A stretch of 64,000 nucleotides of DNA, from positions 62,001 through 126,000 of the forward strand of contig KZ537995.1 in NCBI GenBank assembly GCA_000934665.2, written 5' to 3'. This DNA is from Catajapyx aquilonaris. Its lineage: Eukaryota. The notes beneath the pieces are model-generated. The model did not search any database and had not been told where the DNA came from. It saw only the letters and a list, made by a program, of their open reading frames with translations. This document shows, in pieces, positions 1-64,000 of the stretch. A program made the translations under genes and the position numbers. Each line of letters begins with the position of its first letter. Position 1 is the stretch's first letter.

Positions 1-490
1 ATATTAACTATAACTACTACTACGAAGTACTAAATTAACTAACTACTACTACGAAGTACTAATATTAACTATAACTACTACTACGAAGTACTAAATTAAC
101 TAACTACTACTACGAAGTACTAATATTAACTATTACTACTACTAAGTACTAATATTAACTATACTACTAAGTACTTACTAATTACTGTAACTACTACTAA
201 GTACTTACTAATTACTGTAACTACTACTAAGTACTTACTAATTACTGTAACTACTACTAAGTACTTACTAATTACTGTAACTACTACTAAGTACTTACTA
301 ATTAGTAATTACTATAAACTACATATAAGTTACGACTACTAATTAATTCCTTATTTACTACTACACACTACTTATTAATTCCTTATTTACTACTACTAAT
401 TAATTACTAATTACTACCACAAACTACTAGCTGCTAATTACTTCTACTAACTACTTATTAATTACTAATTAATACTACTAACTACCAATA
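1..490. repeat. AT-rich tandem repeat/minisatellite (TAC/TAA-rich)
   Basis: A 61-bp period repeats from 1 to about 150. Four perfect copies of the 30-mer ATTACTGTAACTACTACTAAGTACTTACTA lie at 181-300, then the array decays into CTA/TAA low-complexity sequence to about 490. It is cut by the window start. Confidence 0.9.
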
Positions 491-1590
491 TTAACCAATG
501 ATTATGACCTCTTGTTATGACTAAACTGATTATGATTGATGATTTAATGTGCTAGTACTGCAACGATGTTTTTTTCTCTCTCGGCAATTACACTTCGTAC
601 TTGCAGTAATTACCTGTACTAATAGCCTGGCAGGTGCTGATCAAATTGTAAAGGCAAAGAATCCGTCTGGAAAGCGTCGAACGAACAAAAATTCGACAAA
701 TCCGTTGACGCCATCTTTTTCGAATACGCCGCACGGGGAGTAGGCAGCCACCGGCACCCTGTTCCAACAACAGGGAGTGGGGCGGCCACAACTCCCTGGA
801 AATTAAAAAAAACTGGAATCAAAACTTTGCCATTTTTAGGACATAATTTAGACGGCATAAAATCCGCCTAATTTTTAAACCTTAGATTAAAACCGGTCCT
901 GATGAGAGAATCGGAAGTAATAAATTTGCGAGGGGCAGGGGGGTGGAGGGGGGGTAGGAGGAAGTTGGGTTGTTCCTGCTTCGTTCGAAAAGAAAAAAGA
1001 AAAAAAGAAAAATCATTTGCCAATGGCGACTGTGCACGTTCCAAGACTGCGTCTGGCTCTTTTACTAGTCTGAAGAAGAATATTGGGGCTTCAGAAAGGA
1101 GAAGGGAGGGCCCCACCAGAGGAAGGAGCCGGCTGTGTCTACAAAGAACCACAAAAGGGTAAAGAAAAAGAAGGGATGGAAGGGGACCCCGGGTTGGGAA
1201 GGAGGGGCAACGACCCAGGGTAAATTGGAAGCGGAAATTTCTGGAAATAAGGAAAGTGTTGCAATCGAACGTCTTTTTAACGATGGAATCTTAATTCGTC
1301 GTACAACTGATGAGTCATGTTGGGGGGGCTGGAATAATTGTTGCAAATTGTACCGCACGTAATAAGTAATGGAAGTAAATTTCAATAGTTTTTTGAAACA
1401 AATGTTTCCGCACCCCACACATAGCGTCATTCGACTCGGCTCATCAAGTAGATTCACGAAATACGCAGAATATGCGGCCATTGAGTAGACATGAATATAA
1501 ATAATTGCGGTTGCCTAGAGCAACCTGTGGTTCATTCTGACTGTTGTTTACATTTCCAGTGGAACTGTGGTTGATCCCAAGAGTAGAAGG

Positions 1591-3859
1591 ATGAAGGTGC
1601 TTGTCCTTTGCTGTTTCTTCGCCCTCTTGTGCGTGAGTCTGTGCGAAGATGTGGTGAGCGAACCGGGGATGGGGGAACCGGAAATGGTCGGGGCAGGGAT
1701 GGGCGAGGCGGAGGTGGCGACGGAGGAGGAGGAGCAGATGGACCTGCAGGTGGAGGAGCCTCCGACGGAAGACGAGATCATCTACATCACGCCCACTCCG
1801 CATGGGATAGTCCATTTGGCTGAGCATTTTGACGACCCGGACGCCTTTGGGAAGAAGTGGGTCATGTCGGACGCCAAGAAGGATGGGGCGGACGAGTTGA
1901 TCGCTAAGTACGATGGTGAGCAAAATCAAGTATTGAAAACAAATGTTTTCAGACCATTAACTGATCGTTCTTCCCACAGGAAAATGGGCTATTGAGGCTC
2001 CAGAAAGAGATGGGCTGAAGGGTGACACAGGCCTTGTTCTGAAGTCAAGGGCTAAGCACTCGGCTATCTCCTGCAAGCTGGAGCGTCCCTTCCACTTCAC
2101 GGACACGCCCCTCATTGTTCAGTACGAAGTCACCATGCAGAACGGCCAGGAATGTGGTGGGGCGTACATTAAGCTGCTTACGCTGGACCAGAAGCTGGAC
2201 CTTAGGAATTTCAGAGACAGCACTCCGTACACCATCATGTTCGGACCGGACAAGTGCGGAAACGACTTCAAGATGCACTTCATCTTTAGGCATCGCAATC
2301 CAAAGAACGGAACTGTCACTGAGAAGCACTGTAAGAGGACCGGCGACAAGTTTGACGAGCTGTTCAAGGTAAAATTTGAATCATTATGAAAATGAAGACA
2401 AGGGTTACATCACTTCCTCCCATTTGCAGGATAAGAAGCCTCATATGCTCCGCCTCATGGTGAACCCGGACAGCTCCTACTCCATCCAAATGGACAAGTC
2501 CGTGATTGCCAAGGGCAGTCTCCTGGAGGAATTTGAACCGCCGGTGAATCCACCTCCCGAAGTGGACGACCCTAACGACAAGCGACCTGAAGACTGGGAT
2601 GATCGTGAGAAGATACCGGACCCGGAGGCGGTCAAACCGGAAGACTGGGATGATGATGCACCGGAAAAGATTCCGGATCCGGACGCAGTGATGCCAGACG
2701 GATGGCTCGAAGAAGAGTCGCAGATGATCCATGACCCTGAGGCAATCCGACCGGCTGACTGGGATGAGGAGATGGACGGTGATTGGGAAGCTCCATTGAT
2801 CGATAATCCTAAGTGCGAGAAACCCCCTGGATGCGGACCCTGGGAAGCACCGATGATTCCTAACAAGGACTACAGGGGGAAGTAAGTAACATTTTTTTAC
2901 CGAGGGTTCATAATGAGGCGTCAATACTTTAGTGTACGAGGGACTAGGCTTGTGAGCTAAGTGACTTTGTTCCTTACCAGATGGAGGCCTCCGATGGTGG
3001 ACAACCCGAATTACAAGGGAAGGTGGCACCCACGCAGGATATCGAACCCAGACTACTTTGAAGACAACAGTCCGTACAAGATGAGCAGCATAGGAGCAGT
3101 GGGGTTCGAGATTTGGTCCATGTCGGACGGGATCATTTTCGACAACGTGATAGTGACGGACGACCTCGTGGTGGCCGAGAAGTGGGCCCAGGAGACATTT
3201 GAGCTGAAGATGCAGAAGGTCAACAGGGACTCGGAGGGGCTGTTCACTCGTCTCCTCCTCTACACCAACAAGCACCCTTGGCTGTGGGCAGTGTACGTTG
3301 TCGTTATTGGGCTGCCCTTTGTCATCTTCCTGTCGTTCTGCTGCGGATCCGCACAGGTGAGTCTTCCGTCACAATGCGGATCAATGATCTTGGTCTATTT
3401 ACATGGCTTTATGTTTGTGACATTAACAGGACAAGGATGAGGCCAAGCGGGCCAAGGCGAAGAAGACAGATGAATACACAGCAGACGATGTGCCTTTGGA
3501 AGGGAGTGGTAAGGGAGGTGCTAAGAAGGTGGCAGTCGGAGGGGCCAGGAAAAAGGAGCTGGAGCAAGTCGAGGAGCAAGAGGAGGACGTCGGGAAGGAC
3601 GGGGGAGAAGGGGAGGAGGAGGAAGAGGGAGAGGGCAGCCAGGAGGAGGAGGAGGAGGAGGAGGGAGAGCACGGGGACGCAGGGGCGGAGAAGCACAAGG
3701 CAGAGGCGGAGAGTCGACAGGTCAGTTCCGCCTCTTTAAAATGCCGGCTGTCCGACACAGGCCGAGTCTGAATCACTTCCTCTGTTTCAGGAACCCCCGG
3801 TGAAAGGCTCGGGAGATGCTCCAAGTTCACCTCGGAGGCGCAGAGTCAGGAAGGAGTAG
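1591..3859 (+). CDS. CANX: Calnexin (ER lectin chaperone), 633 aa
   Basis: Exons 1591-1915, 1980-2368, 2430-2881, 2981-3356, 3430-3720, 3791-3859; all introns GT-AG; 1902 nt in frame. Signal peptide [18 protein letters not shown]; calreticulin-family motifs CGGAYIKLL and [12 protein letters not shown]-domain repeats ([22 protein letters not shown]); TM segment [23 protein letters not shown]; acidic tail ending [10 protein letters not shown]. Confidence 0.97.
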
Positions 3860-4936
3860 CGTGAGGTCAAACGAGGTCATCGTTTCCAGCAGTTTTAAAC
3901 AAACCGAAGTCTCCCATTTTTAAGTTCTATTTAGTTTTATATGGTCAGGGCAGCCACCAGTTGTCTCTTTTCTTTCTATTTTCTCATATTTTTTTTTACA
4001 ATATAAAGGATGGGGATTGGCTGCGAAATGGTGCAATTATCATTTTTTTATTATTTTAATAATAAACTGTTGCTGCGATTATAGTTGATGGGACATAACG
4101 CATTACGAAGCAAACGAGTATTACATATTGCATATTTTTGAAGATGTCCTGATTTGATTTAGCGAACGTTGTGGTTTTCTCATTCCCGTTACCCTTCAGC
4201 AGCCTATCTTTACCCTGGCTTTCCTGCACCTACATTACCTCCAGATGCAGTATACTTTTTAGGTGTCGACAAAAGTAAGATGCAGGAAAATATTGTGAAA
4301 ACTCTTTTTTAAACTAGTCATGACGTAGTTTCATCTCGGGAGATTTCGGGAGGAATTTTTTTGAATTATTATTTCTCAAGCGAATGAAATGTTAAAGGCC
4401 CCCCCCCTCCCCGCCCCTTCTCATAATGCTTCCTCTTCTTGCTTATATTTTTTTTAAATTGCTTCCAGAGTGTGAGAAAAAAACTTTTTAGCACATTCCA
4501 TGTACGACGCATGGGTAAAAACGAATGCAAAGGACACGTGTGTGAAATTTTTTTATTATTATTGTGTGATTTTTTGCGTGCGAGGGGAGAGGGTTTTTGG
4601 GTGGACGAGACTCTGGTGGCATGATAGGGAGGGAAAAAAGCCCTCCCCGTACTTGCCGTTACGGAAAGAAATGTTATTGGACCCACAACTTGTTAGATGG
4701 TAGCGTCCCTTCATAGGTTCAGCTGTTTTTTTTTATATAAATCCACTTTTTTTTTTTTTCTAATTGTTTCGTCATTTTTCTGTATGTTGAACTGTTGGGG
4801 TTCGTCACAAGTGTGTGCATGTGTGAACGAAGTGTGAAAGTCGCGTTGCTTTTGGCGATGCAATGATCATGATGTTTTTTTTTTGTCCCTGTTACGTTTG
4901 AAAAAAGAGGTTAGTGCACAGGGTTTTCAACAAGCA

Positions 4937-4964
4937 AATAAAGAATTGTCCCCACGGTTTTAAT
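4937..4964. terminator. Facing polyadenylation signals between convergent CANX and LIAS
   Basis: AATAAA on + at 4937-4942; ATTAAA on - at 4959-4964, about 115 nt past the LIAS stop. A more proximal AATAAA for CANX is at 4061. Confidence 0.4.
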
Positions 4965-5077
4965 TAACGGGTTTTCAATTGCAATATAATGTACAGCATT
5001 TTTGTAGAGATTGCGGCAATCTGATTGTACATTCCATCGAAACTAACAGACTTGGTCCTCGTTTAAATCTGCGGACA

Positions 5078-6827
5078 TCAAGATTTGACATTGTCTTTCC
5101 GGCTATGTACAATGTTCTTTATGAAGAACTCTCCCGCTTTGTACGAACTTCTGACTAGTGGTCCGCTTGCTACGTACGCGAACCCCATCTTTTTCCCTTC
5201 GTCCTCCCATTTCTGGAAAGCCTCTGGCGTTACGTACTCCCTGACTTTCAAGTGTCGCTTGGTGGGCTGCATGTACTGTCCCAATGTTAGGCAGTCGACT
5301 CCGACACTTCTGAGGTCCTCCATAGTCTGCTGAATCTCGGCGTCGCTTTCGCCCAGACCCAGCATTATTGAGGATTTGGTGACCATGTCCGACTTGACCT
5401 CTTTGGCATGCTTCAGGACTGATAGGGTCTGCCTGTAGCGAGCACGTGGGTCACGAACGAACGGTGTCAGACGCTCCACTGTCTCAATATTGTGGGCGAA
5501 TACGTCCAAGCCCGAGTTGACTAACGTAGCTACAGACGAAGAGTCTCCTCCGAAGTCAGGCGACAGACATTCAACCAAAATTGACGGGTTGCTGTGGGCC
5601 AATGACAGTTAAAAGTCTGCATACTTCTTAGTATGGGCAAATGAAGCTTACCGACTCTTTAGTTCCTTCACTGTTTCCGCAAAGTGGGCGGCACCGCCAT
5701 CAGGCATATCTAGACAGAGAAGCATAATGAGGGATTGAATGTTTGCCATTACGCAAGTGATATAATACCATCTCTATCTACGGATGTGAGCACAACGTAG
5801 TCGAGCCCCCACTCTGCGATGGCTTTTGCTGTGTTTTCCGGCTCCTTTGGATCGACAGGGGGTGGCTTCCGACTGGTCTTCACTGAGCAGAACCTGCAGC
5901 CCCTGGTGCAGGTGTCCCCCATCAGCATTATGGTGGCCGTGGCTACCTTGTCCGGCCCACCTCCCCAGCACTCCCCGATGTTGGGGCAGCGGGCTTCTTC
6001 GCACACTGTGGCCAAGTTCAGTCCTCTTAGAGTCGACTTGAGCCTATGGTACTCCGCTCCCATTGGAATCTCCCGCTTCAGCCACGGGGGCAAACGCAGG
6101 CGAGCAGATGACGGGTCCGAGGGGGTCAGACGGAGCTTTCCGGAGTACGTGGACAGTTCGGGATCGGTGATGAAATCTGCAAGATCTGGCCCGTCTGCCA
6201 GGCGACGCTTCTTGTCGTCCGGGATGGATGAGTATGGGCATGATGCTGCAACCAGCTGAGGAAAATAATGCACAATGCAATAGCACACTAGCAATGTCGG
6301 GTACCAATGTCGCTCTGCATACTTTACGTACTACGTACAGTACTACACGAACATCACGTACTATGTACTCTACATGCGTACTGGACATACTTTGCATACA
6401 TACTCCACATATTTGACGTACTATGTACAGTACTACACATACTTTATGTAGTACGTACGCTACATACTTGGCATACGTACGCTACGTACTTGTCATACGT
6501 ACTCGACATACTTTATGTTCTACGTACTCTATATACTTTTTAATTACAATGATAATGCCATTTCCAGTTATTAAACTTTAAAAAATTAGCAGATAACCAA
6601 TTAGTCTCTTACACTCTTTCCTACTGTAGTGTAATTAGTTATGTAATTTAGTTAATTTGTGCTGCTATTTAACCACAATTTAACCACGATTTGTTCTCAG
6701 TATGTACAGTGTGTATGTGCGAATCGTAACAAGATATGTAACCTCAATTAAAACAGAGCAAATTTAAGCTTACATTCGGAGATTTTGAAGCCGTTCGAAA
6801 AGAACAGCTGCGGATGAGCGCCGCCAT
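5078..6827 (-). CDS. LIAS: Mitochondrial lipoyl synthase (radical SAM), 370 aa
   Basis: Minus-strand exons 6827-6774, 6255-5769, 5709-5652, 5591-5078; GT-AG introns; 1113 nt in frame. Arg/Ser-rich presequence-like start [16 protein letters not shown]; motifs [20 protein letters not shown] (CX4CX5C), CTRGCRFC (CX3CX2C) and C-terminal [11 protein letters not shown]. Confidence 0.97.
6310..6540. repeat. TAC/GTA-rich degenerate simple repeat in LIAS intron 1
   Basis: Dense TACGTA/GTAC/CATAC words with repeated ACATACTTT blocks. Confidence 0.6.
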
Positions 6828-7051
6828 CTTGGAAATCGATAAAAAATGAACACTCAACCAATGTAGCCAATATAAATAAGCCATAAAATTGTAAGCTACA
6901 TTTGCACACCTAAAATATTTAAAAATTAGGTTTTTTTAAAAAAATGTGACAGTTGTAATTAAGTAAATTATTTCACGAATCTGCCTTGATTACTAGAAAG
7001 TGACTGGAAACTGTTGGCTACTCAGGAGTATATATATATTTTTTTTTAAAA

Positions 7052-7226
7052 AAAAAGATTGGCAAAGCGCGTGATTCGAGTAGACTTTTTCTCATTGGTC
7101 AGAGGGAAATGAGGCTTACGACACGAGCTTTCTCTGGCGGTTTAGGCCCTGATGCCTGTCCACAGACAGACGGACGGACAGAGCCAGTTCTACAAGACAT
7201 TTTTTCCGATGAGAAAAAGTCTAAAA
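7052..7226 (-). mobile_element. Helentron-associated non-autonomous element (HINE/DINE-1-like), internally deleted copy
   Basis: Perfect 15-bp inverted repeat TAGACTTTTTCTCAT (7081-7095) / ATGAGAAAAAGTCTA (7209-7223) with an internal GACG/GACA microsatellite. Its reverse complement aligns with 8204-8482. Confidence 0.7.
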
Positions 7227-7329
7227 GTTGATGAAGCAACATTTCAATGATATGACGTGCAAAGTGGACCGGTTCTAGACCGGGTCCGGTAAACGCGTTC
7301 AGCTACATCATCAAAAAGCGCGGCTACGC

Positions 7330-7748
7330 TTTTTTCCAAGAGGGCCGCCCCCACAGTGCCGCCAAAAAAGGTTTCCCCGACATTGACGGAGCGTCGATCC
7401 TGCTGTATCCCTCCGCCGCCGTCGACGTCGTCGCCGTCGTCGTCGGGGATGGAACTACTTTTCCAGCGTTCCATGCGCCGAGAACCTCATCACCACCGTC
7501 AGTCTGGTCTGAGTCGTCGACTCGGTCAGATTAACCCCCCTGCATTACCCCTACCGTTTGTCGCATCAACTGTGAAGACCACCCCTGCTAAATATACATG
7601 TCGAGCCATGTCAACCCGTCTGACTAACCAGGGGCGGACCAGGGGCAGGGGGGAGGGCAGCCCCGGGGCCGATCGGGGCTGCCCGCAGGTGACAGTGGAT
7701 CGGTGCGTCATGCCTTAACGGAGAGAGATGGATCGACCCTCATGTCCG
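7330..7748 (+). promoter_or_regulatory. Probable GC-rich first (5' UTR) exon of the TRMT9B-like gene, divergent from LIAS
   Basis: GC/CpG-rich island ending in a strong donor CCG|GTAAGT at 7748/7749, head-to-head with the LIAS start (6827). The first coding exon of TRMT9B (25383) begins at an acceptor and so needs an upstream exon. The linkage is inferred. Confidence 0.45.
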
Positions 7749-8095
7749 GTAAGTTCCATTCAGACTATAGCTGTGACCTCTTGACCTTGCTTCAATCCCC
7801 AGGAAGTAGGTCACTAGGGCACCGAACCGTCATTTTTATTCCCTTCCTATAATGTACTGTACAAAAGAGCGCATGTGCCGTACACACCGTTTCTCTTCAC
7901 GTATATAAAAGCATGGAGGGAAATACTTTTTTGGACACATTACGTACACGGTACGGTAAATATTATTTTAATTTATTAATTAACTAATTTATTAATTTAC
8001 AAATTATGTATTAATTTCATCATAAAGAATAAGCTGGCACATTTTCCTCTCCGGTATATGTTCAGTACAACTAATGTAAAACGATCAGAAAACTA

Positions 8096-8560
8096 TCTTA
8101 CGTAATAAAACAGAAAGTTTGTCTGTATGTCCGGGCTACCTAATCTACTTTCGGACTACAGAGAGAGTGCTGAAACACTGATGGAAAAGTCCGAAAACTG
8201 CACTTTTTAGACTTTTTATCATCGGGAAAAAAAAGGTTTTATAGAACGACTGTGTCCGTCCGTCCGTCTGTGGACATATATCAGGCCATAAACCGCAAGA
8301 GATAGCGACTAACAGTTTTCGGATTCGGATTCAGTGTCCAACTTCCGGTGACCGGCCATTTCCGGTTTTCCGGGTTCACTCTATCCGCCAAGTGTCGTAT
8401 CAACAAAGTTGTCAGACTCATTTCCCACTTTGCCCCAATGAGAGAAAAAGCCTACTCGAATCACGCTCACGTGATCTTGTTTGAGTCTAGGATTTCTTTC
8501 CCGGTTTTACTTGACCATATATCGAAGCGCAGGCAGTGCGAAGAACGGGCTCCGCTGCTA
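8096..8560 (+). mobile_element. Non-autonomous Helitron-like element interrupted by a nested insertion
   Basis: Begins A|TC (TCTTACGTAATAAAA...GTTTGTCTGTATGTCCGGGCTACC) and ends GCGAAGAACGGGCTCCGCTGCTA. Segments 8096-8208 and 8483-8560 align contiguously with 50457-50677. Confidence 0.7.
8204..8482 (+). mobile_element. Helentron-associated element (HINE/DINE-1-like) nested in the Helitron-like element
   Basis: Inserted in a T-run. Degenerate subterminal inverted repeats TAGACTTTTTATCAT / ATGAGAGAAAAAGCCTA; (GTCC)n microsatellite at about 8254-8270; 3' hairpin ATCACG-CTCA-CGTGAT (8460-8475) followed by CTTGTTT. Confidence 0.7.
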
Positions 8561-8842
8561 TAGCTGCAATAAATGAGAGCATAAGCCGCGCTCCTGTGAT
8601 GTGTGGGCCGTATGTATAGTAAGCATGAATTTTTCATGCTGCGAGCAAACTATCGATCCCTGCAGGCCAATCATTAAAGGATATTGAATACAATTCACAA
8701 AAGAGTTGGACGTAATATTATGCAACGTTCTTCGGTAACTTCCGTGGTGAACTGATATCTCCAGCAGATTATTACATCGGTTGCATTACATTTTTTTATT
8801 ATTGTTACTCAACAGATACTGTGCAATACCATCAGTGGGTTT

Positions 8843-9014
8843 CTTCTTGTGCTGTTGTTTCCATAGTTATCTGTTGTTATAGCAGCCATCACTAATAACA
8901 AGGACCGGTCGCACAATAGAAGGTACGGTATAGATGGCATAGTATGACTCTCTCTTGTCCTTAATTGATTGGCAGTTGCAAAAACACTAACAAGGACAAA
9001 CTAGAGATCATTAA
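8843..9014 (+). repeat. Dispersed ~170-bp repeat, copy 1
   Basis: Colinear with 11659-11829. Exact shared 25-mer TCTTGTCCTTAATTGATTGGCAGTT (8953-8977 and 11772-11796), plus CTGTTGTTATAGCAG and CACAATAGAAGGTA. Confidence 0.8.
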
Positions 9015-9170
9015 AGGTCCAGGCTCAGGCGTTAATGATGCAACCGGTCCTTGTTGAAGGAAGAGACAAAAATAAACCAACCATTGTTAGTTACAGAAAG
9101 ACTATAGAAAGGCGAAAAAGCAGATTTAAAACAAATATTTTATCTTTTTCGAATCTAGGCCTACGTATTC

Positions 9171-9507
9171 TCACCGTCGGATGTTTGTCCTACATGATAG
9201 TACCACTATTGCCCGCACAACTTGAGAGTGGCAGGAGTGTGCATTGTACAGGGAAATTGGGCGCCATCTATGCGTGAAGAATAGTATTACGTGGTAAATC
9301 GGCCACCAGCGACGTATACTATCAGGTCTATAAATGGACAGAAATAGCGTCTTTAGAAGTGTTGCCAAGTATTTTATATTGGGCCCATTGCCAAAAGTTG
9401 GACTCTCATAGATGGCGCATACTCCCTCTCTGCCCACTACTGCCACCTGTCGCGACGGGTAGTAAGTACTCTGGGTGATGACTCACTCTGGACAAACAGG
9501 CCACGGG
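9171..9507. mobile_element. Old palindromic MITE-like element with ~100-bp degenerate inverted arms
   Basis: GCGCCATCTATG (9261-9272) is the exact reverse complement of CATAGATGGCGC (9407-9418). Outer arm blocks also mirror (CCGTCGGATGTTTGTCC / GGACAAACAGGCCACGG). A second partial copy lies at 15245-15365 (-). Confidence 0.6.
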
Positions 9508-11658
9508 TCGCCAAGATTTTCAGTGGTCCTGTATGTAATGATGACAAAGCAACAAGTCCAACAGGAATAGGTCAAGAGGTCACAACTTTGGCGGGACATT
9601 CAGCAAGAATTCAGTTCAAAATGAATATCCTCCCCCCCCTTAAAAAAACAGCGCCATTTATCGACTTTTAACATAACGTATATAGAGATGCCTCTCGATT
9701 TTGCAGGCGCGCAGAAAAAGTATGAAAAAAAGAGAGGAAAAGATAAAGGAAAAAAGATATAACGAATCGAGTGCTCTACAAGGCTACTCTCCCCCCCAAA
9801 AAAATTTGCATATCGATTTGCGATGGAACTTTCAGCAGGTGCGCATTTGCACGTGTCTAAAATACACTCGATGCGATTTTTTTTGCAATTATATCACCTG
9901 GTTATTACACGGTAATTATGTTTACCATCCTTTTCATGCCGGTACGTTAGCTCTGTGAATATAATATACCCAGGTGGATGTAAATTATGTGGAAAGTTTT
10001 TAAGCTAATAAATCGCGATACCACTGCAGGGATTTGGTGTAATTATCCGCCTATAACCATCTCTTGGCCATATCTTTAGGAGGTATAATGAGGCTATATT
10101 ATGTATATTTTTATGCGGCTGCAAAAAAAAGAGGATGGGTTATCTCTATATAGGACTTACAAGTTAGTTCTAGGGGAGAGCACTTTAGATAAAACTAGCA
10201 GATTGGCACGGTTGGAGATATTTCACAAATGGAGGAAGCAGAGGGGGGTGGGGGAGGAAGGAGGTGTGGGGGAGGGGTTGGACTTGGAGATAAAGTATTG
10301 GTAATCAATTTCTCGCCCTGTATTCCCTTTGCTTGGTTCTTCTTCGCCTTTGAGAAAATACGGTTAAGCCTCTCCCGTGTGTTTTTCGATGCCGCATTCT
10401 TCTCAACTCTTTTTGAGAATTTTTGAGAGAGAAAAAAAAGTATTTTTCATTTTTTTGTTGGATTTTTTAAAAAGGATCCTATATTGCCTTTTATGAGTGA
10501 ATTTTGTGTAGTGAACTCTTCTAGTTAGATCATCCAGCAGAAAATAGTGAATGTGCTAAAGTAAATGGCGATTTACTTTAATATGAAAATATGGACTGGT
10601 ACACTATGACAAAAATATAGCTGAAAATAATAAAAGTTATTGGATATGGGAAGGTTTTTTTTACAGACTTGGTGCATGTCGTCTATATAAGAGGGCAACA
10701 AAATTGATTGGTTCACACAGATAAAATGTTTATTGCAACTGAAATAGGTGTTTGCATTGCTTTATTGCAGTATTAGTTGAAACTTGAGATGCACTTTATC
10801 GCCTGTTACGACGCAGGACGCTTTAAGTGTCTCCTTTGCGAATTTGTACTTTGCAAGGTGACTAAGATTAATTGTTTGAAACATTATAAGTACAGAACAA
10901 ATCGACTCACTCAAAACAAACTCGACTTGCATTGGATTTTTGATTAGGGATTGGAAATGCATGATTTATTTTTTTTGCACATAATTTACTTGACAAATAT
11001 TTTGTTAGTTTGATCAGAACCTGCACTGAATTTATTTGATGCCAATTTGCGAGATTGAATCAGGTTCTCACATTGTGTTGTGTGTGTGTGATATGCTGAT
11101 TCGATCCTCGCCTTTACATGCATTGTTGCCAAACTTTTATTGGCTCCGAAGTTATGAATATGCGCATAATAAATATGCAGGCGTGGCAGAACCACCCGAT
11201 AAAGCAATAAATGCGGACCATCTCAATTCGCATGATAGGCGAAGCTAGTTGCAATTTTAGTGTTATGAAAAAAGCGCGATTTTATTATGCTGTTGCAAAC
11301 TTCTTTCCACCAAAATGATTCCACTCTTGACAGAAATGTTTGGAAATTGAGTGATTTAGTAAGTGTCTGCGTCAATAACACTTACAAGCTGAATATTTAC
11401 ATGAATTTCATTTTTTATTTGCACCGACTCTTAGAGAGATGGATCACACAGCAAAGAGTTTACGATTTTTTTTTGCAGATTATTGCCATTTGTAAGGGAA
11501 TCACCATAACAGTGCAAATAAGCGCGAAACTTCAGAAAAACAAAAGTGTAGTCATATAGCCTATAGCAACTTATTGTTTTTCCTTAGAAAATATGCTGGA
11601 AGCTTATAATGTCCTATTGATATCCTCCCGTGTGTGGGCGGATTCCTCCTGTAAAATC

Positions 11659-11829
11659 CTTCTTGTGGTGAGTTTCCATGGTGCCCTGTTGTTATAGCAG
11701 AAGTAACTAATGCACAGGCCTCCATCCCACACAATAGAAGGTAGATCTATATCGTATAGCTCCAGGATTCTTCTTGTCCTTAATTGATTGGCAGTTTGTT
11801 GCAATCACTAACGAGGGCAAGATCATTAA
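11659..11829 (+). repeat. Dispersed ~170-bp repeat, copy 2
   Basis: Colinear with 8843-9014. Confidence 0.8.
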
Positions 11830-14800
11830 CGTATACGTTGGGTCTGATGTTCAAAAAAAAAACTAAACCGATGGTACTATTGCAATTATGCATTCATTTT
11901 ATAGACATCGCATACAATGACACATTTGCTATTTTTTACAGGAAAAAATAAGCCTGTATATGTTTACAACTGCTGTCGTTTTTCATAATAAATCAGGACT
12001 GTAATACTGACATGAGCTATGGAACGAATAAAGTACAGTACACCACATGTGCATAGAAACGTCGTGTACAGAGTATAAAAAATGACATATTAATTTGGCA
12101 TGTATTACCATCAATTTGAAATTTAGCTCTGAACAAAACTCAGGAGTGCATTTTTGTTGGGTACACCACGAAAATATACGGTTACTGGTTCAACAATAGG
12201 GAGAGGACGATTCCCAGTAAACTTGGGCTTAGTTGAAGGAGCTTGAAAAAGGGCTCTTTTCAATCCAAGACACACTCAGTTTGCTGCAGAAAAGAAGAAG
12301 AAAAGGGGGGAGAGGCTGAGGATGAGAGAGGTTAGCCTTATACGAAAGCTGATCACACCAAAGCCCTCTCCAGATTTTCCAGAGCATCCTCATTGAGTAG
12401 TCCGAGGAGCAGAGCCTCGGTATCGGTCCGCCTGCTTTCTGATGGCCACACTTCGATTTCTACTACATTACATACTCTGGCCCAACACCCACTTTTTTTT
12501 CTTCTTCTTCTTCTTTTATTTTTCAGAAAGGGTATAAACCAGAGGAGTGGGGAGCTAGGAAAAAAAAGGGTGCGATTTTCAGCATCCCTCCTCTTTTCTT
12601 ATCCTCCCGGGGGAGAATAAGAAACATGCTGGGGACCGGAAATGAAAAGGAGGTTTTCGGCCCTGGGTTGGATGACTCTTTCGGTCGACAGGTCACTCTG
12701 GAGATGAGGATTTGCAGTGGAAAAGTCCAGAAGATTTTATTTTTTTTTGCGTGTGACGTCAAGGGTGCACCGAACTGGACAGAAACGCAGACGATTCACA
12801 AAAAGCTTACTTTGAAAGGACAAATATTTTGGTCGCTCTGAGTTCATCGTGTTTTTTTTTTGCAATATATGACAAATAGGAATTTAATAAAATAGTGCCT
12901 AACAATAATGCAATACAAAAAAATAATTAATACAGATAACAAAAACAAGTATATTGATTGCCAAATTTGCCTGCCCGTTAATAAAATTTTATCACTCTGA
13001 GAATAATATGTTGGAACTGCATCAACAAAAGATTGTAGTTGCATGCCATTTTTGCTAATAATTTTCGCATAAATTTTTATGCTAGTTCACCAGCAAGTTT
13101 TTAAACATAAAAAAACCGGTTTTACCTACAGGATATAGGACAGAGATATATATAAAAAAGTGAGGTTAGCTGCGGAAACTTTAACGTTAATGGCCTACCT
13201 GCTGGGGCGACTTTGAAAATAAACACCAACGGAGAGTTTCCAGTGTGAGAGATGAGGTGGATCAAGAGTTGGTGCCCTACCGTATAAAACCCTGAGTAAT
13301 AAGCACGTCCCCGTATTAATTATGACCCCCTTTTATATACCCAGCCTTTGAATCATCTCACATGCTTTTAGCCTCCTCTTCACAACATATTGGCACAAAC
13401 AATGGAGGCGACACTCGCGAATAATGCGACGCATTTTAATATAACAAACATCGACCGTATATTATGTACGCGGTTATTTTATAAAATGGGATAACCCACC
13501 AGAGCATTTAATGGCGTTAAATTTCCATCGACATTCCTTTCCATATAACCATTGATTGATACCTTAATGCATGTTTGCAATATGGCAACATATGAAACAA
13601 TTACGTTGAACGAGTCATTAACTGCCAGTCATATGGAGTCACGCGAAAATTGCAAATATTGTGCGGTTGACACCCCACTTTGATCATACAGCCGATGAAG
13701 CCTACTTGTCATTACATGGCATCCACGTGCAAACCCATCCATACCATGTATGTGCTATTTTCCAGAGCGTTATAGATCACCATTTTAACTGACAAATATG
13801 CTGCAGTCGTAATCCGTCCAAATAAAACATGCAGTTCATAATGCAATCGACATTCGTATTATCGGATTCTTCTCCGGATTCCTTAGGAGATAAAGGCCTT
13901 GGATTTTTGTGCCGCGGAAGAAGAAAAAAAATGTCCTGGCCACCACCGGTTCCTAATGACAAATTTCGCATGCATGGGAAGCTCTTTTGGGCCTATAGCT
14001 GAAGACGCGCACATATTTACCACCACGTGCAGCGAAATTCCTGAACTTTTAGAGGGGGGACCTGGACAGACAAAAGGACCTGGATAAGCGAGTAAGGGAC
14101 TCATTTGCAATTAGATAATTGAATTAATGCGGGTCTACCGTAGATATTAATATGGTGGAACAATACAGTTAGGAAGTTTGAGGATTAAGTTCGTATAGGC
14201 TGCTGGGTAAAGCTTCCACTTATGTCAGAGGCTGCTAATAGCACTTTAATACTGTAAAGCCCAAAATATTCCAACAAATTCCATAAACCACTTCATTCCA
14301 ATGAAAATTCCGTCCGTTGCATACCACAAAAAAAATTCCTTAAAAATCATCCGCATGTGGACCAACCTGAAATTTTTCAAACGGACCAGTTGCCAATTAA
14401 TCTAGGGTCCTTTACATACCGATTTTAAGTTATATATAGAAACGGTTTTTTTTGGGCTTGTAATAACCGTCTGATATCTATATGGCGGAAAAGCGCTCCT
14501 TCCATATGCAATGTAAACCTGTTTTAGTTTTTCGCTCACGATGTTCCTTATTTATGGCAGACTTAATTCAATCACCCTTAATGCGTTTAATTTAGGATAA
14601 ATGCTGTGCGGTTAGGGCGCTAAACGAAAAACCGATGCACGTTTATAAACGTGAGCAGGTTTGCATATTTCATCACACGATTATTTTTTTGCGCGCGCGC
14701 GACCTACACTTTGTTGCGAGGAAGGTGAGCTCTAGGCCATGTAGATAGACTATTTTGTTTGCTAAACCCACACTTTAAAAACTGACCCAGTTTTTTTTCT

Positions 14801-15244
14801 GGACTGGATATTAATTTTTTTTCGCAGTGTTCCACTGGAGCTGACAACAGTGACGGATAGTGATGTACGTTTGCAAAAATGATGAAAAGTTGTACATTTG
14901 CGACAAGCGGACGCGCGCTTGACATTTGCATGCGGCACGTGATGCGCAGTGACAAAAAAAAAAGGTGTTATGTCCATTAACGGCGGCGACATCTGCAGCC
15001 CAGTGTAAACATCTGAGAGGATTAGTCCTCCGGGATGCGTAATCCTTTTGGAAACACGACTGGCAATAACATCGCTCGCTTGAGCAGCAATTTGCTGTAC
15101 GGAAAAGGATGGGCCGGCTCCAATTTTTTTAAATGAGAATTCTGCCAAATAGTTCGTCTGCAGTGATGACATACTCTTACAAAACTAGTTATTGCCAAAA
15201 TTTAGCTAAACCTACAATCAGTATGTGATGTTCTTTAATGAGAT

Positions 15245-15365
15245 GGCCCGCCGATTTACCACGCAGTAATATTCTTCACGCATAGATGGCCCTCTGCACA
15301 CTCCTTGCGAGAGATAGCGATACTATCCGTTCGGACAAACATCCGATGGAGAGAATAAGCCTATT
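15245..15365 (-). mobile_element. Partial inverted copy of the 9171-9507 element
   Basis: The reverse complement contains TATTCTCTCCATCGGATGTTTGTCC...AGGAGTGTGCA...GCCATCTATGCGTGAAGAATA...GTGGTAAATCGGC, matching 9166-9303. Confidence 0.7.
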
Positions 15366-16294
15366 AGGAGAAACATACTGTATAAGGCTAGAACACACAC
15401 AGACTTCATCATTAGGAGTATCAGCAGTTTAATTACTAATAAAAGCAGTTCTTCTGCTGTCCATAATGACCCTAGTCTCAAAATGTGTCGTAAACCTGAC
15501 AGGGAGGAAAAAATAAGGCGGAATAAAAGACAAAGTTTTGCGAGAGTTTCTTTCAAAAAAGCCGCGACATAATCCGGGAGTGCCTGCAATGAAATAACAA
15601 TAGTGTTGATGATAGGTGTTGAGCAGGTAGCGTAACGGTCTTTTTATAGAGTGTATTACCCAAAAAGTGATGGCCCAGCCCCATTTCCTTTTCTTCACGC
15701 GTCATTTCCGCTGCCGGGTGTTTATAAATCCTTCCTAATGCTTCTCGGCGCCCCAAAACTTGAAAGCGACGCGTCGGTCGCTCTGGATAAAAGAAGGTCG
15801 CTGACTCTGAACCGCCATTGTCTAAGACCTATCGTAGCAAACAAGGCCATTTATCAGGTTTAAAGCAGACTCAGTACGGTGACTAGAGTCATTAAGGGAC
15901 CACTGCTGGCTTCAGATTTTTTTTTGCTTCCTTTTTTTTGGGGGGGGGGGGGGGGGGNGCCTAAATTTTTTACACAAATTATTTAGATGGAGATGTAACT
16001 AAACACAATGCTGGAGTGAGGTTGTAAGGGGGGGGGGCTATTGGGAAATTGATGCAATCAAAATTTGTAGGGGCCCCGGCCCTTTGGCGTGGCAATATTG
16101 ATGATCAATGACGTCATAGTGTTGGGGCTAATTAGTCCCATCAGGCAAAGGAACAATCTAGAGTCATTACGATACTGCTGGAACCTGATTGGTCCATCGT
16201 CGTGATGGGCATGACCTAATAAAATGGCGACGTTTTAAACATAATTATATGGCAACATATACTGGTATCAAACATATTAGCTGGTAATACGTAT

Positions 16295-16410
16295 GGGTCG
16301 AATTTTCGTCCCACTGCTAGTTACTGCTAACTTAGCAGTACTAGTGCCACCAATGGTACTTCTAAGTTAGCAGTAACTAGTAGTAGCCTACCAGGACGAA
16401 AATTCCACCC
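16295..16410. mobile_element. Short palindromic MITE (possibly PIF/Harbinger-type)
   Basis: TIRs GGGTCGAATTTTCGTCC / GGACGAAAATTCCACCC; inner arms CTAGTTACTGCTAACTTAG / CTAAGTTAGCAGTAACTAG; TAT on both flanks (16292-16294, 16411-16413) as a candidate 3-bp TSD. Confidence 0.7.
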
Positions 16411-19400
16411 TATCGCAGTGGACATGTCAGGTTATATATATTCTGATTGGCCCGACGCATATTGTTACCACGACGCTTCCGATTGGCCAAGTTCTGCGCT
16501 TGCGTAGTGAGTGGAGGAACCATTCATTTGATTGCTGACTGCCGACGAGTAAACATCGCTGGTCCTCTCTCCCGACGCCTTCGCCCTAGAAAAAATGCGA
16601 GTGTAGATAGTCCTTGCTAATTAATTAATTAGTTATTTGAAAATAAAAATTAGCTGCTCATTAACGTGTATGCTTTGCCGAGAACATACTTTGCTATAAA
16701 TAGATATCGCTGGAGATCCTGTTGCAATATGCCCGTTTAAAAAATTGCCGGTACGTCTGAACACCCTGTATTTTGTGACTGCAGTCCCATTACTTCAGGA
16801 TTTGTGTCTGATCCTGCCGCACCAATTGAAACAGCTACAAAACTCGCCACGCTCCTGCCCACCCTATTGGTTAACCGTCACGAGGGAATAAAAAATGAGC
16901 CAATCAGGACCGTACTTTTTTCTCTCTCTCTAGCTCTCTCATTCGGATCCCAACTGATTGCCGAGCTGGAGAACATTTTGGAAGGTCTCTCTCCCTACTT
17001 GACCAGCAAAAGAAGGAAGTTCGCCTAGAAAATTCTCAAGGCGCGAAAGTTTTCTGTGAGACAAGCAGGTCCGATGTTTGAAGACAAAAGGGCCATTGAG
17101 TCCGCCTGAGCAATCAGGAGAATTTCTTAGGAGTGTGCCTGGGCCTTCCTCTCTCTCTCTCTCTCTCGAAAAAAAAGTAGTTTTGGGAAAGTGCCATATG
17201 TTTTAATTTCAATGGCGACCTTCCAGGAACTGATGGGAACGAATTGATTTCCACCTCTACTACTTTTTTTTTTCTTCCTTCGCGATACGGAGACCTTCCC
17301 TGTGGGGCCACCCACAAAAGAAAATAAGCTTGTTTTTCAACGTCGGAGCATGAGAATTTGATGCCGTTGCTTGTGAGACATCTTGCAGCTAAGGCCGAAA
17401 ATGAATAGGGAAATCATATTACGACATGGGGGGGGNGTCCAAGTTGAAAAAAAAAAGATATGAAAATTTTATTCGACTCACCTAGGAGGGTCGTCATGTC
17501 GGTGGCATATTAAAAAGATTCTCTTCGCTTCTTGCTGGTCCCTAGCGTACTGTACCGGAGCAGATAGCACGACCTGACATATATATTACAGTTTTCTGTT
17601 GAGTGAGAACTTGCGGAAACTTTGCAATTTAGCTCGGTATCAAGATAACTTTCTTGGTGAACTCAACGTTTGACAGCTTGAATCAAGGTTTGGGGGCATG
17701 GTTTTCTTTTCTTCTACTGACAGGACTGATATAAGAAACTCTTAGACTGTAATTTTTCCGGTCCGACTTTGGGAGACTGCATATTTTTTTATGGACAGCA
17801 CATACTGATTGTGACACCCTGTATTTTTCATCCTCGCACAGGGTGGTAACATTTCTGCTCCAAGTCTAGTGGCATAATTTGGCTGAAATAATGCTCTGGG
17901 TCTCATTTCCTCCCTACTCTCTCAAGCCAGATCATTAAGAACAAAGCGGCCGCAACAGCTATCAGTGTCACCAATTAGACGGGGGCTTTTTTTGTCTTAT
18001 AAACATGTGGCTTCCGAGACCTTCCAGACTAATGGCGTGTGGTTTGAGCAGATTATAAATGATGCAGGGAGTAAAGTGAGCGGTTTTTGGGATACGACGA
18101 CGACGACGACGACGAAGGGAGAAAAAAATATGTTGTCATAGAAGCCATCCCACCATTGCATTGCATTGATCCGTTGTCACCATAACAAAAGTGACGCCGA
18201 ACATTAGAGCCGTGTACATTCTCGCTTCTAACAGTAGGTTGAATTATTGTAAATATTTGCAAGCCTCAGATGCAAATGGGCAGTGCCCCCAGAATGTGAT
18301 TATTGCGCACATTTTCAGATGTTTTTTTTGAAATATTGCATCAGCAAATGTTTGCTGATTTTAGAACTGACTCATGAATAAAATATGTTTCGTACTGTAC
18401 AGTGTACAACTTCACTGCGTTTGTTTTGGGTCAGGTGGCTAGGCCTCTATACCTGTGAAAGCTATGGCCTCTGTAGGCAGAAAGAGGCTCCGGATTTAAT
18501 TGCATCGAACTTTCCCCCCTCCCATTCCACCGGCCCTGGAGACCTTTTCCAAGATTGGATCTTCCCTGTGTGAGCTCTGCTATCCATCTCCCTCAAGGAT
18601 ATAAAGTTAAGATCGAGATTTAGACAGGGGGGGTTAAAAAAACCTTCATAAACCACATCTTGATGGGATGAGATCCGGATTACAGTTCATGTCACGGTTT
18701 TGTCTACGGAATATTGTTAATTGCAGGTGGGGTTGGACTCGTGTGGGCGATAAGTTATCGCTGAAAAATGTAGATAAGCCGAATGGAGTAGCCGCGAATA
18801 TGAATCGATATTGTTACCTGCAGGCGACAACACATTTATATATTGTAATGGGTACCCCGCAGCTGAAATGTGCAGTGAGTCATCCAGGTGCACACGTACA
18901 GGTGGTTTTATTGGCGTTCAGTACAAGTCAACAGTACGCGAAGGCCACATGGTTAATAAACTCCTGGGACATCTGAATATCATATATCGGTCCCCAGCAT
19001 GTGCAAATTGCAGGTGCACATACCCTTCTGATCCAGTACAGTACGTTTGCAAGGTAAGTTATTGGACATTGCACATTATTAGAGCGGATATAATAATATT
19101 TTCTACTGTACCATCTACCATTATTTTTTTCATAATTATAATAAAGCATGGCTGGTTCTGCCCCAGAAAACATAATTCCTGATTCGATCAAATGACAAGA
19201 AGATTGGACTCTGGGAGTCGAAATTAAACGTGATGCTTGGGGGGCAGACTGCAGGGATTTTCCAGGAAGCATTTCATAAATAATGGAGGCTGAGATCCCC
19301 ACTATCTCGTTGTGTTCTAGAGACCTGACAAATAAAGCAGGGTTGACCCCCACCATTGTAGCCAAGCCACACACTGATGAAGCTCGGTGGGCATTAAACT

Positions 19401-19439
19401 TTGAGGATCAAATAGCTGCTTTACTTCTTGGTTATAATT

Positions 19440-19740
19440 ACTCTATTGAATTTCTACATAATGCACTCAGCGGTGGTCCAAACTTGCTGTAGTATTACTT
19501 ACAAGGAGTGCACACATATGCACTGTAATTCATCCGAGTCCGAAACAGTCCAAACTTTACACTTTGGCAAATGACAATCCGGTGCCTAACAGGGCAGCTA
19601 ATAATACCTGAGGCGACATATTCGGCGAGAGTGTCGCCAGGCAGCACCTTCTCCATAAGCCAAGCGTAAAGACGTGACAGGATAATCTTTGCCAGTTCGC
19701 TAGCACCTGGCTTGAGGAAGATCGGAATTAATGAGGCTTC
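19440..19740 (-). mobile_element. Possible highly decayed LINE (RTE-like) reverse transcriptase remnant
   Basis: The minus-strand translation ASLIPIF...LAKIILSRLYAWLMEKVLP resembles the RT-N segment of RTE/L2-type LINEs, and SKFGPP occurs downstream. No catalytic YADD motif was found. Recognition is by eye only. Confidence 0.3.
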
Positions 19741-22700
19741 TCCTCCTTCCTGCTCCTTATATAGCACGGTTGCAATCTCTAATCAAAAGCGAGCAAACTG
19801 CAACGACCCAAAGTTATTTATCGATCATAGGTTGGGAGGATCAGGCCTTTTGCATGGGGGGGGGGAAGAAGTTTTGGGGGGGAGGCATGTTGGCACACTT
19901 TGCGTTTCCCCTAGCGCGACTCACATTATCTTTTGCAGTATCCCCTAGTAATCGCTGCTGACAGGAGGGGATATTAAAATCCTCACGTGCTGGATGTAAC
20001 TCTTGTCTTTCGTATCAGATCTGGCAAGTTGGGGAGACGATGATGGGAAATGACACCGGCCTACGGGGACCTGAGAGGATGGGGGGGGGGGGAAGAGGAA
20101 AAGAGGTCGGGGAGAGGGGGGGATAATTAATGAAGGGGGCAGAGTTGCGAAAATACTGGAGGAACCTTCTAGCAAATGGTATTTCCAGCAAAGGTCGTGT
20201 TGCAGCAAAGATCCATTTTCATACAAATAAAAAATAGCATATGAAATATTCAGATAGCTGTACACAGATCAATGTTATCTACGATCAACTGCCACATGAA
20301 CTTCCTTTATTTTTTGATATGCATATTAGTTCTGAAGCTTGGCAAGGTAATAAATGCCCATGACTTGCTGCAGTCATTACTCTATGTCACTTGTTGGGAT
20401 GCTGCATTTTATAAGCTGGGAGGAAAATGATACCCGTGGGTACAATTTTTGTGATAAAACTGAAAGCAACAAGCAGATAATATTTTTAAAAATATTAATC
20501 CTGTTGAGCCAAACTTTGCCATTATTTTCCACTATGGGGGTGCAACATTGCCAGTTTTTTTTCCTTGATTTGACTCTATATATTTTTTCTGGGGGAATCG
20601 GGTTTCCTGGATTCCTGTTCATTCTTCACAATGCCCTTACAAGTCTTCACCTGATTTCCAGAAGTGACTTCTCATCAGTGACTTCCGTTGGCTTCCTCTC
20701 GAAGCCTTATCAGTGCGGTTCAGATATCCCAGCACGTTCACAGAATCTAACCCCATTTCAATCAGTGCACGAAACCTGCAATCTCCACCAGAGACAGAGA
20801 GAATTGAGTGGTGGCAAATAAAATAAAAAATTGTCATCCCACACCTAGGAAGACCTTAATCAAGTTATACTCCTATGTCGGATAGGGCCTCTGTGCTGAA
20901 AGATTGTACTTGGCCAAATGGGTCCAACACCAGGGAAAACAAATTAGTTCCAGGGCAGACAAGTGGGTGGGCTACCCCCTCTGGCTATCGTTGTAATTGC
21001 ACAGGAAATGTCGCTCACCGCAAAAACCTCCAGCTTCGCAACCCAGACTAGATTAAGCCTGTTATATACAGTGTATATGCAGACCTCTTAAGGACCAATT
21101 GCCACGGTAAGTTGTGTGTTCATACTATCGGATATTATTTCCTATCGACCACGCTCACCTCTTTTCCTCTCTTTTTTTATATGGAAAATTCTGGAGGGTT
21201 TTTTGGAAAAGTGGAAAATGGGCAATATCGATGGAGAAGCAATCAAGCGGGTTAGGATGGAGTGGTTTTCCTTATATGTGACCTTGCAGAGTAAGGGAAG
21301 GGGTTAGAATTTTCGTCTACTTTTGCTTTCCTTCCTCTCGAATATTGATCAAGGGTACCACGTTTTGGGGGGAGTTTGGAGAGGAAGTTACAGGACGGGA
21401 GGAGGGGGAGAAAAAAGCATGAAACTAGAGTGGCATGCGCAATTTGAAAGTGAAAATTTTAAATTAAACCGTGGCCCACTTTTTGGAGGGGGTTAAAAAA
21501 GAAACATTGGAAGTAGTTCGGACTACTTCGGTAATTGTGAAATCTTGAGGAAACTTTGACGATGGCGATGATGCGCACGTAATTTAATTTATTAACAATG
21601 TGCGCAATAGTTTTGTGGAAACAAAGTGCAGTAAGAAAAATCCCTAATTATAAGTTACGTCACATGCAATAATTTTTAGATTTACAGTGTAATGTGGGCG
21701 TTAGCATTAGTCTTTAAAAAAAATGCCTTCGTATAATTACATCCTCCTTCATGTTTAAAGACAGTAACTCAGTGCACAAAGTTTCCGCAAATTGTCTTAA
21801 TTAGCGCCAGAGTAAGCAGACATTTCGCAGATGGTTTGCAGGCGAGCGCCAAGTTTGGGAATGATTTCTAAACGCGCAACAAAGTTGTCCAATTTATCGA
21901 AAGCACCGGAGAATTAGCAGTTCGAAATCAGCAGGGCTTCTCTCTATATATAGGGCAGTGGAAATGAAACTTTGCACCCTGACCTTTTATGCAAAGCCAG
22001 CCAGGTCGGCCGCGTCGTGTTTATTACATAAATCACGAATCGTTTGTTGACAGGCACCGTTGCGTGTCGACCTATACAAAATGTGCACCTACCTGTACAA
22101 CCGGATATTCAACTGGCTTAAGTAGATATTGCATTTTTTTAAACAAATCCTGGTTTTTCAAAAGAAATTATTATTGACCATTTTTTTTATGTGTGGTGAC
22201 TAGAGCATGTAATATTACCCAACAATAACTGCTGGTATGCTTTTGCCCGGGCAAGCAAGCAATGCAGCAAAAGCCTGCCAAGTGTGTGTGGGCTTAATCT
22301 GCAGTGATCGATGCCACCTGCAGGTGGTGGGTTGGGAAAGAGCCTAGGGGTTGGGAAAGAACACGGATGTTGTCGAATCTCACGGGGAATGTAGACTTAA
22401 GCGAAAAGCCTCAGGAATTTAATCCCAGCGTGCTGGACCATCTTTTTGATGAATTTTGCTGGTTCTTCAATACTTTGTAGGGGGGGATAATAAAATGCGG
22501 GCCATGTTTTTCTCTCTCAAAAGATCCTATTATCGGACAGTCTTGTCTGCTTCACAGAAAAATTAGAAAACCAATTTTTTTTGATCCAGACTGTAGTTGC
22601 AAGCAGGTTGCAAGGTATAGAAAAAAATCTTGATGATAATGCTTTTTTTTTGGTCGGTGTCTGTAGTGCTAATGGATGGAAACTACGCATTCGGGCGGCA

Positions 22701-23140
22701 CCAACCAAGCTCGACCTTTAAATCTCGGGGAATTATTCCCAGAAGACCAATGGCAGACTGTTTGTGGGACTGAAAAATCTCTGTCTTCCTCAGGAGCGGG
22801 GAGAACATTTTAAACCTGCTTTTATTATCAGGCCTGCTGCGGTGCAAGAAACGAGTGTATCGCAATCGAAGTAGGAACAAGCAATTGCAAGTGAAGTAAT
22901 AGCGATTTATTTCTGTCATTAGCATAGTCGCAAAACGGCGGTAATAACTGCTCTTGTAATCCGCTTGAATAATGTTAAAGAGACGGTGAAAAAAATGATG
23001 GCAATTTCCTCCAATTAGTCCCCGTGTACTGTACTGGAGCCAAGTGAGGTCATTTGGCTATGAACGGTGGTCCATTGTGCCAGGACAATATTCTCCTTAA
23101 CCTACATGCATGCATTTTGTGTGTCTCTGCTGCCCCCCCC

Positions 23141-23253
23141 NNNNNNNNNNNNNNNNNNNNNNNNNNNNNNNNNNNNNNNNNNNNNNNNNNNNNNNNNNNN
23201 NNNNNNNNNNNNNNNNNNNNNNNNNNNNNNNNNNNNNNNNNNNNNNNNNNNNN
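23141..23253. other. Assembly gap (113 N) flanked by poly-C
   Basis: Run of N directly visible. Confidence 0.99.
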
Positions 23254-25426
23254 TCCCCCCCCCCCCCCCCCGTATATCCTGCTATACCGCAGCGTGAAAG
23301 GCGGTACCCAAATTTTTGGTTATGGGGATCACTCGACGTGATATCCGCCCACGACAGCTGACGCATGCCGCCAATTGATTCTCGATCCGAAGCCCCCAAA
23401 GGGAAGGTTACTGCTGGTGGTGGGGGGGGGGAATTCTGACATTTTGCGAGCAACGTGGGCGTAAAATTGCGTGGGAAAAAATTCTATAGTGCATTAAACT
23501 GGAGGGTTGGAATTACAAGTTTGGACTTGTTCCGGGTAGAAGCGTGGGACGGAGATGAATGGGTCCGGAGGCTGAGAGGAATGCCCTATATACGCAGATG
23601 CATCCCACGACCCCATTTGTCACAGGGGCGGACTATATGTGTATATATATAGTTGTCCACTATATGGGACAGGCCGCAAGTGGCAACCCGGAGTTTCCAT
23701 AGAGCAAGACCTATTGGGCAAGTTTTTTGCTGACAAGATGACTAATATGGGACGGAAGTTGTAGTAGTAGTGTGAAGGATTAGTGGGTCATTAGTAGGTT
23801 GCAGAAGATTGTGTTGCAGGCTGGTAGAGAAGGATGGCCTTTCACGTTTTATTATATGGGAGTTTGGTACGTATTGGATGCTGCTGGTGGTTAAGGGATC
23901 AAGGAAGGATATAGGATGGTGCCTTGAACATGCATGGTAATCAGGGGTAGCGGGTGCTGATCCTAACAGGATTTTATAGTAGCTTCATCAACTCATTCAA
24001 TAAACCAAACCTTCCACTTATCCTTCTAAAAAATGTGCTTGTCCTATTTATTATGGAATTCTTTTAAAATCGATCCGAAATCGCAACGTTCAAACCCAGA
24101 TTTACGCTGTTGCATTTTCAAGGAATTGTCTTTAACGACAACCACCACTAAAATGATATATTAATTCAATTCTTCATCTCCCTTTGAGGGTATTCTTTTG
24201 CTATACTAACCTGCTTTTTTATTAGGTAAGTCACTCAAAATGTGACTTATAATACAGTGCTGTATTAGGATGAATCATCGTATTCATGCTGACTACTGCA
24301 ACTAGTAAATAATGCCTATGGTCTTTCCCTAAACAACAGGTATAGTTAGAACCTTGACCGCAGATGCCAGTAGTTCCAGGGGAAACATTTGTCACGACTC
24401 TCATTGAATAATTATATCGCTGTTAGGTCCTATAAGCCTGCTTTCATCAATATAATATTAGGCCCATCTAACGTGCATTAGGAGAACAGTAAAAATTCAT
24501 TTTCTACTTCTCTTAGTAGTTGCTTAGTGCTTATAGTGTGTTGATAACTAATAGAGAAATGTATTGTGTGCTGAAACACATTGCGTGCAGCATCATTTAC
24601 GTAGCTGCTGGCTATATAGGTGTTGGTAACTGGATCCGTTTAGAGCGAGGAAAAGGAGGAGCGTACATGACAACGGCACATAAACATGTGACGTGAAACT
24701 CAATCTAACACATTTACCTTGCCCCGAGCTTAAACTGCAGAGTGCGCACATTTCGGAAAGCTTGAAGGCGTAACGATCCGCACTAGACCGTTTTTTTTAG
24801 AGTGCATAAAACACCGTGCCCATGAGACCAGAAACGCCGATACACATCCATTGCGAGAGAAAGGGTTAAGGATTAGTTCCCTGACGCCTCATGTAGGTGT
24901 CTCTGAGAGTGAGCGATCTGAACTACATCTGGCGACGGCGTCCTTTGGATGTCAACACATTGAGATGGACATCTTTTAAACCGTTTAAAACAGCAATTAA
25001 TGATGCATCTGATTTCCATTGTCGTAGATGTTGCAACCGCACACTTTAATGAACAATATTGAGGGGTTTCATATCAAAAGCGGCTAAGTCCAAAAAAACG
25101 GGTCGTAAAATGATCAAAAACTGCTGATAACGTAACTTTCACGTGTACAATCTTGAAACATTTTGCGCCCATATGTTGCCACGGCTCAGCTACATACCGT
25201 ACGCAACTGTGCAATTAATACCCAATGACATTAAAATACATTATTGCTGGACGTATATTTGTGCTACACCCCCCAAAAATGGACTTAGCCGCTTTTGATC
25301 TGACAATGAGACCCCTCAATTATGGTGAATCTATGTGTAGGCTACATAATTATGCTCAATGTGTCCTTTATTTCTTGTGTAGGATCTGGAGCGAGGACGA
25401 GGGCGATGGACTAGTGATGATCGAGC

Positions 25427-28400
25427 ATGACGGCGTCGACGGCGTCGGCGGCGTCGGTAGCGGCGGCGGCGGTGGCCGACGAGCAGCGTCGAGAACGACA
25501 GGCTCGCTCTGTGGCCTTGGAAAAGGCCTACGTACACGACGTGTACGACCAAATCTCGACGCACTTTTCCGACGGCCGCTACCGGGCTTGGCCCCGGGTC
25601 AAGCAGTTCCTCATGGACCTCGAACCAGGATCCATCGTTTGCGACGTTGGTGAGTACATGCTCAACAAGTGAAGGCTCAATTGAATAAAAAAACACATCC
25701 TTTTTACCAACTCTTGGCAGTTATAGTGGGCCACAATTGCGTTAACACAACAGACCATTATTTTAAAGCCGAAGACATGGATGGTGGACATAATGTTGCT
25801 GTAACTCGTATGAAGTGCAAGGAATTCTGGCTTTCTGCCCTTTCAATTTTCTTTCCAAGTGACACCCGCAGTATTCTTCGTATATGCTACGAGCTATGCC
25901 TGTTACAAATTCATCAATTTTGTACACCTCTGCATCTCTTGTAAGGATCATCTCACCTGCATATATCCGGAGAACTGCGCCCATTACTGCCTTTGCCGGC
26001 TCTCCTCTCTATTAGTTTCTAGGTTTGCAGATATAAATTAGGTCCAGAAAGGGCTGGAGGATCCTAGTCTAAATACTGCAACGTTGCAGGCTACAGCATT
26101 AACTTGTCCAACTCGTCCCCCCCTTTTTTCAGGAGGCGTACTACAGGGAATAAGGTATCGACTTGCCCACCTGAGTCTTAACTATAATTTATGGCGGCCA
26201 GTTTGTCTCTGGAGATGGCCTTAGCTAGAAAGCCCTGGTGTATTTTTGACTCGGGAAGCCTCCTAATTCACCATTTGTATCACGTGTCGACGGTTATACC
26301 TCGGGTCTGTAATTTACGACTAGACGGGATTGAATTAAAAGTGAACAAAGTTATTACTCCGTGGAAACTAAATTTATTGTGCTGGTTCTGTCGATTCTAA
26401 TGCTTCCAAGATCCGTATTTCCAAGCCCTTTCTTTAATATTGTAACTATAGGACGTATAATCTATGGCAGCCATGGGCTGATATATTGAGATATGAAAAA
26501 CTACGTGTCTTGCAAGATGTTAACCTTTCACTGTAATGGAAATAATGTGTTTCTCAGTAAATGGTGACGGAGCTAAAAAGGAAAGGATTTTCTCTATAGC
26601 AGTTCTGCGAGTTTCCGCTGGTTATTCAGTTTGCAATTTTAACATTTTCATAGCAGTTTAATCATGATTGGAATACGCTTTATGGATATCTGGTATTTTG
26701 AATATTATATTAAGAGCCAAAGCTTCAGTTTAAAAATGTTTTAACAACATCATGATTGTGTCACAATAAGAATCACGAATCAGTATCACTCTGTGACAGT
26801 ATGAATATCCTCATAAAATATTGTAGATATTGGGCTGCTACATATATAGACAAGTAAAACTGAATCAGATCCTTTCATGATGGTCTAAGAGTTATATGCT
26901 TCAGCTCGACAGTTCAAAATAAATCCGGTGATTAAGGCTCAGAGGCCTGGAAGAAAAGTTGGAAACCACGAGCCAAACTATTACAGGGCCAGTGGAAGCA
27001 ATTCTCTCTTTTTTTTTCCAAACATCTCGAAGCGCGGTTTCCACTTCTCCAATCAAGATAAGTTTGTATGACCGATTCAGTAGCCTACTAACTCAAGGAA
27101 GCCTTTTATAAACTACTAAAATAAAGTTTGACGATAGTTAAATTGAACAAGACTAGCATAATTTACATTGCATGCTTCCTCTGCATATGCCATATTTTTG
27201 TGGGGCAAATCCATAATTTACTGCATTTATGATCTGTACAATGCAACAGTTCCGAATAGGTAAATATACGTTTGCAAGCTCTACATTATCCAATTAATAA
27301 CTTACCACACGAAATTTGCTATCAGGAAATTCACTGCAATATTAATATATAATTTTAACGAAGGTCAATATTGAGACGATAATAATGCTGATCCTTCGCA
27401 ATAATATTATAGACTTAATAAAAGGTTGTCAATATGACTTACTGTTTCACATACGATGAATTCCCGAGCGATCGTGCCAAGGTGACTGTAAAGCGAGTTA
27501 TCAAACCACTATATACTCGCTTCTCAATAATTTTGATCCGCACTTTCGGAGTATCCTCAGGTGGGATATCTCTCTCTGATTACACCCAAGGTCCATGAGC
27601 ATAATGGGGTCTTGTTCATGATGCCCCAGTTTTCATTTTAACATGGCAATTCACATTCGTTATTTCGGAGCTTAAGACTTCCCTGGAGGGACGTTTACGA
27701 TTAATTGGAACAAGTTTAATTTGGACTGTTGGGGTGGGAGGGGGGGGGGATTTAGTTGTACGACCCTTTCCTGCTTGGAAACCTTGCTTTCTCTCGGCTG
27801 CAAGGAAATGGAAAGTTTGCCTTCCAAAACAGCTTGCGCGTGTAATTACACACGTGTAAAGACTACAACATTTGCGATTCAGGCCTCTATAGTGTGCTAT
27901 ACGACGGAATTAAATGCATTTTAAATACTCTGTCTACTGCATAAAAGCAGGAGTTTAAATGCATAGAGGTTAAAATTATAGACGAAGCCTCCCCCAAAAA
28001 AATCACTCAGCTTGATCATCCAACCGATGAAATATGAGGAAAGATAGTAATCTGAAAAAGAGGGGAGAAGGATAGAGAAAATGGAAGGCGAAACAAATCG
28101 CATTAGTTGGAAACGACTTTCTTGTAGGGCGGATCAACTTTGACCCTCCATTTAATTCGTCCTGCACTAAAACCTCGCCATTTAACGATTGAAAAGAAAG
28201 TGTGCGGGACTTAAGTTACAGTATGTTTTCTTCCAATTTCTGCTCCTGAAAGTTGAAGATAGAGAGCGGGGAGGAAGGGGGGGGGGATGATTTTATCCTC
28301 CAAGCAGAAGGGCAGGGGTCGAGCATATGGCTATAATTTTTTTATATATCTGTAATATCCAGTTCCTTTTAATCTCCCCCCCCCCCTTTCATATGAAGCA

Positions 28401-31400
28401 GAATTGAACATGAGTGCGCTAAAATTACGAACCCGCTTTTTATGATAGTTTAAATGTCGGCTGCTATACCAAAAAATATACGTGTGCGGGGATCTAAAAT
28501 TTTGAACCAAATGGGACTCTCAGGACATGTAATTCGAGATAGAAAAAAATATATCCATTTTCAGATAGAGCTGTAGAAGAAGTTTCCCAGGGCAACTTTC
28601 AAACAAAGCAGATGTTTGAATCTTGGTCCCCGAGGCCGTAAAGCCAGGGATATTCCGCACACGAAAGCATTTTCATGTAGTCAGAAAGCAATTCCCCCAC
28701 TATTCAGTTCCGCGCTTTGTAAATGATATTTACGCCTTGTGAAAAGTGGATTTTTTCTCTGAAATATTTCACAATTACCGGAAGGATGCAAGGATATATA
28801 GTTATACGACTCCCGCGCCGATCTAAGAGAAATAATTTAAAAAATTGGGGGCATAAATGTGCTAAAATGTAGACTGATCGCACTGAACATAATATTTGCG
28901 CCTAACTGAATGCAACCATCCCTTTAAAATCGTAATACGGAGGGGGGGGGGGGGGGGNGGGGGGGGCTATGGAAATTCATCGTCGTCGCACTGAAAATTC
29001 GAGCCAGAAACCCCATGAAACGGAACATTTCACTTTGACAGGTGGACAAAATCCGGGTCTCCCAAATGGGTCACGACTGGCATAATTCGCATGGACTTGA
29101 ATACTGTTTGAGGGCCAGGTTCTGATCGCCTGGGGATAGCAACAAAATTGTGCTCTATATATCCGCATGCAAGCTCCGGGCCATATACACTGCGTGAGTG
29201 CTCTCGGACTGTACAAAAAAAAACGTAGATGGGCTGACATACATCGATTGTTTCCAAAAATAAAATTTGACACATGGCGAAAACTTTATTGTGTCGCGAT
29301 TAATTTCAGGGGGCGTCTAATCCCCTAGTGCCGGACAACATTAATTTAAAGGGTGGGCCAAAAGAGAAATGAAGCCGTGATTCCGGGGGTGGGTGTAAAA
29401 GGCCCCCCTAGTTTCAGGCCAGCCTTTATGGAAGCGAGAATGGCCCCATTAGACCGCCCCTGGACCTTCATTTTGGGGGCCCCCCAAATGGGGCTAGACT
29501 TGATTCCAGGTAAGATACACTTGCAGGGAGGCCCCTGAGAAATCCCTTATGCCTCGTTGTAGTATCCACCAAAAAGAAAGAATAAGATCCACTTATTATT
29601 TAAGTTCGGTCTTGGAGCAATATTGGCCCATAAGCAATTTGCGGCGTCTCGAATATAACTTGCGACACATTTTTAGGGTCTTGAACTTTCGGTATCGAAT
29701 ATTCAGTCCTCACTTTCTTTTTCTGCTCGAATTCCAGTTGGTATTCTTCTCCGTTTTCTGAATTAGAGGTTCAACTTGGCGAGAAGTGCGACTATCAGTA
29801 GCAGTTGTCTGGGTCTAGAGTGATGAAAAATCAATTCGTCTGAGGAGCATTCCACGTTTCTCTTTCTCTCATTTTTTTATTATTATTTTGCTTGTTTCTC
29901 TCTTTCTCTCCCACCCCATTACTCCCTTCTTTATTGCCAAATTTGATGGAAGGAATAATTACTGGGGGGGGAGCTCCCCCACAAGAAACTTTGTACCCAG
30001 TACCAACTTTGGGGATACATTTCCGTGCATGACTACTGCCGGCATAATTAATTTTTATTGCCCAAACTTATGCCTCAGTGCCCCCCCTCCTTAAAACTCT
30101 CTCCACGGTTTTTCCTTAGAAAATTAAGCGAGTGAAAGTGGTATGACTTGCAAAGTACAGCGTCTGCCTTCTTTATGTGAAGGCACCACGAAGTAAGGTT
30201 AGGGGAAAGATGGTTTATGAGTCTTTAGGGAGGAGGTGGGTGCGGTTGACTTTTTGCACTGAATTTCGGCTTCATTTTTTTTTCTTTCTTCCCAGGGTTG
30301 AGGCCCGCGTGATCTAAAATATCACGCCCGAGGAGATTGCTCTTTGAAAAGGTATTGCAGTAGGGGAATGGTGACATTTGAAACGGTCGTTTCCTCACCC
30401 GAAGAAAAATGAGGCCCCAGAAGTGCGGACATTGTAAATTCTGCCATTGGAGAAAATATAAAAACAAGTGAAGAGGTTTGGATCCATCCAGCAGGAGCTG
30501 GGGAATGAAATATTGGACTGTCCTCTTTTCCTGGCGTGGAATTTTGCAAAAATGACAGCCTGGTGGCCAATTTTTTAAAAATAAAACAGTGTTGTGTCAT
30601 AAGATACAAGTACATTGTGTGTAACGTGAGAGATTTAAAGCCTAATTAAGTAATTGCTCAATAGAGCAAAAATGAAAGAAAATTGAGAAATGATTGGGTT
30701 GCAGAAAAAATATTGCAAGTTGTAAGTTCCTGGTACGTTACATATTAGCCTGAAATTGACGGACTTCAATGGATGATAAATTTCATAAATTATTTAAAAA
30801 TTGTTTACCCCATCATTTACGTGTTTTTATTAATTCCTGATAGTTTTATAACAATTCTGAGTGTACTTTAATGTCACGTACATCCCCATGAACTTCGATC
30901 TTTGCTGTTATATTTGCTGTTCAATATTTCAGTGAGAGAGTGGTACACAATCCAACGGGAAACAGCAAAACCCCGTAAATAATAAACTACCTGTAGCTGG
31001 TTTTGTGTGTGAAATATTTAAGTTTGCAACTGATTTTTTTTTCTTACAGTTCTACAAACCTGTCAGGATGTCTCGGAGTCAGAATATATAACTTTGAAAG
31101 TGCGAGTTATGACATATCCGCCACATTGAGACGACACGTACTAAATTATTATTGAAGTGCATATCTAGAGAATGATGCAAAAGTGTTTCTTATTGTGCGG
31201 GCAAACATGACATCGTAGCTACAACAAACATTGATACAGTTTACACACGCTCTGAGCGACAGTCATCGAAGCTTATGCAAACATGTGAGTTAACTATTCC
31301 CTCTGCAAATTAGCGCTGATTTATATTCCTTCAGTGATGGGTAATTTTCGCAGACTTATTTGACCTACTTGTAGCCAGAAAGTTTACGTGCAGATCCCGC

Positions 31401-34400
31401 CACACTTATAGGCCTGGGATTGGCCTGTTATGAAAACCCTCAGCAGCATCCCTCCCTTCGCACGAGCAGAATTTCATTCTGAAATAGGAGGCCACCCGGG
31501 AAAAATAAATGGGGCCAACTTATTCCCCGGCGGCCATTATGGCCACCTCCAGTGATCAAATTGCCCGCAGCCATAATTTCTCACCGAGCATGACAAATAA
31601 CCTAATTGATTTGATATAAAGCCGACTTGGCTAAACTGAAACGGCACTGGTTTTTCAGAGAGGCATAAGGAATGTGTGTAATTAGCACTTCTTTCTTATT
31701 ATTATTATAATTTTTTATAGCCTGTAAAATATTATGATGTCGAGATGGGTATAATGAACGGACTCGTCGTGCGATTCCTAACAAGGCCATTTGTATTCTG
31801 CACCGAGTTTGGCCGTGCTGTACGTGCAAGCCTTGCATTTTACACCATTGATGCATAGCGTTCTCAATCTGCTCCATTACCGACAGGAAATGGAACTTGG
31901 GGAGCTCTTAGGAAGTATCGTGTAAGGACCAGTCTTAGAGTAACGAATGGTACGACCTTATGTGTGCTGGCCTCGCTCGCCTTTTTTTTAATGTATAAAA
32001 TTTTATTTCGGCAAACTTGGAATATATACCGGAGGGGGCATTAGAGATTGGGATACTGTGGAGTAGGTATCGCGACTGGAAACTGGGCCTGGAAATTCTC
32101 AATTTCGGGAAAGTTTTCTCATCAGGTGTGTTTTGGTGCCTTGGTTGTGTCGTTTGCATGGCCAAGTTTGAAGCTGTGACACCCGTTTCGAAAGAGCATG
32201 CCCATAATGGCCGATTACAGTGAAAGGTTGTGTCTCGCCTATAGGTCTTCAGGGCCTAACTTTTTTTAAACTAGTCACGTAAATTAAATACGGGACTCCG
32301 CAGTTAGTTCGACAGTGTTGTTACATGACTGCAAAACTGTCGGTGTAACTGATATTGCATGTTTGTAAACTGTAAAATTATCCCAGTATAGGCTCTGTAC
32401 AGTTTGTATGTTTCATTTTGTACATTGCACAGTAGAATCCTTAGAAAACACTAGTACAGTGTTGTTAATTGGTCCATATTATATTTCGGACACCATTCAA
32501 GCCATATCAGGTGCAACATTGTGACTATAAAACGTAGTTCCGAATATTAAATTATAATTATTATTTTATCCTATGCGGATATTTTTAAGCGTACGTTTTA
32601 ATCCAAACGGCTGCCTTTTTTCGGTTAGATCCACCTCCTGTACAGTACTTGTGGTCATAAATGTCTTACGGCTATAAATAATCATAATACCACGTGTAAA
32701 TTCATACAGCACTAAAACAGCTAATTAGAGCCGGGTTGTAAATTAGTGCCATAAAACGGTTAACTATAGTAAGCAACATTTTTTTTCCCTCCCCTTGCAA
32801 AACATATTACGAACATGCGATCGCTCCCAGCTCCAGTGTGTTTCCCAAGCGGACAACACTGCCTCCGCACTTTATAAGCAAACACGTAATGAAGAAAAAA
32901 GGCGTAAAAAAAACATGGCCATTTATTTGTGGAGATAGGCGCAAGTGTGGCGTAAATTTTTGTTTACACAGTTATATACACGGTCGTTGATCTTTCTCTG
33001 GAAGACTGCCTACTTATTCAGTTTTCTTTTTATATATATTTTTACTCTGGTGCTGATGGCATCATAGAGAAACCCCGTAAATGGAAAGTTGGATGGCAAT
33101 GTTATACCCCCCTCTCTCCGACCTCCCCTACTTTTCTTGCCAAAACTTCCCCTACCAACCCGCAAAAGCCCTGGGACTCATGTGGCACAAATTCGATTGC
33201 AGGCTTTGAGATAGCGGCGACCAGAAATGGGGAAGGTTGGTTGAAGACGGCATTCAAGACGGTTTCCTGAATAAGAAAATTTTTGTATCCGACCTCCTCC
33301 TCTACTGTACGTATATATACCCTGAAGCGAAAAGAAGCAGAAAAGAAAAGAAAAAAAAACCCTTCATGAAAGTGTGGTGCGGATCAGGTTGCGAAATGTT
33401 TGGAAGGGGAAAAAGCTTCAGAGAACGTTGATGATTATAAATGCGGCGACTATAAAAATCGGCTGTCGTGCTCTCGAGCTCAAGAAAAGTTTTTTCCGAG
33501 TAGGCAAACATCGGGTCTAATAGCATTAGGACTGTATTGCGCTTTATATCATTTCTGTGCTGCTGTGGGGAACTTTTGGGATAACAGTCAACCCAACTTT
33601 TTTTTCTCTCTCTCTTTATTTATTTTTTTCTCTTTCCCAGAAGGAATATAAGTTTTCGTCATCTTATTGCTGACAGGACGCTCATCTTTCTATTGCAGTT
33701 TTTTTAGGGAGTTTACAAACAATTTTTTTTCTCAATCAGAAATGCGGCCAAGGATTGTATTTTTGTGTGGATCATGTGTGATTTGCAATGGTTGATGCTG
33801 AGAGGATAATTGGGTCATTAGTATGACAGAAATTGAGGGGGTTTCAGCTTTTTTTATTTAAAAAAAATGCAAATATGCAAGGCATTAGCTGTTGAATCAA
33901 TACCACATTGCTGGTACAACAAAACATTTGTTTTTGGCGTTTACCGATGCTAATGCTAATTTATGAGCACTGTTAAGTTTGACTTTTCAATTTTTACATG
34001 CCAAATTTTCACAACATAATTACCAGCTGGTGTACTATCTGTCTTGTGTTTTTCCCCCCATTGATTTTACCAATGGTTGTATCATGTGTGACCAAAAGGG
34101 TTTTTGACAGATAAAATAGTGTAAAAATAGTGCTATAACTAGTCGCATACTTTTTAAATTAAACTAAAGTTACAAAACTATACGCCCGTCCTTTACACAT
34201 GAATTGGTTACCTCAGTGTGAACATTGCACAAATCACATGAAAGCCACAGGTACAGGAATTTTCTCTCTGCAGTGAGTGACAGTTTGTTTGCTGTTGCTG
34301 TTAACCAATTAAATCGCAGATAGTACTCTGTAACAACCTTGCCACTTTGGGACCCAAAAGTGGCCATCAAACCCCCATCCTCCAAATGCGAGTTCATTAG

Positions 34401-37400
34401 TTCTTGCAATTTAAATTTTGAAGTACGTACACGGGTAATGGACCACCTTTTATGATCATGCTGAAAAATGCAATACCTTGCTTTTTAATAATAGCTGGAA
34501 GGTAATGTTTCACATGGAATGCAATATATTATAAATTACGCCGTTACTGGGGTTTTTGTGATGAACAACGGTGTTTTACTTGATCATAAGCAGACACAGC
34601 GTGATGTAAATATGAAGTTTCAAAGAGGAAACAATTGTGTTTTTTCTGTTAATTGTGGTTAAATATCAATGGCCTTCACTGTTCATTATACGTACTTTCT
34701 TACAGTATTGTTGCTCAGCTACTATAGAAGTGGATGCGAAAATAGATTGCAGCAATAGTCTCTTCCTGTTCGAATTAACAGTTTCATTTTTGGCACACTG
34801 CAGCAGCATGTTTTATGAAAACCTTCACGTTCCCGAATCAGTAATTAGCGGGATACTTGATGAGCCGTGTTATTCTTGGCAACTTCCGGGAAGAGTCCAA
34901 TTCCACATTTAAATATTGTTTACGATGAAGAATGACACGGGAAATTGGACGTTTCCGTAAATTTTGGCATCGTCTCTCTCTCTCTCTCTTCATATACTAT
35001 CTTCTCTCTCAAGCGTGATATATTTTTTTGAAAAAAATAACAAAATGGGTTGAAAGACGAGACTAGATCTTGAGAATGTTCTTGTTGGCAGCAGTTTAGC
35101 CAAGTTCGCTGAATTCAGAGGAGACGGAAATCAAAGGGGAAGAGGAGAGACTGAAAAGGCTCGGAAACTCTGAGGGGTTGAGCAAAAAAAAAAAAAAAAA
35201 AAGAAAATTCACTTTCTTTCATTTGTGAAAGAGAGAGAAATACTTTCTTTTTGTAGAGAGTTCTGGCTCGAGAATGGCCAGAGGGTGAAAAGGGCAAAGG
35301 GTATAGGTTAATGTCTCGCATTAACATTTTGCTCCCGTAATAATATGTATATACTCTTCACCGCAATGCACTTGGGAATAATTTTCATTTACTTGAAAGA
35401 GTAGCCCCCTGTAAATTAGGCAGTCAGTTAGTCAAAAGAGGCTGATGGGTCGCGTGCATATCAGGATGAAATTTGCGCACAACTTTTTCTTCCTATAACG
35501 ATTGAGGTTATTTGCATTGAGAACACATTACGTGCTCAGTCTGCCAATTAACAAAAATTACGTGATGATTTCGTTTGAAAACTGTGTGGACTATGTTAAT
35601 TTTCACGTTGTATTTTTTAAATGTGAGGAAACGTACAGAATGTATTGATCAAACATTTGTGGAAGACTCTGTACAAAATATTTGCGAATTTATCCGAAAT
35701 ATTTGTGCTACTTTTTAAACTCTACAACAAATTTTCTCCCACGTGTCCTAGGGTGATCTACACGTGCCCACCCACTTATTGGTTATAAAATATTCGACCG
35801 TATAAAAGCGTCAGAAAGTTTGCACGTAGACCTCATCCGTGAAATGTATTTTGGATTGTAAAAAAAAAAGGAGGGGAGGAAAAACTGTCGTTTAGAGAGA
35901 GAGAGATTGAGTACATTTTGGGCCTGGAAATCCCTCTTTATTGGGCAGCTAACACTGTGTGCCTACCTTTTGGTGGCTGGAAAAATGTCAGAAAGGAGCG
36001 GGGGGGGGGGGGNGGGGGGGGGGGACCTGCTGAATTATGGTTTTCGGGAGGCGAATAATGTTAAGGCTCCGAGTGAAGAATGTTAGAGGATGAGGAGATT
36101 TATCGTCTCCAGTGAGACGATACATTTTTTGGGCTTATTTTTTTTTACCCAGGTAGTTTTTTGGCTTGATGGTGCAAAACTTGAAGCCATTTATGTGATA
36201 AAACGTTGGTTGCATTTATGCGTTTCCATTCTTTCCAGGTTGCGGGAACGGAAAGTACCTGAATGTGAACCAAAGTATCTTCAAGATAGGATCGGATCGT
36301 TGTGCTGCACTCACGGAGATCGCTCGTGAAAAGGAACATGAGGTGAGCATTAAATAAAATTTATGGCTGTTTTGACGCCGGTAATACCGACCCGAGGAGA
36401 ATAACTATGTTCATTAAAATCCTCTGAAATAACTCCCGCTGATCTCTTTGAAGTAGTTTCAGGATCCTTCCAAACGACATAGGCAGGATTCCATTTTGCC
36501 CTTGCAAAGACACGTAACTTGTCACAATGAACCCAGATTTTCTGAAGATCCTTCAAAGGGAGAGAGACGTGGAGTTCCTTTCTGTACTGAAACTTTCTAT
36601 TGTGTGTGCTTTTTTTTATGTGTGCTGAAAATGCGTGTTGAGGAAAGAACAAAGTTTTTCGCGCATCGTCCATATTGGATGGAACATTGTGCACGAAAAA
36701 AAAAACGGAAAATAAAGTTTGAGGGAAAAGATGAGCTCGTGTTATCCTCGCAGGACGACGACCCATCTATGACGATCCGTGACGATATGACTGCTTCCAA
36801 ACGACATCTTTTTTTTGTGCCCGTCGTCTGGAGTAGATACGACCATCATTCGGCTGCCATTCGATTTACGGGCCCTTAATGTCGATTTTTTTTTTGTGGT
36901 GGTGGTGGTGGTGGCCTGGAGCTTCGGACAGTGTCAGGGATGATACGCTGGGATATATCCAGGGTTGTAGAAACCTGAAGGTGGCGTCTCTGGAATTAAG
37001 GGCCTGCCTTTTGCAGAGATTCATGCTTTGATAATAATTACTCTTTAATGGCTTCCGCGTGCTTGTTTTCAGAAGAAATAATGGAGCGGAAGTAAGTATA
37101 TGCCAGATTTGTGAAGTAAACTCAATTTTGGTCCGGTCTCGCTTTTGCTTGTTGTGTCCGCCGCCTCTGTTTGCAATAAGCGGTAAGCTATTGTCGTCTG
37201 ATGCAGGAAGCGTATCATATTTTTTTGCTTGACAATCCGAGCTCAGGACACTAATTAAAAGCGCTGTACCGCGTTATAGTATAAACGATCACATTCGAAT
37301 CGATCAGGGTTTGGTAGCGAACTGACCAAAAATCTACAGTATGCCGTCAATTGGGGGTGAGATTGTGCCAGGTGGGGTGAGATTGTGCCATCGAATTTTT

Positions 37401-40400
37401 GGACAACAGTGAGCCCTACTAGCATGTTCTACTACACATTGAGGGATGGTCAAGGTTGTCAATCACAAGTAAAATTCGCAGTAGGGTGCAATGTTGTCCA
37501 AAAATTCTCTGGCACAATCTCACCCCAATTGACGGTATACTTTAAGATCCAGCAGCATGCTGTTCTCAGAGCCTTTTGTTCTTCATAACACGATATGTCC
37601 GAGAGAGAACAAAAATAGTCATGTCAGCTTGTTCATCCCTGGTAGGAAGCACGATAAAGACCTAACTTGAAATCTGTTTTTGCGAGGCTTATCTCCGGAT
37701 AAGATCCGGGTAATACGCTGCATTATCTCTGGGAATTGAGCGTGCATGTCGAGCACAAAAGGGGAGGGTAGATGGGTATGGGGGGTGATGCCAGCTCTAG
37801 TTTCCAGTGCTAATCAAAGCGTAAGCAAAACCTCCGCCGGTTTTTGCCGATATATAGTTGGAAGCCATAACGATCCGGTAGATTTTCATGGCACATCCGG
37901 CGCTCTTTTGACTCTTTATGGTATATATAGCACTGATTTTTTGACAATTAATTTCCTGCAGCAAGTGCTAGTTTGCGACAACCTGGCTCTGCCTTTCCGA
38001 GATGAGAGCTTCGACGCTGCTTTGTCCATCGCGGTCATCCACCATTTTGCCACCACTGAGAGAAGAGTGGCGGCTCTCAGGGAATTGGCACGGGTACTGC
38101 GCATCGGAGGAAGACTCATGATTTCGGTATGGGCCATGGAGCAGAGACACAGGAAGGTAAGAGAGAGAGAGAAGAAAATGTCAAGTTGTAACCCCCCCCG
38201 ACAGGAACATCATCTACAAAGCAATCTCCTGGAAAACACGAGTTTTTATATTTGGGTTTCACACCCTGCCGACAGAGTCATTTGTAGTTTTTAAAGGTGG
38301 AACTACTGTAGAATCTATTTCTGTCTGGAGATTTCAAAACTAATCTCGAAACAATTCGGAGAACAGAGCGGGAAGGAATTTTTTTCTTCTTCATCGCGGA
38401 TTCCAATTTCCCCCCCTTGGAAATTCTTGTAGAAGGAACCTTTTTTTTACCGCCCCTCTAGGCAATTCTCAAGCGAATCCAAAAGGAAACGACTCACGTT
38501 CTAATGTACAGTGTTTCCGTTCCAACACTTTTTATACCCATTTTCGCCATCCCGGATATTCCAGGTGAAATGCCACGTGGCTCACAAGAAGAATCGGCTC
38601 AGAAATTGAGTTTGTGCCTTCCATGGCCTTTAAAAAATGTAACATCACGTATCCCGATAATTCGCTATAGCAAACGCCTACAATTTTAAATAAGGCACCG
38701 GAGAGCAATAATGATTTAAACAGCTCATGCTTCCAGCCAATATTTTTTTTCCGAGCATTAAAATTAACCATTTTACTGTTTCACAAGTGCATTGTGGCCC
38801 CCTGTATCAGGAGGCTAATTCTGCTAAAAATCCTCACAATCGGTTCACAACGGGGGAGTCGTAATTGGTGAAAGCTTAATGACTCTGGCTGGGCTGTGTT
38901 GGCAAAGTTTGTGTAATTGCAGCGATAATTAAACCTTCGGTGGTTTTAATATTAGGTGGCGCATTCCGCATTGGGGAATATTATTGCCCGGGAATAGTTG
39001 CAAATACGTCTGCACTTTTTTTTTCGGTATGTGCCAAACACCCCCCCGGTTTAATTACAACGCGTTTGTTCAGTACTGTCGCTAGAAACATGCCTCGCTC
39101 GATCTGGAGATGGGATGATTGCCAGGGATCATCGTATAATGATCCTCTGCAAAGGCTGATCTTCCCCTAATGAAACAGCGACGAAATTGCGCCGATTCCG
39201 CCATGTTAACTCACGGAGATTTCGCCTTTTGTATTTGAGAAAAGCCTCCCTAATTGAAATAGACCCAATGTTTTTTTTTCGTTAGCGGAAAAAAAACAAG
39301 TAAACGAGAGGAGGAGAAGGTAAACAATGCTGGGGAGTTTGGAAAGAATTTTTTGGAGGAGGTTTGGCACAAGTGGAACGTAACAAAGGGGGGCGAAGTT
39401 AGAGAGAGGCCAAAAGGAATTCGAGTCACGATTTGAAAGTTTGCAACCTGCCTCGCCTGCTTACATGGTAGTAGAGTTTTTATTTATACGCCTTACCCTC
39501 CCCTGGATGGAACGTGAGTGAAAATACGGAGCTGCAGATTTTTGTCGATTTCTCTTGAAAATTTCCAATGTTTGTTCCTTGCGGTGTTTGGCTCGAGCGG
39601 CAATAATTTGCTAAACAATCATGCCTATATTTTGTAGCATTTTGCGCACGGGAAAAGCCTGCAATGCGGACATAAGTTTTTAGCATAAATATTTCATCAG
39701 CCAGACTTGTGCAATTGTAATATTGTTCACGCGTGTTGAATTGAGTTCTTTTTTTGCGTTAAAAATTCACATCGTTTAGGTAAGGTCTCAAGAGATTATA
39801 TGTAGCATTGTCAAGAACAAAGGACTCTAGTACATGCACAGCCCCTGAGCAATTCACACGCGACATCATGTATTTCAGGATTTTAGGATTTAAAACGGGG
39901 CCAGCTGCTGTGTTACAAAATAATATAAATGTAAATTTGTCGAAATTATTAGTGCTGAATGTTACACCATATGGGATGACATCACGTTGCGCGTGGCATG
40001 AACTTGTATTCGAACCAGTTAACATATTGTTTTGCGAATTCAAAATCACAATCTTTCAATATAAATTACTATACATGACTGTGAAATGCATTTCAGTTTA
40101 ATATGCAGCGCGTTTCAGTAAGCGAGACACGCTTTGTTACGTTTGCTGTCTGTTGATATGGTTTCAAATAGCAATGACATAACATATTGGATTGTGTGTC
40201 GGAATTGACCTTCATTATACCAGCGCCACATTTTTAAATTAAATTGTACAGTACTGTATATTTATATTGTATATACTTACACAGTTATGTATAGTACGAT
40301 AAAATGTGACCTAGTGTTCAATTTAAAGTTGTACCTGTATGTCACGTTGTACAGTGTCGTACCCTAATTTATACCTCTTTTAGGCGCGCAGTAAACGAGT

Positions 40401-43400
40401 ACATAAATGAATTTTGAAAATTTCATCGCATTAAAATTCTCCTTTGAGGCCGAGTAATTTCTTTGCATTATGAAATAGTAAAAGCAACAAACCGTGATAA
40501 TTGCATCATACTCCTAACTCCCAGGACATACTTGCATTACAGTCTGGTCGGAGCTTTTGTGAGAAAAGTTTGTTATAATTTATTTTTGTCATGTCACAGT
40601 CTATCATAGTTGGAGTCGCCAAATTAATTTCACTTTCGACTCATCAGCTTTCAAGGGCAAAAAAAATGCAGATCGAATCTAATCTTGATTTCCTTCTGAA
40701 TCTCAGATTGTTTTTTTTTTCTCCCCGTCTCTCTATCTATCTTCTACTCTATTCAGCTATTCTGGAACGCGGCGGAGAAAAGTCATCGCTCACCTAAGCA
40801 GTCAGATAGGATGCACCAGCCTTTTGCCAAATATCGAAGCCCGCATTTTTTTCCCCCACCCCCTCCTGCATCCCTACCCTGCAGGCAAAGCTTCCCCAAC
40901 CTCCGGTAATCGTCCACTGGGACTATGATTGATGGCCACAGTGACCGCAGCCTGGAAAATGGCGATGGCCTCAGAGGGTTAATGGCGGTGCATTTAGTCC
41001 AAATAAATCCAGCTACAGTTTGTGCGGTGTATACAGAGCACCTGCTTCCGAATGTGTCCGTCAAATCGATACTAAAGGCGAGACTGGTATGCTGTGGCCC
41101 CTGCTTTTCATTCACTGGACCAAACTCTGCACCAAAAAAAAAGCCAATGTCAGCAGCATGGGAAGGGTCACATTCCTGCTGCCAAACCTTGCACGAGTGA
41201 AATGTAATGTATACCACATGCTATTCTCATCCGTCCATTCAACGCAGCTGCTTCTCTTTCAATACTTATGTAATATTTTGAAACTATAGTAGGCCTACCG
41301 GATAAGCGGACCCGTTGCCATATTTTGGTAACACGGCTTGGCCCACCCCCGAACTTGTACGTAGTACGATATGCCACTACCAGTTGGCCCATAATGCTCT
41401 CCCTCTGAATACTCCTGCCACTCTCAGGGCGAAAGTACTACATGCACGTTGGTGATGAGTCACTGCGCGGACAAAGTCCACCATAGCGCTGTACTACTCT
41501 GTCCTCTAATTGTTGAACGGGGAAAGTGATACGTGATGAGTCCACTTGTTTACGGAATTCTGTATAATTATGATAATGATAATGATTGTTATTCAGTTTT
41601 TTAAAAAAACTACAGGGCAGCAAAAATAATGATATTATTGTAGAAATACACAGAAAAAAAATCGGATCCGGTATCGACGACTTGGGTGTTGTTTGCTGAT
41701 CATTAATACTCGAGTCACGTACAACGGAGCCAGATGTCAAAATGCACGAAATTGGTGTTCCAGTTCGAATCCCAAGATGTGCTGGTTCCGTGGCACAGGC
41801 CGCAGCAATCCAGCAGCGACGACAAGACGTCGTCGATCGAGCGAGACCTGAACTCGACCACGACGTCCGACGACGACGTGACACACTACCACGCCTACAC
41901 GCAGACCTCCGACAGCGACTCGTGCCAGTCCGCCAGGTACATGCATGACATGGTGGAGAACCTTACAACGACTATTGGTTCCTTTTTTTAAAAAATTCTT
42001 CTTCCCCTTGCAGGCATGGTTGCCGAAAACGAGGTCGCGGTCGTCACAAAGGCCGGTCCATCGACCCTTCTTGTCCCAGCAGCTCTCAGAGCAGCTCGGA
42101 TCTCTCCAGCCCAAATGAGACCTGTTATAGTTTCGTCAGGAGAGCCCTGCAGGTAAAAAGCATCGATTCAGTATGTTCCTTTTTCCCCCCCTAAGATCCT
42201 CGGACGTATAGAGCTCATCTGTGGGGCGTTACCAAGTTTGTGTAATCGACTGGGCGTTTGACTTATAACTGGCACTTAATTTTAACACCTTGAACTGAGG
42301 CAATCTATAATTGAATCGGAGGGCAGTTGCGTCTGTTTCATTGCAGATAAATGGCCCTCTCGTTGCAACTGATGTAGTGTGGTTGTCTTGCCCGCGCCTC
42401 ACCGATTTCTGTTACTTTTATCCTGGAGACAAAAGAAAAGGAGGGGGGAAAAAAATGTCCACAATATAGAGAGAGAAGTTTTGGGAGGGTAGAAAGAATC
42501 GGGGAGGAAGATGATTGTCCCGAGAGAGATCCTGGCCTGGAGCCAGGCGAAGATCACCCCTTTCCAAAAAAGAAAAAGTGTGCTTTGATTGGTGGAGCGA
42601 CCCACCACATAACGGGGGGGTCCGAAATTTTATGAAGCTATCCCACAGGGTACGACCCTTTCTTCAATCCTGAGGATTCACACACAGGGATCAATTTGTT
42701 ATCATGCCTCGAGGCAGATTCGTCCAGGAAAATATATCTGAATACCAAATATTGCTGTTGTATATCCATGTGTTTGATTACATGTTGGGGCGGTGTCCGG
42801 GGCCTGTTTGCAGAAGCTGGCTGGAGGAAAGAGGAACGTGGGTGGCCGCAGCAGACCGTGGTTCCTCCAGAGTATGGACGGAAACAAAGGCTGGAATGGG
42901 GTTGGCAGAAGCGGAGGATCTGGAGGAACCGAAGATGAGAGGCAGACTAGCCAGGAAAGCACTGAGAACATCGAGGACCTTCCGATCGAACTGAGGAGAT
43001 TAGACGGCGAGGACAACTCAGATCATGGAGGTCAGACTTTGGCTATATTGTACACATTCCGACTATAGAAAGGCTCTAAGAACAGCGTCGCCAACTTATG
43101 ACGATTGGCTGGAGGAATTTTGGATTTTTTTACGTGTCCGCCATCTTGAGCTCCTAAAGTGGCCGGCTGTGACGTCACAGTCGACTCCGATTGGCTGATA
43201 GGACCGTGACGTCACAGCCGGCCACTTTAGCAACGCAAGATGGCGGCCACCGTAGGACACGTAAACAGTCCATAATTACTCCAGCCAATCAGAGACAACT
43301 TGACGTCAGAAGTTGGCGACTCTCTCTCCCTCGAGCCTCTCTAATTCCGACTGTTTAAAACAACAATCAACCATTGTTCAGATTCGATAATGCCGGTGGT

Positions 43401-46400
43401 GCCATGCGGTCAGCGGAGGAAGACGTTCACTTCGGCGCCCCGTTCGTCCGAAGAGCAGTCCGTGACGTTGAACCAGAAGTCGAAGAGCTTGAGTGACATC
43501 CTGAGCGTGTTTCCTGTCGGTTTCCTGAGGCATCGGAGGTCCCACGAGGAGGTGACGCCGGTGATGCCCAGCTGCAGTGCATCGTCGCTTGAGCGGCAGG
43601 ACAGTAGTAACGGAGGTATGGTGAGGTCAAAGTCCAGTGTGTCCAATCTGGCTCCAGTCGGAGAGAATGACTGGGCATCGTCTTCTCACACCATTACACG
43701 TGAATCATCTCCAGAACTGAGTAAGTACATTGGATAAAGCGAGTCTCTGGAGACATTTGACAATATTTCGTTCATTTCATTACAAAAAAAAATGCTAATA
43801 TCCTTGCTTAAAAAAAAAAACTTTTTCAAAACTTCTATGTGTAGACTACAACTGATGGCGCATTACTATTATGAACACGGCTCACAGTTCGGAGGTTGTT
43901 CATAAAATGCAAGTTATGTACAATACTTACTCCGGAGCCCGTTTACAATATAATCGAGCACGTTGAGGCTATGAAACGGACAGTTCACAAAACCGCTACA
44001 TCACACCTGATGATTGGCTTGATGGGCAGGTAGGCCTCACACCCAAATTTAAAAATGCAAATTAATTGTTTAATTGTTTACCAACAATCCACCAAGTTGT
44101 TATACAAACCGGTGATGAATTTTTACAATTAGTAACTCTATAGACAAAATACCAATCTTGTCACAGTTTTGTGAATAGCTGATTCCATTTCATAGCCAGA
44201 ACATTGACATATTGAAGACTTGATTTGCAGGACGATTAGAGTCACATGGTAATGATTTCGAGATGTAAGAATCTGTTTATAATGGACGTCCAACCATTTT
44301 CTACGCCTATTGTTCTGGTAAACATATGCCTGAAACAGCACCAAAATGTGACTCTGATTCCACAATTCAGTTCTTCAATGATTGAAACGGCACCGGAGCA
44401 AGTTTCTTCAGCACTAAAATCACTTCATCTTTTCTGAATTGTCCGTTGTGTATACTCCATCTAGGATGGTCCATGAAGCGGGAAACCAGTTCCTCATCTG
44501 TACCAACCCTGGTGACAACACCATCTCCTGCCGTCTCCACGTCGATGACGCCACCTCCCGAATCTGAGCGTCGTCTGAGCCCCGAGTGCATCCGGAGGCA
44601 CCGGACGCGTCCTCTTCTGGTGAAGCAAAAGGTGTCGATAGGACACTACGACGTGTCACCCTCGACATGCTCTCCGTCTTCTGCCACGTCCGTAACAGTG
44701 ACAGTGACCACCTCTAGGATGAGCAGCGAAGAGGCTGAGGACGAAGCAGAGTGCGAGGAGGAAGAGGAAGAGGACCAGGCTGAAGTGGAGGAACGTGATG
44801 CAACAGTGGACGAACTGCCAAGCATGCAGGACATGCGACGCATTATAGCCACGTTGCCAGAGTTCAAAGTGCGCGAGTTTCCTCTCAGCAGTTGCAGTCG
44901 GCGAGGAGCTGTGATGAAACAGAGCTCGTTGAATGAGGAGCTGATCTTCTCTGAGCGGATCAGGGAAAGAGAGAGGCTCAGACAACACATACAGAAGCAG
45001 GCGTCGCTGAACGAGGACCTGGTCTTCTCGAAGCAACAGCACCAAGGAGGATTCGGTGGACTCAGCAATGCGGAGCGTTGGGAGAGTCTGAAGGAGAGTC
45101 TGAAGCCCTTGCAGCTTCTGAGGAACGGTCTGACCAAGTTCAGGAGCCACAGTCTCGGAAGAGCGTCCAGCACCGATTCTGCGACGTCGTCCACATCCGG
45201 TGCCGGCGCCGGTACTGGCGACAATAAGGGACCGTCGTCGCTTCGGAACGGGTTTGTCCGGATTCTTCAAAGCTGGAAAAGCGAGGTTGGACTAGGCGAG
45301 ATGGCATCGTCGCCTGCAGAAGATGTGACTGTCGGCAGCCTCAGCTCCAGAAGAGGACTGTACTTCCAGTCGTTGTTCAGCAGACGAGAATCGGTCGGTT
45401 CCAGCACCGATCCGGCGTCCCCGTCCCGTAAGCAGCCTAGGCGTCCGTCTGAACCCAACCTGGACGACCTGGACATCGGTTTCGGACTGCTTCGTCCAGG
45501 AGCCAACTCTTCTGGTCTGGACCTTCTGGGTGGTGGTAGGCACGAGCGGAAGCTGTCCAGAGAGGAAGGATCGGACTCGTCAAAGGACAGCAGCTTCCAG
45601 AGTGACACTAGTGTAGATAGTGAGGATAGTTTCGCGTCGGTTATATTTGTGCCAAAGCCTGAGGCCAGAAGCGAGGCTGAGCTGCAGTTCGCCGAGAACG
45701 GACGGAGGAAGGAGAGGGCCAACTCCGCCTCCTCCGAATCTGACGGCGGCGATTGCAGGTCGCCTCCGGCCAACATCACCACCGCCAGGGGAAGGGTCAA
45801 GGAGGTCAAGCGTCCTAGTCCGGACGAACTGCTCAAGAAAACCGACTGCAATGTAAGAGTACGTTGTCCTTAAACTAATGGCTGGCGTTTGTTTCTGTCG
45901 CAAAAAAAAAAACGTGTGTACCGATGCAAGACCGATGTGATAGACATTATTTTTGTGTCTCATTTCACGGTTCGTCACACCAGCCCTTGAATCACCTGCG
46001 TCCTCACAGATTGAAGGTTTTACTGGGGCTTTTTACTCCCCAACAATATAGGTTCGCTTCATAGTGTAACCGCCTATTTAATGACGTACTTAGCCATTTT
46101 TTTCGGAAGCGACCTTTGCGAGTTGTGTGACAGCAGACTAATTAGGAGATGCCTGTGCTTGGTTGCAAGGCTTTTTTTAACTCCGATTAAAGAGAGTGGA
46201 AACGGTTTTTTTCAAACAATAAACATCACTCTAAAACATTTTAAGAGTGTTTTTCCATTCGATTTTAGTAATTCTTCACTCTTTTGCCTACTTGATTATA
46301 GTTGAACTCCCACTCTTTTTGAGTGAAAATCACTCGATTACTTGAGTGACATACATTCGCTCAGACTGAGCAATCATGTTACTCAAATCAAGTTGATTTT

Positions 46401-49400
46401 ACGCTCAATGAAAGACCACTCATTTCCACTCTTCTTTCGAGTAATTTTTCACACGATTAAAGTTAAAATATATTTCCGGACTGAAATTCACTCAAAAAGA
46501 GCATTTTGAGAAATTGCACCTTTTTTGAGTTTTCACTCGAACTTTTTAGAGAGATAAAAACCCAAGCGATTGTAAGAGCGAGTGAGTCATATAAATCCGT
46601 GAATATTCATTACAACTGTACCGGATTCGTCTCCGGTACAATTATTATTAGAAGAGCTGACTGTTAACAGAAATTATGAGAAGAACAAAAATCTCAGCCA
46701 TTATTATTTTTTACCACGGGATAAAGATGTGTCTGTGTGAACATATACCCAAACATGCGATAATCATGAGGTTTTTCCGCTGTTGTTTTCAGGGCAACCC
46801 CGAGGAGAGGACCAAAGACGTTCCAATCGTACCCCCAACCGTTGTCATTGTTCCAGCTGACCCTCCCCCCGTAGTACCCAGCACCATCCCCGTCCTGGTA
46901 GCCGAATCAACCACGACCACGGTGGTTCCCTCAGTGGTGACCACCCCTCCCTCAACGGTGGTCCACCACGACGCCTCCTCCCAGTGCTCAACAACCAGCA
47001 TCAGCAACAATAACAACAATAACAACACCAGCACCAAAGACGGCGCCGAAATCAGGCCCAACGTGTGGTCCGAAGCGTCGTTGTCCCGGTACAATGCCAT
47101 GTACAGCTCCAACAACAAGATGTCCTCTTTGCTTCTGGGTGAGAACATCGAGATCATCCACAAGCCTTGCATACCCGGAACACGCACGGTGCAGGTGGTC
47201 AGACGAAGGGTGCCCAAGTTCCTCAGCTTCGAGATCTTCAACCCGGAGACTGACGACCTGGACAGTGACTCGAGCGGTACGTCGTCGCCTGACTCGGTTG
47301 GAAGCGTCGTGAGCGTCGTGAGCGAGGCTGCTGCGGCTAAGCCCAAAGAAGAGGCCTCGGAGGAACAGCTGCTTCCAGTCGAGAGCCTCCAGGAAGACGA
47401 GGTGGCTTTAGCACCGGAAGTGTCCTCGTGTTCTTCGGCGGCAGTGGAGGCGTTGAGCGAGTGGACCGAGGCCATCGAGAAGCTCAACAAGGACATCGAA
47501 GCGGAGCAGGACGACTGGGAGGACTGGGAGAGGAAGAAGACGCCTCCGAGTCTCCTTCTGCTCAGCCCTGTTCAGAGTGCCAACAAGGCAGGCGCCACTA
47601 AAGAGAGGACGTCTCCAGCTGTGCCAACCCAGCAGAGTTTTCCTACCGCCACCAGCAACCCCACCCACGTCGAGCAAGTGAGGCATCAAAAGAGAGGGAC
47701 GTCATCCATGTCGCCTAAAGGTATATAATATAGAGACTGAAATGCATCGCTCTGTATGAAACATTATCGAAAAAGTCACTAGTGAAATAGTGTCCTTGTG
47801 TTGTGATGTGCATATTTAATTAAGGGCTAATTATTGTAAGGGGAACATCTCGTGTAAATATTCAATCCAGTGATGTGTCAGGAAGAAACGAAAAATAATG
47901 AGGCATTAAACGGGGCAAGATTGAAAATGCAAAAACAATAAACGCACCTAATGCAAATAACTCTTTTTTCACAAAATAGGTTTAAAACTCTTGCAGTGAA
48001 AACAGCAAAGAGAAAAAACTCATCAGCGAGGCAATCTGCTTGCATTAATACTACCAGGATTACTCTACAATTTACAATTCAAAATTCAATATAATATTTT
48101 CTTGTTCTGGGAATATTCTGTTCTCTCCTGGAAGTTACTGTTACTCTTGCCCAAGACTTTTGAATTTCACTTTTCTCTTTCAAGTAATATATACGTAACA
48201 AAGAGTATTTTATTGACCTTTGCATTATGAATCTCTCCAAGAACAGAAAGAGGCCGTAGTGTAAAGTCAAAAGCGAAACGATTCATGGGGGCCAAAGCAC
48301 CGAATGAGACATTAAACCAAACTTGTTGCCACGCAATATTTTATATCCACCCCACCCGGTTTATGCCATTGGGGCTGTTCCACACCCCACCCTCTGCTTC
48401 ACACTTTTTCAATGTGACGCCGCGAGAATTTCTGAATTAACATTTCCCCCCCCACCAAATGCGTCCATTCAGCACCGCAGTGCCTCCGAGACATTTTTGG
48501 CACGCCATTAATTTAGACAGCCCCCATATAATGGTGGCTATATAGCCTATAATAATACACGCACACCAGAGGAGGGGAGGAACATTTTATCACTTCCTGA
48601 TTAATATTCCGGACAAGAGGAGATGCAGGGGGCGGGAAAAAGGGGTTTTGGAAATCCGGGACTGTCTCTCTGGCCATAATGGGAGGGTATATAGGGCCAC
48701 ATGCAGGTCAGGTTTTTTGGGCAGACCGTGTGGTGAATGGGGGGGTTGGGCCCCTCCCTCTCTGCCACAGGGTTTTAAAAATCAGACGCTGCCGTAACTG
48801 CAGTTTACGTCATAGTGACGTCGGCCTCGATCCATACCTCCCCCGCTCTGCATGTACCGCTTCCTGAATGGGGGATTTTAGTGCTAAAACCGGGGCTATT
48901 GCAAAAACCGCATTGGGTTCGGGTAGGGAGCGCGATATTTCGATATATCGATGTCAGGTTCAAAAAGGCATTTTTTTTTGCACAATAAAAGTATTGAAAT
49001 AATAACATAATTCAGTTGGGAAAGAAATCAATAGATGGCGTACGCTGCTTCTTTTCGAAATTCGCAGCGGCACGACATGACGGAGGATGAGGGTTTGGGC
49101 GTCTCTCCGGACTGATGAATGGTGGTTAAATTCCCCTCCTGGGTTACATAGTATCTGATGGACAAATACAGTTGACTCCGGATATAACGAACTTCAAGGG
49201 ACCGCGGAAAAATGTATGGTATAACCGATGCCTGTTATAGCCAAATCACCCCTTTTACAACGAACACACAAGTTTTCGGCTTTCCACATGCTTATAAGGC
49301 ACACTACTGCATTATTTTATTAATGAAACTATTCACAAAAATTCAAAATAAGCTCACCCAATACCCTAAAAAAAAACGTAATTTTCTTCTACCGTCTCGT

Positions 49401-52400
49401 CCTTGCCTAATACGTATACTATAAAAAGTATGATTTTGACATTTTCTGCAAGATCAGTGACAGATCAGAAAATCACCCCAGCTTTCGTCGTATGGGCGCA
49501 TATTTTCCACCGAGGCGAGAGGCCAAAATTGGTCTGTTATAACCAACGTGAGTTGAAAATTCGTCTGTTATATCAGGAGTAAGAATACACAAGGTCTTAT
49601 AGAAGTATATGCAGCAGGGACCGGTCTTTTGAGTCTGTTATAATATCAAAGGCAATTAAAGATTATGTTTGCGATTAATATTGGACATATCGCGTGATGT
49701 TTGATACTTAAGCAATACCCCCCTACGATATGAAACTCCGGGTGTTTGGACCTCCTAGGTCACGGTCCGGAATTGCTGAGTGGCGTGTAATGGCGGCCAA
49801 AATACACGGTGTTCATGCCATGTTTAGCAGCAGGAGAACCATGCTCATTTGGCTGCTGACAAGTGGGCGGGACTATCGGGTAGTGCCATTTGACCTTAGT
49901 TGCGTTTCGGCACGCCAATAAGTCAAAGGGTTGGGTCCGGCCGCCGGTTTGCACACATACCTTCGAGGATGAAACAGAATTGCAACACACAGGGTCTTAA
50001 TAGAATGAGGCCAGTGGAACAAAGTTGGCGACCTCCTGGCATTTTCCTTCCTCAAACCGGCCAGGATTGCGCAATGCTATCGATCTAGAATTCGCGTGAC
50101 TTTAATTTTGCTCCACTTGCCATACTCCTCCGACCCATTCATTTGACATGGGTTGGCGGGGGGGAAAAAAAGCGATGGGGGGAAAAAAATTTGGCGGAGT
50201 TTTTTTTGACGACAAGAAATTGGCGGGATTGCTGGACACACGTGCTGGACACTCGTGGAGCTTTTAATTTCGGGGGGGCAACTCAACCACAACATTTTTA
50301 TAGTGCAGAACAACTTTTGTTGAACTGGGTGGTATTTATAATCCTGGGCACATCTGGACGTTGCAGACAACCCGCACAGTCTGCAGCGTATGACGTGGGG
50401 GAAAAAGACGGCTCGGAAAAAGACAAATGGGTCACAAATATTTCAGAATATAACAATTACATAATAAAGCAGGAGGTTTGTCTGTATGTCCGGGCTACCA
50501 AACCCCCTTTCGGACTACTGATAGTGCTGAAACCTGACACGCTGATGGATTTTGTGCCGCTGATTATGAGAAAAGTCCGAAAATTGCACTTTTTTAAAAG
50601 TCTAAATGTCTACAGGATTTTTCCTGGCTTACTTTACCATGGAAACAGGCTGCTCGAAGAACGGGCTCCGCTGTTAGTGTGAATAATATATAATAAAGTT
50701 TAGAATGAGCACAATGAATGTCTTCTGGACATCGATAATACTGAGTAGGCGTTTCTTGCACCAAACGTCGTGGCTATTATACTGAATGGGAAAACTTTGG
50801 CTGAATAACGTCATTGGGAAGTCGTCATTTTCAGGGGCCATTTCACATGTTTACCGTTAGGTTTCATGGCCAAGTGGTCAAATTGACTAGAACTTTTAAG
50901 GGCTCGATCCCCCAAAAGAAATTGCATTCTCTTGGAATGTCCAAAGAGGAGGCTTCCTCATTTTTTTCTTGTTTTTTTCGATCTAGAATGGTCTCGCGAT
51001 TGCGAATTTTTAGTAGTGCAGAATTTAGTTTATAAAAAAATCGTCTATTTGATGAATTTGTTTATAGTGCGCACCCATACTCGCGCAAGTCCATTGTTCC
51101 GACAACAACATTGCCACAGTTACTTCTACAGTTCGTTCCAGAGCCTTGGCAACATCGCAAAATGCTAACCCCTGCGACTCTTACCACTGGAAACAATTTG
51201 CGCGAACTGTGTTGCGCACTCGGTTGCGCTACTATAATAAGTGCGACTGAACGAAATAATTGCTATTCATTATTCTTTTACATAAAAATGGCATATTTTG
51301 AGTGATGAATCCAAATGATTCATTTTTAAGTGAACCATAAGCTTACTATAGCCCTGTGATTGCATCTAATCAGCGCATCTTTCCAGCAGGTATGCCAAGC
51401 CCAGAACCTCGTCTCCGAAGTCCGTTAGGCGGACGACAGGCGGTGGAAAGATGGCCTGAGATGAGATCTGAGCTGGAGTCCTCCCTCCTGGACTCCGGAG
51501 CCAGCACGAGTCTTCCAAATCGCCAACAGACCTGGGACTCCTTGGACACCCTGACCCCGTCCGGGTCCAGGTCCAGGTCACCCTCGCCCTCGCTCTCGCC
51601 CCCAAGAGCCAACCTCCTGGAAGCGGCAGCCAGCGTGGCCAGCTCCCTGGAAGGAGCAGTGGACGCTGTCATGAAGGCCAGTCCCAAAGCCAGGAGAAGA
51701 GGGAGGCTGAGGATGGACAGGACGCCCGAATCTTCCAGGGAAGTCTCGCCCAAAAGGTGTCCTCCAGTTCCTCCTCCTCCACCTCCACCTCCACCACCGT
51801 CGTTGCCGCCGAAGAACAAGGCTCCAGCTCCAGAGAACGCGATGATCCCAGCAGCTCCAGTCAGTTCTTCCATTCCTAGTGCTAGCGAAGGGAAAGACCA
51901 AGGAGACCCGGCGTGTCGGCAACATCTGCTCGAGTTTGCTGAAAAGCTTAGCGAACGATTACTGGCCGAGATCGAGAGCTACTCGCAGGTAAACAATGTT
52001 CAACCATTCAACGTTTGTTGGCCAAAATAGCCAGAAATATTTTTATCCTGACTGTCCAGGGCCATACTCTTGCTTCTCTTGCACAGCGGGTTGCAGGGCA
52101 GGCAGGATAAAAATGCTGAGAAGCCTAGTAAAACGCAAAATAGAGTTGACTCCGGATATAACAGACTTCAAGGGACCTGTGATGCTGTAAAAATCGCTAG
52201 TGTGACCACTATAGCATCTTTTCTTACACAGGAGACATCGAGCACTTGGAGCAGTTCGGCAGCCACGACGAAGCGTGATTCGTTCAGCCAGGATTCCAGA
52301 GGTGATTCCTTGGAATCCAGGCCGTCTGGTCGTTCCTCCTCTTCCCAGCCAACCACCTCCAAGCTGTCCCTGAGCAGCTATGTGTCCCCTTCAGACCTGG

Positions 52401-52948
52401 ATGACAACAAGCCTCGGAAGGACTCCAGCTCAGACCTCCAGACCAGCACTTCCTCCTTAGGCGAAACAGCCTTTGGAAAGCTGGAGTTCGTCGAGACCTC
52501 GTCCGAGACATCTCCAGGAGCAGTGGGCATACCGGGTGCGCCAGCTGCTCCGTACAAGAGACCGCCATTATTCTTGCCAAGGAACGGTAAGGACCACGGG
52601 GCCAAAGGGAAGAGCTCGCTGGAGCTTCTGGACGATGGTGTTCACGCACAGGAGCGGAAAGGCAGCGGGGGCGACAATAAGCGGTTGTGTGTGGGCGCCG
52701 CAGCCGCCGCAGCCGCCGGGGCGCCTGTGAGTCGCGAGACGTCTCTCAGCATGTCGACGTCGCAGGACTCTCTACAGTCGGACACTGGCGGCGCCCTTAC
52801 TTTCCACCGGTATTACCACGTGTTTCGTGAAGGAGAGTTGGACCAGTTGATTGAGAAGTACGTGGAGAATCTGCACATCATCTCCTCGTATTACGATCAT
52901 GCTAACTGGTGTATTATTGCGGAGAAGGTGCAGGTGTGGACCATTTGA
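25427..52948 (+). CDS. TRMT9B: TRMT9B/KIAA1456-like (Drosophila fid-type) SAM-dependent methyltransferase with giant internal insert, about 1674 aa
   Basis: Exons 25427-25649, 36239-36342, 37962-38156, 41764-41936, 42014-42152, 42814-43030, 43382-43720, 44465-45852, 46793-47720, 51387-51988, 52232-52948; all GT-AG and phase-compatible; 5025 nt. Trm9-family motifs [83 protein letters not shown] and C-terminal [13 protein letters not shown]...[13 protein letters not shown]. No RRM or AlkB domain, so not ALKBH8. Confidence 0.9.
37344..37535. mobile_element. Tc1/mariner/pogo-type MITE
   Basis: TIRs CCGTCAATTGGGG(G)TGAGATTGTGCCA / TGGCACAATCTCACCCCAATTGACGG; inner arms GAATTTTTGGACAACA / TGTTGTCCAAAAATTC; TA on the right flank and TG on the left. 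Confidence 0.8.
43065..43343. mobile_element. Foldback MITE with 8-9-bp TSD (Mutator- or hAT/P-type)
   Basis: The element is almost entirely palindromic, e.g. CTAAAGTGGCCGGCTGTGACGTCAC / GTGACGTCACAGCCGGCCACTTTAG and GTCGCCAACTT / AAGTTGGCGAC. Direct repeat ATTCCGACT at 43056-43064 and 43344-43352. Confidence 0.85.
46227..46553. mobile_element. Unclassified TIR element with internal CACTC/GAGTG subrepeats
   Basis: Starts CACTCTAAAA and ends TTTTAGAGAG; many internal (T)CACTC/GAGT(G) units; no clean TSD. Confidence 0.5.
49169..49645 (+). mobile_element. pogo/Tigger-like non-autonomous DNA transposon, right end truncated
   Basis: TA|CAGTTGACTCCGGATATAACGAACTTCAAGGGACC left end; repeated TCTGTTATA subterminal units and a second GGGACC near 49535-49645. 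The same left end recurs at 52143-52177. Confidence 0.6.
50457..50677 (+). mobile_element. Non-autonomous Helitron-like element (uninterrupted copy)
   Basis: TTACATAATAAAG...GTTTGTCTGTATGTCCGGGCTACC...AAAAGTCCGAAAATTGCACTTTTTT...CGAAGAACGGGCTCCGCTGTTAG|T; homologous to 8096-8560 without its insert. Confidence 0.7.
52143..52177 (+). mobile_element. Solo pogo-like TIR fragment in the last TRMT9B intron
   Basis: AGTTGACTCCGGATATAACAGACTTCAAGGGACC is nearly identical to 49170-49203. Confidence 0.65.
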
Positions 52949-55900
52949 AAAACCCTTTTGAGGGGTTTCCTTCATATTGTCGTGGTGGTTGGGAGTGGAA
53001 GGCTGAATGACGTCGGCTCAATATTGTGGCTTCTCAGGGGCGTCGCTTTTTTACCTGGAGTGTTTTGGGAGTGCTCGATTCGATAAGCAGATCCCGAGTC
53101 AAACAGGTCCTGCCTGACACCAGGTGGCGGGAGTGGTCGAAAATTATCTTCTACACAAAATTTGAATAAAAAAATAATAATCAAACTGTACTTAAGCTAT
53201 AACAAAAACCTGAGGTCATTCCCGCCATATGTTGTCGAATGAATTTTGTGCCGAAAATGAATCCCCCCCCCCCCTTTTCAGCGACGCCTCTGGCTTATGT
53301 ACTGGTTAGAACCGGAATATTCAAAATTAGGTAATACACAGTACGTTTAGTGGGAACTTTTCAGTTCTTATATATGCCAATAGAATGGGACCATGTCGAT
53401 TTTACTCACGTACAAAGTTTTTGGCTCTGATATTCAGTCAGCCTTTACATCTCGTTGATTCGCTTTTGGTCAAAATGTTGTTACTTCACACATAAAAAAA
53501 ATATTAATAATAATCAAACCTTGAGGTGGTGTATTTTTATGTAGGAACTCGTTATTAAAAATTTTAATGGCTTGATGAGTTGGATGATGTAGTTTGCGAG
53601 AACATGTTTCCTGCCAATTCTACAAAAAAAAACACAAGGTAGAGAAATATTATTATGTAAGTGACAATTGAGCAGTAGGATGAGTTTTAAGAAGAAAACT
53701 TGTTCCTAAAGAAGTGAAGCGATAGAGAGAGAATTTTGTGAGCTAATATTTTTGTTCCTGTAATAGCATTAAGTTGCTAAAATGCTGATTTTAATATTGC
53801 ATTGCGTACCTATGCTAATTCCGCCAAAGTAGGAAGTGTACAGCCGGCATTGAGATGGTGCTTAGAGTAATACCCTACATTTTGTAGGTTGAGGGTACGT
53901 CCGTAAGTGATGAAAAAAAAAAGTTGTTACACAAAGTATTGAAACAGTTAGGTAACATACACTTTCCATGATAAGTCAAATAGCCACTGGTTTTTAAAGG
54001 AAAAAAAGGGTGCTTCTTGGAAAAAAATTGACAACACCTTGCATTTACTTGACACTGGAAAGTTTGTCACGTTACCGCGCAGTATTATATTTAAAAATAA
54101 TAACACCTCCGAGAAAAGGAACAGTCTGAAAATGACACATATGATGCAATCACTTTCGTTTCAGTGTCGTGTGAGCGCAACGAGTGTTTACATTTCTGTA
54201 GTGCGTAAGTTACCACCTGCAGAACATGCAGTTTTGTAGAATGCATATAAGGGCACGTATAGTTCCAGAATCACACTCGACAAGAAGAAAAAAATAATTA
54301 TGAGAGTGTATGAAGAAAAAAATGATTTTGCCAATTGACGTCATTTGGGCCTTCCAAACCACGATGTGGCTTTATTTAAAACTGAAATACATGCTCTTAC
54401 AGCGTTGAGGGAACCATTTTTGAATTTTAAAAACAACAACAAAGTATTGAGGAAATCTTGCCAATGTTTTCTTTGTCTTTCTTCCAATCTCCTGTGATAA
54501 GAAAAAAAAAACGTAAGCGTGTTGGGATCTGTTTTAAGCCTTTGAAAGAACCGGGGCCCGTTTGCCAATTTACGTTGAAACACCTTTGTGTTGCAATGAA
54601 CCATTTCAACAACAAAAAAGGCGTAATAAAATAGCCCCCTCTCATAACCTACCCCTCAAGTTGAATATATGTAGATTTAACATAGTGCCGAGTTTATGAT
54701 TATAATCTTGTCGTTGAAGAGTTGTTTAAAAATCTATTATACAAAACGTTGAACAATAATAATTGCCATTCTTTGAGAGTTCAGATCGATCAAAAACCTT
54801 ATATAGAGAGCCTACCCGTTTTTAGAGCCCATCGCACACTAGTTTTTACAACCTTGATTATTATAGCCTCGGAAGGCACCTGTTATAATCATCAGCTCCG
54901 ACATGTTTAGCAGGATAACTCAACATGTCGGAGCTCATTGGTACGCACTACTAATACTGTGATGAGATATAACCACCGAATTTTGTTATTTTTTATTTTT
55001 GTGGTCGAGGGTAGAAATTATAAGGGTGTAGCGTGCGATGGGTTGCGATTATGAGGCAGGGTTTGAAGTGGTGCAGTACATAATGTACATAATATCATGC
55101 AAAAATTAATTCCCCCCCCCCCCCNCATAGGCTGCATGTCTAGTGCCCTGAAAGTGATGCCACCATGCGTCCTCATCTCAACAGCATTGTTGTAGTACGT
55201 TATTCATCATACAGCATAGACGTAGTCAAAGTTTCGCCTCAATTTTCAATAAAAAATATAAGAAGAGAGATTGCCCCCCCCTCCCATCCCCCGCAAAGCG
55301 GAAAAAAAGTTACTGTCTTTTATGAGTTTTAAGGGGGAAATGCGAATGGTAATGAATGTGTGTTTATCCATTACAGTGCAATAGGCGATCGATCGTCTCC
55401 ATGGTTGTCACAATATTGTATGTGCCTCAATAGATTTTACTACTTTGTATCATACAGTTATGTTGGATATTGTGTACTGTACATATAAATTATGATCTGT
55501 AACTCCTGAGCTGAAACATGGAAGAGGCAAAAATAATTTTTGTCTTGATTAATTTTTTTTAGCCCGAACAAGGTACTGTGGCCAGCAAGATTCAACCACT
55601 GAATATTGGCGTGCAGAAAAAAAGGTGGTGATGAAAATAATGTTTAGAGTTTAGGGAGAAATGAAGTAGGCATAATAATGATTCAATATTATTTCAGCAC
55701 AAGTGCGAAGTCATACTTTCATGATTTGTACACATTGATTGTTACAGTGACGTTTATGAATTACTAAGTGCAAAAATTGGCCAGAAGCTCTCAGATCCAT
55801 TAAAACCCATTTTAAGGAAGCGATTAGTTCAATGCATTGTCAAATGCAGCAAAAAATGACTAGAGCCTATCGGTATGCTTACATGGAAGAAACGTTGCCA

Positions 55901-56076
55901 AATAATATTTTGCTGAAACATATCTTCGCACGTGTCAAAAATTAGTAACAGCAAGTGAAGTTTCATATGTATTTAACAATATTATTTAGCAGGCAGTGTG
56001 TATCATAGGAACTTAACCGCAACAATGTAACATATTCAAAATTTCAGCCGTTTGCAGAAAAGGTCAAAAATAACTC

Positions 56077-56608
56077 ATGTTCGACATGGTTCTAGTAAGT
56101 ACATGGTTTACTGTGCATTGTTTGAAATTATATTTTATGCATATCATAATATTTATTGCAGAATTTCTTATTACGTTTCTTTTACTCTGAACCGGACCCC
56201 TTTCCGGATTTGTCACATCTCGTAATGGTCTTTGCGTGGATTTGCGTGTTCTCCACAGTAATATTTTGGTATGGACTCGTCATGGTAAGGCAAAAAACAA
56301 CAACAACAACGTCATAGTGTAACTTTTCACAACTTTGATTCTTCCCATCCTTACAGAACAGCCCGAAATTTATGGTGCTCTACTTGCTGCTCAACCTATT
56401 TGGTTTTATTTTGGGCCTTATTCTGGACCTGATAGCAGTGGCTGGACATGATGGCTCAGGAACCACCCTGCTGGTAGTTCAGACCATACTGACAACAATA
56501 TGGCGCTTCTACTTCCTCCTGATGACCACCGCATGTTACCACCGTCGATATATCACCTCGAGACGGTCAATAAGGAGGATAGGTCGCCAATCAAATAATT
56601 CTTACTAA
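56077..56608 (+). CDS. Small uncharacterised 3-TM membrane protein, 130 aa (LAPTM/DUF4728-like motif)
   Basis: Exons 56077-56094, 56162-56284, 56357-56608; GT-AG introns of 67 and 72 bp, both phase 0; 393 nt; in-frame stop just upstream (56071); AATAAA at 56639. Hydrophobic segments LVMVFAWICVFSTVIFWYGLV, FMVLYLLLNLFGFILGLILDLIAV and LLVVQTILTTIWRFYFLLMTTACY. Confidence 0.7.
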
Positions 56609-56913
56609 GGAACACGTTTAAAAAAAACAGAAGAGACAAATAAATTACTTGTACAGCCAAAACCTGAATAGCCAGATAAATTTTAGTGCTAATTAGGCTA
56701 AAACTCATTACTTTCAATGTTTAAGCCTCCCGCTTGAATATGACGACACTTTTCCATGAAGCGGACAAATTTCAAACTAAAATTCGCCATTTTGTGTCCC
56801 AAGCGGGTCCACATGTTTTTTTTTCGAGCACGTGATTAAATCCTTGGACCAATCAGGACCCAATGTGCTCATTGCAGCCTCCCAAAGAAAAGTACTTTTT
56901 TTTTTTTCCCCTC

Positions 56914-56923
56914 GGTACTTTCC
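56914..56923 (+). promoter_or_regulatory. kB-like site GGTACTTTCC upstream of C19orf12 copy 1
   Basis: One mismatch to GGGACTTTCC, at the position homologous to the perfect site of copy 2. Confidence 0.45.
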
Positions 56924-57893
56924 CCCTGGTACTTTCACTAGTCATACACACCAGACAACGAAACACCAAAAGAGGAGCACTGGAGAAGAGGTGAGAGTAC
57001 GGTGTGCCGCTTTGATCAATAATTGTTGTACGCACCACGTGCACTTGGGTACTGAAGATTGTTGGCAAGGTAATGGTGGGTATGCCACTTTGTCAGATAA
57101 AAATAAAGAGTCATGCAGCTATAAAAAGTTGTCATGAGATAAGGTTTTCCTGTCACTATCATAGATGAGTAACCGCGGATTGTTGCTGCGATTATTTTAA
57201 GTAAGCTTGTTACACGTGTACTTGTTGCTGAAATTAATCTGGGTTACAGCGGGAGTGTTTTTTTTTGGGAAGGAGCCAATGGGACGTAGCGCAAGATATT
57301 CAGGCAGTGTTGACTCAGCTTCCGAAGTAACATCTGACGTGTAGGTTTGTGCTCAAAACCAGCGGTGTTTGACTTGTTTCCACGAGCCTTTGGACACCAG
57401 GTAACTTCCTTTTTACTGCTACAGTATGTGCTCAGATAGAGGTTCCTTGATATGGATGTTTAGCGTACGTAGCACTGACCGCACCAATCCGTCGTGAGCG
57501 TACTTGTTAGCGGGGGAATTTTCTCATGGCACATACTGGGATGCCAGAAGGGCATGCACTGTATCACGTGTGGGTGTGTAGATTTGGATCATTGCGAGAA
57601 GTTCACACATGACGTTTGCTCTTGGGATTTTAAAAAGTGTAACCTATGTTCCCCTTTTCTTGATTTGCTACATATTTGATAATATTTCACAATTACACCC
57701 TGATGTTGTAAGATTACTGAAGAGGGGGAAAAAATATCTGCATTTTCAAATATCTAGTGACCAACATTTTTATCTGCATGTGCGTAATTAGGCGTTTGTG
57801 TACTCCTAGATGTCTATGGACTAGTCCGGAGCTTGGTAAAAACTTGGGATCAAATGAAGAGACTGATGGCACAATTAATTTCCAGGTGACGCC

Positions 57894-58389
57894 ATGCCAA
57901 TCAATGGTCATGAGATTCTGGAGGTGTGCCAACAATTGGCAAGTGACAGGAACATGAGGGTGACTGTGACCCAGTCTGCGAAGGGAGGTCTCATGGCTGG
58001 GGCAGGGGCCTTTGTGGGAGGCATATGCATGGGACCTCTAGGACTTGCCATTGGTAGCGGCCATTAAATATCAGATATAGTTAATGTTGGTTATCTGGTG
58101 CGACCGTCCGTTAATGGCTATTTCACTTTCAGGAGCAACAGTAGGTGGCTTGATTGCATATGCCAATGCAGAAGAATTCAAGCCTGCTGCAATGGCGATC
58201 ATGACAATGCCTGAGCATGAGAAAGCAAGACTGATTGAATCCGTTCAACGAATCATTGCTGATCTGGACATCTCCGATGCCACGAGGCTGCTTCTCCTGC
58301 TGAACGGCAATCAGATTCTGACTGCCACCATTGTTGACGAGATCGTAGGAGTCCTGAAGCAGCATTGCGTCATGGTCACAATGGACTGA
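57894..58389 (+). CDS. C19orf12: C19orf12/nazo homolog, copy 1, 138 aa
   Basis: Exons 57894-58053 and 58133-58389 (417 nt). MPINGHEILEVCQQLASDRNMRVTVTQSAKGGLMAGAGAFVGGICMGPLGLAIGATVGGLIAY...EFKPAAMAIMTMPEHEKARL matches the C19orf12 family (MRVTV..S.KG, glycine-zipper segment, FKP...I..LP). Confidence 0.93.
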
Positions 58390-59055
58390 ACATTTTGTTA
58401 GTGACACCTTGTTGATATTATACGGTATGTTCCACCCAGTGAAAGCCAAGCTGTAACACCCTCCGGAATGTGTGTCAGTATTTTTATACACCATACTTTT
58501 TTATTAAATTTGTTCCGGAATGCAATACGATCGTGTCGCCTTTAGGTCATGTTGGACGACAACGAGCAGCAATTAAAATGAAAGATCTGTCATAAGCGGC
58601 TGGTTGCCTTTTTATTTCACATTAGCTGGCATGGTCCTGGTATTTTCTTTTCTCATTTTCAGTTTTGTAACTTCAGCATGCATTCGTCCGGTTCACATGT
58701 TTCTTCGATACGGGATTGAAATTTTGAAAGCAGAATTGATACGAGAAGAGAATCAGTCTATAGAAAATCTTACATGGTAATTCTTTAAATGTAAATTTTA
58801 CAGTAAAATTGACATCCCATTGGTACCCACAGAGTGTAATTATTGTCAAAAAGTCATTATGTTCTCTATATTTAAGCATCCTGCTTGAAGGACACTGCGC
58901 CACTGCTGCAAGAAGTGGACAAATTGCCAAATACATCTGCGGTGGTGGGTCCCACAGTCAACTGTTTATCGAGCATGTGAGAGTCTTGGACCAATCCAGA
59001 GCCACCTTTTCTGTCATATGTTCACTGCATATGCAACAGAATGAGCTTTTCCCTT

Positions 59056-59065
59056 GGGACTTTCC
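59056..59065 (+). promoter_or_regulatory. Canonical NF-kB site GGGACTTTCC upstream of C19orf12 copy 2
   Basis: Exact match to the classical kB decamer, 86 nt before the first non-coding donor (59142), with a CCAAT box at 58991. Confidence 0.6.
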
Positions 59066-60010
59066 CTGGTATCACGCCTGAAACTTTCACTAGCCATTCA
59101 CCAAACAATGATACTCTCAGGAGAGGTTCAGGACTGAAGAGGTGAGAGGACTGCCGCTTTGATTTAAAAATGTTGTACGCAGCATGTGCGTTTTAGTGGA
59201 GTACCGCTTGCTTAAGGTTGCTGACGGAGATGTACATTAATTGTTGGCAGTAATGTTCCTCACATACAAAAGATGAGGCCGTGTGACTGGTGCATGTTCT
59301 TAAACCGCCATTAGATAACGCTGAGTATGATGGTCTGTTACCAAGGAAGTTGTCACGAGATAAGGGTTTCCTGTCACTGTGACGAATGGGATGTGGCACA
59401 AGATATTCAGGTGGTGTTGATTCACTTGTCAGTTTCCAAAGTAACTGCTTACAAGTAGGTTTGTGCTCCAGAGCAGTGGTGTAAAGTAGTGTGTTGACCT
59501 GTTTCGTTGAGTCTTTGCACATTATTGCAGGTAATTTACTTTTAACTGCTGCGGCATGTGTGCAGAAATTAGTTCCTAGATATGAATGATTGGATGGTGT
59601 ATGTCAAGTTACTGGTAACCACACCGTCATGTGACCAATTTGTAATGAGCTTACTCTTAGCAGAGAATTTTCTTCTTTCACATATTCTTGGGGTGTCAGA
59701 AAGACATGCTGTGTAGATTTAGATCATTGCCAGATGTGATTGTATTGATGATTGTGTTCAGGAAAACAACAACGGTAAGCTGTATAATCCTCGATAATAT
59801 TTCACAATTGGACCCAGCTAAATGTTGTCAGATTGCTGAAAATATTGAGCGAAAATTTCAAAAGTCTAGTCACCACCATTTTTATCTGCAGGTGATGTAA
59901 TTAGGCATTAGTCATCTGCTAACAACGGACTTCTCCAAAGCTTGGTTTAAAAAACTGGCATGCTGCTTATTTCTAAATGACGATGACACAATTTATTTCC
60001 AGGTGACACC

Positions 60011-60536
60011 ATGACAATCAACAGTCATGAGATCCTGAAGGTGTGCCAGCGACTGGCAAATGACAAGAACATGAGGGTGACGGTTAGCCAGGCTCTTCGA
60101 GCAAGTCTCATCACTGGATCAGGGACCGCTGTCGGATGCCTTTTCTTGGGACCTCTAGGAATTCCCATTGGTAAGGGGTTCAGCATGACTTAGAGCTCTT
60201 GACTCAATGACTAATGGCCATTAAATATCAGATTGTTAATGTAGGTGAACCTATGCAATGATGGCTATTTTACTTTCAGGGGGAGGAATAGGTATCTTCA
60301 TTGCATGGGCCACGTCAGAAGACTTCAAGTCTGCTGCATCAGTAATCATGGCAATGCCTGAATCTGAGAAGGCGAGGCTGATTAAGTCTGTTAAGCGAAT
60401 TATTGCTGATCTGGACGTCTCTGATGCCATGATGCTGCTTCGCATTCTGAATGGCGATCAGCTTCTGACTGAGAACATCGTTATGGAGATTGCGAGAGCC
60501 CTGACTCGGCAGTCTTACAAGATCAGAGTGGACTGA
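60011..60536 (+). CDS. C19orf12: C19orf12/nazo homolog, copy 2 (divergent), 138 aa
   Basis: Exons 60011-60170 and 60280-60536 (417 nt), with exon lengths and phase identical to copy 1; AATAAA at 60604. Confidence 0.9.
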
Positions 60537-60932
60537 ACCACAAGGTGTCTACAGTGGTCACCGCCCGCTCCATATGCCCCGTGCGGGCTGGGGGTCGAGG
60601 GAAAATAAACCACATTGAGCCTGGACTTGGTTGTTGTTGGTTGGAAATTGGGAGTGTCTCACCCTCATTGTTTTACAGGTCACAGCAGGTATAAAGGATC
60701 GCTTATTAGAGTAATTAGACCTTACAAGTGTCAGTTTTAATGTGAGGTAGGCTACCGTATTGTTCGTTTCCATACTGTATTTGGCTGCAGCGAGAGCCAC
60801 CTGGCGTCATAATTTCGAACCATTCGTCGGCCATGCTTGATTCCAAGATGGCGCCCTTCTGATGCAAGCAGATGCTTTTTTTGGTGGACAAAATCGGACT
60901 TGATTTGGTAGAAATAACTCAAATAAGTCGAG

Positions 60933-63659
60933 ATGGGGACCCAACTGGCCCAGAAGGAGGACGTGCTGCAGGCGGTCCTCGTGGCGGACTCGTTCAACAG
61001 GAAGTTCGGTCCGCTCGTCCTCAACAGGCCAACGGTTGGTAGCATCAGGTGGACCATATGCTTCATCAGACATAATCTTGATTATTATTTTGACAGTGTC
61101 TTCTGCCGCTGTTGAACACGCCGATATTGGATCATACTCTTCAGTGGCTGTGTGTGGCTGGGGTCCAGGAGCTTTTTCTGTGCGTTCAAAGCCATCCGAA
61201 CCGCATTAAGGACCACCTGCAACAATCGAGATGGGACAACAACTCAATGTCCGTATCCGTTATTGTGTGTGATGGAGCACGGTCTGTCGGGGATGTCCTT
61301 CGCGACTTGGATGCCAAGGGGACTCTGCGTACCGACTTCTTGCTTTTGTCCGATCCAGATGTGATATCAAACTTGCCTTTGAAGCCGCTGATGAAGATGC
61401 ATCGGGACAAATGCAAATTTGACAGATCCAATGTTATGACTGTTGTCGTCCGTAAAGCTTGTCCTGACCACCGATCACGATTGCCTGACACTGACCTTCT
61501 GCTGGTGACCCACCCTGGCACCGATCGTTTATTGCAACTACAGCATTCTAACGGGAGGAGACTGGGGCTTCCACTGGAGCTATTTCAAGAGAACCCGGAG
61601 ACAGACATTCGCTTTGATCTGAGTAACACTGGACTATCCGTATGCACTCCTGCTGTCCCACCATTGTTCTCGGACAATTTTGACTACCAGACTATGGATG
61701 ACCTGGTCAAAGGGGTTCTTCAGCATGAGGAGACTCTTGGTAACAGCATCTACCTTCATGTCCTTGAAGGTCGGCACTATGCAGGGAGAGTGACCAATCT
61801 TCGGGGCTATCATGCTGTTAGGTAACGACAAAGTGACATTACAAAGTAGTTACAACTCAGGTACAATTAATTTTGCTTTCATTACCGTGACTCATGTTTA
61901 AGTGCGTGAAGTGATTAGCAGCTTTCAATGTAATTCTTTCTGATATGTTCTGAATTTTATGTGAGCATAACGATAAATATTGGCTTTTATGCTTATCTAG
62001 TGAAAGTTCTTCATTGGAGAGAAAATAGTCGAAAGTGAGCAGTAAAAAGCGAAGTGAAGATTTCCACATGTGAAAGGGTCATAACTTTAATTCGCTTTTC
62101 TCCTCCTGTCAGTCGTGACTTGATGCAGCGGTGGGTGTATCCAGTGGTACCGGATGGAAGCTATTCCCACCATCCTGGAAATATTTACAAAGGGGACGTC
62201 CGATTGGCCAGGTTTGTTGTTTCATGCCTTATTGTTGGATTTTGAATCATAACCATATTGCTTGTAATAAACATTAATATTACGATTTATGTCCACCTTT
62301 CATACTATCGTGTTACATTATTTTTATAGCCTCTCTTGCTCGTATAAGCCAAAGTTACCTCAGTAGAATTATGTTATGCCGGACATGAACAGTAGTATTA
62401 AATGACAATGTTTTCCAGAGGATGTGTACTGGAGGAGGATGTTTTGATTGGCAGTGGGACATCCATTGGGAAGGATAGCACAATTAAGCATGCCTCAGTT
62501 GGGCGCAACTGTACTATTGGATGTGGAGTTCACATCAGCGATTCGCACTTGATGGATGGCTGCATCATTGGGGATGGGTGTCAGATCCGATCCTCTTTGC
62601 TGGCAGAAGGGGTATGCTTGGGGAAAGAGGTTAATCTGAAGTCAAATTGCGTGCTGGGCGAGAAAGTGAAGATTAAATCTGGCTGGTCAGGCGAAGGACA
62701 GCGGATGATTGCAAGTGATGGTGGATGGGCTCTGTACGAAAGCAAGGATGGGTCTGATTCCGAAGAAGAGTCAGATGGAGATCTGATTGATGCTGGTGTT
62801 GAGTCAGACAGCACTGCTAGCCACAGTGACAGGGAGGACACTTCACTTGAGGACCTTTCACTCAGGGGATCCCCAGCAATGGTGGATGACTCAAAAAGTA
62901 ATGGTTGCCAACTGAGTTAACATTACAAGATTTATTTGTTTCAGCATGTTACATCATTTTAACTTAACCTGTTGCAGTATTCAAGAGTGAAGTGGAGGAC
63001 AGCCTCACACGTGGTCTTGAAGAGCGTGTGAATTGTGAAAACCTAATTCTCGAGATCAACTCCTCCAAGTATGCCTACAATGTCTCCATGGCAGAGGTCA
63101 ACTCCATCGTCACCAAGGCTGCACTGCAGGTGTCACACAACAAGTCAGCTGCTACAACCACTCCTCAGCTGATATCCGCCATGATTGGGAAAGAAGGGGG
63201 ACTTACCTACTTCCTGCCACTCTTCAGGAACTACATCAAGAGTGCAGATTCACAGGGTCACTGCCTGGCAGCCATTGAGGTTAGGGTCACTTCATACGTA
63301 CGTCTCACTTGGGCTAATTAAATTTATTTCATGATACAAGCCTATGCAAACATTATTTTCCTTGCTTTCTGTGAGATGTCAAAATGAAGAAGCTGGTGTA
63401 GTCATTAATAATAATAATGGTTATTTTCCAACAGGAATGGTGTGCATCTGATGTGACCAGCAATGCCACTTTGCCCACCAAGATATTCCACTTTTTTTAC
63501 CAGCACGACATTCTCTCAGAAGACAGCGTTCTCCAGTGGTATCAGTCCCCTCCTGACAACCCGGATGTGGGGAACACTGTCAGGAAGCAGGTGGAGCCAT
63601 TCGTCAAGTGGTTGCAGGAAGCAGAAGAAGAAGAGGATGATTCAGATGATTCAGACTGA
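60933..63659 (+). CDS. EIF2B5: Translation initiation factor eIF2B subunit epsilon, 643 aa
   Basis: Exons 60933-61034, 61097-61821, 62113-62211, 62419-62897, 62978-63279, 63435-63659 (1932 nt). Motifs LQAVLVADSFNRKF.P, LFSDNFDYQT, RDLMQRWVYP, hexapeptide-repeat LbH region, LILEINSSKYAYN and W2 domain ending FVKWLQEAEEEEDDSD. Confidence 0.97.
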
Positions 63660-64000
63660 TCCAGTTGTTCTCTGGCAGTCTCACACTTGGTACAGTATTG
63701 TACTTCAGCCTTGGGAATGACTATTAAAAGGGGCTTATTGCATTGATAAAGAGAGTTTTATGCAAGGACTAGGTTGTAGTGATTCTTAAAAAGTGATTTA
63801 AAAAGTACTCTACTGTCACAGTGCTGAAATAGTGTGAGAATTGGAAATTATTGATTAATTTTTGATAATGAAGGTGGGGTTTACATGTGCGAAATCTTTT
63901 CCGAGGCTGAAATTAACAATCGATTTTTGCCTCAAACAATATTGGTTACTTGTGTTACTCACCCTCTGTGAAGATTTCGCTCGTCAAATCGCTAACATGT

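Follow-up and report, generated by a model that had tools for sequence, protein, structure and literature searches.

A conserved helix in the disordered insert of Catajapyx TRMT9B as a candidate anchor for type I PKA

Near the end of the long insert that splits a methyltransferase of the nerve-enriched fire dancer/TRMT9B family in Catajapyx aquilonaris lies a short amphipathic helix, and the question that this locus raises is what the helix binds. An initial annotation of the window (the whole stretch of 64,000 nucleotides analyzed here) proposed that it anchors the type I regulatory subunit (RI) of PKA, which would make the protein a kinase scaffold and an enzyme in one. We find that the helix is real, conserved, and apparently undescribed, and that it is a plausible candidate for a type I PKA anchor. 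Our preferred reading, to which we give a probability of roughly 0.45, is that it docks on the D/D domain of the type I regulatory subunit. Several other partners could account for part of the same evidence, and we weigh them below.

The gene extends from 25427 to 52948 on the forward strand, with 11 exons joined across GT-AG introns into one intact open frame. Exon 1 (25427–25649) carries the start and the beginning of the methyltransferase domain, exon 2 (36239–36342) the region of the SAM-binding glycine loop, and exon 3 (37962–38156) the methyltransferase core (Pfam Methyltransf_11, E 8e-13). The N-terminal methyltransferase part ends and the insert begins in exon 4 (41764–41936). Exons 5 (42014–42152, with a conserved short helix at residues about 264–283), 6 (42814–43030), and 7 (43382–43720) belong to the insert, as do exon 8 (44465–45852), with conserved blocks at 44881–45051, 45217–45309, and 45526–45690, and exon 9 (46793–47720), with a conserved acidic/serine block at 47186–47347. 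Exon 10 (51390–51988) holds a conserved Ala/Leu/Val-rich helix at 51614–51673, a polyproline run, and then the candidate anchoring helix, and exon 11 (52232–52948) holds the remaining insert and a conserved C-terminal block (about 52799–52945) that probably completes the methyltransferase fold. For exon 11 there are two in-frame acceptors 45 codons apart, 52097 and 52232; a further one, at 52087, is out of frame and was rejected. In P0253, a relative with 85% identity over 299 columns, exon 10 is joined straight to the sequence at 52232, and the acceptor there has a good pyrimidine tract. The most likely start is 52232, from which the protein has 1673 residues, 1440 of them in the insert.

Judged from its sequence, which combines a class I SAM methyltransferase core with orthology to named fid/TRMT9B proteins, the gene is a member of the fire dancer/TRMT9B family. 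A search with the last exon matched 457 proteins, and several among the 120 matches listed are named fire dancer, fid, or tRNA methyltransferase 9B; the protein also has about nine insert blocks in common with the named orthologues. In a tree of 35 proteins made with FastTree, a quick method run without bootstrap, the Catajapyx gene lies outside the winged insects (28 proteins), together with four crustacean and two chelicerate proteins in a group whose branching is unresolved. From their open reading frames, the neighboring genes look like calnexin (1519–3771, +) and lipoyl synthase (5078–6330, −) on one side and a C19orf12 pair (58081–60536, +) and eIF2B epsilon (61094–63659, +) on the other.

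The candidate helix occupies positions 51923–51982 of the forward strand (residues 1414–1433), near the 3' end of exon 10, whose GT donor lies two codons past it, and the translation reproduces exactly the 20 residues that had been quoted. In the numbering used for type I anchors, Phe1 is at 51935, followed by Ala2, and Ser6 is at 51950. The conserved helix is extended at its N-terminus (51914–51922, +), with Cys in position −7 and a basic residue in −6, and most winged insects keep a Trp in position −11 that the Catajapyx protein is without. The region ranks second in the insert for amphipathicity among proline-free 18-mers (moment 0.48), it has the 14–18-residue amphipathic helix that is canonical for AKAPs, and AlphaFold2 models the 32-mer around it as a single helix over residues 6–31 (mean pLDDT 90.7). 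In the AlphaFold2 model of the Tribolium orthologue, 927 of 1184 residues fall under pLDDT 50, indicating that the insert is mostly disordered, and the helix is among the most confident segments (pLDDT blocks of 83–89). The description of an amphipathic helix within otherwise disordered sequence needs one correction, as the insert contains about nine other conserved blocks, several of them helical. The full-length AlphaFold2 model, in which the methyltransferase is poorly folded (pTM 0.30), is uninformative on packing of the helix against the methyltransferase.

The helix is strongly conserved. Of 120 homologues, 95 have a best ungapped match to it with a score of at least 35, which the shuffled control (best of five per homologue) reaches in 1 of 120. 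Mean identity to the Catajapyx helix is 0.61 in the core versus 0.08 in each flank across 168 proteins, a set that is redundant and partly gathered through the helix itself. Among 70 non-redundant cores, Leu(−3) is found in 69, Phe1 in 63, Ala2 in 48, Thr2 in 22, Leu5 in 69, Ser6 in 64 (Glu6 in 1), Leu9 in 67, and a hydrophobic residue at 10 in 68 and at 13 in 58, so that the hydrophobic face on which the anchoring proposal depends is indeed kept across orthologues. Position 14, however, is Asp or Glu in 59 of these cores, and hydrophobic residues are found at 17 in 13 and at 18 in 8, which conflicts with the published anchoring face and its distal hydrophobic pair and counts against a type I anchor. 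The polar positions 3, 4, and 12 and His(−4) are conserved as well; these suit a different or larger interface and count against the reading in which the helix lies in the RI groove.

A profile of 25 helices run against 1.84 billion proteins gave 53 matches: 18 previously collected, 33 further fid-type helices (four of which are short fragments showing none of the remaining fid blocks), and 2 unrelated repeat proteins. Carriers of the helix include mayflies, a damselfly, orthopterans, stick insects, a termite, a cockroach, bugs, psyllids, thrips, beetles, a lacewing, a moth, a soldier fly, a midge, and a wasp, together with mosquitoes and a sciarid, which show scarcely any variation from position −3 to 13. 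In bees and wasps, position 2 is Thr. The helices of two named ants score 5.1 and 0.3 bits on the helix profile; the ant-type fid proteins (P0066, P0091, and loci L010–L012) have only this decayed remnant and retain the other insert blocks. In six full-length proteins from non-insects (three decapods, a barnacle, Limulus, and a scorpion), nothing scores above zero. The helix matches include no named Drosophila or other higher fly, either in the search of 1.84 billion proteins or among 41 candidates scored; as dipteran helices reach only 36–46 bits, close to the cut-off, this non-match is no proof of absence. Conservation of the helix, as one of about ten conserved blocks in the insert, says that it matters and not what its partner is.

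To what extent does the helix resemble known type I anchors? The available text of a 2025 survey (PMC12083921) assigns the anchoring face to positions 2, 5, 6, 9, 10, 13, 14, and 17, describes the pair Phe/Tyr1–Ala2 as nearly invariant in type I anchors, with RI binding abolished once the pair is lost, and describes hydrophobic residues at 17/18 as favored, less stringently. It places Tyr61 of smAKAP at position 1, so that the regulatory Ser66 falls at position 6, where the TRMT9B helix also has Ser; phosphorylation of Ser66 or its substitution by Asp blocks RI binding (PMC13025221 and PMC12203939, in the portions available). According to the accessible parts of the same two papers, type I anchors have no acidic residue at position 6 (PMC12203939), and a bulky residue at 13, a position that we infer to be equivalent to position 13 of the TRMT9B helix, is accepted by RI and not by RII (PMC13025221). 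The Catajapyx helix has the Phe–Ala pair and no acidic residue at 6; across the family, the strict motif is found in 140 of 177 helix-bearing proteins and Phe/Tyr–Thr in 25. With Phe at position 1, five of the eight face positions are hydrophobic, 14 is acidic, and 17 and 18 are polar. The likeness to RI anchors noted in the initial annotation thus stands at positions 1, 2, and 6, judged by PMC12083921 and PMC12203939, but with Phe counted as position 1 the residues at 14, 17, and 18 depart from the consensus. In a register one turn earlier, where Phe is position 5, seven of eight face positions are filled with no charge, Ser is left at 10, position 17 is Ile, and 18 is acidic; 47 of the 70 cores are likewise seven-eighths filled and uncharged in this register, which was chosen after the misfit of the first had been noticed. 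The synthetic RI anchoring disruptor RIAD also has its aromatic–Ala pair in the second turn (PMC12083921, available text).

The strict pattern [FY]A..[LIVM][AS]..[LIVM][LIVM] occurs once in the whole protein. Shuffling the insert 20000 times produced it in 47 cases, and such shuffles are a less demanding null than real amphipathic helices. Homology searches found nothing further. Sequence and profile searches of the PDB with the helix matched no AKAP chain, the 25 helix members matched 0 AKAP families in Pfam, no AKAP was recognizable among the 53 profile matches in 1.84 billion proteins, and a search of the ESM Atlas for AKAP relatives gave no usable match. An RII-binding profile run on the animal's own genome had no match at the TRMT9B locus, and no homology to the smAKAP, SKIP, or AKAP110 family profiles or to solved peptides was found in Pfam and the PDB. 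A short convergent motif would hardly be expected to give a profile match, yet the lack of one leaves the proposal without independent support. A further reason for caution in reading the helix as an RI anchor in silico is that MYPT1 helices chosen in this way as AKAP-like failed to bind (10.1101/2023.04.27.538407).

The genome does encode the proposed partner. An intact Pka-R1 D/D domain (L001), 96% identical to cricket Pka-R1, lies in a single exon. Two more D/D domains are present, one of Pka-R2 type (L002) and another of the RIIa family (L003, 1438–1638, +), which by appearance is no PKA subunit and is possibly of ROPN1L or SPA17 type. The helix (32 residues), modeled without alignments in complex with two copies of the RI D/D domain, gave scores of 0.49, 0.48, and 0.49, versus 0.02 for the best of three controls; the runs agree in at least 90% of their contacts, and partner pLDDT is at least 64. 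The mark applied to this score is reached by 51 of 78 solved versus 2 of 108 mismatched pairs, in a benchmark without peptides, and in eukaryotes by 39 of 65 solved versus 2 of 126 mismatched; with a score of 0.60 or under, it is reached by only 5 of the 78 solved pairs, and by all 4 of the mismatches (of 180) that pass. Docking with the PKA-RI D/D dimer, one of the checks that had been suggested, was thus obtained in the model, but the pass lends only weak support. The PDB entries 3im4 and 5hvz share the D/D chain that the Catajapyx RI domain matches, and we take both to be RI D/D complexes with anchoring peptides. With similar complexes already solved, the pass may reflect likeness to them.

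In the mechanism we propose, the helix would fold on binding to the Pka-R1 D/D dimer, and the face formed by Leu(−3), Phe1/Ala2, Leu5/Ser6, Leu9/Leu10, and Ile13 would lie in the dimer groove. Type I PKA would then be tethered to the disordered insert, whose 1,440 residues divide the methyltransferase in two, and the protein would combine enzyme and kinase scaffold. Phosphorylation of the nearly invariant Ser6 could set the kinase free, as it does in smAKAP. The wider claim that TRMT9B is a PKA scaffold is favored by the conserved face, the RI determinants, and the weak model pass, but finds no echo in any AKAP family or structure match.

A second argument for a scaffold, the number of PKA-type sites, has less weight. 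The ten [RK][RK]x[ST] sites listed in the initial annotation are all present, among 12 in the insert, where shuffles give 4.9 (p 0.005). However, the insert is rich in dibasic pairs (35 versus 21 expected), 12 of which have Ser or Thr at the site position (8.1 expected), and strict RRx[ST] sites number 4 versus 2.0 expected (p 0.14). Moreover, R[RK]x[ST] sites have a mean of 3.9 in 14 long homologues without the helix, equal to that in 47 with it. Clustering of basic residues explains most of the excess and homologues without the helix are as rich, and we rejected the count as more than weak support for anchoring.

Several other readings must be set against a type I anchor. First, the helix could dock on a partner without a D/D domain, or could pack on the upstream helix at 51614–51673 or on a downstream helix of winged insects, its AKAP likeness then being generic to Phe/Ala/Leu-rich amphipathic helices. 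We regard this as a substantial, if lesser, possibility. With about nine other conserved blocks in the insert, conservation alone does not set this helix apart; the conserved stripe, from −7 (or −11) to 16, exceeds the 14–18 residues of an anchor, with its polar positions constrained; position 14 is acidic; no AKAP profile matches; and the Tribolium model has confident helices on either side, at 816–837 and 914–948. Opposing this, the type I pattern is found in the candidate helix only and seldom in shuffles (47/20000), and the controls of the complex model stayed at 0.02. As for packing, the Catajapyx protein keeps the helix without a conserved block between it and the C-terminal part, and ants retain the upstream helix while the candidate helix decays, so that neither neighbor is strictly tied to it.

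Second, the helix could bind a D/D protein other than PKA, of the DPY-30 type or with an RIIa domain of the ROPN1L/SPA17 type, which we consider unlikely. The helices that bind such proteins look like those of AKAPs, and four turns are enough for DPY-30 (PMC12203939, as far as available); counted from Phe1, the face here has four turns, and the third RIIa-family domain (L003) is in the genome. Counted from Leu(−3), however, the face has five, and the Phe–Ala pair is reported to contact flanking helices found in RI alone. In addition, these partners are mostly ciliary or nuclear in the accessible text of PMC12203939, whereas the fly protein is found in cell bodies and at synapses. Third, the helix could anchor PKA with a preference for RII or for both types. 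Most AKAPs bind RII, a Pka-R2-type domain is in the genome, and the Thr2 forms of bees and wasps are without the type I mark. Nevertheless, a Phe–Ala pair cut RII binding by 45% in AKAP79, and a bulky residue at 13 disfavors RII; this seems slightly less likely still. Finally, that the helix is a chance amphipathic stretch without function, or not part of the protein, is close to refuted by conservation far above that of the flanks, and, although the gene model here is known from the genome alone, the exon is open and canonical and P0253 reads through the same junction.

A type I anchor thus remains the reading we prefer, with one further difficulty from the Hymenoptera: Thr2 in 22 of 70 cores (bees and wasps), and the decay of the helix in ants despite an ant Pka-R1 D/D domain 95% identical to that of Catajapyx, both argue against it. 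A more extended account, in which the fire dancer/TRMT9B protein of insects and closely related groups is an RI anchor that predates winged insects, arose independently of those of vertebrates, has an smAKAP-like switch at Ser6, and was lost or altered in Hymenoptera, and in which the helix, if the fly keeps it, would be responsible for the methyltransferase-independent postsynaptic release activity, is in our estimation doubtful.

The rest of the insert deserves description in its own right. Several of its conserved blocks are candidates for the targeting region by which a canonical AKAP localizes its complex. The upstream helix at 51614–51673 (+), amphipathic and rich in Ala, Leu, and Val, is matched in 148 proteins, including those of ants and krill that are without the main helix; its spacing recalls, we assume, talin-type vinculin-binding helices, and a single-sequence PDB search gave no match. 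Just past the candidate helix, winged insects have a further conserved helix (P0068 residues 914–948) that the Catajapyx protein seems to be without. The block at 44881–45051 (+), kept in insects and crustaceans, has two conserved Lys-Gln-x-Ser sites around a predicted helix, which to our eye resemble CaMKII or 14-3-3 sites; human TRMT9B has been reported to bind 14-3-3. The most conserved block of the insert, at 45526–45690 (+), leads from a dibasic site through a long Ser/Asp stretch to a hydrophobic end; it is found in 62 of 62 long homologues scored, is partly kept in chelicerates, and looks like a multi-site phosphorylation cluster. The acidic/serine block at 47186–47347 (+), whose first part is nearer to decapods than to insects, has a Ser-Gly-x-x-Ser core that we presume to resemble a beta-TrCP phosphodegron.

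Among known systems, the type I anchors smAKAP, SKIP, GPR161, and the distal helix of AKAP220 have in common with the TRMT9B helix the aromatic–Ala pair, Leu5, hydrophobic residues at 9, 10, and 13, and disordered surroundings (PMC12083921, parts available), and smAKAP also Ser6. The TRMT9B helix differs in its acidic position 14, in having no hydrophobic pair at 17/18 and no detectable homology, and in its methyltransferase host. The DDIPs that bind DPY-30 or RIID2 domains likewise use a short amphipathic docking helix (PMC12203939, as accessible), but they need no more than four turns and bind no kinase, whereas the Phe–Ala mark of the TRMT9B helix points to RI. RIAD is a designed peptide whose binding has been measured, in contrast to the natural, predicted anchor here. 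At residue level, RIAD probably resembles the TRMT9B helix. Precedents for the arrangement also exist: AKAPCE of Caenorhabditis elegans is an invertebrate RI-binding AKAP, although it is a FYVE-domain protein unrelated to TRMT9B, and AKAP helices inside enzymes are known from OPA1 and Rab32.

The closest system is Drosophila fire dancer/TRMT9B (CG42261), which, like the Catajapyx protein, is an orthologous long protein of the family with a Methyltransf_11 core and a disordered middle. According to the available text of PMC10561368, fly TRMT9B works on the postsynaptic side, and transmitter release is still rescued by a form without methyltransferase activity; its authors suggest a possible scaffolding function, which favors a PKA scaffold. 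PKA and AKAP occur 0 times in that text and the readable supplements, which also leave motifs of the insert unmentioned, and the text on the pull-down, in which washes contained 500 mM salt, names TRMT112 only. The difference is that no named Drosophila protein appears among the helix matches, and a tie between the helix and the fly synapse phenotype is conjectural. The FlyBi two-hybrid tables (13 files, including the ORF primer list) contain no fid, CG42261, or TRMT9B, and their Pka-R1 rows no fid; fid appears not to have been screened, and FlyBi is thus uninformative. The main text of FlyPredictome does not mention TRMT9B or fid. Among the papers listed in the literature searched, outside which most subscription papers lie, we found no proposal that links TRMT9B, CG42261, or fid with AKAPs or PKA anchoring, in keeping with the initial annotation's impression that the helix is undescribed, and no description of the conserved multi-motif insert.

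In general, the locus bears on two problems. First, the fly has a methyltransferase-independent postsynaptic activity that promotes release (PMC10561368, available text), an open question to which a type I PKA anchor would be a concrete and testable answer. Second, type I anchors are placed at the base of vertebrates in the accessible text of PMC12083921, and the TRMT9B helix, if it binds as proposed, would add an invertebrate RI anchor to that class. The decayed remnant of ants and the Thr2 helices of bees and wasps provide a natural series of variants. Even with a partner other than PKA, the helix and its neighbors mark the TRMT9B insert as a conserved multi-motif scaffold.

What the first reader, a model, noticed from the sequence alone, without database searches (positions are those of the whole stretch)
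56840..59150. Both nazo/C19orf12 paralogs keep an NF-kB site at the same promoter position: candidate inducible antiviral locus
Seen: copy 2 has a perfect GGGACTTTCC (59056-59065) and copy 1 has GGTACTTTCC (56914-56923), 86 and 77 nt before the homologous first donors. In both, a conserved CCAAT precedes the site and ACTTTCACTAG follows, while surrounding DNA has diverged. Both first introns also keep GATAAGG.TTTCC, and copy 1 has GGGGAATTTTC near 57513. Established: Drosophila nazo is an antiviral gene induced by the STING-IKKbeta-Relish pathway. Inference: NF-kB control of C19orf12 may be conserved in this lineage and retained after duplication.
Basis: partly seen in the sequence, partly recalled or inferred. 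Interest (0 to 1): 0.75.

Follow-up and report, generated by a model that had tools for sequence, protein, structure and literature searches.

The report
Tandem C19orf12 genes with kB-like sites
Two neighbouring copies of a small membrane-protein gene (the family of fly nazo and human C19orf12) share an inherited promoter, and one copy carries a textbook NF-kB site; this is a reasonable but untested hint of immune induction, not evidence of it.

Summary
GGTACTTTCC is at 56914-56923 and GGGACTTTCC at 59056-59065. Each follows a conserved CCAAT block by exactly 65 nt and precedes ACTTTCACTAG. They sit upstream of two intact, spliced, 138-aa genes of the C19orf12 family (PF20721).

The claim of "retention" carries little weight:
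- The pair is a moderately young tandem duplicate: dS 0.39, and 73-83% identity in alignable non-coding DNA.
- 152 of 1400 ten-column windows of the non-coding alignment are at least 9/10 identical, so this conservation is ordinary.
- The one difference (G to T at position 3) takes copy 1 out of the GGGRNNYYCC consensus.
Copy 2 does use the homologous donor.
- Matches to GGGACTTTCC with up to one mismatch are not enriched in the window: 6 found, 4.31 expected.

The background is sound. Passages in print say fly Nazo is NF-kB/STING-regulated, and that relatives in a shrimp and in the black soldier fly rise on virus infection.

My reading: the promoter is inherited. Copy 2, the faster-evolving copy, carries a plausible but untested Rel-type response element. 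Copy 1's site is degenerate. No orthologous promoter, TSS map or challenge data could be obtained. It is a candidate new member of a known kind, of modest interest.

The parts
56914..56923 (+). kB-like decamer of copy 1, GGTACTTTCC. It has T where the consensus GGGRNNYYCC needs G at position 3.
59056..59065 (+). Consensus kB decamer of copy 2, GGGACTTTCC. This is the only exact copy in the window.
56905..56932 (+). Two 14-nt tandem units, TTTCCCCTCGGTAC and TTTCCCCCTGGTAC. The copy 1 decamer spans their junction. A second junction gives GGTACTTTCA, running into ACTTTCACTAG.
56843..56854 (+). CCAAT block CTTGGACCAATC of copy 1. The CCAAT is at 56849-56853, 65 nt before the decamer.
58985..58996 (+). 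CCAAT block CTTGGACCAATC of copy 2. The CCAAT is at 58991-58995, 65 nt before the decamer.
56931..56941 (+). ACTTTCACTAG, copy 1. It starts 17 nt after the start of the decamer, and its ACTTTC core is 14 nt after the decamer's.
59083..59093 (+). ACTTTCACTAG, copy 2. It starts 27 nt after the start of the decamer, so a 10-nt indel separates the copies here.
56829..56834 (+). E-box CACGTG of copy 1. The homologous position in copy 2 (58974-58979) reads CATGTG.
56965..57069 (+). Copy 1 exon 1, minimal extent as covered by an RNA-derived contig. The donor in use is the GT at 57070.
57126..57157 (+). The best-conserved non-coding block (30/32 identical with 59347-59378). It lies in intron 1 and holds GATAAGGTTTTCC.
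57886..58053 (+). Copy 1 exon 2, with the ATG at 57894. It encodes the glycine-rich hydrophobic part of the C19orf12 domain.
58133..58598 (+). Copy 1 exon 3. The coding part runs to the stop at 58387-58389; the 3'UTR is covered by the contig as far as 58598.
59077..59141 (+). Copy 2 exon 1a. The 3' end at 59141 is shown by the joint 59141|60003. The 5' limit is only an estimate from binned depth.
   Evidence: the 5' limit is my own arithmetic on its table 2
59347..59378 (+). Copy 2 counterpart of the conserved intron block, holding GATAAGGGTTTCC.
59473..59530 (+). Copy 2 alternative 5' exon. Its 3' end at 59530 is shown by the joint 59530|60003. The 5' limit is an estimate.
60003..60170 (+). 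Copy 2 exon 2, with the ATG at 60011.
60280..60567 (+). Copy 2 exon 3. The stop is at 60534-60536, and the contig covers it as far as 60567.

Best explanation
This is a tandem pair of 138-aa, three-exon genes of the C19orf12/nazo family, duplicated within this lineage. Both copies inherited one compact promoter with no TATA box that I could see by eye. In order it holds an E-box, a CCAAT box, a short 14-nt tandem repeat whose unit junction forms a Rel/NF-kB-type decamer, and then ACTTTCACTAG.

The decamers sit at the same position because of common descent. That much is shown. Only copy 2 has a consensus kB site. Copy 2 is also the copy whose protein has moved further from the family.

My inferred mechanism is as follows. 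In copy 2 the decamer works as a Rel-family (Dorsal/Relish-type) response element just upstream of the start of transcription, so this paralog can be induced. Copy 1 has a T in the critical G-run, keeps at most a weak site, and runs mainly on the CCAAT/E-box part of the promoter. This would parallel the broadly expressed CG3740 and the NF-kB-induced nazo of Drosophila.
For: Gene identity and structure:
- PF20721 matches the exon-2 peptides at 53.4 and 38.6 bits, above the cut-off of 30. The exon-3 peptides continue the profile, positions 71-155 and 74-147.
- Both spliced frames are intact at 138 aa.
- All five joints within the two genes are GT..AG, and the two within the coding region lie where the reading frames require them.

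Duplication:
- Homology runs over 56700-58391 and 58849-60538.
- The proteins are 77/138 identical, with dS 0.39, dN 0.28 and dN/dS 0.73.
- No third copy is present in the window.

The site:
- GGGACTTTCC fits GGGRNNYYCC and is the only exact copy in 64 kb.
- About 0.027 GGGRNNYYCC matches are expected per 150 bp.
- The decamer is called the consensus NF-kB oligonucleotide in a tick study (PMC3680474, methods passage).
- It was used as an NF-kB reporter element in flies (PMC3471920, methods passage).
- It lies just upstream of the 5'-most RNA-derived contig base of copy 2 (about 59077, my estimate) and 65 nt after a CCAAT box.

Asymmetry between the copies:
- All 50 of 50 full-length library homologs score higher against copy 1 than against copy 2.
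- The exon-2 Pfam scores are 53.4 against 38.6 bits.

Family precedent (passages read):
- The C19orf12-like shrimp gene PmVRP15 rises 9410-fold after WSSV infection (abstract and passages).
- Two C19orf12 homologues with consecutive gene IDs are listed as up in virus-infected black soldier flies (table rows; the methods define log2 fold changes).
Against: - No test of binding or induction was possible.
- Conservation of the decamer is no more than neutral carry-over: 152/1400 windows are at least 9/10 identical.
- The decamer would lie within a few tens of nt of the start of transcription, possibly at about -12 to -21 in copy 2. That is very close for an enhancer-type site, and contigs cannot fix a TSS.
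- The same G-run also completes a TCCCNNGGGA palindrome at 59050-59059. More than one consensus can therefore be read into it.
- In flies Nazo is a late cGAMP gene, and only 57% of late genes had predicted kB sites.
- Fast evolution of copy 2 fits relaxed constraint as well as a new function.
- The homolog set was fished with copy 1's exon 2, which biases the comparison towards copy 1.
- The lineage is not established. The best named relatives of the neighbouring eIF2B-epsilon exon are insects and a spider, at 39-44% identity.
Confidence: 0.38

Rival explanations
1. Neutral carry-over plus a chance match. Neither decamer is a working NF-kB site. The two promoters look alike because the duplication is young enough for non-coding DNA still to align, and transcription is driven by the CCAAT (NF-Y-type) and E-box elements of an ordinary metabolic or membrane-protein gene promoter.
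For: - 10.9% of ten-column windows are at least 9/10 identical, and there are 17 identical runs of 8 nt or more, most of them in the intron.
- At the roughly 70% identity implied by dS 0.39, the chance of 9/10 or better is 0.15.
- Matches with up to one mismatch are 6 against 4.31 expected.
- Copy 1 breaks the consensus at a G of the GGG half-site.
- The best-conserved promoter pieces are the CCAAT block (12/12) and ACTTTCACTAG (11/11), not the decamer.
- Fly Nazo and human C19orf12 also have lipid and organelle roles that need no immune control (passages).
Against: - A perfect 10-mer consensus this close to the transcribed 5' end has a prior of only about 1-3% per promoter.
- It occurs in a gene family with documented NF-kB or virus induction in three arthropods.
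- The CCAAT-to-decamer distance is exactly 65 nt in both copies, although the spacer is only 22/59 identical and carries compensating indels.
Confidence: 0.37
2. Another factor reads the repeated ACTTTC(C/A) motifs. Each promoter has two ACTTTC cores (56917 and 56931; 59059 and 59083). They could be half-sites for another GGAAA/GAAAGT-binding factor (NFAT-, IRF- or EBF-type; these consensus motifs are recalled, not taken from any call), or a core-promoter element placed at the start of transcription.
For: - ACTTTC is the part shared by all four motif instances, and ACTTTCACTAG is better conserved (11/11) than the decamer.
- The copy 1 site is part of a 14-nt tandem repeat, so the repeated unit rather than a kB decamer may be the functional entity.
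- TCCCTTGGGA overlaps the copy 2 decamer.
- ACTTTCACTAG with up to one mismatch occurs 4 times against 1.10 expected, and 4 of 100 shuffles give 4 or more. This includes an exact third copy at 61997-62007(-) next to other ACTTTC motifs.
- In copy 2 ACTTTCACTAG probably lies inside the transcribed region (estimate).
Against: - No full ISRE (GAAANNGAAA) lies in either promoter. The one STAT-type TTCNNNGAA in the region, at 56752 in copy 1's upstream flank, is not kept in copy 2.
- None of these alternatives matches a consensus as completely as GGGACTTTCC matches kB.
- The other ACTTTCACTAG copies share no flanking homology with the promoters.
Confidence: 0.15
3. Both decamers are working NF-kB elements kept by selection since the duplication, together with intronic GATA plus kB-like modules, so the whole locus is an inducible antiviral locus.
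For: - The decamers occupy the same aligned position and lie the same 65 nt from the CCAAT box.
- The GATAAGG[T/G]TTTCC block is the best-conserved non-coding block, 30/32 identical.
- There is family precedent.
Against: - GGTACTTTCC fails GGGRNNYYCC.
- Conservation is at the neutral level.
- A 30/32 block is expected with p about 0.001 to 0.017 per position over roughly 1000 positions, so it is not rare.
- GGGTTTCC and GGTTTTCC are not 10-mer kB matches (one search lists none there).
- The intronic GGGGAATTTTC has lost its G-run in copy 2, where the aligned sequence is AGAGAATTTTC.
Confidence: 0.1

Closest known systems
Drosophila nazo (CG11671) and its paralog CG3740, the two fly C19orf12 homologs
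   Same: They belong to the same protein family (PF20721). There are two paralogs per genome. One fly paralog (nazo) is reported as induced by the NF-kB pathway and as a STING/Relish target, and the other (CG3740) as more widely expressed (passages).
   Different: Orthology of either window copy to nazo or CG3740 was not tested. The window pair looks like a duplication within its own lineage: the copies are 56% identical to each other, against at most about 45% (50 of 110 aligned residues) to any of the 50 library homologs compared. No induction data exist here. In flies Nazo is a late cGAMP-induced gene, possibly a secondary response.
PmVRP15, viral responsive protein 15 of the shrimp Penaeus monodon
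   Same: It is a small (137 aa) protein with one predicted transmembrane helix, and its BLAST relatives include 'protein C19orf12 homolog'. It is strongly virus-responsive, rising 9410-fold after WSSV infection (abstract and passages of PMC3956821).
   Different: In shrimp the protein favours virus replication rather than restricting it (abstract). A search for 'VRP15' together with 'promoter' found no paper in the library, so I could not check which factors drive it.
Two C19orf12 homologues of the black soldier fly induced by a solinvivirus
   Same: Two genes with consecutive gene IDs (119657115 and 119657116) both appear in the table of immune-related differentially expressed genes, with values 2.53 and 4.85/4.04 (table rows of PMC12952803). 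This suggests a tandem pair that responds to virus.
   Different: Adjacency is inferred from the IDs only. No promoter analysis appears in the passages I read, and the lineage is different.
The immunoglobulin-kappa / HIV-type kB element GGGACTTTCC
   Same: The copy 2 decamer is letter for letter the 'consensus NF-kB oligonucleotide' (PMC3680474). It is also the core of the Ig/HIV element used as an NF-kB reporter in flies (PMC3471920).
   Different: Those are tested elements, usually multimerised or further from the start site. Here there is a single untested copy abutting the transcribed region, and the paralog carries GGT in place of GGG.

Membership tests
C19orf12-like protein family (Pfam PF20721) | Significant match to the family profile across the domain | tested here: met
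   The exon-2 peptides score 53.4 and 38.6 bits (cut-off 30) on profile positions 17-67 and 15-65. The exon-3 peptides score 19.4 and 23.2 bits on positions 71-155 and 74-147; each is below the cut-off alone but continues the same profile. The Atlas's nearest cluster is also PF20721.
C19orf12-like protein family (Pfam PF20721) | Small protein of about 140 aa with a glycine-rich hydrophobic segment, expressed as a spliced mRNA | tested here: met
   Both spliced frames are 138 aa. The glycine-rich stretch is visible. The joints 58053|58133 and 60170|60280 and the joints from the 5' exons were seen in RNA-derived contigs.
NF-kB / Rel binding site (kB element) | Match to the consensus GGGRNNYYCC (consensus recalled; the exact decamer is named as consensus in PMC3680474) | tested here: met
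   Copy 2 only: GGGACTTTCC at 59056-59065.
NF-kB / Rel binding site (kB element) | The same consensus in the paralog (copy 1) | tested here: not met
   GGTACTTTCC at 56914-56923 has T at position 3 and is absent from the GGGRNNYYCC hit list. It is a one-mismatch variant.
NF-kB / Rel binding site (kB element) | Lies in promoter or enhancer DNA upstream of the transcription start | tested here: inconclusive
   RNA-derived contigs start downstream of both decamers, at 56965 in copy 1 and at about 59077 in copy 2 (estimated). Contigs cannot define a TSS.
NF-kB / Rel binding site (kB element) | Conserved beyond the neutral level | tested here: not met
   Between the paralogs, 152/1400 windows are conserved at least 9/10, and there is no excess identity compared with the intron (Fisher p 0.37). 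Orthologous promoters could not be obtained.
NF-kB / Rel binding site (kB element) | Bound by a Rel-homology protein and needed for induction | not testable with these tools
   This needs EMSA or ChIP and reporter assays.
STING-IKKbeta-Relish-regulated antiviral genes (nazo-type) | Transcript induced by virus or cyclic dinucleotide in a STING- and Relish-dependent way | not testable with these tools
   No RNA holder was listed for the stretch, and the only run is a single unlabelled one kept as contigs.
STING-IKKbeta-Relish-regulated antiviral genes (nazo-type) | Orthology to nazo | not tested
   No named fly sequence was available.

The most novel reading that the evidence does not exclude
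The link from NF-kB to C19orf12 is old and extends beyond flies. In this lineage a tandem duplication split the gene into a conservative, constitutively driven copy and a fast-evolving, Rel-inducible antiviral (or virus-exploited) copy. The split would be controlled largely by one G/T difference in a kB site built at the junction of a 14-nt promoter repeat. This would be an independent replay of the fly CG3740/nazo division of labour.
Probability: 0.15. Interest if true: 0.5.

Novelty: new member of a known kind. Interest (0 to 1): 0.28.

Why it matters
C19orf12 is a human disease gene (MPAN/NBIA) whose molecular role is still debated. Its arthropod relatives turn up repeatedly as virus-responsive genes: Nazo in flies, VRP15 in shrimp, and the black soldier fly homologues.

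If copy 2 here proved Rel-inducible, it would add a further lineage to that pattern. It would also offer a natural pair of promoters differing by one base in the kB core, a convenient system for asking how a membrane and lipid-homeostasis protein was recruited into innate immunity.

As it stands, the finding is a motif-level prediction with no evidence from conservation or expression behind it. Its practical value is as a well-specified, cheap experiment rather than as a result.

Tried and rejected
- Whole-genome search for further paralogs or promoters: no genome is held for this window.
- RNA evidence: no RNA holder is listed. The single run X1 is of unrecorded kind and is kept as contigs. 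Its spliced joints show that it derives from RNA. Its depth figures (52.9 for the copy 1 contig, 2.0-4.7 for the copy 2 contigs) cannot rank genes by the tool's own caution, so I give them no weight.
- Cover upstream of the contigs: the lack of cover upstream of 56965 and over 58832-59058 is no evidence that the decamers are untranscribed.
- Orthologous loci: the metagenome and viral collections gave 62 and 71 pattern matches, none confirmed by tblastn.
- Word-indexed protein searches with the exon-3 and exon-2 peptides found nothing.
- Lineage: Rfam gave 0 matches and the Atlas gave no useful taxa. The only pointer is the eIF2B-epsilon exon, whose named hits at 39-44% identity are insects and a spider, followed by fungi.
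- Earlier notes of this scan: nothing relevant.
- The bacterial-type promoter and terminator scan is irrelevant to an intron-bearing animal gene.
- Goto et al. 2018 (PMC6267954) is not held, so its claims are cited only through other papers.
- A search for 'VRP15' plus 'promoter' found 0 papers. PMC5529560 mentions a promoter only as the T7 promoter.
- ISRE and STAT readings: no GAANNGAAA-type ISRE (GAAANNGAAA) lies in either promoter. TTCCATGAA at 56752 is not kept in copy 2.
- Origin from a dispersed repeat or LTR: the promoters match nothing else in the window apart from each other.
- Test for a more conserved promoter: identity from the decamer to the donor (60/72) and upstream of it (161/220) does not differ from the intron (573/736; p 0.37 and 0.17).
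Full report
**What is there**

The window is intron-bearing animal DNA. Positions 56.7-60.6 kb hold two head-to-tail genes on the + strand.
- Joining the reading frames 57894-58053 + 58133-58389 gives an intact 138-aa protein. So does joining 60011-60170 + 60280-60536.
- The exon-2 peptides match Pfam PF20721 (C19orf12-like) at 53.4 and 38.6 bits, above the cut-off of 30. The exon-3 peptides continue the same profile.
- One public run of unrecorded kind (coded X1), kept as contigs, was laid on 55200-62000. It shows six GT..AG joints, five in these two genes and one in the next gene, so it derives from RNA.
- The joints are, for copy 1, 57069|57886 and 58053|58133. For copy 2 they are 59141|60003, 59530|60003 and 60170|60280.
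- Both genes are therefore transcribed and spliced as the frames predict. Copy 2 has two alternative 5' exons.
- There is no third copy in the window.

The neighbours are an upstream + strand gene whose last exon ends near 56608 and, downstream, eIF2B-epsilon.

**The observation**

- GGTACTTTCC is at 56914-56923 and GGGACTTTCC at 59056-59065.
- The block CTTGGACCAATC is identical in both copies. Its CCAAT starts exactly 65 nt before each decamer.
- ACTTTCACTAG is identical in both.
- GATAAGG[T/G]TTTCC lies in both first introns, inside a block that is 30/32 identical.
- GGGGAATTTTC is at 57513-57523.
- The GT of GAAGAG|GTGAGA lies 77 and 86 nt downstream of the decamers.

- In copy 1 the decamer spans the junction of two 14-nt tandem units, TTTCCCCTCGGTAC and TTTCCCCCTGGTAC. 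The same two-unit layout is recognisable in copy 2, so the small repeat predates the gene duplication.
- The GAAGAG|GT donor is seen in use only in copy 2. The copy 1 contig runs unbroken from 56965 to 57069 and uses the GT at 57070. Contigs drop rare isoforms, so a minor use of 56991 is not excluded.

**Is it more than chance and descent?**

- The two units are homologous over 56700-58391 and 58849-60538. Homology stops at the stop codons, and the 3'UTRs do not align.
- Synonymous divergence is 0.39, which predicts about 70% neutral identity.
- At 70% identity, a given decamer stays at least 9/10 identical with probability 0.15. Empirically, 152 of 1400 ten-column windows of the non-coding alignment do so.
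- There are 17 identical runs of 8 nt or more.
- Identity around the decamer does not exceed that of the intron (60/72 against 573/736, p 0.37).

The shared position of the two decamers is therefore explained by the duplication, and 'retention' carries no information about selection.

Two points remain.
- A perfect consensus sits in one specified promoter. About 0.027 GGGRNNYYCC matches, or 0.010 one-mismatch matches, are expected per 150 bp.
- The CCAAT-to-decamer distance is 65 nt in both copies, across a spacer that is only 22/59 identical and has compensating indels. One of those indels is a T-run, which changes length easily.

Window-wide, one-mismatch matches are not enriched: 6 against 4.31 expected, and 26 of 100 shuffles give as many. 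The same G-run, for example, completes a TCCCNNGGGA palindrome at 59050-59059.

**The two copies are not equivalent**

- The only difference inside the decamer, G against T at position 3, removes copy 1 from GGGRNNYYCC.
- The proteins are 77/138 identical, with dN/dS 0.73.
- I compared both copies with 50 library homologs of 130-150 aa, chosen out of the 150 listed. All 50 score higher against copy 1 than against copy 2.
- That set was retrieved with copy 1's exon 2, which favours copy 1. Even so, the margin is large, and the Pfam scores for exon 2 agree.
- Copy 2 is thus both the faster-evolving paralog and the only one with a consensus kB site.
- Both E-boxes that read CACGTG in copy 1 (56829 and 57036) read CATGTG at the homologous places in copy 2.

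**Position relative to transcription**

Contigs cannot define a start site, so only lower bounds exist.
- Copy 1 RNA covers at least 56965 onwards.
- Copy 2 RNA covers from about 59077 onwards. This is my arithmetic on the binned depth: 0.74 x 227 / 2.6 is about 65 nt ending at 59141.
- A CCAAT box 65 nt upstream of the decamers fits a start site close behind them.
- If so, the decamer lies within a few tens of nt of the start, and in copy 2 ACTTTCACTAG would be transcribed.
- By eye I saw no TATA box in either promoter.

**Background in print**

- Passages of PMC10883546 state that Drosophila has two C19orf12 homologs, nazo (CG11671, mainly gut) and CG3740 (widely expressed). [quoted passage not shown] 2018.
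- A review calls Nazo a downstream antiviral gene of STING signalling regulated by Relish (PMC11817114).
- Goto et al. itself is not held.
- The cGAMP preprint lists Nazo among late-induced genes and reports predicted kB sites in only 57% of late genes, which suggests a secondary response (10.1101/852319).
- Outside Drosophila, shrimp PmVRP15 (137 aa, one transmembrane helix, BLAST relatives including 'C19orf12 homolog') rises 9410-fold after WSSV infection and favours the virus (PMC3956821, abstract and passages).
- Two C19orf12 homologues with consecutive gene IDs are in the table of genes up in solinvivirus-infected black soldier flies (PMC12952803; log2 fold changes are defined in its methods).
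- GGGACTTTCC is called the consensus NF-kB oligonucleotide in a tick study and is the core of an Ig/HIV-type reporter used in flies.
- The library searches for C19orf12 together with immune terms turned up no promoter dissection of any C19orf12-family gene.

**Lineage**

No genome is held. The C19orf12 peptides found nothing in the word-indexed collection. The neighbouring eIF2B-epsilon exon finds insects (orthopterans, odonates, a mayfly, thrips, hemipterans) and a spider at 39-44% identity, ahead of fungi. The organism is probably an arthropod or another protostome without a close annotated relative in that collection, but this is not established.

**Verdict**

What is shown:
- the gene identity;
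- the tandem duplication;
- the splice structure;
- the motifs and their common descent;
- the neutral level of their conservation;
- the asymmetry of the two copies.

What is inferred:
- The copy 2 decamer is a working Rel-type element that makes this paralog inducible (about 0.4).
- About equally likely, it is a chance consensus in an ordinary CCAAT/E-box promoter.

Even if true, this would be a further example of something already described in flies, and suggested in shrimp and the black soldier fly. It is of modest interest, but it offers a clean one-base experiment.

Noticed in passing
The homologous GT in copy 1 (CCAG|GTAACT, near 57400) is conserved. Part of the intron conservation may therefore reflect alternative exons or an internal promoter.
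   Followed up: partly
window 57514-57750: An unspliced RNA-derived contig (237 nt) lies inside intron 1 of copy 1 and begins exactly at GGGAATTTTC. It could be retained intron, an alternative start, or an accident of where the contig breaks.
   Followed up: no
window 61997-62007 (- strand): A third exact ACTTTCACTAG lies between two eIF2B-epsilon exons. CACTTTCG, CACTTCG and a CCAAT lie just upstream on that strand. It shares no flanking homology with the C19orf12 promoters.
   Followed up: partly
window 59050-59059: The palindrome TCCCTTGGGA (pattern TCCCNNGGGA; 2 in the window against 0.75 expected) overlaps the first four bases of the copy 2 kB decamer. Copy 1 has CCCCTCGGTA at the same place.
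   Followed up: partly
window 56829-56834 and 57036-57041, against 58974-58979 and 59183-59188: Both CACGTG E-boxes of copy 1 read CATGTG at the homologous places in copy 2. This is the kind of change that CpG decay produces.
   Followed up: no
window 58390-58598 against 60537-60760: Homology between the two gene copies ends at the stop codons and the 3'UTRs do not align (30 ungapped columns in all). The duplication boundary, or a later replacement, lies right after the coding sequence.
   Followed up: partly
window 60896-60931: In the 5' region of the eIF2B-epsilon gene the X1 contig differs from the window by three substitutions and a 9-nt deletion at 60912. This may be a polymorphism between individuals or strains.
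   Followed up: no
window 1519-3771 (+), 5078-6330 (-), 37740-38294 (+), 23141-23253: Other content of the window includes a calreticulin-family (calnexin-like) gene, a radical-SAM gene that looks like lipoyl synthase, a class-I methyltransferase exon, and a 113-N assembly gap.
   Followed up: partly
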